DNA of 64,000 nucleotides, from positions 186,001 through 250,000 of the forward strand of contig MU008207.1 in NCBI GenBank assembly GCA_010909165.1, in the 5' to 3' direction. The notes beneath the pieces are model-generated. The model saw only the letters and a list, made by a program, of their open reading frames with translations. It was not told the DNA's origin and searched no databases. A program made the position numbers and the translations under genes. Below are positions 1 through 64,000 of the stretch, one piece after another (position 1 is the stretch's first letter; each line of letters begins with the position of its first letter). This DNA comes from Anthoceros angustus. Its lineage: Eukaryota > Plantae > Anthocerotophyta.

Positions 1-1005
1 GATTTTATCATGCCTTTGCCACCTAGCAATGAATGTCCAACTATCATGACAGTGGTGGATAAATTCACCAAACATGCATATTTCATACCTACGAAGAAGT
101 GAATGACAGCTTCTAAGGTAGCCAGTTTGTTAAAGAAGTATGTATATAAGTACCATGGTTTGCCTATACAAATTATGAGTGTTAGGGATCCGAGGTTCAC
201 AGGAGAATTCTGGCAGCATTTGATGAAAATATTGAGCGTAGAACTATGTATGCGCACAATTTATCATATAGATATAGATGGCACAACAAAACGAGTCAAC
301 TAAATCCAAGAAGAATACTTAAGACATTATATGCAGATTGATCAGAGAGATTCGACTAATCATCTAGATGATGCGGAATTTTGTTACAATAATATTGCAC
401 ATACCTCTTTGGGTTGTAGCCCTTTTGAGATGGGAGGAAATTTAGTGTTGGATGTGGTATCCATCCTAAATGCTGAAGCTTTCGACACTACCACAAGAGA
501 TCCACGCCAATTTACTGAGGAGTTGAAGGCTAAGCATGAGATTGCCAAAGGAATTTTAGCCAAGGCTGAAGCATGTCGGAAGAAATATGCTGACAAGCAC
601 AGGAGAGAAACTGTCTTCAACGTTGGGGATAAGGGATGGATAAAGTTGAAAATTTTCAAACTACCACGAGGATTATGTCTGAAGCTAAGGCCGAGATATG
701 GAGGTCCTTTTGTAGTTTTGGAGCGTATTGGGGAAGTGGTTTACAAGCAACAACTGCCTGAATGGATTTTTGCGCACAATGTGTTCTACGTTTCACTACT
801 AAAACCATTTGTGCCAAGCAAGGAGAAAGAGGACATGGACAATAAAACGTGCCAGCATAATCAAGGATTGCGGGAAATTGAGGAATTGCTTGCAAAGAGT
901 AGCGTGCCTACGAAACATAAAATCATGCCACATTACATGGTAAAATTGCATGGGATCTCACGTCCAGTTTGGGTGACATTCGAGTATATTCGGAAAGGAT
1001 CCTGA
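1..1005 (+). mobile_element. Ty3/Gypsy (chromovirus-like) pol 3' end: integrase core, GPY/F motif and chromodomain, interrupted by a stop at 301-303
   Basis: ORFs 103-303 and 331-1005 contain integrase motifs (SVRDPRFTGEFWQHL, EFCYNN..HTSLGCSPFE), the GPY/F module KLRPRYGGPFVVLERIGEVVYK.QLP...AHNVFYVSLLKPF and a chromodomain-like tail (IEELLAK...HYMVKLHG...VWV). Confidence 0.88.
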
Positions 1006-1053
1006 ATGATCGCTCGATACATGGCTATCACTGAGGACAGTGATCCTTTTTCC

Positions 1054-1066
1054 AGGTAAGGGAGAA
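1054..1066 (+). other. Polypurine tract preceding the 3' LTR
   Basis: AGGTAAGGGAGAA lies directly before the LTR start AGTAAGGAGCC, shortly after the pol stop codon. Confidence 0.6.
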
Positions 1067-1824
1067 AGTAAGGAGCCATGCATGAGAGGCATGCAACCCT
1101 AGATCTAGTTTAGTAAGTTATGTGGTTAATGGTAGTGAGGCTTAGCTTAGGGCTTAAGGAAGGCAGTCTGCTTTATGCAGTTACTTGAGGAATGAAGGAA
1201 GCCTCCATATAAACAGGGGTGAGGTGAGCTCTAGAGGTGAGATCATAACAGTGATCCTAGCAGTGATCCTAGCAATGATCCTAGCAGTGATCCTAGCAGT
1301 GATCCTAACAGTGATCCTAGCATTGAGGCCACACTCTTTTGAGGATAGGCTGTGGGAGCCTAGAGATTGTGGGAGCCTAGAGTGTGAGTGTATCTAGAGG
1401 ATGAGGTGAGCTTTAGAGGTGAGATCCTAGTAGTGATCCTAGCATTGAGGCCACACTCTTTCGAGGATAGGCTGTGGGAGCCTAGAGGTCGTGGGAGCCT
1501 AGAGGTCGTTGGAGCCTAGAGTGTGAGTATGTCTAGAGGAGAGCTCTAAGGAGGAGATCGAGGAGAGAGAGTTATATTTCTAGCTTAGGCAAATATGAGG
1601 AGCTCTCTCTCATCTCCCATGATTCTCGCTAAAGTAAAGAATAGCTGAAATAAAGAGTGCTAACTCTTCCCGACTCTAGCTGAAGTCAGCTAGAAGTAAA
1701 GAGCAGCAACAAAGGTGCTAACTTCGAATCATCCTGTGGAAAGATCGGGCTACTTGGAGGCCTAGTGCTGCTGTGAAGGAAAAGGAAGACGACCCTTCGG
1801 GCCCCTCCTCTTGGGCATGTCACT
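1067..1824 (+). mobile_element. 3' LTR of the Gypsy element, termini AGTAAG...TGTCACT
   Basis: Colinear similarity over its whole length to the TSD-flanked solo LTR at 33554-34212 (reverse strand), which fixes both ends. Contains a TATA-like TATAAA and an AATAAA. Confidence 0.78.
1250..1321. repeat. 12-bp tandem repeat (AGTGATCCTAGC) x6 inside the LTR
   Basis: Six consecutive near-identical units read directly. The 'VILAVILA' ORF is a by-product. Confidence 0.9.
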
Positions 1825-1962
1825 GGAGCGTTTTGCTTGGGAAGATCCCACATCCGGTCTGATTGAGGATGTGTGCCACGTCCAGTCCGATCGTCATTCG
1901 CAACAGCGCACGGGTTGTGGGTCAACTGGAACCATATGCGCAGATGCATGCATTAACGTATT

Positions 1963-4629
1963 TCAGTGACGATCTCCACATGAACAAACGCCATCCGAAA
2001 AGCGGTGCACTCGGTGTGCGTCTCTGACTATAATATGTCGCTGCTCAAGGCGGGACATGACCTTGGTGCTACTATGGCAGTCATTGCACATTCGAAGATT
2101 TTTATTGACCAGCAGAGGTGTGCCATGCGGAGTGTTGAGCAGACCGTAGGCCAAGGCAAGTTTCTCGGCGTGGCCGCACAGAGTATCTTCCTTCTCCTGC
2201 TCAGACACTGCCCTGAGAACCAACTCAGTTCGCGGCACATGCCCTCCTTCTTCCTTCAGCCTTAAGTTGACGCTCCTGGCCTTGGCCGAGATGTCAGTCC
2301 TCTCCTCTCCCACCGTGAACTCATGCACCCTGTTGTGCACTTCGATGCATGCCTTGGCCGGCTTCTTCCAGGCACCAGCAGCCTTTCTCAGCGCTTCTAT
2401 TCTGTCTACCTCAGCCCATCTTCCGGCACTTGCGTAGATGCTGCCCAACAAGACATAGGCAGAGGCACTCTCAGGTTCCAGTTCAACAACACGGTCGAAA
2501 CACCGCCTTCCCCGCTCTACATCACCGTGACCTTTGCAGGCGGTCAGCAGAGATGTCCAGCCCACCACGTCTTCCCCACCCGGCATACTCTGCAGCATAC
2601 TTTCTGCCTCATCCAGATGGCCCGAGCGGCCAAGGAGATCAATCATGCAGCTATAGTGGGAAGCAGTGGGCACGATGCCATGCTTCTCCACCATGCTGCT
2701 GAAATACTGCTTGCCCTGGAGCACTAGACCTGCATGACTGCACGCCACAAGAAGACAGAGGTATGTGGTGTCGTTAGGTGGACAGCCTTGTTGGCACATC
2801 TCCTCAAAATACTGCACCGCTCTTTCACCATCGCTGTGCTGAGCGCAGCCATTGAGCAGAGCGTTCCACGTAACCACATCCCTGTTGGGCAACATGTCGA
2901 ACACCTGCCGAGCATCCTCCAAGCTCCCGCATTTGGCATACGTGTCCACAAGGCCACTGCCAATAAACACATCGGCTTCCAGCCCTTGTTCCCTGATGCG
3001 GGCATGGAGCTCCTTGGCCTGCTGCACGGCTCCAGCATTGGCACATGCATGAAGGAGGCACATGTATGAAACACGATTGGGTGAACACGTGCCCTCTTCC
3101 ACCATGCTCTCATACAGAGCAAGAGCTTCTCCCCCAAACCCCTGCTGCGAGTATCCTGCCATGATGGTGTTCCATGTCACAATGTCCCTGGCAGGCAAGC
3201 CGTCAAAAACCCTGCGAGCATCATCCAGGCCCCCACACTTGGCATACATGTCCACAAGAGCATTACCCACCGACAGGTCATCTTGTAGGCCTGTGTCACG
3301 AATCTGTGCGTGCAACTGCTGCCCCTGAAGAAGATCTCCGGCACTGGCACATGCTTGAAGGAGGCACACAAAGGTGACAGGGTTAGCCGGGGGGGACATG
3401 GTGCGGTACAGAGCAAGAGCTTCGTGGCCAAGGCCATGCTGTGCATATCCTGAAAGCATGGCCGTCCATGTCACCACATCTCTGGAAGGCAATGCGTCGA
3501 ACACCTTCCGGGCATCCTCCAAGCTGCTGCACTTGGCATACATGTTCACCAGGCTGCTGCCCACGGAGACATCCCACTCCAGCCCTCTTTCACGTACCTG
3601 TGCATGCAGCAGCTTCCCCTGATGCAGCGCACTGGCCCCCACAGCCGCACACGCTTTCAACAGGCACACGAACGAAACCGAGTCTGCCAGCAGCCCTGCT
3701 TCTCCTTGCTGCTGCACACCCTGTGCGTACAGAGCGAGCGCCTCTCGACCCAATCCCTGTTGCACATACGCAGCGATCATGGCAGTCCATGTCACCTTGC
3801 TTCTGCTTCCAGTGGGCAGACTGTCAAACACATTCCGGGCGTCGTCGAGGCTCCCGCACTTGGCATACATGTGCAACAAGCTGTTGGCCACGAAAGTGTT
3901 GGGCCTCACCGAGCTTGCCAGAATGTGCCCATGGACATCCTTCCCTGCCTCCAGATCCCCGGCTGCCGCACACGCCTTCAGGACAGCCACGAAGATGTGG
4001 TTGTCTGGCCTGGCACCGGACTCCCGCATCCGCCGATACAAGCAGACGGCCTGAGCAGGGTGCCCGTTGTGGGCATGCGCCAGGATGATGGAGGACCACA
4101 TGTGGGCGGTGGGAGCCGGCACCTTGCTGAAGACCCCGACCGCCTCCTCCAATTTGCCATGCCCGGCATACATGCCGATGATGTGGGTGGCCAAGAATGC
4201 ATCGGACTCGAACCCGCTTCTCACAGCCAGGGAGTGAAGGCGCCGGCCGGAGGCCAAATCACGTCCTGCGATGCATCTCTTGAGGACGCGGAACAGTAGG
4301 GAGGTGGTGATGTCACACCCCTGTTGCACCAGCCCATGCAGAGCTTCCACGGCCTCGCTCACCTCACACCTCTCCAGCAGCAGCATGGGATCCGTGACAT
4401 TCCCCCACATCTCTTGTTTCCTCCACCCAACATGTTCCTCCACCTCCACCACTCTGGAGGCCGCTGTTGCCGGCCATGAACGGCTCCAAGACACGAATCC
4501 CAGCTGCTGCTGCCTACAATGTCTGTCCTCTCTGTTTGGCAACACCCTTCGAAAGACAGCACTTGGCGACTCTAAACTGCTGGCCACCGCTGGCTGCCCG
4601 ACGACGGAGCTTTGCAGATGCAACGCCAT
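1963..4629 (-). CDS. PLS-class PPR protein with E1/E2 and intact DYW:KP domain ending DRH (candidate U-to-C organellar editing factor)
   Basis: Single-exon ORF (longest form to 4692; ATG at 4629, MALHLQ, is the likelier start). P-L-S repeats, KP box WKKPAKACIEV, HAEKLALAYG, KNLRMCNDCH, terminal CSCGDRH*. Confidence 0.95.
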   Translation of the reverse strand: MALHLQSSVVGQPAVASSLESPSAVFRRVLPNREDRHCRQQQLGFVSWSRSWPATAASRVVEVEEHVGWRKQEMWGNVTDPMLLLERCEVSEAVEALHGLVQQGCDITTSLLFRVLKRCIAGRDLASGRRLHSLAVRSGFESDAFLATHIIGMYAGHGKLEEAVGVFSKVPAPTAHMWSSIILAHAHNGHPAQAVCLYRRMRESGARPDNHIFVAVLKACAAAGDLEAGKDVHGHILASSVRPNTFVANSLLHMYAKCGSLDDARNVFDSLPTGSRSKVTWTAMIAAYVQQGLGREALALYAQGVQQQGEAGLLADSVSFVCLLKACAAVGASALHQGKLLHAQVRERGLEWDVSVGSSLVNMYAKCSSLEDARKVFDALPSRDVVTWTAMLSGYAQHGLGHEALALYRTMSPPANPVTFVCLLQACASAGDLLQGQQLHAQIRDTGLQDDLSVGNALVDMYAKCGGLDDARRVFDGLPARDIVTWNTIMAGYSQQGFGGEALALYESMVEEGTCSPNRVSYMCLLHACANAGAVQQAKELHARIREQGLEADVFIGSGLVDTYAKCGSLEDARQVFDMLPNRDVVTWNALLNGCAQHSDGERAVQYFEEMCQQGCPPNDTTYLCLLVACSHAGLVLQGKQYFSSMVEKHGIVPTASHYSCMIDLLGRSGHLDEAESMLQSMPGGEDVVGWTSLLTACKGHGDVERGRRCFDRVVELEPESASAYVLLGSIYASAGRWAEVDRIEALRKAAGAWKKPAKACIEVHNRVHEFTVGEERTDISAKARSVNLRLKEEGGHVPRTELVLRAVSEQEKEDTLCGHAEKLALAYGLLNTPHGTPLLVNKNLRMCNDCHSSTKVMSRLEQRHIIVRDAHRVHRFSDGVCSCGDRH

Positions 4630-6365
4630 GCGCCTGCCTCGGCCTCCGCCTTTGGCTTCGGCTTCGGCTTCGGCTTCGAAAGCGTGGATCAATGAGGGTT
4701 GTCCAGGGACATATCATGCTGCCATGCAGCGAACGCTCTCCCTTCCTCCCAAAGCAACTGCACACAAATCGCGCGCGGGTTCCTTCAAGCTTGGTTCCTC
4801 CAGATTACCTCCATTCCTGATTTTGCCGTTTTCTTTCCTGATGAAATGTCCATGGACCTTTATGTGGATCAATGAGGGTTGTGCATCGAGCGTGCCGCAA
4901 GTTTGCGAAACTCAGAGCATCATTGGAGCGGGCAACGAGAGTCCGACAACTATACATACATATGTTGTTTATGAGTGAACGCGCTGCTTCAAGATTAGAC
5001 TTTCACCAAAATCACTACATATGTATATTTATGGGCAAAATAAGATAGTGAATTGTCGGTTGCTGTTATTTTATATCAAGGGTCCGTTATAAAATGGATT
5101 CCACATCCTTTTACTTTGGATTTGTTGCTGGGATTGGTGAATGATGGATAGCTTCCGCGAGCTACATACAATGTGCACATGTGGTTAGTTGGCCATGCGC
5201 TAGTCAGACATAAACACACAGGTTAGGCAATAGGAGACTCATCCTAGGATTTCCCCCTCTCATAATTTGTAACGTCATTGCCCAACATGCTCAGATAACA
5301 ACATTCAAGAAAGGGGCAGGGGGGGGCGGGAGTAAATTTATGATGTGTAGAGTCACGTTGTTGAGCAACCCTAAAATGTTCCTCATTTTCAGAGCTTCAT
5401 CCTCGGACATCTTCAACCACTGCCAGTAGTTATCACACTCCTCATACCACTTTCAGTAGATCGAATCCTTCTTCAAGCGCCACATAAAGGCTCAATCAAA
5501 GTAAACTAGTTTACATACTCTCTAAACCTCCCAGACTCCCTCAACATAATCAATCATGGAATCAAATCAGCATGGTTGGTAGGACTCAGAGTATCAAAAC
5601 AGGTGCCATCGATTTATCTTAAAGTCTTCTAGACTAGCCCTAATTTGGTGTAACCAGATATGGGTTTGGATGCATCGTGGCTAACTCTTTTGACAAGCTT
5701 GAGTCCACTCAAACCTATATAGGCTCTTAGAATCATAGTAAGGGGCCTATACAGAGGTTCAAAATTTTCAATGAGGCACCAACCATGATGCCTATCGCAA
5801 TAGCCTAGCCACATTGCACCTCCTTTTAGTTCTTGGACTCAAATGTGAGGATCATACTGGGATAGCAAGTGTCTATGAGCCATGACAAGATGGTGGAGAG
5901 TGAAAGCACAAAGACTGCTAGCATACTTGGAAAGGATGTTAGCTCTATAGATTTCTATGTAGTAACCTTTAACATATTAAACTTAGAGGTTGACTCAAAT
6001 AACAGCTAAGGGTTACATTTCTTAGATGCCTCGGGAGCACCAAATTTGCTCAAAGGAAAATATGCGAATCAAGAATGATGTCTTTTTAGATGAGAGACAC
6101 TCAAAATCTCACATGTAACAGTCAGTGAATAATAAATATAAAAAATGATAGACGTAAACAGTATAAATAAAATATAGTAAATAGGTAAGAAGTATGCATT
6201 CTAATGGAGGACTTGCTTGACCAAGTAGGGCCCAAGTTGCCACCTTGGCTTTAGCCTTGCTCTGACCTCCTTCTTCATTTGGCTCCCTCCTCCTTCATCT
6301 AACGCCGCATGTTAAGTTTGAGCACCTAGTTTGCTAGTGGCAACTCAAAATCCAACCTACTCTCA

Positions 6366-6653
6366 TCAAAGGCATTGTTTAATATGATTTTTCTTCTTCC
6401 ACATGTGCGCATGCTCCGCTGTCAGGCCTTGCACTTCTTCAAGTTTGCATAGCTGAATAAATCTTTCCTCGGGTGTAGTGTCTTCATCTAGCCTTGATGT
6501 AATTCCAAAGCCCAGTGTGGCTGCGTCGTCTTGTGTTGGCACTCTTGCCTCCACTCCATACACCATCTTAAAAGGTGGTTCATGGCCTATAGTGCCCCAA
6601 ACAAATGTTAAGAATGAGGCACGACTATTTTTTAAAGAACACATACTTTTCAT
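6366..6653 (-). mobile_element. Degenerate LTR-retrotransposon integrase fragment (Tat/Athila-like)
   Basis: PPFKMVYGVEARVP resembles the integrase TPF.LVYG.EA..P motif, followed by R..QL.KLEE. Weak pol-like traces continue towards ~5600. Confidence 0.5.
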
Positions 6654-6869
6654 ACTACCTACAACTGTTTGGAGAGACTCCTTGTTTTACTCAAACACTA
6701 GCTCTTATGGACAGCCAAACTAGCTTACTACTAAATGGTACAAAAAATGACCAACATTCTCGCCAGATAGAGCAAGGAGGGCTTGGGTTCTACCCAATTG
6801 GTAGTGTAGTTCTCGTGGATATTTTTAAAAAAGGTGGGCCAAATTTATCCTAACACACGAAGGTGGCAG

Positions 6870-7190
6870 AGAGCGGCAGCGAAGCTATGGCTTTTGTTTT
6901 TGAAAGTGCGGCAGTGAGTTGTGGCTCTTGTTTTCGAAAGTGCGGCAGCGAGCTATGGCTTCTGTTTTCGAAAGTGCGGCATAGAGTTATGGCTCCTGTT
7001 TTCGAACGTGCGGCGTGACTTTGGCTCTGTTTTTGAGCGTCGCGAGCGAGCTCTGTTTTCGAAAGTGCGGCATAGAGTTATGGCTCCTGTTTTTGAGCGT
7101 CGTGACTTTGGCTCTGTTTTTGAGCGTCGGCCGAGCTTTGGCTCTGTTTTGAAAGTCTTGACGAGCTATAGCTCTGTTTTGAAAGTGCGG
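6870..7190. repeat. Degenerate minisatellite, core GGCTCTGTTTT(C)GAAAGTGCGGCA / GAGCGTCG
   Basis: Repeated GGCTCTGTTTT core with variable unit lengths and no unique spacers. Confidence 0.8.
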
Positions 7191-8099
7191 CATGCATTGT
7201 ACGTCGCAAGCAAGCAAGACGTAGGTTGCAATATAGCCCATGCGTGTTTGAACTTTACGACTAAATACACAGCATACTATTGGAAGATGTTTTAGTCGAA
7301 TACCATTATTTAAGATGTATTGGCTGCCCATTATGAAGGATGGAAAATAAATCCAATTGAATGCATTCTTGATGACAAATATGTGGGAGGCTTGCACAAA
7401 CTCGAAAGACGTTCTGGTTGGCGACCACTTGCGTACTAGGAACACCCTTTTTAATATTATTCTATTATAGGGCATCCAAGGAAATCACTTGATTTCAATG
7501 CCTTCTCGGCAAGTTGGGGCTGGTAGGAATCAAATTCATTGAGAATTGAGTACTAGACCGAGAAGCCTTTCCCCATCCAACATAAAGCACAATAAACACA
7601 ATAACACAATGAGGCCCCAAAAGGAGAACAAGTTAGGACACCCTCTCAAAGAGTCGGGGAGAAAACATAGCTCGGAACGACAAATTGGTACACCATACTC
7701 GATTATCCCATAGCAAGAGATTAAATTGAGTTCAACTGGGTGAATTTAAATCGAATTCAAATTTGAGCTACGTGGGGTGTAAGTCGAAATCAAACTCAAA
7801 CTCAAATTTGAGTCCTAGTCCAGAGTCTCGATCGAGCTCAATCTCATTTCGAATAGGTAGACTTTCATGACTTTCACCTTATCAGCTATGAATGTTGGAA
7901 AATCTCAAACAAACCTCAGCTAGAGGATTTTAAATATGAGAGAAAAGAAGACTTTATTATAAAAAAGAGATAGGAAAAACCCATCCACCCGAAAAAAAAA
8001 GGGGGAAAAACCCAAAGAAGGGCACCATGCCAGGGGGACTAGCCCGCACGATCACGCATTTCAAAACTACCAACCATCCGAAGAACTTCGTGGTTAGGG

Positions 8100-9253
8100 A
8101 TGTGAAAAGGCCTACTTACCACCGGTGTCGAAGAAGCTGCATCTCCCGCGCTCGTTGTCGCCCTGTACACTGCATTGGCCAACGTCCTCTACAGAGCGAT
8201 GGAAACCCTATGCCGGAAGAAAGCAACAATACAAGAAAGGGGGAGGCCAACCCCATTCTTGCAGCTATGATAAGCCTTGGCGCAGGCCTTGACGAACCTA
8301 GAGAAATCCTTGCCATGGCTCCGTGAGTCTCAATGGCAAAGGGGACGAAGGCGTGGCCGTCCTGCATAGGAGAATACTTGTGGATCTTAGCCGTCGCGCA
8401 TCCCTCCGTTGCCCAACCTGGAGGGTTAAGAGTAACATGTTCGCAGACACTGTCCTGGGTGGGATTGGTGACAACCACATCAGTAACCGAAACCTTATCC
8501 CCCGGGTCAAAAATAGATTTGCCCTAAGCAAAACCCCATTGAGCAGCGTGTAAGGGCGCTCCCTAAATGGAAGGAACCAGCCTTCCCTAGGAATATAGAA
8601 CATGACGTCCCGGACGGCGTCATGCGTAGCGATACGTTGCCCACCCGCGGGATAGCGAGCCATGTGCGTCCCAAAGTCATCGAGAGGGGCCCCGCAGCTG
8701 CAAGTTGAAAGAGAGCAAACCAGAGGATGGACCAAGCCTAGGCGAAAATGCATCGCGGTGGAAAAAGTTGCTGTGTGATGCGGAACGCCTGAATACTGGG
8801 TCGAGCCAGAAGCCAGGAACCTGTTTCCTTCCCCGAGCAAGAGCGGAGACGAGGCCTAGTGGGCCTAGGAGTGGAGGAATCCCGGAGGAGGGCCAATTGC
8901 GCCTGCCTGTACTGTTTCTCCAGGAGAGACGCTTGAAGTCCCCGGAGCCCAACCTCGGGAAGAGAGGAAAAAGACGGCAGGGCAGCCCTCGCCTCGGAGG
9001 ATAAATAGTCCCTAGCTAATCTTAGCGAGGCCTGCATGGGAAAAGTCCCCTCCTCAACGCCCGTGACAAAAGTCTCTAGGATATGTGAATGCCCAATCAA
9101 GAAACGGGAGGACAAGAAGGGGGCAAAGAGAGCCCAGCTCCCTAAGAAAGCCGCTAGCGCGGAGGCCTCTGTGGCCAGCAAACCAGTGCCCCCAAAGCGG
9201 CGGAAAAGCGGCTGCGCCAGCAAGATCCCGCCGCTGGAAGGTGCCTGGGCCAA
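8100..9253 (-). mobile_element. 3' part of an RLE-type (CRE/R2-like) non-LTR retrotransposon: post-RT region, zinc-knuckle region and restriction-like endonuclease, frameshifted
   Basis: Consecutive minus-strand frames give RLRSCSG..GSWLLARPS, F.TAM.FRLGL, CSCGAPLDDFGTH...THDAVRDV, VVTNPT and K..KY...FVPFAIETHG, in the order typical of RLE LINE C-termini. Confidence 0.72.
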
Positions 9254-9728
9254 TGATGTCGCCTAAAACCTGCATAAACCTCTTGTTGAAATTCAATGTT
9301 AGAACTTGAATTGAATTTTAAACATTAAAACTTGAATCTCCAATTGTGTGGCATACATATGTTTGTACCACATCCGTTGGGTAATGTTTGGCATTCGTAT
9401 CCTGAAGAGAAGAAACTTAGTCTACAGCCTAAAGCAACCCAGGTGGTTTTGCACTAGGTGGCTATCTCGTGTTCATGGGCGCCTGAAAGAGAAGGGCAAG
9501 AGCACCAGGGTGACCGCCCCAGTCATTTCTGCCGTATTTTTCTCTGGGAGTCTTTACGTCGAGTATGTGTTTGTGGGGTGCACCTAATCTGGTGAGAAGA
9601 TTAGGGTTTAGCGTTAACGCATCACGTTATATCATTGAACTATCTGCTGCTGGTATGCACTTCATGTGCCCTTTAGTGGTTATTCCCCACCACAAACGGT
9701 GTAGATGGACTTCCCATCTCTGCATTTT

Positions 9729-9975
9729 TTATAAAGTCTGCATGTCGCCCTCCACGTTGTGGCAATCAAAAGAGACCCGCAAATTTTTCACAAAGAATAT
9801 GGGGGTCGCCTCGGGTGTGCTCTTGAGGGCACATGCGATAGCCACTTGTTCCCTGTGCCCGCACAAATAATCGCCCTTTCTATCGTCAGATGTGTCCGCC
9901 TTCGAAGAGTCAAAATGTGGAACATCTCCTTCTGTCTTCGTTTCGAAGATCACCTGCTTCAGACTAGCTTGACGC
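9729..9975 (-). pseudogene. Eroded DYW domain in a shifted frame behind the WW-box gene
   Basis: LCGHREQVAIACALKSTPEATPIFFVKNLRVSFDCHN aligns to [33 protein letters not shown]. The first Cys of CxxC is lost, there is no DYW tail, and it is out of frame with ORF 9964-13503. Confidence 0.8.
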
Positions 9976-12900
9976 TTGAAACTGGGGATGCTTCTCATCC
10001 CCAACCAAAAAACTATGCACCTCGTTGTCTGTCCACCAGCACTGACCTGGCTGCTTCCATGCCCTGATTTGTCTCCGCAGCGTCTGCATCTTCTCTGCTT
10101 GCTCCCACATCTGGGCACCAGTGTAAATGTTTGACATCAACACATAGGCTGCGGCATCTTTCTTGTCTAATTTCACTGCTTCATTGAAAGCAAGGTTCCC
10201 CACCTCCACGTCACCCCACTTTCCACACGCACCCAACAGAGTGTGCCAGATTGTCGCATTGGGGGACACAGGCATTGTCCTTACTAAACCTAGTGCCTCA
10301 TCCAAGTGTCCTGCGCGACCGAGGAGATCCACCATGCATGCGTAGTGCTTCTCAGTGGGTGTGATGCCATACTGTTTACTCATAGCTACAAAGTACTCCC
10401 GCCCCTTGTTAACAAGACCTGCATGGCTGCACACTGTTAGTACACTAAGGAATGTGATGCTGTCTGGGAACATGCCATCTTCTCCCATTCTCTGAACCAG
10501 GTCAAGGACCACTGCACTGTCACCTTGACAGGCGTAGCTTGCAATTAGCGCATTCCAGGGGACTATGCCCCTTTCCGGCAAGGCATTAAACACACACTGT
10601 GCATCGTGCGTGCTCCCACACTTTCCATACATGTTAATCAAACTGCCAGCTACACACAAATCAGATTGAAGCCCTTGTTCTACAATCTGCGCATGTAGCT
10701 GCCTACCCAAATGTAGAGCTGCCACATTTGCACATGCTTGTAGAAGGCACACAAATGTCACGGAATCTGGTTCAGCAGTGCCCTCTCCTTGCATAGCACT
10801 GTAGAGACGAAGGGCTTCCAGCCCCATTCCCTGCTGGGAATACCCTGCTATCATGGCATTCCATGTCACCACATTTTTTTGACCAAGACCGTCGAACACC
10901 ATCTGCGCATCATTCAAGCTGCCACATTTTGCATACATGTTGACCAAACTGTTGGCTACAAACACATCAGCTTGATGTCCTCGTTCCTTGATTTGCTCAT
11001 GGAGTTGCTTTCCCTTCTCTAATGCTGAGATGCCCACACTGGCACATGCCTGCAGGAGGCAGACGAATGTCAAGGAATCGGGTACAGCTATGCCTTCTTG
11101 TTGCATGGCACTGTAGAGATTAAGAGCATCCTGCCCCATACCCTGCTGGGAATACCCTGCTATCATAGCAGTCCACGTCACCACATCTTTTTGACCAAGT
11201 CCGTCAAACACTCTCTGAGCCTCATCCAAGCTGCCACACTTTGCATACATATTCACCAAACTGCTGGCTACAAACACGTCACTTTCATGTCCTCGTTCCC
11301 TGATGTCCACGTGAAGATGCTTCCCCTGCTCCAACGCCAGGGTGCCCATACTTGCACATGCCTGTAGGAGGCAGACGAATGTCACAGAATCAGGAATAGC
11401 AATGCCACCTTCTTGCATAGCAGTGTACAGATGAAGGGCTTCATGCCCCATTCCCTGGTGGGAATACCCTGCTATCATGGCATTCCATGTCACCACATGT
11501 TTTTGACCAAGTCCGTCAAACACCCTCTGCGCGTCTTCCAAACTGCCACACTTTGCATACATGTTTATCAAACTGCTGGCTACATACACATCAGCTTGAA
11601 GTCCTCGTTCTCTTATCTGAGTATGCAGCTCCTTCGCCTGCTCCAAAGCCGAGGTGCCCAAACTTGCACATGCCTGCAGGAGGCACACAAATGTCACAGG
11701 ATTGGGTACGGCAATTCCTTCATCTTGCATAGCCCTGTAGAGACGAAGGGATTTCAAACCCATACCCTGCTCGGTATACCCTGCAATCATGGCGGTCCAT
11801 GAAACCACATCCTTGTGACCAATTCCGTCAAAAACTCTCAGTGCATCTTCCAAGCTGCCACACTTTGCATACATGTTCACTAAACTGTTGGCCACAGACA
11901 CATCAGCTTGATGTCCTTGTTTTTTAATTTGTGTATGAAGCTGCTTTCCCTTCTCCAACGCTGCGGTCCCCACACTTGCACATGCCTGCAGGAGGCACAT
12001 GAATGTCACAGAATCCGGTACCGCTATGCCCTCTTCTTGCATAGCACTGTAGAGATGAAGCGCTGCCTGCCCCATACCCTGCTGGGAATACCCTGCTATC
12101 ATGGTAGTCCATGTCACGACATTCTTTTGACCTAGTCCGTCAAACACTCTCTGAGCCTCGTCCAATCTGCCACATTTTGCATACATGTTCACCAAACTGT
12201 TGGCTACAAACACATCAGCTTGATATCCTCGTTCCTTGATTTGTGCATGAAGCCGCCCCCCCTTCTCCAATGCTGGGGCACCCACGCTTGCACATGCCTG
12301 CAGGAGGATGACGAATGTCACAGCATTGGGCACAGCCCGGCCTTCTTCTTGCATAGCGCTGTAAAGACAGAGGGCTTCCTGCCCCATGCCCTGCTGAGCA
12401 TACCCTGCAATCATGGCATTCCACGTCACAACATCTTTCCGACCAAGCCCAGCAAACACTCCTTGAGCGTCCTCCAAGCTGCCACACTTTGCATACATGT
12501 CCACCAAGGAATTGCAGACAAACAAATCAGGCTCCACACCAGCGGCCAACACATCAGCATGCACCTGCTGCCCAGACTTCAAGTCTGATCCCCTTGCACA
12601 CGCCTGAAGGGCTGCCACGAACACATGGCCATCCGGCTTCACACCAGACCTGCGCATCCGATGATACAGTTGTATGGCTTGCTTGTCGTGCCCATGTTTA
12701 ACATGGGCAGAAATTATGGAAGACCACATGAAGGCATCTGGCTGGGAAACAGCCTCAAACACATCCATCGCATCCTGCAAACTGCCATGAGAAGCATACA
12801 TTCGCAGGAGGTGGTTGCCCAGGAAAGTATCTGACCGATACCCCTTTTTCAGCGTCAACCCATGGACGCGCCTACCCAGAACAAGATCCTTCTTCGCTAC

Positions 12901-13503
12901 ACACGCCTTCAGGACAGCAAAAAAGAGAGATCTGGAAATAGAACGGTCTGCCTGCACCAGAAGTTCCAAAGCCTCAACAGCCTGGGCGAGACGGCCTTCA
13001 TGACATAGCTTGCTCACGGTTTCAGCCGTAACGCTCCCATCGTCTCCAGCAGGCCTGCGAGGATCAGGAAAGCCCGGTAAGTCCCTGTGGGTGGTGGCAA
13101 AACGACCCATCCGCATCCCCATCTGCATATCCATATCCATACCCATACCCATATCCAAAGCAGCCAGCTGCGCATCCACCCAAGCTGGCTTGTACAAGTT
13201 GTTTAAGCAGAGGAACTCTTGGGAGCGCCTGTGCCGGAAGTCGGGCCAACGGGGGGCATTGTTCTGTTGCCTGTTATCCCACCAAAGTGTGGGGTCCTGA
13301 AAGAATTGCCGCCACAAATTCTCCTGCCGACGACTCTCGCTGGAGGCCGGTTGGGTAGCCAGACATCCTGTTGCGCGGGCTGGATTTCTGGCCCAGCTGC
13401 TGCAACTTGCCGACGCAATCCTTGCAGCTTCTCTGTAGTCACCCAACGGGTGGCCTGGCCCTGTGCGGGTCTCCATGGCGACGGCCATGGCTCGCAGGAG
13501 CAC
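9964..13503 (-). CDS. PDF-motif / PLS-class PPR protein with E1/E2 and WW box, ending before the deaminase (E+ type)
   Basis: 1179-aa uninterrupted ORF with an N-terminal PDF-like motif, long P-L-S array, E motifs and C-terminal WKQPGQCWWTDNEVHSFLVGDEKHPQ. Confidence 0.94.
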   Translation of the reverse strand: MLLRAMAVAMETRTGPGHPLGDYREAARIASASCSSWARNPARATGCLATQPASSESRRQENLWRQFFQDPTLWWDNRQQNNAPRWPDFRHRRSQEFLCLNNLYKPAWVDAQLAALDMGMGMDMDMQMGMRMGRFATTHRDLPGFPDPRRPAGDDGSVTAETVSKLCHEGRLAQAVEALELLVQADRSISRSLFFAVLKACVAKKDLVLGRRVHGLTLKKGYRSDTFLGNHLLRMYASHGSLQDAMDVFEAVSQPDAFMWSSIISAHVKHGHDKQAIQLYHRMRRSGVKPDGHVFVAALQACARGSDLKSGQQVHADVLAAGVEPDLFVCNSLVDMYAKCGSLEDAQGVFAGLGRKDVVTWNAMIAGYAQQGMGQEALCLYSAMQEEGRAVPNAVTFVILLQACASVGAPALEKGGRLHAQIKERGYQADVFVANSLVNMYAKCGRLDEAQRVFDGLGQKNVVTWTTMIAGYSQQGMGQAALHLYSAMQEEGIAVPDSVTFMCLLQACASVGTAALEKGKQLHTQIKKQGHQADVSVANSLVNMYAKCGSLEDALRVFDGIGHKDVVSWTAMIAGYTEQGMGLKSLRLYRAMQDEGIAVPNPVTFVCLLQACASLGTSALEQAKELHTQIRERGLQADVYVASSLINMYAKCGSLEDAQRVFDGLGQKHVVTWNAMIAGYSHQGMGHEALHLYTAMQEGGIAIPDSVTFVCLLQACASMGTLALEQGKHLHVDIRERGHESDVFVASSLVNMYAKCGSLDEAQRVFDGLGQKDVVTWTAMIAGYSQQGMGQDALNLYSAMQQEGIAVPDSLTFVCLLQACASVGISALEKGKQLHEQIKERGHQADVFVANSLVNMYAKCGSLNDAQMVFDGLGQKNVVTWNAMIAGYSQQGMGLEALRLYSAMQGEGTAEPDSVTFVCLLQACANVAALHLGRQLHAQIVEQGLQSDLCVAGSLINMYGKCGSTHDAQCVFNALPERGIVPWNALIASYACQGDSAVVLDLVQRMGEDGMFPDSITFLSVLTVCSHAGLVNKGREYFVAMSKQYGITPTEKHYACMVDLLGRAGHLDEALGLVRTMPVSPNATIWHTLLGACGKWGDVEVGNLAFNEAVKLDKKDAAAYVLMSNIYTGAQMWEQAEKMQTLRRQIRAWKQPGQCWWTDNEVHSFLVGDEKHPQFQASS
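13153..13317 (-). other. OSB-type PDF motif (aa 63-117 of the 1179-aa PPR)
   Basis: LWRQFFQDPTLWWDNRQQNNAPRWPDFRHRRSQEFLCLNNLYKPAWVDAQLAALD matches the consensus I recall for the PDF motif of plant OSB proteins. Recognised by eye, no HMM run. Confidence 0.82.
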
Positions 13504-14614
13504 ACAATGAGGGCCTATGGATGCATGTCATCTAGCCAAAGATTGAGACGCAGAGAAACCAGTGGAAGTACGAAGCTTGTTTTGTGTTGTGGTAGATGGC
13601 TGTCGATCACCTCGCTTAGATGGTGAATGGGAACAAGCATGACACAAGAACTATGTTGTACACATGTACATCGATGGATATAGAACGGAGCTGTGGTGTG
13701 TTTTTGGAAGTGCCGGAGCTGGTCTGGACCGTGAAATTGCAACACATTGATGCCTCCTCGTTGTGCTGGCTGTTGCTGATTTTTGTGGATATGCACTTCG
13801 GCCAAAATATGATTTAATTGATAATTGAAATGATACTTGATTAATCCCAAGTTCGGAAATCTACTCAATTTCTAGAGATTGCAAGGACATGTCATGGTGT
13901 TCTTTCATTGCATGACTTTCATGACTCTCTATTATGATAGAATACTTAGTAACACATTTCAAGGTCTATATTTTGATAGAAGATTGCAATCTTCTATCAA
14001 AATATAGACTCTATCTACATGAGAGAAGAGTGTCTGATTTACATCGAGACGCATCTATTCGAAGACGAGGAAGAAGATTTCCAAGCTAAAAGTCAAACAG
14101 ACCTTTCAATCTTGTTTCATTCCCTTTCCCTTGTGGTGGAGCACTCACGCCGCCACCTTCAAATGCACACGTTGTGGAACACTCAAGAACTGAATAGAGT
14201 TGTCAAGGCCCAACTTTGCAATAGGAGCCCTTTCTTTTATATTTTCTAATTGCTTTGATATGAATAAGAAACTCTGGTCTTTGGATATATTCATTGTGGC
14301 TTAAAAGAGAAACAAACCTGTACATCAATTTTTAAAATCTATTGTTCATAATTACTTACACCAATCTACTTTTTCATGCTTAAATCTAGATCGTACCTCA
14401 TAGGCCTGGGCACATTGATTACAAGGATCCATAAAACTGAACCCAATGCAATATGATTGGGGTCAATTGTTCCTTGCCACATTTCTTGCCTCAGGACATT
14501 GTATCATCCATCTATTACATTGCTCCTATTAGCCGTCTATCCTCGAAGAATTGAGCAGATGTCCTTTCATGCATATAGTTTCTCCTAATATGCTCCGTAT
14601 GTTATCAGAAAAAT

Positions 14615-14775
14615 CATGGTTCTAGGGATCTAATTGCGGCCAATGTGCATGGTCTAGGGATCTAATTGCGGCCAATGTCCATGGTCTAGGGATCTAATTG
14701 CGGCCAATGTGCATGGTCTAGGGATCTAATTGCGGCCAATATGTATGATCTAGGATTCTAATTGTGGCCAATATG
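14615..14775. repeat. 32-bp minisatellite x5 (CATGGTCTAGGGATCTAATTGCGGCCAATGTG)
   Basis: Five head-to-tail units with no spacers; the last unit is diverged. Confidence 0.92.
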
Positions 14776-15134
14776 ACATATTCGCAAGTTACCAAGATGT
14801 GCCATGTGCACATGCTCTTCGGGGTTTGGAGTATCTAAAGGTAACTGATTTTTGTTTTCTATTCGAATAAGTTTTAATCATAATTGTTCATGAATACTCA
14901 ACTACGAGCCGGATCAACTCGAGTACGATGTTCTATGCTCTGGATTGAATCTCCCAAGTCCTTCTTTATGGTGCATAATGACAATTTCTTGTTGTTGGTG
15001 AAAAGGTTGAAAACTTATGTGATATACTGAAAAGCTATGCATATGTTCAAAGATGAAACCTTTGCACTCGAAGGGTTCCCCGTGGACTCTACACATGTAT
15101 GATCACCAAGAAATCCGAAGGGAACCTAAACTCA

Positions 15135-15300
15135 AGCTTGTGAGCATGTTGGTGATTGTGGGCCTTTAGGCAAAAGCTCAAAGCATGTTGGGTGACTTGT
15201 GGGCTTTAGGCAAAAGCATGTTTGATAGATTTGCGGACCTTTAAGCATAAGCTCAAGGTTGTGAGTATGTTTGATAGATATGTGGGGTTTTAGAAAAACT
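15135..15300. repeat. Degenerate short tandem repeats (GAGCATGTTGG...GGGCTTTAGGCAAAAGC)
   Basis: Recurring blocks AAGCATGTTGG/GAGTATGTTTG and TTTAGGCAAAAGC. Confidence 0.6.
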
Positions 15301-15554
15301 TCAAGGTTTTGAGTACCTATGTGTTGTTGTTGTTGTTGGTGGTGATTTGTGGGCTGCTTGTTTTTTTTTCGAGTCCCTCCGTGGGTAAAGGAGGTAGTGC
15401 CCTGCGACTGTTTGCTCCTGTTTAGCGGAGGCGGGGGTAGTGGCCCGAATCCGACAAGTTGACCGGGTGCACACCGGCGGCCAGTCAAAGAGCACGACTG
15501 GGGACCGGGGCCGGGGCTGGGGCCGTGGCCGGGGTCGGGAAACGGGACTGGGAG

Positions 15555-15800
15555 ACCCGGAGCCAGAGCTAGAGCCAGAGGCAAGAGCCGGAGCCGAGCC
15601 AGAGCCAGAGCCCAGCCGAGAGACGGGCCGGGCCAGGCCAGCCCACGGCAGAAGGAAATGCACACCACGATTCCACCATCTCCCTTGTTGCAACCTTAGC
15701 AAGCAGCAGCAGCTGTAGCAGGAGCAACAGTAGCTGTAGCAGCTGTAGCAGCTGTAGCAGCAGCAGCAGCAGCAGCAGCAGCAAGCGTCATCTGCAGCGG
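15555..15800. repeat. GC-rich microsatellites (GAGCCA)n and (CAG)n/(CTGTAGCAG)n upstream of SERK
   Basis: Read directly from the sequence. Confidence 0.85.
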
Positions 15801-16125
15801 CCGCAACTGCAACCGCAGCGCACGAGCGGGTGGCCCGGTCCATCGTCATCCGATCAGCTTCCTTCCCACCAGAATGCGAGCTCCTGCAGGCTGCACTGCG
15901 CGCGGATGGTATGAGGAAGCGCAGGCGAGGCGACCCGGCTGGTGATGCCGCAGCCCTGGCGCGTCCGTGACCGCCATCTGCTGCTCCAGGGATCGCGCAC
16001 CGCACCGCAGCGCAGCGTAGTGCAGGGCAGGGTAGTGCAAGTGCCAGTGCAAGTGCTAGTACAGGGCCGGGCCAGCAGGCTGCCTGGCTGCGCCTGCCTC
16101 ACAGTCCTGGATCTGTAGGGATCAC

Positions 16126-19100
16126 ATGCGAGCAAGGAAAGGGAAGCACAAGGAGGGAGTCATGCTCCCGTGGCTTCTCCTCCTGCTCTTTCTCCACCGG
16201 CCATTGCGAGTACTAGCTAATCCTGAAGGTCGGATCTCTTGCCCTCTCTACAGGAGTGTGTGCTAATGTGTGTCTCTGAGATCTTGATCTCCTCCAGCCG
16301 CAGCCGCAGCCGCAGCCGCAGCCGCAGTCGTCCGCTTATGCATCTCCTTTCCCTTGGCCCCTAGTGTAATGCTCCTCTGCACCGGCGAATCCTGGTTCGG
16401 ATCGCTGTGCAGTGTCGTGCCCCAAAGTAGTTGCTCTTATTTTCCAGCTCGTTCTACACTCGCAGCATTCTCAACGGCCGATGATAACTTCGGCTGCTCT
16501 CGGGTGTTGTGAGCTTGCTGAATTGCGTAGCTGCATTTCCAGTGTGGCAACGTTTGACCTATGCGCTGACGGCTCTCAGTAGGCCCTATGGTGCACGCCT
16601 GCTTCCATTCTCTGCTGCGCTTTATAATGCATGAATGCTGGTGTTGCAGCATGGATCTATGCTTATGATGCTTGCCTCGCCGCTCCTACTACTATATCCA
16701 ATCCTGCTGGGGCTACAAGTTACTTTTGGTACCTCTAATTCTTCTGTCACGTCTTTTCAGGTGACGCTTTGCACGCTTTGAGGGAGAGTCTTCAAGATCC
16801 CAGCAATGTGCTGCAGAGTTGGGATCCCACACTTGTCAACCCCTGCACATGGTTTCATGTGACATGCAACAATGACAATAGTGTCATAAGGGTGTAAGTT
16901 GCTGCCTGAACCCGTTCTCAAGAGCCAGCTCCGACACATTTGCTGTTTTGCCTACTGGCAGAGGAAACCTGGTGTCACGCCTTGTGCAGCTAACCTCATC
17001 ACTCTCCGTGCTAATGATTTCTTACACGTTCGCTGCAGTGATTTAGGAAATGCTGCTCTTTCTGGGCAGCTTGTGCCCGACATCGGCAATCTTCCTAATC
17101 TTCAGTACCTGTAAGAACCTTGGCAATCGCTGAAATTTCGGCCTGCATTTTTCTGGTCAAGTTTCATATGTCCCCATGCTCTGAATGGAGGTGACATGTC
17201 CCTCTGACAGCCTCTGAACCTACCTCATTCCGTTCTTTCCTCCTTACTTCTTTCAGGGAGCTGTACAGCAATAATTTATCGGGAGAGATTCCAGCACAGA
17301 TTGGAAACCTAACTGGTCTAGTGAGTCTTGACTTATACCAGAACAACTTCACAGGGAGCATACCTATGACCCTCGGCGAACTCAAAGCCCTCAGATTCCT
17401 GTAAGGTCTCTTGTTCCTGAGTGACGATTCGAGCGCGTACTATTTGTTTTCCTACGTTGTTGGTCTGCAACCGGTTTTCTTTCGGGTTTGGAGTGTTGGT
17501 CAGGCTGTTTTCAGGTACCAAATAATGAATTGTGTTGGTGTTGTGGGAGGAGCAGTAGGTTAAATAACAACAGCTTGTCGGGGGAGATTCCAGTGCAGCT
17601 TACATCTGTTTCTGGCTTGCAAGTTCTGTAAGTGTCCTCCACCGAGATCTGGCTGGGTCATGGCGTTTAAAATGCCCTGTCTGTAGTGGATCCTTTCGGC
17701 CCCAGAAATAACTCAGGTGGATGGACTTTCTTGCAGGGATCTTTCTTACAATAATCTCTCGGGTGAGGTTCCTGTCAATGGTTCTTTCACTCTCTTTACT
17801 CCTATCAGGTGATTCCTGGCTTGCATATCTTTTGCTTCAGTTGAAGCGTTTTCGTTTGTTCTCACGTTGTGGTGAGTTTCTCCTCCTGATGCAAGGCTCC
17901 CTTTGGACAGTTTCCAGGGAAACAACGACCTCTGTGGTACAGTTGTGGGGCAGAGCTGTCCTGGGGCGCCTCCTATACCCCCACCCCCTCCGTTTATACC
18001 TCCACCTCCGAATACACCATTTACAAGTCAAGGTTGAATCTTGACTTTCTGGTGATACGTGTCAATGTGGTGATGGTGTCGTGGGCCAAGTATAATGGAG
18101 TCGTGTACGCTGTATGCAGGAGCTTCACCCGCTTCGAGTACAGGAGCTATAGCTGGGGGTGTCGCAGCCGGTGCTGCTCTTCTTTTTGCTGCTCCGGCTA
18201 TCGTCTTTGCCTGGTATAGGCGTCGTACACAGGATGCCTTCTACGATGTTCCAGGTGCAGATCCTGATAACCTACCTCTTCTTTTTGGGCTTAGTAGTGT
18301 GCCTCTGAGTGTTGCTCTGAGACCATACGTGTATCGTGATTCCAGCCGAAGAGGATCCTGAAGTGCATCTGGGGCAGCTGCGGCGTTTTACATTACGCGA
18401 ACTGCAGGTTGCCACAGACAATTTCAACAATAAGAACATCTTGGGGCGAGGCGGCTTTGGCAAAGTGTACAAAGGTCGTCTTGCAGATGGAACTCTGGTC
18501 GCAGTGAAGCGACTTAAGGAGGAACGCAGCCCCGGGGGAGAGTTACAGTTCCAGACAGAAGTGGAGATGATAAGCATGGCAGTACATCGAAACCTTCTGC
18601 GGTTGCGTGGGTTTTGTATGACACCAACCGAGCGCTTGCTCGTGTATCCCTACATGCTCAATGGCAGTGTAGCATCGCGGCTTCGAGGTTTGGCCATCTT
18701 CCTCCAGTCAGTGAGCAACAGAGAAGTCTTTGAGCTGTGTTTTGATGGTAGCGTAGCTTGTGGTGTTCTTGTGGCCGGGAATTTCTCGTAGGTGATTGCC
18801 ATCATTGTGTTCTTTGGGTTGTCTAAATCGATCACTATGGTCTCAGAGCGAGGAGTGGGAGAGCCTGCGTTGGATTGGCCGACGCGGAAAAGGATCTCTC
18901 TGGGCTCAGCACGAGGGCTTTCATACCTGCATGACCATTGTGATCCCAAGATCATTCACCGGGATGTGAAGGCAGCGAACATCCTTCTGGATGAGGAGTT
19001 CGAGGCAGTGGTAGGAGATTTTGGACTAGCCAAGCTCATGGACTACAAGGACACACATGTGACAACTGCTGTGCGAGGCACGATTGGTCATATTGCTCCT

Positions 19101-19651
19101 GAGTACCTATCGACGGGCAAGTCTTCAGAGAAGACAGATGTCTTTGGGTTTGGAATCATGTTGTTGGAGCTCATCACAGGACAGCGAGCATTTGATCTTG
19201 CTCGCCTCGCCAATGACGATGATGTCATGTTGTTGGATTGGGTGAGCTTACTTTGCTACTGACTGACGTCGTCCCATCGATTTGCAGTAAGTGGGTTGGT
19301 GTGGTTCTCACGATAGCGTGGTTGTTGATGAAGGTGAAAGGACTGCTTCGCGAGAAGAAGATTGATCTCCTTGTCGACCCTGATCTCAAAACAAATTACG
19401 ACCCCAAGGAAGTGGAGGAGCTTATTCAGGTAGCCTTGCTTTGCACGCAAGGCTCACCTATGGATAGGCCGAAGATGGCCGAGGTTGTACGCATGCTTGA
19501 AGGAGATGGCTTGGCTGAGCGTTGGGAGGAGTGGCAAAAGGTGGAGGTGGTTCGGAGCCAAGAGTTGGACCTGGTCCCTCACAGAACACCTGAATGGATT
19601 GTAGATTCCACGGACAACTTGCATGCTGTGGAGCTTTCTGGACCCAGATAG
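16126..19651 (+). CDS. SERK: Somatic embryogenesis receptor kinase (LRR-RLK II), 11 exons
   Basis: GT-AG exons 16126-16228, 16761-16893, 17039-17110, 17257-17400, 17556-17627, 17737-17808, 17911-18032, 18120-18254, 18346-18687, 18847-19241, 19334-19651 splice in frame. They give a signal peptide, [19 protein letters not shown], LRRs, an SPP-rich region, TM, a kinase with [11 protein letters not shown], and the SERK tail [10 protein letters not shown]. Confidence 0.96.
16295..16327. repeat. (CAGCCG)n microsatellite in SERK intron 1
   Basis: Read directly from the sequence. Confidence 0.85.
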
Positions 19652-20035
19652 TAGTAGTGTCAGTCTAACCAGTGATTTTTTTTGGCACTCCCATTTCCTC
19701 TGGCTTCCCAGTTTCTGTTAAGAAAAGTCTCCCTTTGTCAGCCTCTCTATTTATGCGTGTAAAATAGGGTCATTACTCACATTGTATTTTATGCACTTAA
19801 TTCATATGGTAACACTTTGACAAGGAGTCCACCCTTGCAGCACATCGCTGCGGGAGGCACTAGCGTTTTGCTTCTTCCGCTAGCCTCGATTGTAGCAGCA
19901 GCTATCGCCATCCCAGTCGCCTGAGGGGCGCTCAGCTGACTCGAGTGTGTGATGTGTTTTGTTCACCGGTCGATCGGTTTTACAGTAACCATAAGTATTG
20001 TTTAGGATCCAGGCAGTTGGGACACAGAAGCGAGA

Positions 20036-22716
20036 TCAAGGCACCCCCTTTTCACACGAACATAGGCCGTCTTTGAAGCAGTGGACATGGTGTGCATCCC
20101 TAACTATGATCTCTCGCTGTTCAATCCGTGATATGAGCTTCGTGCCGCCGTGACAATGGTCACACATTCGAAGGTTCTTTGTGACTGTCAACGTTGTACC
20201 CTGAGGTGTGTTCAGGAGACCGAATGCCAGAGCTAGTTTCTCTGCATGCCCACACAAGGCATCATCAGAAGCTGCCACTGCTTCACCCTCCTTCTTGCTC
20301 CACAAGAAGCTGCTTGTGTCGGCTTTTATCTGCAAATTGAGACCCTTGAGCCTGGAAGAAAGATCTTCCCTCCTCTCCCCCACACTGAACTCGTGCAGTG
20401 TGCCATCCACTTGGATCACGGCCCTCGCAGGCTTCTTCTGACCGCCAGAACATGTGAGCAAGGTTGTGATGTGATCCACATCATCCCACCTCCCAGCTTC
20501 TGCATAAATGCTTGACATGAGAGCATAGCCAGCAGCTCCTTGAGGTTCCAACTTGACCAGGCGATCAAAGGCGCGCCTTGCCATGTCCACACTACCATAC
20601 TTCCTGCAGGCAGTCAGCAAACATGTCCATGCCACATTATCGGCATCCAATGGCCTGGATTGCAGCACACTTTCTGCCTCACTCAACCGGCCTGCACGAG
20701 CCAGCAGATCAACCACGCAAGTGTAATGCTCGGGTGCAGGGTGGATCCCATGCTCTCCTGTCATGCTGGTGAAGATCCGCTGGCCCTCATCCACCATGCC
20801 AGCACGACTGCAGGCATTCAAAAGCGACATGAATGTGGCAGCATTGGGCCTCACACCCGCTTGTTGCATGCGATGAAAGCAGGTCACCGCCGATATCCAA
20901 CTGTTGTGCTGGGCATAGCCGTTTATGAGAGCTGTCCATGTCACCACATTTCGGGTGGACAGTCTGTCAAACACAGCTTGGGCATCCACCAGGCTCCCAC
21001 ATTTGGCATATGTGTCCACCAACGTGTTTCCAACACACGCATTGCTTTCCAGGCCCTGCTCTAGGATCTGATCATGAACCTGCTTTGCCTCTCGAATGTC
21101 TCCCAGATTGCCACATGCTTTGAGGACACTCACGAATGTGAAACCATTTGGAGATACGCCACCCTCTTGTTGCATTCTGGAATACAGCTCTAGGGCTTCC
21201 TCGTTGAGCCCATGCTGTACATATCCTGCAATCACGGAGGTCCACATCACAACATCCTTGCACCACGAAGTGTCAAACACCTTGCGTGCATCCTGCAGGC
21301 TCCCGCACTTGGCATAAGTATCCATAAGGATGCTTCTGAGGAAAGCATCCGACCCTATTCCTTTTCCCAGAATGTGGCCATGAATCCACTTCACCTCCTC
21401 AAGGCTTCCCATGTTGCCACACGCTTTAAGCAGGCTCAGAAATGTGATTCTGTCTGGCACCACACCATCCACCTCCATTTCTGCATACAGTCCAAGAGCT
21501 TCCTGATCCAGCCCATGGCCAGCGTATCCCGCCACCATCGCATTCCATGCCACCACACTTCTGGGCCACAACCTGTCAAAGACTGTGCGTGCATCATCCA
21601 CGCTTCCACATTTTGCATACATATCCACCAAGGTGCTGCCCACAAACACATCTGCTTCATGTCCGCTTTCCAGGATGTCAGCATGAATGCGCTTACCTTC
21701 CTGGATGGCGCCGACACTGCCACAGGCTTTCAGTATGGATGCGAAAGTGACCTTGTCTGGTATAATGCCAGCTCGCTGCATGCTCCCATAAAGTTCAATG
21801 GCCTCATGACCCCGACCCTGCTGAGCATATCCGGTGATCATAATGCTCCACGTCATCAAATCTCTGGCTGGCAATGTGTTGAACACTGTCCGAGCACTGC
21901 TCAGACTTCTACATTTAACATACATGTCTACCAGGGCATTTCCCACAAACACATTTGACTGGAGCCCGCTGTTGGTGAGTTGAGCATGAACCAACTGGCC
22001 TGATGCCAAGTCTGATGCATGTGCACACGCTTTTAGAACAGCAACAAACATGTGAGCATCGGGCTTGACATAAGACTGATGCAGCATCTGCTTATACAGC
22101 TTGATACCATTTGCTGCTTGTCCATGGTCGGCATTCGCTGAGATCATTGCTGTCCAGACAAACCTACTGGGAGCCACCAGCCTACTGAACAATTGGTTGG
22201 CCTCCAGCAAACTTCCTTGAGTGGCATACATGCGGATGATGTGGCTAGCTAGATATATCTCATGCCCACTTCTCACAGCGAGGGCATGCACACGCCTTCC
22301 CAGGTCAACATCTTTCCTCGCAATGCTCTCCTTGAGAAGGTGTAGTAACCTGTCCAGTAAAACCTGGGAGTCCTGCACGCACCCCAGTCCCTGCAGGGCC
22401 TCATGGAGCTGTCCAGCATCACACAGCGTGCTCCAGGCTTTAGGATCCAGAATGGTGGTAGGTGACGACCTGAAGAGAAAAGTGGCATCCGTGATTTGAG
22501 CGAGTTGGGCATCATAACACCTAAAACCCCATGATCCTGATAAGCATACCTGACAGGTTCTTCCCGTGCTGCTCTGCCTTCAGCAACCGTGTGCACTGTG
22601 TGTGAAGGCAATGTGACTGTCTCTGTAAGCTCCCTCTTTGCCCCCTGATTCTGAAGGAGGTTTTGTGTCTGTGAGAATCCCCAACACTGCAACTGCAACG
22701 GCGGAGAAGCATCCAA
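20036..22716 (-). CDS. Two-exon PLS-class PPR protein with DYW:KP domain ending CSCEKGVP
   Basis: Model: complement(join(20036..22469,22550..22716)) with an 80-nt GT-AG intron at 22470-22549. Splicing joins MDASPP...EEPVR to SSPTTILDPKAWSTLCDAGQLHEAL in frame with the 780-aa ORF. Contains KKPARAVIQV, HAEKLALAFG and KNLRMCDHCH. Confidence 0.9.
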
Positions 22717-23989
22717 AGGCCCAGTTCTTTACCTTGCTCCACCAGTTGTCCCAACACTGCCACTGCCACTGCGACGCAACGGCCTGCTCATCTGCAATAC
22801 AAGATTAAGTGGCCTCCTTACGTTAGATCAAATGTCACGGCGACCACGGACAGGCTTCAACACAGCACTTCATGATGAACCCAAGTCACTCACCGCCCTG
22901 TCTGCGGCGCTCGTACAGTCCCGAGCTCCGAAGGCTTGATAGCCTTGTTTTGCATTCCTGCTCGATGCTGGGGGAATTGCATTTGCTGCTGGCCTTCTGC
23001 TTCAGGCACGAGGCCAGCTTCAGCTTTACAGGTCCGCGCAGGGGATCAGGGCTCGGGCACTTCATTCTGCCACATCGTAAGAAGATTTTCACAAATCAAG
23101 CAACCACCAAGCTCTTTTTTGTTTTTGGACTTGTTCCCGGGTCCCGATTCCTATGCTCATGGGCTTGAGCGATGCAATCCCTTTTGGATCGGAACCCATT
23201 CACAGTGTCGGGGAAATCCTAAGACTCGGAGGAAATGGCTGGATCCTTGTCGATTCCCAGCAGCAGCAATTCGATTCCGTGCTGCTCTGCCTTCAGCAAC
23301 CGTGTGCACTGTGTGTGAAGGCAATATGACTGTCTCTGTAAGCTCCCTCTTTGCCCCCTGATTCTGAAGGAGATTTTGTGTCTGTGAGAATCCCCAACAC
23401 TGCAACTGCAACGGCGGAGAAGCATCCAAAGGCCCAGTTCTTTACCTTGCTCCACCAGTTGTCCCAACACTGCCACTGCCACTGCGACGCAACGGCCTGC
23501 TCATCTGCAATACAAGATTAAGTGGCCTCCTTACGTTAGATCAAATGTCAATGTCACGGCGACCACGGACAGGCTTCAACACAGCACTTCATGATGAACC
23601 CAAGTCACTCACCGCCCTGTCTGCGGCGCTCGTACAGTCCCGAGCTCCGAAGGCTTGATAGCCTTGTTTTGCATTCCTGCTCGATGCTGGGGGGATTGCA
23701 TTTGCTGCTGGCCTTCTGCTTCAGGCACGAGGCCAGCTTCAGCTTTACAGGTCCGCGCAGGGGATCAGGGCTCGGGCACTTCATTCTGCCACATCGTAAG
23801 AAGATTTTCACAACTCAAGCAACCACCAAGCTCTTTTTTGTTTTTGGGCTTGCTCCCGGGTCCCGATTCCTATGCTCATGGGCTTGAGCGATGCCATCCC
23901 TTTTGGATCGGAACCCATTCACAGTGTCGGGGAAATCCTAAGACTCAGAGGAAATGGCTGGATCCTTGTCGATTCCCAGCAGCAGCAAT
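22564..23989. repeat. ~710-bp direct tandem duplication (22564-23270 / 23277-23989) of the interval between two divergent PPR genes
   Basis: Near-identical copies; the second has a 6-bp TCAATG insertion and a few substitutions. Duplicated ORFs are visible in the ORF track. Confidence 0.93.
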
Positions 23990-26668
23990 CTGAATCTGGA
24001 CCCTTTGGGCCGCAGTGATGCCGCCTTGATCTGTAAAAGCCGGACACGAGCGCCCAACAGCAGCAAGCCCGAGGATGTCCTGCTCTGCATGGACCAGAGG
24101 GGTAGTGTGCCCTCGGTCCAGGAATACAGGAATCTTTTGCAGCAGTGCATCCAGGACAATTCTTTGTCCGGAGCCAGGCGAGTGCGTGCTCACCTGGCTA
24201 GGAACGGGCTGGAGCTGCACAGATATTTGGGGGAGTCTGTGGTGAACGCCCTGGCCAAATGCGGCAGTATGGTCGAGGCTGTGCAGCTTTTCCACCGGTT
24301 GTCACGTCCAACTACCTTCTCCTGGACAGCACTCATTTCAGGCTACACCAGAGCCGGCCAAGCTGAGGAGGCCCTGAGGATGTACCGCCAGATGCAGGAG
24401 AAAGGTGTGCAGCCTAACACGATCACGTTTGTCAGCTTGCTCAAGGCTTGCGGGAGCCTGGAAGACCTGGATGAAGGCCACCGTGTGCATGCCCACGTTT
24501 TGAGATGCAACTGTGAGTCTGATTTGTATGTGGCAACGGCTTTGGTTGATATGTATGCCACATGTGGAAGCATGGCCGATGCTCGCCGCGTCTTTGACAC
24601 TCTGGCCGAGCCTGATGTGGTGGCATGGACGGCAATGATTGCAGGATATGCCCAGCACCAGGAAGGACACCTAGCTCTGCAGCTTTACGCCCAGATGCAG
24701 GAGGTCGGCGTGTCACCGGATACCTGGACTTTGGTGAGCGTGCTCAAGGCATGTAGTAGCGTTGCTGACACAGAAGAAAGTGTTCCTGCAGCATTTCAAG
24801 AGGGGCAGGAGCAATACATCAAGCCGAACACTCTGCGCAAGTGCAGGGCAATTCATGCTCAAATTGTGCACCTGGGGTATGAGGAACATGAGTACATCGG
24901 GAGCTCTCTGGTGAGTATGTATTCCAAGTGTGGGAGTTTGACAGATGCGCAGGCAGTGTTTGACAATCTGTCCCGCCGATCTGTGGTCTCATGGAATGCC
25001 ATTCTTGCAGCATATGTCCAGCAGCTTCAATGTGAGAAAGCGCTACAACTGTACACCCAAATGCAGCAGCAGGCTGAAGCCGGAATAGGAGCAGGAGCCC
25101 CACCTCCAGAAATGAGGACTTTTGTAAGTGTGCTCAAAGCATGTGGCAGCCTTGCTGCCTCAGAGGCCAGTTTGGTTATTGATGGGCAACATATCAAAGT
25201 GGAGTCGCTGCAAAAGGGAAGGGCACTGCATGCTGAGGTTGCTCGTTGGGGTTACGGGTCAGATGTATTCGTGGGGAGCACTCTTGTCAGTATGTATGCA
25301 AAGTGTGGGAGCATCCGGGATGCACAGCTTGTGTTTGACACATTATCTGTGCGCAATGTGGTGTCATGGAATGCCATGCTGGGAGGCTACGCTCAGCAGG
25401 AGCAAGGAGAGATGGCTTTACAAGTATATGGCCAAATGCTGGAAGCTGGCATCACACCAGATGCGTGGACCTTTGCCAGCGCCCTGAAAGCGTGTGGTGG
25501 CCTTGCAGGCTTGGAGGAAGGCGTGCAGGTAGATGGGCGCTACATCAAGGTGGAGACGCTGCAGAAGGGCAAAGTCATACACGATGAAGTGGCTGGGCAT
25601 GGGTGTAAGTCGGATCTGTTTGTGTGCAATGCTCTTCTGAGCATGTATGCAAAGTGCGGGAGCCTGGTTGATGCGCAGAATGTGTTTGATGCCTTGCAGG
25701 AGCGTGATGTGGTGTCATGGAGCTGCATAATCACAGGATATGCACAGCAAGAAGACAGCAGTGACAAGGCCTTGCAGCTGTATGCACTCATGCGGCAGGC
25801 AGGCGTGAGAGCAGATGAAGCTACTTTTGTAGGTGTTCTAAGAGCTTGTGGCAACGCAGGGGCCCTGGACAGGTGTGGTGAGGCCCACCGAGATGTTGTG
25901 GACAGCGGACTTGAAGGGAATTTGTGTGTGGCCAACTCTCTGATTCATGCATATGGCAAATGTGGGAGCATGATGGATGCCCAGGCTGTGTTTAACACAC
26001 TGCCCCAGCCCAGTGTGGTGTCGTGGAGCGCTTTGATTGCTGGATATGCCCGGCAAGGGAACTGTGAGATGAGCTATCAAAGTTTTGAGGACATGGTACG
26101 AGCAGGCATGATGCCTGATGGGGCTACATTTCTTTCACTGCTGTCTGCATGCAGTCATGCGGGCCTGGTGGACAAAGGCCTGGAGTACTTCGAATCCATG
26201 AGCAGAGATCACGGTGTGAGGCCAGCCAGTGAGCATTACGCTTGTTTGGTGGATCTGGTGGGTCGAGGAGGACTGTTGAGCAAGGCGGAGAGTCTCATCA
26301 TGGACATGCCCATAGAACCTAGCCTGTCCTTGTGGATGTCGGTGCTTGGAGCCTGCCGGAATCATGGCAATATTGTGCTGGGCAGACGGGCCTTTGATAG
26401 GGCAGTGGAGGTTGCGCCAACACATGGTTCAGCATATTCGCTCATGTCAAACATGTATGCCCATGCTGGCATGTGGGAGTGCATGCTGGAAATTGAAGAG
26501 TTGCGGCAGCAAGCAGGTGCGTGGAGGAAGGTTGGGCAGAGCTGGCTGGAGCACAATCAGGAGGTGCATTCATTTGTGGCAGGAGGAGGAGATGGCACAC
26601 AGGAGAGCAGTCATGTACATAGACTGGTGGATGAGCTGACTTGGAAGCTGAAACAAGGTGAGGTGTGA
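23954..26668 (+). CDS. PLS-class PPR protein with elongated (LL-type) L motifs, E1/E2/E+, no DYW
   Basis: 904-aa ORF. Three L motifs carry long insertions (e.g. SLAASEASLVIDGQHIKVESLQKG). Ends WRKVGQSWLEHNQEVHSFVAG... without HxE or CxxC. Confidence 0.93.
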   Translation: MAGSLSIPSSSNLNLDPLGRSDAALICKSRTRAPNSSKPEDVLLCMDQRGSVPSVQEYRNLLQQCIQDNSLSGARRVRAHLARNGLELHRYLGESVVNALAKCGSMVEAVQLFHRLSRPTTFSWTALISGYTRAGQAEEALRMYRQMQEKGVQPNTITFVSLLKACGSLEDLDEGHRVHAHVLRCNCESDLYVATALVDMYATCGSMADARRVFDTLAEPDVVAWTAMIAGYAQHQEGHLALQLYAQMQEVGVSPDTWTLVSVLKACSSVADTEESVPAAFQEGQEQYIKPNTLRKCRAIHAQIVHLGYEEHEYIGSSLVSMYSKCGSLTDAQAVFDNLSRRSVVSWNAILAAYVQQLQCEKALQLYTQMQQQAEAGIGAGAPPPEMRTFVSVLKACGSLAASEASLVIDGQHIKVESLQKGRALHAEVARWGYGSDVFVGSTLVSMYAKCGSIRDAQLVFDTLSVRNVVSWNAMLGGYAQQEQGEMALQVYGQMLEAGITPDAWTFASALKACGGLAGLEEGVQVDGRYIKVETLQKGKVIHDEVAGHGCKSDLFVCNALLSMYAKCGSLVDAQNVFDALQERDVVSWSCIITGYAQQEDSSDKALQLYALMRQAGVRADEATFVGVLRACGNAGALDRCGEAHRDVVDSGLEGNLCVANSLIHAYGKCGSMMDAQAVFNTLPQPSVVSWSALIAGYARQGNCEMSYQSFEDMVRAGMMPDGATFLSLLSACSHAGLVDKGLEYFESMSRDHGVRPASEHYACLVDLVGRGGLLSKAESLIMDMPIEPSLSLWMSVLGACRNHGNIVLGRRAFDRAVEVAPTHGSAYSLMSNMYAHAGMWECMLEIEELRQQAGAWRKVGQSWLEHNQEVHSFVAGGGDGTQESSHVHRLVDELTWKLKQGEV

Positions 26669-27717
26669 GGGATGGAGGCTGGAGGCTCGAGGAATCGGGT
26701 GGTGGGAATCTATGGCAAAGTAATACATCTCATCATTCTCCTTGATAAGCTTGGATAAGCTTGACGCAGCTTGGGTTGTTCGCCATGAAAGGGAGCCGAG
26801 GGAGGGAGCTAGTCAAGCTTCCACCCGCTCCACACGAAATGCACACTAAACTGTATTGCCAAAGAGACCAGCAGCTGATGAGCAGGAAAGCAGGAGTGCA
26901 GATCGCATATAAGGCAGAAATCCACAAGATCAGGACGCCGTGGTAACTGGTTCATACCTGTGGTGGCCATCGCTCGGAGCGTGTTGCACAGACACTCGCA
27001 CGAACCTGTGGAGATGTAGGCTGTCTGTAGGGTCTTTCCTGCAGGGCATGCATTCCCGAAGGCCTTCTACCTTTACAGTGCTATGCAAGAAGAAAAGCGT
27101 CGCTGCATCAGTTCTGTGTCTCCTGCTGGCATGTGCAAACTCGAAGGCATCTCACCCCATGTCCTCCGGGGGAAAATGCCGCTAGCATGAGAGATCCTTC
27201 TAGTGACGATATCATTCTGACCACACTTGTCAAACAGACTATGAACCTGCTAGAACCTGTCACACCCTTCGCATGCGCGCTCAAATCAAAACTAGTACTA
27301 TGGCAGGCTGGAAACCCATCAGCTTCATGTCCTTGTTGTTGGATCTGCCCTACCAAGGTCCACCTCCCCAGCGCCCGGGATGCTTGGATAAGCAGCGAGT
27401 GCAGCACCACATATGGCGGAAATGAATCGTCCTTTGACGATCATCCGGACACTGTTGTCACCAACACAGACATGTCCATTGGCGACGAGTCAGTCTTGTA
27501 AGAGAATACCTCGCCCGTCTCCATGCTGCTAACCTATAGGAATGCCAGTTCGTAGAATGGCTGGGTTCCACATACTCATGTTGTACCTAGAACGGAAGGT
27601 GTGCATGGAGACCTCATGCCTTGTGGCTGATGTAAGTGGGCAGAGAATGAGGACTAATCCTGCCACGGCCTGAGTAGTTTCTTGTTTGCCTCATTTTCTG
27701 AGAGCGGTGCCTGAAAC

Positions 27718-30700
27718 ATGGCCACAGTGTGGCAACCGGATCCGTTGTGGACCCAACAAGGTGGTGAGTGTACAAGGATTCTACGAGAAGCTCCCACTGA
27801 CCTCACCTTATGGAGCCAACCGCTTGGAAACATCCAAGCCTGCAGGTGCAGCAGTGTACGGAACCCAGCACTTCGACTACTTCCGAGAAAATTTGTGGGT
27901 GGGGAAGGATTTTCCAGCAATGGTCGTCGCGAGGAGCAGGAGCGCTTGTGGCAACAATTTTTTCTGGATCCTACCATGTGGTGGGACAACAGGCAAGATA
28001 AGAAGAGTTCCCGTTCCCCTGACTTCCGGCGGAAGGGGTCCAGCGGTGAGGTCCTATGGTTAAACAGCATGCTCAAGCCAGCTTGGGTAGATGAGCAGCT
28101 TCTTTCTTTGGATGTGAGGATGGGTCATGGTGGTAGCTGTCCTTCCAAGTCGAGTTCTTGGGATAAGCCTGATGCTAATCGGCGTGAAGGTTCGGGTATG
28201 GGCGTCGTGACGGCTGTGACCGTGAGCATGTTATGTCAACAGGGGAAGCTTACTGAGGCAGTTGGAGCCCTGGAATCTCTCGCGCAGACAGGCTCTGGTA
28301 TTTCTCAGTCTCTGTTTTACACTGTGCTAAAACTGTGTACAGCTAAGAAGGATTTGGTTGTGGGGCGACGAGTTCATGATCTCACTGTCAAACTTGGGTA
28401 CGAGTCGAATGCATACTTGGGAAACCACATCTTGCGCATGTATGCATGTGGAGGTAGGCTACAGGAGGCCTTGGATGTGTTCACCAGGGTAGGCAAACCA
28501 GATGCGTTCATGTGGTTTTCCATAATCTCCGCACATGCTAAACATGGGAAACCTAACGAGGCCATACAACTGTACCATGAGATGCGTCGGTCAGGCGTGA
28601 AGGCGGATGGACATGTCTTTGCAGCTGCCCTTCAAGCATGTGCATTTGCCACCGACTTGGAGTGTGGGAGAAAAGTGCACTGTGATGTGTTGCACAGTGG
28701 CATTCCACTTAATTTGTTTGTTGGCACCTCCCTGGTGGACATGTATGCAAAATGTGGGGAACTTGAAGATGCACGTACGGTTTTTGACAGCTTGGTCACA
28801 AAAGATGTGGTGACATGGACGTCCCTGCTTGCTGGGTATGCAAATCATGGGTTCGGCCACGAGGCGCTTGTTCTGTACGGACAAATGCAGACGGAGGGCC
28901 TGATTGTGGCTGATCTTTTTACTTTTTCTTGCCTTCTCAAGGCCTGTGCAAGTGCTGGTGCCTTACAGAAGGGCAGGCAGCTGCACTTCAGATTGTGGAA
29001 ACAGGACACCTGACAACAAGCTTGTGGGCACCTGCCTGGTGGACATGTATGCAAAATGTGGCGAACTGGAAGATGCACGCCAGGTTTTGACAGCTTGGCC
29101 ACAAAGGATGTGGTGACATGGACGGCCCTGATAGCTGGGTATGCAAATCATGGGTTTGACACAGGCGCTTGTTCTGTACGGACAAATGCAGACGGAGGGC
29201 CTGATTGTGGCTGATCTTTTTACTTTTTCTTGCCTTCTCAAGGCCTGTGCAAGTGCTGGTGCCTTACAGAAGGGCAGGGAGCTGCACTCACAGATTGTGA
29301 AAAGAGGACAGCTGCATGACATGGTGTTGGGCAACGGCCTGGTGGACATGTATGCGAAATGTGGTGAACTGAAAGATGCACGCCAGGTTTTTGACAGCTT
29401 GGGCAGAAAGGATGTGGTGACATGGACAACCCTGATTGCTGGCTATGCACAGCAAGGGCTCGCCCAGGAGGCTCTTGTTCTGTATGGACAAATGGAGGAG
29501 GAGGGCCTGATTTTGGCTAACCATGTTACTTTTGCTTGCCTTCTGAAGGCCTGTGCAAGCACTGGTGCCAGAAGGGCAGGCAGCTGCACTCCCAGATTGT
29601 CGAAAGAGGTCAGCTGAACAACATAGTGTTGGGCAATTGCCTGGTAGACATGTATGCAAAATGTGGTGAACTGAAAGATGCACGCCAGGTTTTTGACAGC
29701 TTGCCTAGAAAGGATGTGGTGACATGGACAGCCCTGCTTGCTGGGTATGCACAGCAAGGGCTCGGCCAAGAGGCGCTTGTTCTGTACGGACAAATGGAGC
29801 AAGAGGTCTTAATTTTGGCTAACGATGCTACTTTTGCTTGCCTTCTGAAGGCCTGTGCAAGCACTGGTTCCTTACAGAGGGGCAGGCAGCTGCACTCACA
29901 AATCGTGGACAGAGGACTGCTAGATAACATAATGGTTGGTACCGGCTTGGTGGACATGTATGCTAAATGTGGCGAAATGGAAGATGCACGCAGGGTTTTT
30001 GATAGCTTGGCCACGAAGAATGTGGTAACATGGACGGCCCTCATAGCTGGGTATGCAAAACGTGGCGAACTGGAATGTGCACGCCAGGTTTTTGACAGCT
30101 TGGCCACAAAGGATGTGGTGATATGGAATACACTGATTGCTGGGTATGCAGATCAAGGGCTGGGTCAAGAGGCGCTTCTTCTGTATGGACAAATGCAACA
30201 GGAGGGCCTGATTGTGGCTGACCATGTTACCTTAGCTTGCCTTCTGAAGGCCTGTGCAAGCGCTGGTGCCTTACAGAAGGGCAGGCAGCTGCACTTCCAG
30301 ATTGTGGAAACAGGACACCTAGACAACAAGCTTGTGGGCACCTGCTTAGTGGACATGTATGCAAAGTGTGGCGAGCTGGAAGATGCGCGCAAGGTTTTTG
30401 AGACCTTGGCCACAAAGGATGTGGTGACATGGACGGCCCTGATTGGCGGGTTTGGTGCTTGTGATGAAGGTCACAATGCACTAGCTTGTTTTGAGGAGAT
30501 GTTAGTCGCTGGTATTCAGCCTGATGATGCTACTTTTACTTGCCTTTTAGCAGCATGCAGTCATGAGGGACTCGTGAATGAGGGCCGTAAATACTTTGAT
30601 TCCATGCTCGAACGGCATGGCATCAAACCTACTATTGAGCATTACAATTGCATGATTGATCTTCTTGGGCGTGCAGGCCATTTAGATGAGGCTGAGAACA

Positions 30701-31335
30701 TGCTTTTGTCATGTGAGAGCCAAAACAATATTGTGGGGTTGACGTCTTTGCTGAACGCCTGCAAAAGTCACGGGGATATTGAGAGGGCGACACGGTGTTT
30801 TGAGAGTCTGGTTAGTCTGGAGCCTCAGAGTGCATCCGCATATGTGCTCATGGCCAATGCCTATGCGGATGGAGGAAGATGGACCGATGTAGACAGGATT
30901 GAAACACAGAGAAGGGTAGCAAGAGCTAATAAGAAACCTGCAGTGGCGGGTATTGAGGTGAAGGAGCAGGTACACACATTTGTGGTAGGAGAAAGCACAG
31001 ATGACATTGCGCTCAAGGTAGAGAGCACGAATGCGCGGCTGAAGCAGGAAGGGGGACATGTACCGCAGACAAAGTTGGTATTGACGCCATTGTCTGAGAA
31101 GGAAAAGGAAGACCTGCTTTGCGGGCATGCTGAGAAGCTAGCTCTCGCGTTTGGTCTCTTGAACACTCCGAGAGGCACGCCTCTGGTGGTAACGAAGAAT
31201 CTGCGCATGTGCAGTGACTGCCACAGTTCCACAGAGATCATGTCAAGGGTCGAAAAAAGAGACATTGTTGTGAGGGATGGGTACCGTGTGCATCGATTCG
31301 CGGCTGGTTGTTGCAGTTGTAAGGGTCGACCGTGA
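27718..31335 (+). CDS. PDF-motif / PLS / E1-E2 / DYW:KP protein ending GRP; frameshifts at ~28990-29010, ~29155 and ~29570 (pseudogene or consensus error)
   Basis: The 5' ORF 27718-29013 has the PDF motif and first PPR motifs. The 3' ORF 29536-31335 ends NKKPAVAGIEV...HAEKLALAFG...KNLRMCSDCH...CCSCKGRP*. The breaks are short deletions relative to neighbouring repeat units. Confidence 0.85.
27946..28113 (+). other. OSB-type PDF motif
   Basis: LWQQFFLDPTMWWDNRQDKKSSRSPDFRRKGSSGEVLWLNSMLKPAWVDEQLLSLD, in frame with the downstream PPR motifs. Confidence 0.85.
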
Positions 31336-31599
31336 GAATGAAGAACTAGCCAGTGCTGCTTTCTTCTTCTGAGGGGTGAAAATGGTTGCTTAGCTCCATC
31401 CCTGTTCAAACTGAGCCAGATAAAACGGATCCACCCCCCTTTTCATGACACAAAATTCTGAATTCAGTGAACCTCCTCCTGTATGGAGAGAAGGGAGGGG
31501 CAGCTAGGAGCTGATTGCAGGTGAGACTGCAGGCCATTACTACTTGCAAACCGAGAAGGAAGGGAGAAAGAAGGTGCGGCATCTGCGGAAGGCAATCCC

Positions 31600-32150
31600 C
31601 CAAGGGTCTTGGGTGGCCAGTCTCTGGACAGAACCTGTAAGCAAGCTATGTGACGATAGCCATCTCCTGGAGGCTCTTGGGTGGCTAGTCGTTGGCGGAA
31701 CCTGTGAGCAAGCTATGTCACGACAGCTATCTCGCTCACGCTGGGGGAGGCTTTGGATCTTGTGGTGCTGACACATGCTAGCATTTCCAATCCCCCTTCT
31801 GCAGTGTCCTGAAGAAGTATACGATCTTGTGCTGGACAGCCGCTTCCATGCTCTTACAGCGAGATAGATGTACGATGCATGTGTTTGAGTGAAGCTGCTT
31901 CCCCTGCTGCAGAAACCCGACAGCAGCACCTACATGGCTGATGAAGGCAAACCACGAGGGATGCCCTCGTGTTGCATACTTGCATACAGAGCAAGGGCTT
32001 CTATACGTCCCAAGCCATACTCGAGTATATCCATCAATCAGGGGGCAGCCTATACCGCCCACCTTCAAGTAACATGAAACGCCTAGCGAGCCGCATTCAA
32101 GCCTCCACAATTGGCTGACATGCTCACCAGGTGTCCCGTGAGTGGAAGGC
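31600..32150. pseudogene. PPR relics: plus-strand N-terminal WW-family fragment abutting a minus-strand P-L fragment
   Basis: Plus strand: GTAAGCAAGCTATGTGACGATAGCCATCTC (VSKLCDD.HL.EAL). Minus strand: LIDGY...EALALYASMQHEG...QQGKQLHS. The block 31336-32180 recurs at 39139-40150. Confidence 0.65.
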
Positions 32151-32644
32151 CTTGAGGACCGCACCAAGACATGTCATCCACTTCCTTCCCCTCACACCCG
32201 AGGCTTTGTCATTTTGCTTTTATCACACCTTTTATTTGGCTTCACACCTGAGGTTTTCTTGGCTTCACACCTGATGTTTTGTAATTTTACTTCGCTTCAC
32301 ACCTAAGGTTTTATCTTATTGGTTGTGCCGTTCTGGAGGGCATGACTCTTGCATTGCTACCAACCGAACTGGAGCGTTGTTTGTTTGGGTGCGCGAATAC
32401 GCAGTTACTCTAGGCTCGAGACGATATTGTGCGGGAATGTGTGGTTTCTTTTTCACTGAATTCCGATTAGAAAATTTGATTCCCAATATGTACTAGGTGG
32501 TACCTAGTCGAGTGGCGGTCTGGGTTTTAAGCGAAAACAATGCGGTGAGCGTCCCCCGTTCGACTACGAAGACTAAAGCCTTTCCTTTTCATGAAACCTG
32601 TTCGACTGCCAAGACTAAAGCCTTTCCTTTTCATGAAATATTGT

Positions 32645-33355
32645 TGGACAGAGGTTTGTACTTTGGTAAATAAAAACCAAAAACCATCGTCGTACTCTAG
32701 TAAAAAAAAACAAGAAACAAACAACGGTTGAGGCTAACGGTTTAAAAACAAAAGCCTTTAGGATATAAGCTCCTCCTTGAGGCTAGGTTTATACTAGTGT
32801 TTTTTTAAATTAAATAAGTCTTTAGGATATAACCTCCTTTTTGCCGGGCACTTGAGAACGCTTGTGGATCCACCTAATCCACTGATCTCCAAGAGTATTC
32901 GTTGAACAACTTTATAGAGAGAAGTTTACACTTTTCAGAATTAATGAAGGTTGGAGGCTTTGCTCTACTTGGTAGGACAACCGATTAATATCAATATATC
33001 TACATGTTTCAACTACAAAATTCCCATGAACTAATATTAAAATATATTTTTGCACCTTAAGAGGTGATTTAAAATTAGATATTCAAAAGTAAAAAATTAT
33101 AAGGCTCCAAGCGCTGAACTGCGAGGAAATTATCGCGAAATTCTGCATGCCCAAATGAAGGAAAATATAGGGATAGAGGCTGAAAACGAGGAATTGGCAA
33201 GGAGCGGGGTTGGCGGACACGAGATCGAGAGCCACGCTGAAAGAGGGGTACGGAGGAGCGCCCTCTCGCGCGGTTCGAGTCCGGAGGCCACCCTCGCGCG
33301 CTGAGGGCGCGTGCATTCGCTCGAGCTAGCTGCAACTTAGCTGCACTACTAAGCA
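32645..33355. repeat. AT-rich/GC-rich intergenic block duplicated at ~42000-42760
   Basis: Near-identical copy with small deletions and one PPR-derived excursion. Confidence 0.8.
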
Positions 33356-33553
33356 GCAGCGATGATATGCAGCTAGGCACGCCATGAGCTTAACCACGAG
33401 CTGGAGCAGGGTAGACCATGAGGTCAGCCATGAGGAAAGGCTAGTTTCCAAATAAGAAAGGTTGAATGAAACTATCTTGGCAGGGAACAGGGCTTGTTGA
33501 GGCGACCAAGGCTTGTTTGAGAAACTAGAGCTTGTTTGGGAAACTAGGGCTTG

Positions 33554-34212
33554 AGTAACACCCCCTTTTCAGTGAGGTGGGGCAGTCACGCAGTTAGCGA
33601 CAAAAAACATCACCATGCACCAGCACTAGGTCTTGAAGTAGCCCGCCGTCCTTCCACGGCTCGCAGTCAGCACGTTTGCTATTTATTCCAACAAGAGTCT
33701 ACAAGAATACATGAGAGATCAGAGAGAGCTCCCCATCTTTGTCTAAGCTAAAAACTTAGCTCTCTCCCCTCGATCTCCTCCTCAAACAGCTCTCCTCTAG
33801 CATGCTCACACTCTAGGCTCCCAAGGCCTCTAGATACCACAGTCCTATTTTCACTCTAGACATGCTCACACTCCAGGCTCCCAAGGCCTTTAGGCTCCAA
33901 AGTCCTATCCTCATGAGTGTAGCTCCCAATGCTAGGACCTATTCTCACTCTAGACATGCTCACACTCCAGGCTCCCAAGGCCTTTAGGCTCCAAAGTCCT
34001 ATCCTCATGAGTGTAGCTCCCAATGCTAGGATCACAGGATGCTTTTCTAGGGCCAGCCTCATCTCCTTTTATAAGGAGGCTTACATCATTTCCAAAGTAA
34101 GTGCTAAAAGCATACTTTCTTCCTTAAGCCCTAAGCTAAGTCTTACCACCACTACTTACAACTTACTAAACTAGATCCAGGGTTGCATGCCTCTCATGCA
34201 AGGCTTCTTACT
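33554..34212 (-). mobile_element. Solo LTR related to the LTR at 1067-1824, termini AGTAA...TTACT, 5-bp TSD GCTTG
   Basis: GCTTG at 33549-33553 and 34213-34217. Inserted in an AAACTAGAGCTTGTTTGGG short repeat array. Internal ~80-bp tandem duplication at ~33850-34030. Confidence 0.88.
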
Positions 34213-34733
34213 GCTTGTGTAGAAAACTAGAGCTTGTTTGGGGAGGTCTATACTTAGTTCTACATAGGTATATTTTTTAAAAATATTAAAATTTAATAAT
34301 AATATATAGATGTTGAACATATATTTTTTTTAAAACTCACGAAGACTACCTACCTATGTAGTGCAGCCCGGAGGATGTATTCCGGTACATAATTCAGCCA
34401 CAATGGCTGTGGAATCTATAACGGATTCTAACAGAAATATAAAAATTTGGTCTTCCCCTCAGTAGTGGGTTTCAATCCGTATGAGATTGTAGCAGAAATA
34501 CAAAAACTTGGTCTTCTCCTCGGAAAGTGGGGTTTAAGGGATATGATCGCTCAATCCAACATGCTGCTCAAGCAACTGTGGAAAATGCTGCGCGGTTGGC
34601 CCTCAAATAGGAATTCACTTAGTTGAAGTCCGACGAAAAGGAGTAGGTTTTGGAAAGAAATTTTTGGCGAACACCAGCTCCTAGGGCGACTTCGTAAAAG
34701 GGAGCTCAGCAACACTACTTTGCGCAGCGCCCA

Positions 34734-34885
34734 GCAAATGTGAGCTTATCAAACATCAGCTGAAATTTTCTTTGGCTTTCAACGCCGGGCAAATGTGAGC
34801 GTATCAAACATCAGCTGAAGTTTTCTTTGGCTTTCAACGCCGAGCAAATGTGAGCTAATCACATATCAGTTTAAATTTTCTTCTA
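34734..34885. repeat. 55-bp tandem repeat (~2.7 units) downstream of tRNA-Pro
   Basis: Units of GCAAATGTGAGC(T/G)TATCAAACATCAGCTGAA(A/G)TTTTCTTTGGCTTTCAACGCCG; copied at ~45615-45765. Confidence 0.85.
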
Positions 34886-34928
34886 CTGCAAAACGGAGAT
34901 CACTCTCTCAAGAGTCCGATAGTAGAAG

Positions 34929-35000
34929 GGGGCATTGCGAGAATCGAACTCACGACCTCTCGCACCCGAAGCGAGAATCATACCACTAGACCAAATGCCC
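34929..35000 (-). tRNA. tRNA-Pro (anticodon CGG)
   Basis: Reverse complement GGGCATTTGGTCTAGTGGTATGATTCTCGCTTCGGGTGCGAGAGGTCGTGAGTTCGATTCTCGCAATGCCCC: acceptor stem GGGCATT/AATGCCC, anticodon stem CTCGC/GCGAG, GTTCGA T-loop; 72 nt. Confidence 0.95.
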
Positions 35001-35834
35001 TGACGTAAATTGGAAGAGATAGTTAAAAATTTAATATAGAAAGTTTAGTTTTAATTAAATTTCCGGTCGATTCTGTCCACTTGGACGGACCAAGTCTCCA
35101 GGTGCTGCAGTGTAAGGAGCCCAGAATTCCACTTCCGAGAAAAAGTGTGGGCGGAATTTCCAGATCAATCTGTGGGGGTGGGAAGGAGGGGCAGTCCATG
35201 TCAACAATCCTCACCAACATCAAACACCTTTCAAGCCTCATTCACGCCTCCACACTTGGCTCACATGTTCAGCAGGCGATTCATGCCAAAAAAATTTCCG
35301 CCTTTTCCGCACTGGCCTAATAATTTCGGTCATCCTCCTTTGCCATGACCGTATGTCTGCGCAGACGCACATGCCTTGAGGACTGCACGCAGACATGAAG
35401 AAGAAGAATTTTATTGAAGTCCACTAAGGACGGATTTCCGTCATGGGACTTGGTACATACTTAACAACTTGTACCATGGTTACTTGGCTTGACACCCCAG
35501 GCTCCCAACAAAGCCACAACGAAAAATGAAGCCGGCGGCTGTCCCAAAACTTGCATGGTCTTTTCCCAAGCTGGAATTATGATAGGTGGGTTTAGGCGGT
35601 TTCGTATGCTTCCGGTAGTCATTTCCATGCCCTTTAACAGATGGGCTGTGCACATCAACGAAGAGTCGCACACCAGAAGTCTTCTGACATGCATGTATTT
35701 GGCAACCATGTTGGACTTTGTCTTGATGTCGTTGCCATGGGTAATAGAACACCGTATACACCGTGATGCCAAGTACCTCGGCATCCTGCCATTGCTTGCT
35801 TTACGCCCCATCTTCCGACAGCGGTCCCTGTACG

Positions 35835-38800
35835 ATGGCCACAGTCTGGAAACCAGACCCGTTTTGGACCCAACAAATTGGTGGAGCTCCCGATCACCTC
35901 GTAGTCTTCGGGAGTCATCCAGCGATGGTCGTCGCCAGGAGCAGGACCACTTGTGGCAACAATTTTTTCTGGCCCCTACTATGTGGTGGGACAACAGACG
36001 AGATAAGAAGAGCTCCCGTTCGCCTGACTTCCGGCAGAAGGGGTCCGGCGAGGTCCTGTGGTAAGCAGCATGCTCAAGCCAGCTTGGGTTGATGAGCAGC
36101 TCGTTTCTTTGGATATGCAGATGGGTCATGGTGCCTCTCCTTCCAAGTCCAGCTCTCCTGATAAGCCTGAGCCTAGCAGGCCTGCAGGATTGGAGATGAG
36201 CGTCGTAACGGCTGTAACCGTGAGCACATTATGCCAGCAGGGGAAGCTTGCTGAGGCAGTTGGAGCCCTGGAATCTCTGGGGCAGCCAAACTCTGGTATT
36301 TCTCAGTCTGTGTTCTACACTGTGCTAAAGCTGTGTGCAGCCAAGAAGGATCTCGTAGTGGGGCGACGGGTTCATGACCTCGTGGTCAAACTTGGGTACG
36401 AGTCGGATGCATACTTTGGAAACCATATCTTGCGCATGTATGCATGTGGAGGTAGGCTGCAGGAGGCCATGGATGTGTTCACCAGGGTGGGAAAACCAAA
36501 TGCCTTCATATGGTTTTCCATTATCTCTGCACATGCCAAGCATGGGAAACTCAATGAAGCCATACAACTGTACCATGAGGTGCGTAGGTCAGGAGTGAAG
36601 GCGGATGCTCACGTCTTTGTAGCTGCCCTTCAAGCTTGTGCATTTGCCGCCGACTTGGAATCTGGCAGAGAAGTGCACTGTGATGTGTTGCAAAGTCGGA
36701 TTCCTCCCAACTTGTTTGTTGGAAACTGCCTGGTGGACATGTAATGTGGCGAACTGGAAGATGCACGCCGGGGCTTTGACAGCTTGACCACAAAGGATGT
36801 GGTGACATGGGCGGCCCTGATTGGTGGGTATGCACAGCAAGGGCTCGGCCAAGAGGCGCTGGTACTGTATGGACAAATGGAGCAAGACGGCCTAATTTTG
36901 GCTGACCGTGTTACTTTTTCTTGCCTTCTGAAGGCCTGTGCAAGCACTGGTGACTTGCAGAAGGGCATGCACCTGCACTCACGCATCATGGAAGAAGGCC
37001 TGTGCAAGCACTGGTTCCTTACAGAGGGGCAGGCAGCTGCACTCACAAATTGTGGGAACTGAAGATGCACGGTTTTGACAGCTTGGTCACAAAGATGTGG
37101 TGACATGGACGTCCCTGATTGCTGGGTATGCAAATCATGGGTTTGACACAGGCGCTTGTTCTGTATGGACAAATGGAGGAGGGCCTGATTGTGGCTGATC
37201 TTTTTACTTTTCTTGCCTTCTGAAGGCCTGTGCAAGGCTGGTGCCTTACAGAAGGGCAGGCAGCTGCACTCACAGATTGTGAAAGAGGACAGCTGCATGA
37301 CATGGTGTTGGGCAACTGCCTGGTGGACATGTATGCAAAATGTGGTGAACTGGAAGATGCACGCCAGGTTTTGACAGCTTGGCAAAGGATGTGGTGACAT
37401 GGACAGCCCTGATTGCTGGGTATGCACAGCAAGGGCTCGGCCAAGAGGCTCTTGTTCTGTATGGACAAATGGAGGAGGGCCTGATTTTGGCTAACCATGT
37501 TACTTTTGCTTGCCTTCTGAAGGCCTGTGCAAGCACTGGTGCCAGAAGGGCAGGCAGCTGCACTCCCAGATTGTCGAAAGAGGACTGCTGGATACAACAT
37601 AGTGTTGGGCAACTGCCTGGTGGACATGTATGCAAAATGTGGTGAACTGGAAGATGCACGCCAGGTTTTGACAGCTTGCCAGAAAGGATGTGGTGACATG
37701 GACAGCCCTGATTGCTGGGTATGCACAGCAAGGCTCGGCCAAGAGGCGCTTGTTCTGTATGGACAAATGGAGCAAGAGGGTCATTTTGGCTAACGATGTA
37801 CTTTTGCTTGCCTTCTGAAGGCCTGTGCAAGCACTGGTTCCTTACAGAGGGGCAGGCAGCTGCACTCACAAATTGTGGAAAGGGGACTGCTAGACATTCG
37901 ACAACTTGGCCACAAAAAGTGTGGTGACATGGAATGCCCTGATTGCTGGATATACAGATCAAGGGCTGGGTCACGAGGCGCTTCTTCTGTATGGAGAAAT
38001 GGAACAGGAGGGCCTGATTATGGCTAATGATGTTACTTTTGCTTGCCTTCTGAAGGCCTGTGCAAGCACTGGTGCCTTACAAAGAGGCAGGCAGCTGCAC
38101 TCACATACTGTCGAAAGGGGACTGCTAGGTACCATACTTGTTGGCACCTGCCTGGGACATGTATGCAAAATGTGGCGATGTGGGCACTGCACGCCAGGTT
38201 TTTGACAGCTTGGCCACCAAGGATGTGGTGACATGGACGACCCTGATATCTGGGTATGGTGCTTGTGATGAAGGGCACAACGCACTAGCTTGTTTTGAGG
38301 AGATGTTAGTTGCTGGTATCCAGCCTAATGATGCTACGTTCACTTGCCTTTTAGAAGCATGCAGTTATGGAGGACTGTTGGATGAGGGTCGTATGCACTT
38401 TGGGTCCATGGCTGAACAGCATGGTATCAAACCTACTGCTGAGCACTACAATTGCATGAATGATCTTCTTGGGCGTGCAGGCCATTTAGATGAGGCTGAG
38501 AACATGCTTTTGTCATGTGAGGGCCAGAGTAATGTTGTGGGATTGACGTCTTTGCTGAATTCCTGCAAAAGTCACGGGGATATTGAGAGAGCGAGACGTT
38601 GTTTTGAGAGTCTGGTTAGTCTGGAGCCTCAGAGTGCATCCGCGTATGTGCTCATGGCCAATGCCTATGCAATGCAGGTAGGTGGACTGACGTAGGGAGG
38701 ATTGAAAAACAGAGAATGTCAGCAAGAGCTAGTCAGAAACCTGCTGTGGCGGGTATTGAGGTTAAGGATCAGGTACATACATTTGTAGTGGGAGATACGA

Positions 38801-39138
38801 GAGAAGATATTGCACTCAAGGTAGAGAGCACGAATGCACGTCTGAAGGAAGAAAGAGGCCACGTACCCCACACGAAGTTGGAGTTGAAGCCACTGGCTGA
38901 GAAGGAAAAGGACGACGCGCTTTGCGGGCATGCTGAGAAGCTAGCTTTGGCGTTCGGTCTCTTGAATACGCCGAGTGGCACACCGCTGGTGGTAACAAAG
39001 AATCTGCGCATGTGCAGTGACTGCCACAGCTCCACGGAGATCATGTCTAGGATTGAAAGCAGGGACATCGTGGTGAGGGATGGGTACCGTGTGCATCGAT
39101 TCGCCGATGGTTGTTGCAGTTGTGAGGGTCGATCGTGA
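35835..39138 (+). pseudogene. Paralogous PDF / PLS / E / DYW:KP gene ending GRS, heavily frameshifted in this sequence
   Basis: ATG MATVWKPDP at 35835; PDF motif 35951-36114 (broken at VLW); many short deletions in 36740-38200; C-terminal ORF QKPAVAGIEV...HAEKLA...CSDCH...CCSCEGRS*. Confidence 0.8.
35951..36114 (+). other. OSB-type PDF motif (frameshifted copy)
   Basis: LWQQFFLAPTMWWDNRRDKKSSRSPDFRQKGSGEVLW / SMLKPAWVDEQLVSLD split across two frames. Confidence 0.8.
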
Positions 39139-40189
39139 GAATGAAGAACTAGCCAGTGCTGCTTTCTTCTTCTGAGGGTGAAAATGGTTGCTTAGCTCCA
39201 TCCCTGTTCAAACTGAGCCAGATAAAACGGATCCACCCCTTTTCATGACACAAAATTCTGAATTCAGTGAACCTCCTCCTGTATGGAGAGAAGGGAGGGC
39301 AGCTAGGAGCTGATTGCAGGTGAGACTGCAGGCCATTACTACTTGCAAACCGAGAAGGAAGGAGAAAGAAGGTGCAGCATCTGCGGAAGGCAATCCCCAA
39401 AGGGTCTTGGGTGGCCAGTCTCTGGACAGAACCTGTAAGCAAGCTATGTGACGATAGCCATCTCCTGGAGGCTCTTGGGTGGCTAGTCGTTGGCGGAACC
39501 TGTGAGCAAGCTATGTCACGACAGCTATCTCGCTCACGCTGGGGAGGCTTTGGAACTGGTGGTGCTAACACACCTTGCATTTCAAATCCCTCTTCTGCAC
39601 TATCCTGAAGAGATGTGCGGTCAGCAAGGATCTTGTGGTGCTGACACATGCTAGCATTTCCAATCCCCTTCTGCAGTGTCCTGAAGAGATGTGCGGTCAG
39701 CAAGGATCTTGTGCTGGACAGCCGCTTCCATGCTCTTACAGTGAAACAGGGTACCGGTCAGACACGTTCCTGGGCAACCACGTCCTGCGGATGTATGCTT
39801 CTCATGGCAAGTTGCAGCACATGATGCATGTGTTTTGAGTGAAGCTGCTTCCCTGCTGCAGAAACCCGACAGCAGCACCTACATGGCTGATGAAGGCAAC
39901 CACGAGGGATGCCCTCGTGTTGCATACTTGCATACAGAGCAAGGGCTTCTATACGTCCCAAGCCATACTCAGTATATCCATCAATCAGGGGGCAGCCTAT
40001 ACCGCCCACCTTCAAGTAACATGAAACGCCTAGCGAGCCGCATTCAAGCCTCCACAATTGGCTGACATGCTCACCAGGTGTCCCGTGAGTGGAAGGCCTT
40101 GAGGACCGCACCAAGACATGTCATCCACTTCCTTCCCCTCACACCCATTGAACAACTTGGGTGCATTCTCTGCCATGCCCGGCCTGCAG

Positions 40190-42010
40190 GTTACCACCAT
40201 GGGCGAGTAACGCCTGAAACTGTGAGCAAGCTATGTCATGACGGCCATCTCGCTCAGGCTGTGGAGGCTTTGGAACTGGTGGTGCTAACACACCTTGCAT
40301 TTCAAATCCCTCTTCTGCACTATCCTGAAGAGATGTGCGGTCAGCAAGGATCTTGTGCTGGGTAGCCGCGTCCATGCTCTTACAGTGAAACAGGGTACCA
40401 GGTCAGACACGTTCCTGGGCAACCACGTCCTGCGGATGTATGCTTCTCATGGCAAGTTGCAGCACATGATGCATGTATTTGAAGGCCTGGCCGAACCGGA
40501 TGCCTTCACCTGGTCTGCCGTCATTTCTGCCCATGTTAGGCATCGACGAGACGAGCAGGCCATTCAACTGTATCAGCGAATGCGGACCACGTCCGTGTGA
40601 AGCCCGATGGGCATGTAATTGTGGCAGCCCTTCAGGCTTGTGCAAGGGCCTCGGACTTGGAAACTGGGCAGCAGGTGCATGCCGACGTGTTGGCCAGCGG
40701 CGTGGAGCCTGATCTGTTTGTTTGGGTGCGCGAATACGCAGTTACTCTAGGCTCGTCGCTGAACATCTGCATCTGCGCATGTACGGATCTGTTTCTATAT
40801 TGAAAGCAGCAGTAAATCCCTGCACAAGCTTCTGCTGCTTGAGCTGCGCTGGGAAGCCGGGTCCATCGTATGTCTTCTATTGAGGGCGGCCGTTCGATCA
40901 GCCATTGGAGTTGGCATTGTCGTTGGAGTACAACATCTAGGAGGCTCATCTGATCAGTGTGCGCGAGCGAGCGATGGCTGGCTGTGTGTGCTATGCCTGG
41001 AAGAGTCTCTTGCGCTGGTGGGACTCCAAAGAAGTGACCACCTATTGTTGGGCAAGCGCACAACCAAGTCGGGTGCGGTCGAAGTGGATGTTTCCTGTCT
41101 GGAGATGGCTCTTCCAGCGAGGGTGGTGGTGCTCGCTGCCAGGAGGAGCAGTGGGCACAGGCAACTCCAAGGAGTCCTCACACCCATTGAACAACTTGGG
41201 TGCATTCTCTGCCATGCCCGGCCTGCATGGGCGAGTAACGCCTGAAACTGTGAGCAAGCTATGTCATGACGGCCATCTCGCTCAGGCTGTGGAGGCTTTG
41301 GAACTGGTGGTGCTAACACACCCTTGCATTTCCAAATCCCTCTTCTGCACTATCCTGAAGAGATGTGCGGTCAGCAAGGATCTTGTGCTGGGTAGCCGCG
41401 TCCATGCTCTTACAGTGAAACAGGGGTACCGGTCAGACACGTTCCTGGGCAACCACGTCCTGCGGATGTATGCTTCTCATGGCAAGTTGCAGCACATGAT
41501 GCATGTATTTGAAGGCCTGGCCGAACCGGATGCCTTCACCTGGTCTGCCGTCATTTCTGCCCATGTTAGGCATCGACGAGACGAGCAGGCCATTCAACTG
41601 TATCAGCGAATGCGGACCACGTCCCGTGTGAAGCCCGATGGGCATGTAATTGTGGCAGCCCTTCAGGCTTGTGCAAGGGCCTCGGACTTGGAAACTGGGC
41701 AGCAGGTGCATGCCGACGTGTTGGCCAGCGGCGTGGAGCCTGATCTGTTTGTTTCAAGTTGCTTGGTTGCCATGTATGCCAAGTGTGGCAGCTTGGAGGA
41801 TGCTCAGGCCGTGTTTGATGCTCTTGGTGAAAAGAACGTGGTGACATGGACTGCCATGATAGCAGGATATGCCCAGCAGGGCAGGGGCCACCAAGCCCTT
41901 CACCTCTACACTGCAATGGAAGAAGGAGGCATGGCCGTACCCGATTCCATCACCTTTGTGTGCCTCCTGCAGGCATGTGCAAGTGTGGGAACCCCAGCTT
42001 TGGACAGAGG
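40190..42010 (+). pseudogene. Partial copies of WW-family PPR gene 'B' N-terminus (two starts, ~40190 and ~41220)
   Basis: Repeated VTPETVSKLCHDGHLAQAVEAL...MRTTSRVKPDGHV segments, truncated at microhomology junctions. Confidence 0.75.
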
Positions 42011-42784
42011 TTTGTACTTTGGTAAATAAAACCAAAACCATCGTCGTACTCTAGTAAAAAAAAAACAAGAAATAAACAGTTGAGGCTAACGGTTTAAAAA
42101 CAAAAGCCTTTAGGATATAAGCTCCTCCTTGAGGCTAGGTTTTATACTAGTGTTTTTAAATTAAATAAGTCTTTAGGATATAACCTCCTTTTGCGGGCAC
42201 TTGAGAACGCTTGTGGATCCACCTAATCCACTGATCTCCAAGAGTATTCGTTGAACAACTTGGGTGCATTCTCTGCCATGCCCGGCCTGCAGGTTACCAC
42301 CATGGGCGAGTAACGCCTGAAACTGTGAGCAAGCTATGTCATGACGGCCATCTCGCTCAGGCTGTGGAGGCTTTGCTCTACTTGGTAGGACAACCGATTA
42401 ATATCAATATATCTACATGTTTCAACTACAAAATTCCATGAACTAATATTAAAATATATTTTGCACCAGAGGTGATTTAAAATTAGATATTCAAAAGTAA
42501 AAATTATAAGGCTCAAGCGCTGAACTGCGAGAAATTATCGCGAAATTCTGCATGCCCAAATGAAGGAAAATATAGGGATAGAGGCTGAAAACGAGGAATT
42601 GGCAAGGAGCAGGGTTGGCGGACACGAGATCGAGAGCCACGCTGAAAGAGGGGTACGGAGGAGCGCCCTCTCGCGCGGTTCGAGTCCGAGGCCACCCTCG
42701 CGCGCTGAGGGCGCGTGCATTCGCTCGAGCTAGCTGCAACTTAGCTGCACTACTAAGCAGCAGTAAATCCCTGCAAGCTTCTGC

Positions 42785-45155
42785 TTGAGCTGCGCTGAAG
42801 CCGGGTCCATCGTATGTCTTCTATTGAGGGCGGCCGTTCGATCAGCCATTGGAGTTGGCATTGTCGTTGGAGTACAACATCTAGGAGGCTCATCTGATCA
42901 GTGTGCGCGAGCGAGCGATGGCTGGCTGTGTGTGCTATGCCTGGAAGAGTCTCTTGCGCTGGTGGGACTCCAAAGAAGTGACCACCTATTGTTGGGCAAG
43001 CGCACAACCAAGTCGGGTGCGGTCGAAGTGGATGTTTCCTGTCTGGAGATGGCTCTTCCAGCGAGGGTGGTGGTGCTCGCTGCCAGGAGGAGCAGTGGGC
43101 ACAGGCAACTCCAAGGAGTCCTCACACCCATTGAACAACTTGGGTGCATTCTCTGCCATGCCCGGCCTGCAGGTTACCACCATGGGCGAGTAACGCCTGA
43201 AACTGTGAGCAAGCTATGTCATGACGGCCATCTCGCTCAGGCTGTGGAGGCTTTGGAACTGGTGGTGCTAACACACCCTTGCATTTCCAAATCCCTCTTC
43301 TGCACTATCCTGAAGAGATGTGCGGTCAGCAAGGATCTTGTGCTGGGTAGCCGCGTCCATGCTCTTACAGTGAAACAGGGGTACCGGTCAGACACGTTCC
43401 TGGGCAACCACGTCCTGCGGATGTATGCTTCTCATGGCAAGTTGCAGCACATGATGCATGTATTTGAAGGCCTGGCCGAACCGGATGCCTTCACCTGGTC
43501 TGCCGTCATTTCTGCCCATGTTAGGCATCGACGAGACGAGCAGGCCATTCAACTGTATCAGCGAATGCGGACCACGTCCCGTGTGAAGCCGATGGGCATG
43601 TAATTGTGGCAGCCCTTCAGGCTTGTGCAAGGGCCTCGGACTTGGAAACTGGGCAGCAGGTGCATGCCGACGTGTTGGCCAGCGGCGTGGAGCCTGATCT
43701 GTTTGTTTCAAGTTGCTTGGTTGCCATGTATGCCAAGTGTGGCAGCTTGGAGGATGCTCAGGCCGTGTTTGATGCTCTTGGTGAAAAGAACGTGGTGACA
43801 TGGACTGCCATGATAGCAGGATATGCCCAGCAGGGCAGGGGCCACCAAGCCCTTCACCTCTACACTGCAATGGAAGAAGGAGGCATGGCCGTACCCGATT
43901 CCATCACCTTTGTGTGCCTCCTGCAGGCATGTGCAAGTGTGGGAACCCCAGCTTTGGACAGAGGGATGCACCTGCATGCTCAAATCAGGGGAGGAGGACA
44001 TGAGGGTGATGTGTCTGTAGCCAACAGTTTGGTGAACATGTATGCAAAGTGTGGCAGCTTGCAGGATGCTCAGACAGTGTTTAATGGACTTGGTCACAAA
44101 GATGTTGTGACGTGGACTGCAATGATAGCAGGGTACTCCCAGCACAGCATGGGGCAGGAGGCACTTGCTCTCTACAGTGCCATGCAAGATGAAGGCCTGG
44201 CTGTACCCAATTCTGTGACGTTTGTGCCTGCAGGCATGTGCAAGTGGGCAGCCCAGCTTTGGAAAGCACCTTCATGCAAATCAAAGCAGGTGGACATGAA
44301 GCTGATGTGTTTGTTGCCAACAGTTTGGTGAACATGTATGCAAAATGTGGCAGCCTGGAAGATGCTCAGGTAGCTTTTGACAGAATTGGTCAAAAAACGG
44401 TTGTGACGTGGACTGCCATTATAGCAGGATATTCCCAGCAGGGTAGGGGTGAGGAAGCCCTTCGTGTGTACAGTTGTATGGAAGAAGGAGGCATCGTGGT
44501 ACCCGATTCCGTGACGTTTGTGTGCCTGCTCCAGGCATGTGCAAGTGTGGGCACCCCAGCTTTAGACAAGGGGAAGCAGCTTCATGCGCTGATTAGGGAG
44601 CGAGGATATGAAGCTGATGTGTTTGTAGCCAACAGTTTGGTGAATATGTATGCAAAGTGTGGCAGCTTGGGAGACGCACAGACTGTGTTTGACGGACTTG
44701 GTCACAGAGATGTGGTGACGTGGACTGCCCTGATAGCAGGGTATTCCCAGCAGGGCATGTGGCAGGAAGCCCTTCGTTTTTACAGTGCTATGAGAAGAAG
44801 GTTTTGCTATACCTGATTCTGTGACATTTGTGTGCCTCCTTCAGGCATGTGCAAGTGTGGGCACCCCAGCTTTGGAGAAGGGCAAGGATCTTCACGCACA
44901 GATTACAGAGGGAGGGCATGAAGCTGTTGCATCTGTAGCTAGCATGGTAGTGAACATGTATGCAAAGTGCGGAAGCTTGGAAGATGCTCAGAGAGTGTTT
45001 GATGGACTTGGTGAAAAAGATGTGGTGGCATGGAATGCCATGCTAGCTGGGTATTCCCAGCAGCGGATGGGGCAGGAAGCTCTTCGCCTGTACAGTGCTA
45101 TGCAAGAGGAAGGCATGGTTGTACCCAATTCCTTAACATTTGTGTGCCTCCTCAA
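42785..45155 (+). pseudogene. Longer partial copy of WW-family PPR gene 'B' (N-terminus plus PLS array, frameshifted)
   Basis: ORFs 42785-43603, 43606-44331, 44238-44816 and 44821-45198 tile one PLS array; 44030-45155 is nearly identical to 57620-58765. Confidence 0.8.
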
Positions 45156-45810
45156 ACAGCTCTCCTCTAGCATGCTCAAATCAGGGAGGAGGACATGAGG
45201 GTGATGTGTCTGTAGCCAACAGTTTGGTGAACATGTATGCAAAGTGTGGCAGCTTGCAGGATGCTTTTCTAGGGCCAGCCTCATCTCCTTTTATAAGGAG
45301 GCTTACATCATTTCAAAGTAAGCAAAGCCGTCGGTCCGACCAGCAGCGCGGGACAGGGACAGGTATGGGGACAGGCAGCTTGCTGCTGTGAATGTGGAGA
45401 CTATGCGCGTCATTTTGGTTTTGTTTTTGATCCTGACCCTCCCAGGCCAGCAAGAGGTTACGATAGTGGCATAACAGCTGAAACCGTGAGGAAGCTATGT
45501 GATGAGGGTCATCTAACTCAAGCTGTTGAAGCTTTGGAAAGAAATTTTTGGCGAACACCAGCTCTAGGGCGACTTCGTAAAGGGAGCTCAGCAACACTAC
45601 TTTGCGCAGCGCCCAGCAAATGTGAGCTTATCAAACATCAGCTGAAATTTTCTTTGGCTTTCAACGCCGGGCAAATGTGAGCGTATCAAACATCAGCTGA
45701 AGTTTTCTTTGGCTTTCAACGCCGAGCAAATGTGAGCTAATCACATATCAGTTTAAATTTTCTTCTACTGCAAAACGGAGATCACTCTCTCAAGAGTCCG
45801 ATAGTAGAAG

Positions 45811-45882
45811 GGGGCATTGCGAGAATCGAACTCACGACCTCTCGCACCCGAAGCGAGAATCATACCACTAGACCAAATGCCC
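45811..45882 (-). tRNA. tRNA-Pro(CGG), second identical copy inside a duplicated block
   Basis: Same 72-nt sequence. Flanks 45535-46020 duplicate 34650-35140, so it may be an assembly duplicate. Confidence 0.85.
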
Positions 45883-46858
45883 TGACGTAAATTGGAAGAG
45901 ATAGTTAAAAATTTAATATAGAAAGTTTAGTTTTAATTAAATTTCCAGTCGATTCTGTCCACTTGGACGGACCAAGTCTCAGGTGCTGCAGTGTAAGGAG
46001 CCCAGAATTCCACTTCCGAGAAAAGTGTTGTGACCTGGACTGCCATGATAGCAGGATATGCCCAGCAGGGCATGGGTCAGGAAGCCCTTCACCTCCACAG
46101 TGCTATGCAAGAAGAAGGCATGGTTGTACCCAACTCCGTCACATTTGTGTGTCTCCTGCAGGCATGTGCAAGTGTGGGCGGAATTTCCAGATCAATCTGT
46201 GGGGGTGGGAAGGAGGGGCAGTCCATGTCAACAATCCTCACCAACATCAAACACCTTTCAAGCCTCATTCACGCCTCCACACTTGGCTCACATGTTCAGC
46301 AGGCGATTCATGCCAAAAAATTTCCGCCTTTTCCGCACTGGCCTAATAATTTCGGTCATCCTCCTTTGCCATGACCGTATGTCTGCGCAGACGCACATGC
46401 CTTGAGGACTGCACGCAGACATGAAGAAGAAGAATTTTATTGAAGTCCACTAAGGACGGATTTCCGTCATGGGACTTGGTACATATAACAACTTGTACCA
46501 TGGTTACTTGGCTTGACACCCCAGGCTCCCAACAAAGCCACAACGAAAAATGAAGCCGGCGGCTGTCCCAAAACTTGCATGGTCTTTTCCCAAGCTGGAA
46601 TTATGATAGGTGGGTTTAGGCGGTTTCGTATGCTTCCGGTAGTCATTTCCATGCCCTTTAACAGATGGGCTGTGCACATCAACGAAGAGTCGCACACCAG
46701 AAGTCTTCTGACATGCATGTATTTGGCAACCATGTTGGACTTTGTCTTGATGTCGTTGCCATGGGTAATAGAACACCGTATACACCGTGATGCCAAGTAC
46801 CTCGGCATCCTGCCATTGCTTGCTTTACGCCCCATCTTCCGACAGCGGTCCCTGTACG

Positions 46859-47272
46859 ATGGCCACAGTCTGGAAACCAGACCCGTTTTGGACCCAACAA
46901 ATTGGTGGAGCTCCCGATCACCTCGTAGTCTTCGGAGTCATCCAGCGATGGTCGTCGCCAGGAGCAGGACCACTTGTGGCAACAATTTTTCTGGCCCCTA
47001 CTATGTGGTGGGACAACAGACGAGATAAGAAGAGCTCCCGTTCGCCTGACTTCCGGCGTAAGGGGTCCGGCGAGGTCCTGTGGTTAAACAGCATGCTCAA
47101 GCCAGCTTGGGTTGATGAGCAGCTCGTTTCTTTGGATATGCAGATGGGTCATGGTGCCTCTCCTTCCAAGTCCAGCTCTCCTGATAAGCCTGAGCCTAGC
47201 AGGCCTGCAGGATTGGAGATGAGCGTCGTAACGGCTGTAACCGTGAGCACATTATGCCAGCAGGGGAAGCTT
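46859..47272 (+). pseudogene. Second copy of the 5' end of the GRS gene with PDF motif (46974-47137)
   Basis: WWDNRRDKKSSRSPDFRRKGSGEVLWLNSMLKPAWVDEQLVSLD. The VLWLN junction is intact here but there are frameshifts upstream. Confidence 0.8.
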
Positions 47273-47599
47273 GCTGCTGTGAATGTGGAGACTATGCGCG
47301 TCATTTTGGTTTTGTTTTGATCCTGACCCTCCAGGCCAGCAAGAGGTTACGATAGTGGCATAACAGCTGAAACCGTGAGGAAGCTATGTGATGAGGGTCA
47401 TCTAACTCAAGCTGTTGAAGCTTTGGAAAGTCTGTCAAGACAGCTCATCGCATTCAAAGTCTCTCCTTCACACTGTCCTGAAGAAGTGTGTGGCAAAGAA
47501 GGATCTGGTTGTGGGGCGACAGGTTCATGACCTCGTGGTCAAACTTGGGTACGAGTCGGATGCATACTTGGAAACCATATCTTGCGCATGTATGCATGT

Positions 47600-48180
47600 G
47601 GAGGTTGGACGCCAAGCTTTCAATGAAGCAGTGAGGCTAGACAGGAATGATGCTGCAGCATATGTGATGATGTGGAACATCTACACCAGTGCCCAGATGT
47701 GGGAGCAAGCACACGAGATACAAGTGAGCAGGAAAGGGATCAAGGCATGGAAGCAACCAGGCCAGAGCTGGTGGACAGACGAGGATGGGCTGGTGCATAG
47801 TTTTTTGGTTGGGGATGAGAAGCATCCCCAACCCCATCTCCATCCACAGACGGAAGAGAAAGGAAGGATGCATCCAACTGCTAGACTGGTCACAACAGGA
47901 CACATGGCTGCCAATGACAGCAAAGTGGATCATATCAGCAAGGAGAGCACTACTCAGCCAGGGCATATGCCCCCATTATCAATCGCGAAGAACATGTCAA
48001 GGGAAACAAACTTGTCATCAGCTACATGTCACATGTATGTACGAGGCTGGAAAGCGATGGCTAGGCACTTTGGACGACTCCACAGTAATGTTCCCACTTC
48101 TTGCTTTGCCCACATACATCCTGTCTTGACATCCTGCTCCCGTTCGGCCAGGATGAATGTTGCTGGGTTAAGGGTATTGT
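47600..48180 (+). pseudogene. E2/WW-box tail with eroded DYW remnant (probable C-terminus of gene 'B'); further copies at ~49000-49400 and ~60690-61200
   Basis: AWKQPGQSWWTDEDGLVHSFLVGDEKHPQ followed by STTQPGHMPPLSIAKNMS...SSAT...YVRGWKAMARHF. Confidence 0.7.
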
Positions 48181-49715
48181 AGGAGGAGCTTCTCATCGCG
48201 TGGCGCACAAGTCAGGAGGAGGTGCAGCAGCTTTGCAAGAAGAAAGCCCGTCCGTTAGAGCGTCTTCTGGTGAGGGTTATCGCCATGAGAAGATGCTATC
48301 TAGGCAACCTACACTTTGTGGGATATCACCAGGCAAAGCCGTCGGTCCGACCAGCGCGGGACAGGGACAGGTATGGGGACAGGCAGCTTGCTGCTGTGAA
48401 TGTGGAGACTATGCGTCATTTTGGTTTTGTTTTTGATCCTGACCCTCCAGGCCAGCAAGAGGTTACGATAGTGGCATAACAGCTGAAACCGTGAGGAAGC
48501 TATGTGATGAGGGTCATCTAACTCAAGCTGTTGAAGCTTTGGAAAGTCTGTCAAGACAGCTCATCGCATTCAAAGTCTCCTTCACACTGTCCTGAAGAAG
48601 TGTGTGGCAAAGAAGGATGTTGCTCTGGGCAGGCGCGTCCATGTTTTCACCCTGAAAACGGGGTACCAGTCAGATACTTTCCTGGGTTTCTGCATCCTGC
48701 AGATGTATGCCTCACTTGGTAGGTTGCAAGACGCTATGGATGTGTTCACCAGGGTGGGAAACCAAATGCCTTCATGTGGTTTTCCATTATCTCTGCACAT
48801 GCCAAGCATGGGAAACTCAATGAAGCCATACAATTGTATCATCGGATGAGAAGGTCTGGTGTGAAGCCAGATGGCCATGTCTTTGTGGCAGCTCTCCAGG
48901 CTTGTGCATTTGCCGCCGACTTGGAATCTGGCAGAAAAGTGCACTGTGATGTGTTGCAAAGTCATTCCTCCCAACTTGTTTGTTGGAAACTGCCTGGTGG
49001 ACAGACGAGGATGGGCTGGTGCATAGTTTTTGGTTGGGGATGAGAAGCATCCCCAACCCCATCTCCATCCACAGACGGAAGAGAAAGGAAGGATGCATCC
49101 AACTGCTAGACTGGTCACAACAGGACACATGGCTGCCAATGACAGCAAAGTGGATCATATCAGCAAGGAGAGCACTACTCAGCCAGGGCATATGCCCCCA
49201 TTATCAATCGCGAAGAACATGTCAAGGGAAACAAACTTGTCATCAGCTACATGTCACATGTATGTACGAGGCTGGAAAGCGATGGCTAGGCACTTTGGAC
49301 GACTCCACAGTAATGTTCCCACTTCTTGCTTTGCCCACATACATCCTGTCTTGACATCCTGCTCCCGTTCGGCCAGGATGAATGTTGCTGGGTTAAGGGT
49401 ATTGTAGGAGGAGCTTCTCATCGCGTGGCGCACAAGTCAGGAGGAGGTGCAGCAGCTTTGCAAGAAGAAAGCCCGTCCGTTAGAGCGTCTTCTGGTGAGG
49501 GTTATCGCCATGAGAAGATGCTATCTAGGCAACCTACACTTTGTGGGATATCACCAGGCAAAGCCGTCGGTCCGACCAGCGCGGGACAGGGACAGGTATG
49601 GGGACAGGCAGCTTGCTGCTGTGAATGTGGAGACTATGCGTCATTTTGGTTTTGTTTTTGATCCTGACCCTCCAGGCCAGCAAGAGGTTACGATAGTGGC
49701 ATAACAGCTGAAACC

Positions 49716-52700
49716 GTGAGGAAGCTATGTGATGAGGGTCATCTAACTCAAGCTGTTGAAGCTTTGGAAAGTCTGTCGAAGACAGCTCATCGCATTTCAA
49801 AGTCTCTCCTTCACACTGTCCTGAAGAAGTGTGTGGCAAAGAAGGATGTTGCTCTGGGCAGGCGCGTCCATGTTTTCACCCTGAAAACGGGGTACCAGTC
49901 AGATACTTTCCTGGGTTTCTGCATCCTGCAGATGTATGCCTCACTTGGTAGGTTGCAAGACGCTATGGATGTGTTCGAAGCCGCTGTTGAACCAGATGCC
50001 TACATGTGGTCAGCTATAATTTCCGCGCATGTGAGACACGGACGGGACAGCCAGGCCATACAATTGTATCATCGGATGAGAAGGTCTGGTGTGAAGCCAG
50101 ATGGCCATGTCTTTGTGGCAGCTCTCCAGGCTTGTGCCAGGGGCAGACCTAAAATCTGGTCAGCAGGTGCATGCCCATGTGCTGGCCAGCGCCATACCAA
50201 TGCTGCTGAGAGTCCTGATTTGTTTGTCTACAACAGTTTGGTGGACATGTATGCCAAGTGTGGAAGTTTGGAAGACGCTCAGACAGTGTTTGATGCACTG
50301 AGTGAGAAAAGTGTTGTGACCTGGACTGCCATGATAGCAGGATATGCCCAGCAGGGCATGGGTCAGGAAGCCCTTCACCTCCACAGTGCTATGCAAGAAG
50401 AAGGCATGGTTGTACCCAACTCCGTCACATTTGTGTGTCTCCTGCAGGCATGTGCAAGTGTGGGCAGGTCAGCTGGAGAAGGGAAGCAGCTTCATGCAGA
50501 TTAGAGAAGGGGCACGAAGCTGATGTGTTTTGGCTAGCAGTTTGGTGAACATGTATGCCAAGTGTGGCAGCTTGGAAGACGCTCAGCAAGTGTTTGACAG
50601 AGTCGCTAAAAAGATGTGGTGATGTGGACTGCCATGATAGCAGGGTACTCCCAACAGGGGATGGGGCAGGAAGCGCTGTCTCTACAGTGCTATGCAAGAA
50701 GAAGGCATGGCTGTACCCAATCCCGTGACATTTGTGTGCCTCCTCCAGGCATGTGCAAATGTGGGAGCTTTGGATCTGGGAAGGCAGCTTCATGCACAGA
50801 TGCTAGAACAAAACCTCAAGGGGATGTGTTCACCAGGGTGGGAAACCAAATGCCTTCATGTGGTTTTCCATTATCTCTGCACATGCCAAGCATGGGAAAC
50901 TCAATGAAGCCATACAATTGTATCATCGGATGAGAAGGTCTGGTGTGAAGCCAGATGGCCATGTCTTTGTGGCAGCTCTCCAGGCTTGTGCCAGGGGCAG
51001 ACCTAAAATCTGGTCAGCAGGTGCATGCCCATGTGCTGGCCAGCGCCATACCAATGCTGCTGAGAGTCCTGATTTGTTTGTCTACAACAGTTTGGTGGAC
51101 ATGTATGCCAAGTGTGGAAGTTTGGAAGACGCTCAGACAGTGTTTGATGCACTGAGTGAGAAAAGTGCACTGTGATGTGTTGAAGCCGCTGTTGAACCAG
51201 ATGCCTACATGTGGTCAGCTATAATTTCCGCGCATGTGAGACACGGACGGGACAGCCAGGCCATACAATTGTATCATCGGATGAGAAGGTCTGGTGTGAA
51301 GCCAGATGGCCATGTCTTTGTGGCAGCTCTCCAGGCTTGTGCCAGGGGCAGACCTAAAATCTGGTCAGCAGGTGCATGCCCATGTGCTGGCCAGCGCCAG
51401 CAATGCTGCTGAGAGTCCTGATTTGTTTGTCTACAACAGTTTGGTGGACATGTATGCCAAGTGTGGAAGTTTGGAAGACGCTCAGACAGTGTTTGATGCA
51501 CTGAGTGAGAAAAGTGTTGTGACCTGGACTGCCATGATAGCAGGATATGCCCAGCAGGGCATGGGTCAGGAAGCCCTTCACCTCCACAGTGCTATGCAAG
51601 AAGAAGGCATGGTTGTACCCAACTCCGTCACATTTGTGTGTCTCCTGCAGGCATGTGCAAGTGTGGGCAGGTCAGCGCTGGAGAAGGGGAAGCAGCTTCA
51701 TGCGCAGATTAGAGAAGGGGGGCACGAAGCTGATGTGTTTTTGGCTAGCAGTTTGGTGAACATGTATGCCAAGTGTGGCAGCTTGGAAGACGCTCAGCAA
51801 GTGTTTGACAGAGTCGCTAAAAAAGATGTGGTGATGTGGACTGCCATGATAGCAGGGTACTCCCAACAGGGGATGGGGCAGGAAGCGCTTCGTCTCTACA
51901 GTGCTATGCAAGAAGAAGGCATGGCTGTACCCAATCCCGTGACATTTGTGTGCCTCCTCCAGGCATGTGCAAATGTGGGAGCTTTGGATCTGGGAAGGCA
52001 GCTTCATGCACAGATGCTAGAACAAAACCTCAAGGGGATGTGTTCGTAGGTGGCAGCTTGATTAACATGTATGGGAAGTGTGGGAGCATGGTTGATGCAC
52101 AGCAGGTGTTTGATGGTTTGCCCTCGCCTGAAAGAAACATCATCACCTGAATGCACTAATTGCAGGCTATGCCTGTCAAGGGAGAGTGAGGTAGTGTTCG
52201 ACTTGGTCCACAGAATGAGACAGGATGGCATACACCCAAACGGCATTACATTCCTTAGTGTTCTGACGGTATGCAGCCATGCGGGACTGGTGACGGAGGG
52301 GTGGCAATACTTTGAGGCAATGAGCAGGGACTACCACGGCATCACCCCTACCCAAACCCACTATACATGCATGGTGGATCTCCTAGGCCGAGCAGGACAA
52401 CTTGATGAGGCACTAACTTTGGCAAGATCAATGCCTATGGCGCCTAATGCTGCAGTTTGGCACACCCTTTGGGTGCTTGTCGAAAGGGACTGCTGGTACC
52501 ATACTGTTGGCACCTGCCTGGGACATGTATGCAAATGTGGCTGGGCACTGCACGCCAGGTTTTGACAGCTTGGCCACAAAGGATGTGGTGACATGGACGA
52601 CCCTGATATCTGGGTATGGTGCTTGTCGAAAGTGGTGCAACGTAGAGGTGGGACGCCACGCTTTTAATGAGGCCCTGAAGCTAGAGGTAGCAGACTCTGC

Positions 52701-52864
52701 AGCGTATGCTGATGTCCAACATATACACGGGTGCTCATATGTGGGAGCAGGCTCAGGAAATGCAGACAACGAGGAAAAGAATGAGGGTATGGAAGCAGCC
52801 AGGTCAGAGCTGGTGGACAGACGAGGACGGACTGGTGCACAGTTTTTGGTTGGGGATGAGCCGT
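49716..52864 (+). pseudogene. Frameshifted, internally repeated copies of WW-family PPR gene 'C'
   Basis: Segments nearly identical to 61540-63361, with short deletions and template switches. Confidence 0.8.
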
Positions 52865-53004
52865 GAAGCGTGAAGCGTGAAGCGTGAAGCGTGAAGCGTG
52901 AAGCTGGTTACTGGCAGGAAACACTAGAGACTGGATGCTGATGGCTCGTCTGACGTGCTAGGAGGCGCTACGACGAGGCTCATTCTCGGCTGTCATTCTT
53001 TGTA

Positions 53005-54054
53005 ACGGGATGCCTACTGCTGAGCACTACAATTGCATGATTGATCTTCTTGGGCGTGCAGGCCATTTAGATGAGGCTGAGAACATGCTTTTGTCATGTG
53101 AGGGCCAGAGTAATGTTGTGGGATTGACGTCTTTGCTGAATTCCTGCAAAAGTCACGGGGATATTGAGAGAGCGAGACGTTGTTTTGAGAGTCTGGTTAG
53201 TCTGGAGCCTCAGAGTGCATCCGCGTATGTGCTCATGGCCAATGCCTATGGCGCCTAATGCTGCAGTTTGGCACACCGCTGGTGGTAACAAAGAATCTGC
53301 GCATGTGCAAATGTGGGAGCTTTGGATCTGGGAAGGCAGCTTCATGCACAGATGCTAGAACAAAACCTCAAGGGGATGTGTTAGGTGGCAGCTTGATTAA
53401 CATGTATGGGAAGTGTGGGAGCATGGTTGATGCACAGCAGGTGTTTGATGGTTTGCCCTCGCCTGAAAGAAACATCATCACCTGAATGCACTAATTGCAG
53501 GCTATGCCTGTCAAGGGAGAGTGAGGTAGTGTTCGACTTGGTCCACAGAATGAGACAGGATGGCATACACCCAAACGGCATTACATTCCTTAGTGTTCTG
53601 ACGGTATGCAGCCATGCGGGACTGGTGACGGAGGGGTGGCAATACTTTGAGGCAATGAGCAGGGACTACCACGGCATCACCCCTACCCAAACCCACTATA
53701 CATGCATGGTGGATCTCCTAGGCCGAGCAGGACAACTTGATGAGGCACTAACTTTGGCAAGATCAATGCCTATGGCGCCTAATGCTGCAGTTTGGCACAC
53801 CCTTTGGGTGCTTGTCGAAAGTGGTGCAACGTAGAGGTGGGACGCCACGCTTTTAATGAGGCCCTGAAGCTAGAGGTAGCAGACTCTGCAGCGTATGCTG
53901 ATGTCCAACATATACACGGGTGCTCATATGTGGGAGCAGGCTCAGGAAATGCAGACAACGAGGAAAAGAATGAGGGTATGGAAGCAGCCAGGTCAGAGCT
54001 GGTGGACAGACGAGGACGGACTGGTGCACAGTTTTTGGTTGGGGATGAGCCGTG
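53005..54054 (+). pseudogene. Chimera: KP-type S2/E1 fragment (53005-53250) joined to the 3' half of gene 'C'
   Basis: PTAEHYNCMIDLLGRAGHLDEAENMLLSCEGQSN (matches ~38430-38670) switches at GCCTATG/ATGCCTACT microhomologies into gene-C sequence. Confidence 0.7.
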
Positions 54055-54744
54055 AAGCGTGAAGCGTGAAGCGTGAAGCGTGAAGCGTGAAGCTGGTTAC
54101 TGGCAGGAAACACTAGAGACTGGATGCTGATGGCTCGTCTGACGTGCTAGGAGGCGCTACGACGAGGCTCATTCTCGGCTGTCATTCTTTGTAACGGGAT
54201 GCCTACTGCTATGGTATGTGCGAGATAAAGTTTGCTCAAGGAGCAGAAGAGCCGAGCGCGATAATTGTGCCAAGATTCCCAGCCCAATGCCGGAGCCTTC
54301 AGAAAACTATGGTGTGTGGTCGCGGGTTCCAAAGTTTTCAGCCAGCACATGGATGGATAGAGGAGAAGCTGATGGTAATTGTCATGGAGTTGGATGTGAG
54401 ATGGTTAATGGTGACTAGGCAAAATGGTTCATGTCCAACCCCATCAGCTGGACGCTTCACTACTGAAGCATTTGAGGTTCTTTAGGAGTTAGTTAAGCAT
54501 AGGAGAGTCTTTGGTTGCTAAGGCTCTCGATTCTCTTCGCTGATACCCTTTACGTACATCAGCAACCGACGCTCATCTGGTTATCCTGGTTTGCCTTGAG
54601 CGAGGCCTCAAGGATGAGAAACCTATTCATCCCTTTCGGGAGAGAACTTATGTTCGGGACATTATTCATTGGATTCCGATTAGAAATCATCATACTAGGT
54701 TAGAGTTAATAATCAATGTTACAAGATCAGTGCCAGTGTTTTTC

Positions 54745-55205
54745 TCACGGTCTTCCTTTACAGGTGCAACAACCATTTGAGAATCGATGCACCCGGTACC
54801 CATCCCTCACAACAATGTCTCGTCGTTCAAGTCTTGACATGATCTCCGTGGAACAGTGGCAGTCACTGCACATGCGTAGGTTCTTCGTTACCACCAGAGG
54901 TGTCCCACTGGAGTGTTCAAGAGACCAAACGCCAGAGCTAGCTTCTCAGCATGCCCACAAAGCACATCTTCCTTTTCCTTCTCACAGGCTTCAACACCAA
55001 CTTTGTGAGGTACGTGGCCTCCTTCCTGCTTCAGACGTGCATTCGTGCTCTACCTTAAGCGCAATATCCTCTCTTCTTTCTCCCACCAGAAATCTATGTA
55101 CCTGCTTATTCACCTCAATGGTCGCCACTGCAGGTTTCTTGTTAGCTCCTGCTACCATTCTCTGTGTTTCAATCCTGTCTACATCGGTCCACCTACCTGC
55201 ATCTG
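54745..55205 (-). pseudogene. DYW:KP domain ending CCTCKGRP (3' end of a third PDF/KP gene, minus strand), with small deletions
   Basis: Minus strand reads NKKPAVATIEV, LCGHAEKLALAFG, KNLRMCSDCH, VRDGYRVHRFSNGCCTCKGRP*. Confidence 0.85.
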
Positions 55206-56395
55206 CATGTACGGATCTGTTTCTATATTGAAAGCAGCAGTAAATCCCTGCACAAGCTTCTGCTGCTTGAGCTGCGCTGAAGCCGGGTCCATCGTATGTC
55301 TTCTATTGAGGGCGGCCGTTCGATCAGCCATTGAGTTGGCATTGTCGTTGAGTACAACATCTAGGAGCTCATCTGATCAGTGTGCGCGAGCGAGCGATGG
55401 CTGGCTGTGTGTGCTATGCCTGGAAGAGTCTCTTGCGCTGGTGGGACTCCAAAGTGACCACCTATTGTTGGGCAAGCGCACAACCAAGTCAGGTGCGGTC
55501 GAAGTGGATGTTTCCTGTCTGGAGATGGCTCTTCCAGCGAGGGTGGTGGTGCTCGCTGCCAGGAGGAGCAGTGGGCACAGGCAACTCAAGGAGTCCTCAC
55601 ACCCATTGAACAACTTGGGTGCATTCTCTGCCATGCCCGGCCTGCAGGTTACCACCATGGGCGAGTAACGCCTGAAACTGTGAGCAAGCTATGTCATGAC
55701 GGCCATCTCGCTCAGGCTGGAGGCTTTGGAACTGGTGGTGCTAACACACCTTGCATTTCAAATCCCTCTTCTGCACTATCCTGAAGAGATGTGCGGTCAG
55801 CAAGGATCTTGTGCTGGGTAGCCGCGTCCATGCTCTTACAGTGAAACAGGGTACCAGTCAGACACGTTCCTGGGCAACCACGTCCTGCGGATGTATGCTT
55901 CTCATGGCAAGTTGCAGCACATGATGCATGTATTTGAAGGCCTGGCCGAACCGGATGCCTTCACCTGGTCTGCCGTCATTTCTGCCCCATGTTAGGCATC
56001 GACGAGACGAGCAGGCCATTCAACTGTATCAGCGAATGCGGACCACGTCCCGTGTGAAGCCCGATGGGCATGTAATTGTGGCAGCCCTTCAGGCTTGTTA
56101 GGGCCTCGGACTTGGAACTGGGCAGCAGGTGCATGCCGACGTGTTGGCCAGCGGCGTGAGCCTGATCTGTTTGTTTCAAGTTGCTTGGTTGCCATGTATG
56201 CCAAGTGTGGCAGCTTGGAGGATGCTCAGGCCGTGTTTGATGCTCTTGGTGAAAAGAACGTGGTGACATGGACTGCCATGATAGCAGGATATGCCCAGCA
56301 GGGCAGGGGCCACCAAGCCCTTCACCTCTACACTGCAATGGAAGAAGGAGGCATGGCCGTACCGATTCCATCACCTTTGTGTGCCTCCTGCAGGC
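55200..56395 (+). pseudogene. Another partial copy of gene 'B' 5' region
   Basis: Nearly identical to 42760-43930 with additional deletions. Confidence 0.75.
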
Positions 56396-57610
56396 ATTCA
56401 ACAAAGACGTCAACAACATTACTTTGGCCCTCACAATAGCATCTTCTCTGCCTCATCTAAATGGCCTGCACGCCCAAGAAGATCAATCATGCAATTGTAA
56501 TGCTCAATAGTAGGTTTGATGCCATGCTGTTCAGCCATGGAATCAAAGTGCTTGCGACCCTCATCCACTAGTCCCTCATGACTGCATGCTACTAAAGGCA
56601 AGTAAAGTAGCATCATCAGGCTGAATACCGGCAAGTAACATCTCCTCAAAACAAGCTAGTGCCTTGTGGCCTTCATCACAAGTACCATACCCAGATATCA
56701 GGGTCCATGTCACCACATCCTTTGTGGCCATGCTGTCAAAAACCTGGCGTGCATCTTCAGTTCACCACATTTTGCATACATGTCCACAAGGCAGGTACCT
56801 ACCAGAATGTTATCTAGTAGTCCTCTTTGCACGATCTGTGAGTGCAGTTGCCTGCCCTTCTGTAAGGCACCAGTGCTTGCACAGGCCTTCAAAAGGCAAG
56901 CCAGAGTAACATCGCTAGCCACAAGCAGACCCTCCTGCTCCATTTTTCCATACAGACAAAGCGCCTCTGGGCCGAGTCCTTGCTGTGCGTACCCAGCTAT
57001 CAGAGCATTCCATGTCACCACATCCTTTGTGGCCAAGCTTTCAAAAACCTGCCGTGCATCTTCCAGTTCGCCACATTTCGCATACATGTCCACCAGGCAG
57101 TGCCCCAACACTACGTTTGTCCAGCAGTCCTCTCGACAATCTGTGAGTGCAGCTGCCTGCCCTTCTGTAAGGCACCAGTGCTTGCACAGGCCTTCAGAAG
57201 GCAAGCAAAAGTAACATGGTCAGCCAAAAATGAGGCCTGCTCCATTTGTCCATACAGAACAAGTGCCTCTTGGCCAAGCCCTTGCTGTGCATACCCAGCA
57301 ATCAGGGCATTCCATGTCACCACATCCTTTGTGCCATGCTGTCAAAAACCTGGCGTGCATCTTCAGTTCACCACATTTTGCATACATGTCCACCAGGCAG
57401 TTGCCAACAAACAAGTCAGGAGAATGCCACTTTACCAGATCACAGTGCACTTTTCTGCCAGATTCCAAGTCAGCAGCACAAGCTTGAAGGGCAGCTACAA
57501 AGACGTGAGCATCCGCCTTCACTCCTGACCTACGCATCTCATGGTACAGTTGTATGGCCTCATTAGGTTTCCCGCTTAGCATGTGCAGAGATTATGGAAA
57601 ACCACATGAA
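56395..57610 (-). pseudogene. Middle PLS/P2-L2-S2/E1 segment of the minus-strand KP gene
   Basis: ACSHEGLVDEGRKHFDSMAEQHGIKPTIEHYNCMIDLLGRAGHLDEAEKMLL plus AKCGELEDARQVF repeats of the KP-gene style. Confidence 0.75.
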
Positions 57611-59168
57611 GGCATTTGGTTTGCCACCCTGGTGAACATGTATGCCAAGTGTGGCAGCTTGGAGGATGCTCAGACAGTGTTTAATGGACTTGGTCACAAA
57701 GATGTTGTGACGTGGACTGCAATGATAGCAGGGTACTCCCAGCACAGCATGGGGCAGGAGGCACTTGCTCTCTACAGTGCCATGCAAGATGAAGGCCTGG
57801 CTGTACCCAATTCTGTGACGTTTGTGTGCCTGCTGCAGGCATGTGCAAGTGTGGGCAGCCCAGCTTTGGAGAAGGGAAAGCACCTTCATGCGCAAATCAA
57901 AGCAGGTGGACATGAAGCTGATGTGTTTGTTGCCAACAGTTTGGTGAACATGTATGCAAAATGTGGCAGCCTGGAAGATGCTCAGGTAGCTTTTGACAGA
58001 ATTGGTCAAAAAACGGTTGTGACGTGGACTGCCATTATAGCAGGATATTCCCAGCAGGGTAGGGGTGAGGAAGCCCTTCGTGTGTACAGTTGTATGGAAG
58101 AAGGAGGCATCGTGGTACCCGATTCCGTGACGTTTGTGTGCCTGCTCCAGGCATGTGCAAGTGTGGGCACCCCAGCTTTAGACAAGGGGAAGCAGCTTCA
58201 TGCGCTGATTAGGGAGCGAGGATATGAAGCTGATGTGTTTGTAGCCAACAGTTTGGTGAATATGTATGCAAAGTGTGGCAGCTTGGGAGACGCACAGACT
58301 GTGTTTGACGGACTTGGTCACAGAGATGTGGTGACGTGGACTGCCCTGATAGCAGGGTATTCCCAGCAGGGCATGTGGCAGGAAGCCCTTCGTTTTTACA
58401 GTGCTATGAGAGAAGAAGGTTTTGCTATACCTGATTCTGTGACATTTGTGTGCCTCCTTCAGGCATGTGCAAGTGTGGGCACCCCAGCTTTGGAGAAGGG
58501 CAAGGATCTTCACGCACAGATTACAGAGGGAGGGCATGAAGCTGTTGCATCTGTAGCTAGCATGGTAGTGAACATGTATGCAAAGTGCGGAAGCTTGGAA
58601 GATGCTCAGAGAGTGTTTGATGGACTTGGTGAAAAAGATGTGGTGGCATGGAATGCCATGCTAGCTGGGTATTCCCAGCAGCGGATGGGGCAGGAAGCTC
58701 TTCGCCTGTACAGTGCTATGCAAGAGGAAGGCATGGTTGTACCCAATTCCTTAACATTTGTGTGCCTCCTCAAGGCATGTGCAAATGTGGCCGCTTTGCA
58801 AGTGGGAAGGCAGCTACATGCACAGATTGTCGAACAAGGGCTTCAAGCTGATGTGTTTGTAGCCGGCAGTTTGATTAACATGTATGGAAAGTCTGGGAGC
58901 ATGGTTGATGCCCAGCAGGTATTTGATGCCTTGCTGGAAAGGGACGTTGTTGTCTGGAATGGACTGGTTGCAGGCTATGCTTGTCAAGGTGACAGTGAAG
59001 TGGTCTTTGACTTGGTGCAAAGAATGATACAGGATGGTGTACGACCAGACAGCATCACATTCATTAGTGTACTAACAATGTGTAGTCATGTGGGTCTAGT
59101 AAAGAAGGGATGGGAATACTTTGATGCTATGAGCAGGCACTACGATATGCCTCCCACAGAGGACCACT
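57610..59168 (+). CDS. In-frame central/C-terminal PLS array of WW-family gene 'B' (partial)
   Basis: Within the 582-aa ORF 57554-59302: uninterrupted triplets through P2-L2 and HYTC, with both ends joined to minus-strand KP sequence. Confidence 0.75.
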
Positions 59169-59870
59169 ACACATGCATACATGCGCAAGATATGGTTCCC
59201 CAAGTATGCATTCGACTCGTACCCAAGTTTGACAGTGAGATCATGAACTCGTCGCCCACAACCAAATCCTTCTTAGCTGTACACAGTTTTAGCACAGTGT
59301 AAAACAGAGACTGAGAAATAGGAGTCTGTCTGCGCCAGATATTCCAGGGCTCCAACGGCCTCAAGCTTCCCCTGCTGACATAACATGCTCACGGTTCCAG
59401 CCGTTACGACGCCCAATTCTGATCGTTCACGACGGCCAGGGCAGGCTTATCAGGAGAGCTGGACTTGGAAGGAGCAGCATGACCCATCTGCATATTCAAG
59501 GAGACGAGCTGCTCATCAACCCAAGCTGGCTTGAATATGCTGTTTAGCCGGAGGGCCTCGCCGCCGGACCCCTATGCCGGAAATCAGGCGAACGGGAGCT
59601 CCTCTTATCTCGTGTGTTGTCCCGCCACATCGTAGGATTCCAGAAGAATTCTTGCCACAAGAGCTCCTGCTCTTGCCCCTGCGCCTGCTCCTTCGTACGA
59701 GCATCGCTGAAGAATCGTTCGCCACCAACAGATTTCCTGGGAAGTGGAAGGGCTAGATTCCTTACACTGCTGCATCTGGCGGCTTGGTTGTTTCCCAATG
59801 GTTGTAGCATCCATGTACACTCAGCATTTTGTGCAGTCCATAACGGATCCAGTTGCCATATTCTGGCCAT
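59168..59870 (-). pseudogene. 5' end of the minus-strand KP gene with PDF motif (59494-59660)
   Basis: MARIWQLDPLW (ATG 59870) ... LWQEFFWNPTMWRDNTRDKRSSRSPDFRHRG ... KPAWVDEQLVSLN, then VSMLCQQGKL...KKDLVVG, homologous to the 27718 gene. Confidence 0.8.
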
Positions 59871-60283
59871 ATTACAGGGTCCGCTCTCTTCAGATGAGGC
59901 GCACAACCAGCTGTTTGAGCAGAGGCATGAACTTGTAACCCAAGATCCTATTATTGTTGATAAAGCCGAGCCGATGTCCTAAATCTTGGTCATCCTAATG
60001 CCTCAGTGTGGCACAGTCTGTTGGGTGGGTGTCGAAGTGGAAGGGCTAGATTCCTTACACTGCTGCATCTGGCGGCTTGGTTGTTTCCCAATGGTTGTAG
60101 CATCCATGTACACTCAGCATTTTGTGCAGTCCATAACGGATCCAGTTGCCATATTCTGGCCATATTACAGGGTCCGCTCTCTTCAGATGAGGCGCACAAC
60201 CAGCTGTTTGAGCAGAGGCATGAACTTGTAACCCAAGATCCTATTATTGTTGATAAAGCCGAGCCGATGTCCTAAATCTTGGT
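59737..60283. repeat. ~245-bp direct duplication (59737-59985 / 60035-60283) covering the start codon of the minus-strand PDF gene
   Basis: Identical ORF fragments in the ORF track. Confidence 0.8.
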
Positions 60284-61519
60284 CGTGCAAAATGGACATT
60301 GAATCAAATCAGCTGGTGCGGCACGTCTACTGGTTTCAATGTCCAGGTTTGCTCCTACGGCAGCAGCAGAAGCAGCGACTAGAGCAGGAGCAGGAGGGTG
60401 GCGGTGATGAAGGCAGGAGCCTGGCTACCTGACAGAGCACCGGGAACTGGATCCTTCAACAGAAGCTACACAGCAGCAGCAGCCGCTGGCCTCACATTGG
60501 TTGTGGGGCGGTGTGAGCGGGCAGCCAACGTGAAAGTTAGTGAGAATGCGGAGTGTTTCTTACAAGCACCGGGAGCTGCCCCAACCGCCGGTTAGGAGGC
60601 TTAGCAGCTGAGGCCTGCTGGAACCACTACCTGCAAGTTGACCCACCACCAAGCTGCTGGCTTGCAGGTAGGGGAGAGCTCAGTAAGGATGTGGAACATC
60701 TACACCAGTGCCCAGATGTGGGAGCAAGCACACGAGATACAAGTGAGCAGGAAAGGGATCAAGGCATGGAAGCAACCAGGCCAGAGCTGGTGGACAGACG
60801 AGGATGGGCTGGTGCATAGTTTTTTGGTTGGGGATGAGAAGCATCCCCAACCCCATCTCCATCCACAGACGGAAGAGAAAGGAAGGATGCATCCAACTGC
60901 TAGACTGGTCACAACAGGACACATGGCTGCCAATGACAGCAAAGTGGATCATATCAGCAAGGAGAGCACTACTCAGCCAGGGCATATGCCCCCATTATCA
61001 ATCGCGAAGAACATGTCGGCGGCAGCAGGGAAACAAACTTGTCATCAGCTACATGTCACATGTATGTACGAGGCTGGAAAGCGATGGCTAGGCACTTTGG
61101 ACGACTCCACAGTAATGTTCCCCACTTCTTGCTTTGCCCACATACATCCCGTCTTGACATCCTGCTCCCGTTCGGCCAGGATGAATGTTGCTGGGTTAAG
61201 GGGTATTGTAGGAGGAGGAGCTTCTCATCGCGTAGCGCACAACCAAGTCAGGAGGAGGTGCAGCAGCTTTGCAAGAAGAAAGCCCGTCCGTTCGAGAGCG
61301 TCTTCTGGTGAGGGTTATCGCCATGAGAAGATGCTATCTAGGCAACCTACACTTTTGTGGGATATCACCAGGCAAAGTAAGCAAAGCCGTCGGTCCGACC
61401 AGCAGCGCCGGGACAGGGACAGGTATGGGGACAGGCAGCTTGCTGCTGTGAATGTGGAGACTATGCCGCGTCATTTTGGTTTTGTTTTTGATCCTGACCC
61501 TCCCAGGCCAGCAAGAGGT

Positions 61520-63361
61520 TACGATAGTGGCATAACAGCTGAAACCGTGAGGAAGCTATGTGATGAGGGTCATCTAACTCAAGCTGTTGAAGCTTTGGAA
61601 AGTCTGTCGAAGACAGCTCATCGCATTTCAAAGTCTCTCCTTCACACTGTCCTGAAGAAGTGTGTGGCAAAGAAGGATGTTGCTCTGGGCAGGCGCGTCC
61701 ATGTTTTCACCCTGAAAACGGGGTACCAGTCAGATACTTTCCTGGGTTTCTGCATCCTGCAGATGTATGCCTCACTTGGTAGGTTGCAAGACGCTATGGA
61801 TGTGTTCGAAGCCGCTGTTGAACCAGATGCCTACATGTGGTCAGCTATAATTTCCGCGCATGTGAGACACGGACGGGACAGCCAGGCCATACAATTGTAT
61901 CATCGGATGAGAAGGTCTGGTGTGAAGCCAGATGGCCATGTCTTTGTGGCAGCTCTCCAGGCTTGTGCCAGGGGGGCAGACCTAAAATCTGGTCAGCAGG
62001 TGCATGCCCATGTGCTGGCCAGCGCCAGCGACACCAATGCTGCTGAGAGTCCTGATTTGTTTGTCTACAACAGTTTGGTGGACATGTATGCCAAGTGTGG
62101 AAGTTTGGAAGACGCTCAGACAGTGTTTGATGCACTGAGTGAGAAAAGTGTTGTGACCTGGACTGCCATGATAGCAGGATATGCCCAGCAGGGCATGGGT
62201 CAGGAAGCCCTTCACCTCCACAGTGCTATGCAAGAAGAAGGCATGGTTGTACCCAACTCCGTCACATTTGTGTGTCTCCTGCAGGCATGTGCAAGTGTGG
62301 GCAGGTCAGCGCTGGAGAAGGGGAAGCAGCTTCATGCGCAGATTAGAGAAGGGGGGCACGAAGCTGATGTGTTTTTGGCTAGCAGTTTGGTGAACATGTA
62401 TGCCAAGTGTGGCAGCTTGGAAGACGCTCAGCAAGTGTTTGACAGAGTCGCTAAAAAAGATGTGGTGATGTGGACTGCCATGATAGCAGGGTACTCCCAA
62501 CAGGGGATGGGGCAGGAAGCGCTTCGTCTCTACAGTGCTATGCAAGAAGAAGGCATGGCTGTACCCAATCCCGTGACATTTGTGTGCCTCCTCCAGGCAT
62601 GTGCAAATGTGGGAGCTTTGGATCTGGGAAGGCAGCTTCATGCACAGATGCTAGAACAAAACCTCCAAGGGGATGTGTTCGTAGGTGGCAGCTTGATTAA
62701 CATGTATGGGAAGTGTGGGAGCATGGTTGATGCACAGCAGGTGTTTGATGGTTTGCCCTCGCCTGAAAGAAACATCATCACCTGGAATGCACTAATTGCA
62801 GGCTATGCCTGTCAAGGGGAGAGTGAGGTAGTGTTCGACTTGGTCCACAGAATGAGACAGGATGGCATACACCCAAACGGCATTACATTCCTTAGTGTTC
62901 TGACGGTATGCAGCCATGCGGGACTGGTGACGGAGGGGTGGCAATACTTTGAGGCAATGAGCAGGGACTACCACGGCATCACCCCTACCCAAACCCACTA
63001 TACATGCATGGTGGATCTCCTAGGCCGAGCAGGACAACTTGATGAGGCACTAACTTTGGCAAGATCAATGCCTATGGCGCCTAATGCTGCAGTTTGGCAC
63101 ACCCTTTTGGGTGCTTGTCGAAAGTGGTGCAACGTAGAGGTGGGACGCCACGCTTTTAATGAGGCCCTGAAGCTAGAGGTAGCAGACTCTGCAGCGTATG
63201 TGCTGATGTCCAACATATACACGGGTGCTCATATGTGGGAGCAGGCTCAGGAAATGCAGACAACGAGGAAAAGAATGAGGGTATGGAAGCAGCCAGGTCA
63301 GAGCTGGTGGACAGACGAGGACGGACTGGTGCACAGTTTTTTGGTTGGGGATGAGCCGTGA
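61520..63361 (+). CDS. WW-family PLS-E PPR gene 'C', ending HSFLVGDEP* (true start uncertain; within ORF 60638-63361)
   Basis: ITAETVRKLCDEGHL..., PLS triplets, E1/E2, WKQPGQSWWTDEDGLVHSFLVGDEP*. Confidence 0.88.
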   Translation, partial: YDSGITAETVRKLCDEGHLTQAVEALESLSKTAHRISKSLLHTVLKKCVAKKDVALGRRVHVFTLKTGYQSDTFLGFCILQMYASLGRLQDAMDVFEAAVEPDAYMWSAIISAHVRHGRDSQAIQLYHRMRRSGVKPDGHVFVAALQACARGADLKSGQQVHAHVLASASDTNAAESPDLFVYNSLVDMYAKCGSLEDAQTVFDALSEKSVVTWTAMIAGYAQQGMGQEALHLHSAMQEEGMVVPNSVTFVCLLQACASVGRSALEKGKQLHAQIREGGHEADVFLASSLVNMYAKCGSLEDAQQVFDRVAKKDVVMWTAMIAGYSQQGMGQEALRLYSAMQEEGMAVPNPVTFVCLLQACANVGALDLGRQLHAQMLEQNLQGDVFVGGSLINMYGKCGSMVDAQQVFDGLPSPERNIITWNALIAGYACQGESEVVFDLVHRMRQDGIHPNGITFLSVLTVCSHAGLVTEGWQYFEAMSRDYHGITPTQTHYTCMVDLLGRAGQLDEALTLARSMPMAPNAAVWHTLLGACRKWCNVEVGRHAFNEALKLEVADSAAYVLMSNIYTGAHMWEQAQEMQTTRKRMRVWKQPGQSWWTDEDGLVHSFLVGDEP

Positions 63362-63399
63362 AGCGTGAAGCGTGAAGCGTGAAGCGTGAAGCGTGAAGC
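63358..63399. repeat. Heptamer repeat (GTGAAGC)x6 overlapping the stop codon of gene 'C'; copies at ~52862 and ~54051
   Basis: Read directly from the sequence; the first unit supplies the TGA. Confidence 0.92.
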
Positions 63400-64000
63400 T
63401 GGTTACTGGCAGGAAACACTAGAGACTGGATGCTGATGGCTCGTCTGACGTGCTAGGAGGCGCTACGACGAGGCTCATTCTCGGCTGTCATTCTTTGTAA
63501 CGGGATGCCTACTGCTATGGTATGTGCGAGATAAAGTTTGCTCAAGGAGCAGAAGAGCCGAGCGCGATAATTGTGCCAAGATTCCCAGCCCAATGCCGGA
63601 GCCTTCAGAAAACTATGGTGTGTGGTCGCGGGTTCCAAAGTTTTCAGCCAGCACATGGATGGATAGAGGAGAAGCTGATGGTAATTGTCATGGAGTTGGA
63701 TGTGAGATGGTTAATGGTGACTAGGCAAAATGGTTCATGTCCAACCCCACATCAGCTGGACGCTTCACTACTGAAGCATTTGAGGTTCTTTAGGAGTTAG
63801 TTAAGCATAGGAGAGTCTTTGGTTGCTAAGGCTCTCGATTCTCTTCGCTGATACCCTTTTACGTACATCAGCAACCGAGGTACGCTCATCTGGTTATCCT
63901 GGTTTGCCTTGAGCGAGGCCTCAAGGATGAGAAACCTATTCATCCCTTTCGGGAGAGAACTTATGTTCGGGACATTATTCATTGGATTCCGATTAGAAAT

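Follow-up and report, generated by a model that had tools for sequence, protein, structure and literature searches.

Why should a gene for a PPR protein open with a motif otherwise associated with OSB proteins? On the minus strand of a 64,000-nucleotide stretch of Anthoceros angustus DNA (contig MU008207.1 of assembly GCA_010909165.1, positions 186,001 to 250,000; hereafter the window, with position 1 as its first letter), a long PPR reading frame carries a short N-terminal segment that resembles the PDF motif. An earlier reading, made from the letters alone, placed this segment at 13153-13317, interpreted it as an OSB-type PDF motif under purifying selection, and argued that the fusion is not a product of the mosaic further downstream in the window. 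Here we ask whether the segment is a genuine PDF domain, how old its union with PPR motifs is, and what the domain might contribute to a PPR protein.

Organization of the gene

The reading frame runs without interruption for 1179 codons from a GTG at 13503 to a stop codon at 9964-9966, and yields a protein of 1174 residues when counted from its first ATG (13488), which is the numbering used throughout. The segment at 13153-13317 is correctly located and corresponds to L58-D112, whereas the residues 63-117 originally assigned to it follow from counting at the GTG. The full domain comprises 60 residues (Table 1).

Pfam recognizes tandem P, L and S PPR motifs in the protein (PPR_2, 7.9e-130; PPR, 2.3e-104), followed by an E_motif match at residues 1092-1151 that scores 45.7 bits against a cut-off of 27.3. 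The C-terminal end of this E1/E2 part has the PG-box-like sequence KQPGQCWW...HSFLVGDEKHPQ, and its PG box is of the ordinary type, in contrast to the KP type found at 29536-31335 in the gene that bears a second PDF copy (copy B). There is no Pfam match within the first 123 residues and no SSB or OB-fold match anywhere on the protein.

In an AlphaFold model of residues 1-330, a disordered presequence leads directly into the PDF, which is followed by the linker and then by the PPR helices, with no OB fold between these parts. Confidence is high (pLDDT above 90) at about residues 50-112, which form the PDF, and from about residue 150 on, where the PPR helices begin. It is low (below 50) at residues 1-45 in the presequence and at 116-148 in the linker, which includes a Gly-Met/Asp-Met repeat at 13104-13152. 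The PDF is thus predicted to fold independently, as a bead held by a flexible tether of about 35-40 residues, and to lie at the would-be N-terminus of the mature protein.

Table 1. Features of the PDF-PPR gene and other PDF copies in the window
Feature	Positions	Strand	Evidence and remarks
5' leader of transcript	13489..13746	-	RNA contig 13165-13746 (run X1), 0 mismatches; five upstream ATGs, short uORFs
Presequence, residues 1-52, putative organelle transit peptide	13333..13488	-	Ala/Ser/Arg-rich, predicted disordered
PDF domain (copy A), residues 53-112	13153..13332	-	Profile 59.4 bits; pLDDT 90; Foldseek OSB1-4
Flexible linker, residues 113-152	13033..13152	-	pLDDT <50 at 116-148; dN 1.1
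PLS-class PPR array, then E1/E2, residues 153-1174	9967..13032	-	Pfam PPR_2, E_motif
Stop codon directly after E2 motif	9964..9966	-	RNA contigs 9834-10011 and 9992-10129 (run X1), 0 mismatches
Out-of-frame DYW deaminase remnant	9732..9974	-	Pfam DYW_deaminase, 44 bits
PDF copy B, on ORF 27718-29013	27934..28113	+	69.9 bits; 61% identical to copy A
PDF copy, frame break inside motif	35939..36114	+	Pattern and profile scans
PDF copy, upstream frame broken	46973..47137	+	62 bits
PDF copy, degraded, frameshifted	59494..59672	-	Pattern and profile scans

The ORF stops after the E2 motif and contains no in-frame DYW domain with the HxE and CxxCH zinc ligands. The remnant of such a domain lies in the +1 frame and matches positions 2-60 of the 93 in the Pfam model (E = 2e-11). 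It keeps HxE, has lost the first Cys of CxDCH, and is closed by a stop after about two thirds of the domain. The loss was recent enough to leave this visible remnant, and with its deaminase gone the gene could be heading for decay.

RNA contigs of run X1 cover the region of the stop and the frameshift with no mismatch, which indicates that the frameshift is not an assembly error. The description of the gene as intact holds up to the E2 motif, where the ORF is uninterrupted, but not beyond it, since the deaminase remnant is out of frame past the stop. Judged from these features, the gene formerly carried a DYW domain and is now of the PLS-E class, a putative E-type site-recognition factor. Within about 100 codons the remnant has acquired a frameshift and a stop, yet the upstream 1174 codons are free of both, and this contrast speaks for maintenance of the truncated gene.

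Identity of the N-terminal domain

A profile built from three PDF copies of the window was used for an exhaustive HMMER search of 1.84 billion representative proteins. At E ≤ 1e-3 it matches 715 proteins, mostly OSB-like, and 216 of these also pass E ≤ 1e-10. When scored against a broader profile of 323 public instances drawn from these matches, copy A falls at the 15th percentile among full-length PDF instances. Most of the near-invariant core residues (W, P, WWD.R, K, PDF, LW, P.W) are kept. However, the K that follows WWDNR, which is 95-99% conserved elsewhere, is replaced by N, and the W of the LW pair, conserved at 91-98% elsewhere, is replaced by C. Both positions are near-invariant in PPR-linked as well as OSB-type PDFs. 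A further sixteen core positions are kept.

Two other searches were less informative. A word-indexed protein search with the N-terminal regions of the window protein and its Selaginella homologue gave no match, which reflects the limited sensitivity of the method rather than absence, because the exhaustive HMMER search finds hundreds of proteins. An ESM Atlas feature search with residues 50-125 returned only low-scoring phage clusters, which we regard as noise.

The AlphaFold2 model of the PDF, built with a 112-row alignment, consists of a helix, a beta-hairpin of two short strands that carries both WWDNR and PDF, and a second helix. Foldseek comparison of this model with the Swiss-Prot models yields exactly four significant matches, each with probability 1.00, and these are the PDF regions of Arabidopsis OSB1 (180-243), OSB2 (303-357), OSB3 (372-425) and OSB4 (293-341). 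The TM-scores normalized by query are 0.67-0.85, with an rmsd of 0.8-1.4 Å and a sequence identity of 30-35%, where predicted models stand on both sides of the comparison. Against the AFDB clusters, Foldseek retrieves OSB-named and unnamed plant proteins, and against the PDB it finds no solved analogue of the model, and thus no template for a mechanism.

The domain also shares with OSB1-4 a length of about 55-60 residues and the signature W..FF..P..WWDNR..K..P..PDF(K/R)H(K/R)....LW....P.WV...L. By sequence and predicted fold, 13153-13332 encodes a genuine OSB-type PDF domain. The interpretation offered by the sequence-only reading is upheld by the profile matches, and the comparison with OSB PDF helices that it recommended gives, among the Swiss-Prot models, a match limited to the PDF regions of OSB1-4. 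The protein is nevertheless not a member of the OSB family, because it has no OB fold and its PDF is N-terminal. OSB proteins carry an OB-fold-like domain followed by one to three C-terminal PDFs, whereas the window protein carries one PDF before its PPR motifs.

Pattern and broad-profile scans of all six frames find five PDF sites in the window. Copy B heads a KP-type gene (27718-31335) that is broken further on. The broad profile detects no PDF at the DRH gene (1963-4692), the GVP gene (20036-22378) or the gene at 23954-26668, in agreement with the proposal that genes such as DRH and GVP are natural controls that lack the motif. In a DNA-level comparison, the window contains at least 15 homologous copies of the gene's first PPR module and only the four further copies of the PDF segment, and the leader and presequence are unique.

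Expression of the locus

RNA contigs of run X1 match the window with zero differences and tile 9834-13746. Over the N-terminal region the individual pieces span 12780-13029, 13026-13177 and 13165-13746. There is no coverage at 13875-14700 and none below 9834, and this silence on both sides points to RNA, not contaminating DNA, as the source of the contigs. The gene is transcribed, and according to the tiling its unspliced transcript includes about 258 nucleotides of leader, the ATG at 13488 and the PDF. Continuity of RNA over 13000-13503 had been proposed as a check on the fusion, and the contigs indeed run through this interval to 13746.

A different form is seen in runs X2 and X3, which derive from two related organisms with about 4% divergence. 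In one contig, position 13054 is followed directly by 13216. The 161 nucleotides missing from it (13055-13215) include the latter half of the PDF along with the repeat and most of the linker. Their number is not divisible by three, and the junction extends an alternative upstream frame. The gap may represent a deletion in the relatives, a paralogue or a lineage-specific intron. We did not adopt the interpretation that the 161 nucleotides are an intron of the window gene, as the segment here has the ends TT..AG and the zero-mismatch X1 contigs are unspliced.

Distribution and age of the fusion

Among the best 150 representatives of the 715 matches, 15 are PPR proteins, and the PDF is N-terminal in all 15, in one to three copies. 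The remaining 135 are non-PPR proteins with a median length of 356 residues, and 125 of these have 1-13 PDF copies that end at the C-terminus, which is the OSB layout. A Sinapis protein with three C-terminal PDF copies serves as an example. No seed plant is present among the organism-named PPR matches within these best 150.

PDF-PPR proteins were identified in Selaginella moellendorffii (XP_024517303), Diphasiastrum complanatum (KAJ7517632, KAJ7570437 and KAJ7231026), Adiantum (KAI5076972 and KAI5061374), Ceratopteris (KAH7429238), a Pteridium transcript and Sphagnum compactum (CAM6033764). The first of the Diphasiastrum proteins has two PDFs and shares 45% identity with the window protein across 1023 residues, and the Sphagnum representative is a complete PDF-PLS-E-E+-DYW protein. 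The order of parts in the seedless-plant proteins is the same as in the window protein: a presequence, one to three PDFs, a linker, PLS-class PPR motifs, an E region and sometimes a DYW domain. Unlike the window gene, several have their DYW domain still in frame (Sphagnum P0110 and Logan P0079) or carry two or three PDFs.

In a 16-row alignment of N-termini, the PDF is in frame with the PPR motifs in every PDF-PPR homologue. Because the same N-terminal layout recurs in Sphagnum, Selaginella, Diphasiastrum and three ferns (Adiantum, Ceratopteris and Pteridium), the fusion is not a product of the local mosaic, as the sequence-only reading had maintained.

A tree of 92 PDF motifs, which rests on 59 columns and is poorly resolved in its deeper branching, requires 4 changes to explain the PPR-linked label, compared with about 20 when labels are shuffled. 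The window copies fall within a clade of 13 motifs (SH-aLRT 96), and all 13 are PPR-linked once one of them (P0129) is taken as a PPR fragment. Judged from these sequences, the PDF-PPR fusion is ancient, in that it either arose before mosses and vascular plants diverged or has had very few origins.

The fusion is apparently undescribed. Database records list the seedless-plant proteins as hypothetical or as PPR proteins, and those examined do not name the PDF. A kingdom-wide survey of editing factors (PMC13386178) catalogues fusions among accessory modules and PPRs and contains no occurrence of either PDF or OSB, and a survey of OSB diversification (PMC13393729) retained only proteins with both an OB fold and a PDF. 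In the literature searched, whose coverage excludes most subscription journals, no paper links PDF or OSB with PPR or DYW. Domain surveys probably missed the fusion because Pfam has no model for the PDF motif, and the OB-fold requirement of the OSB survey would likewise hide it.

Possible functions of the PDF domain

When a PPR array binds RNA, its N-terminus faces the RNA 5' end. Thus, a PDF on the N-terminal side of the array would be positioned to hold RNA upstream of the PPR footprint, or else ssDNA. After import and removal of the presequence, the domain would form the N-terminal end of the mature protein, where, held by a flexible tether, it could bind single-stranded nucleic acid without sequence specificity. 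Its substrate might be the RNA upstream of the footprint, or the ssDNA of the transcribing nucleoid, which OSB proteins bind. In either case, the factor would be concentrated locally and would stay longer on nascent transcripts. The deaminase would be supplied in trans, as in flowering-plant E-type factors.

We give an even chance to this overall explanation, in which the PDF serves as a tethered single-strand binder on an E-type PPR factor. The proposal draws on a review that describes the PDF motif of AtOSB1 as sufficient for ssDNA binding (PMC6963530). RNA binding by the domain would be an extrapolation, since OSB1 and OSB2 are reported in another review (PMC4166229) to prefer ssDNA over dsDNA or RNA. 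Recruitment of a DYW deaminase in trans by E-type PPR factors is described in two papers (PMC9522420 and PMC7076377).

Alternatively, the PDF might be a module for protein-protein contact or oligomerization that recruits OSB proteins, a DYW deaminase acting in trans or other parts of the editosome. We regard this as unlikely, although a gene without its own deaminase must recruit one, AtOSB2 is described as a tetramer in the review cited above (PMC6963530), and domain fusions often mirror interactions, as argued in the editing-factor survey (PMC13386178). However, ssDNA binding is the one activity that has been reported for a PDF motif (PMC6963530), and aromatic and basic residues (W, R, K, F, H) make up the conserved positions, as would suit a face that binds single strands. 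Moreover, factors that have retained a DYW domain (P0079 and P0110) also carry the PDF.

We also considered, and reject, a role for the PDF as a replacement for MORF proteins in seedless plants, given that PMC12561531 reports MORF homologues from ferns and that the PDF is found on only a subset of PPR proteins.

Constraint on the domain and its probable translation

The PDF of copy A might also be an inherited relic with relaxed or no function, decaying along with the lost deaminase, even if the fusion is real at the level of the family. This is possible but, in our judgment, no more probable than a role in protein contact. Besides the frameshifted and decayed DYW domain, the replacement of two near-invariant residues and the placement of the score in the lower 15% are consistent with such decay, as are the relatives' contigs, in which half of the motif is missing and the frame is shifted.

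Rates of substitution speak on both sides of this issue. Nei-Gojobori estimates were made among copy A, copy B and the intact gene of a relative (P0079, locus L001), where dS is partly saturated throughout. For the PDF segment dN is 0.26-0.29 and omega 0.17-0.38, and for the first ~240 PPR codons the corresponding values are 0.29-0.33 and 0.16-0.20. The presequence (dN 1.0-1.4) and the linker (dN 1.1-1.3) are far more divergent, and their omega values are unreliable because dS is saturated. Between copies A and B, omega is higher for the PDF (0.38) than for the PPR part (0.20), as might be expected of a relic. However, dN in the PDF is as low as in the PPR part whereas it reaches 1.0 or more in both flanks, which bears out the earlier suggestion of purifying selection on the motif.

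The 16-row alignment has the same pattern, with a variable presequence, a conserved PDF, a variable linker and conserved first PPR helices. The PPR/E body differs from the RNA contigs of the relatives by 22 synonymous and 18 non-synonymous changes, where a ratio of roughly 1:3 would be expected without constraint, and these counts indicate that the PPR body is under purifying selection. Decay of copy A is also difficult to reconcile with 1174 open codons beside a DYW remnant that has acquired a frameshift and a stop in roughly 100 codons, with the retention of sixteen other core positions, with the confident AlphaFold model and with the transcription of the gene.

A further alternative is that the PDF is transcribed but not translated, either because translation starts at an ATG of the Gly-Met repeat or because the shortened form of the relatives is the functional one. 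Among the five ATGs of the leader, the one at 13531 opens a uORF of 30 codons that overlaps the main start, and eight in-frame ATGs follow just after the PDF in the Gly-Met/Asp-Met repeat (13110-13152), so that a PDF-less product is possible. The form shorter by 161 nucleotides in two related organisms could be viewed in the same light. However, the ATG at 13488 is the first in frame and has a strong context, with G at both -3 and +4, and a product begun in the repeat would have no targeting presequence. In addition, the upstream frame is open and conserved at the protein level, and the PDF is in frame with the PPR motifs in every PDF-PPR homologue. We therefore consider loss of the PDF from the translated product very improbable, and this conservation of the frame supports the first ATG as the putative start.

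Chance resemblance or a low-complexity artefact, for which only the short length of the motif speaks, can be dismissed given the score of 59 bits, the 216 proteins at E ≤ 1e-10 and a fold match that is confined to the PDF regions of OSB proteins.

Implications for organellar RNA editing

The usual description of a PPR editing factor is a PPR tract with E and DYW domains, with helpers such as MORF, ORRM and OZ proteins acting in trans. A folded and conserved N-terminal module that is shared with organellar DNA-maintenance proteins would be an added part in this model. MORF/RIP, ORRM (RRM) and OZ proteins offer a parallel, as they also provide extra nucleic-acid- or protein-binding modules that aid PPR editing factors, but their folds are unrelated to the PDF and they act mostly in trans. 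The E-class factors of flowering plants resemble the window protein in having a PLS array with E1/E2 motifs and no deaminase of their own, but they have no N-terminal PDF.

From Sphagnum to ferns the PDF has been retained, and the factors that bear it differ in deaminase class. It is not confined to KP-type (U-to-C) genes, because the window locus presents a transcribed copy on a gene that is neither KP-type nor equipped with a DYW domain. That a transcribed gene should retain the PDF after loss of its own deaminase also suggests that the role of the PDF is not tied to a deaminase in cis. These observations raise the question of whether RNA or nucleoid ssDNA is bound, and whether the efficiency or the specificity of editing is changed. 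To our knowledge, engineered PPR editors have been built without a PDF-like module, and the finding thus has a bearing on their design.

A broader proposal is that the PDF constitutes an unrecognized, cis-acting part of the editosome in seedless land plants, which clamps a subset of PLS-PPR factors to the transcribing nucleoid. We consider this quite unlikely. If it is true, the clamp would cover both C-to-U and U-to-C types of factor, with or without a deaminase of their own, and editing would be physically coupled to organellar DNA by way of a genome-maintenance module of OSB proteins.

The transcribed leader of the 1174-residue ORF contains five upstream ATGs, one of which opens a 30-codon uORF that runs into the main start codon. 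Directly after the PDF domain, a hexanucleotide-like repeat encodes alternating Gly-Met/Asp-Met residues and supplies eight in-frame ATGs; it is absent from paralogue B, the PDF copy on the 27718-29013 (+) ORF. The stop codon of the ORF is followed directly by a frameshifted and decayed DYW deaminase remnant, whose frameshift region is matched without mismatch by RNA contigs from run X1.

Features flanking the PDF domain and the PPR frame
Feature	Coordinates	Strand
Transcribed leader	13489-13746	-
Gly-Met/Asp-Met repeat	13104-13152	-
DYW deaminase remnant	9732-9974	-

An ORF at 15301-16005 (-) consists of a trinucleotide repeat, read as an extended stretch of Cys codons together with Cys/Tyr/Ser repeats, and is probably non-coding low-complexity DNA.

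A 161-nt gap in contigs of related organisms

Contigs of two related organisms (runs X2 and X3) are missing exactly 161 nt, 13055-13215, a gap that takes out half of the PDF domain along with the repeat and linker. At the junction, the PPR frame is in phase with an alternative upstream ORF, 13203-13505 (-). The borders of the missing segment read TT..AG in the window's genome.

PDF domains in other public proteins

Tandem PDF domains make up nearly the whole protein in five public entries, with 13 copies in P0001 (Kingdonia) and 9-11 in P0002, P0003, P0008 and P0010; most of these proteins lack a recognisable OB fold. PDF motifs also occur within two long, otherwise unrelated proteins, P0051 (a Coptis kinesin, 1526 aa) and P0030 (Striga, 'Interactor of constitutive active ROPs 2'), and these could represent either genuine fusions or chimeric gene models.

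Copies of the first-PPR module

One paralogue that lacks a PDF has upstream of it, in frame at 40959-41100 (+), the sequence ...LLRWWDSKE..., which bears a faint resemblance to the WWDNR core; this segment has no PDF profile match at E<1. The first-PPR module, homologous to 12900-13069, is present in at least 15 copies dispersed across the window, at many places in 39492-61664, and only five are preceded by a PDF domain. This cluster is built as a mosaic from duplicated 5' parts of genes.
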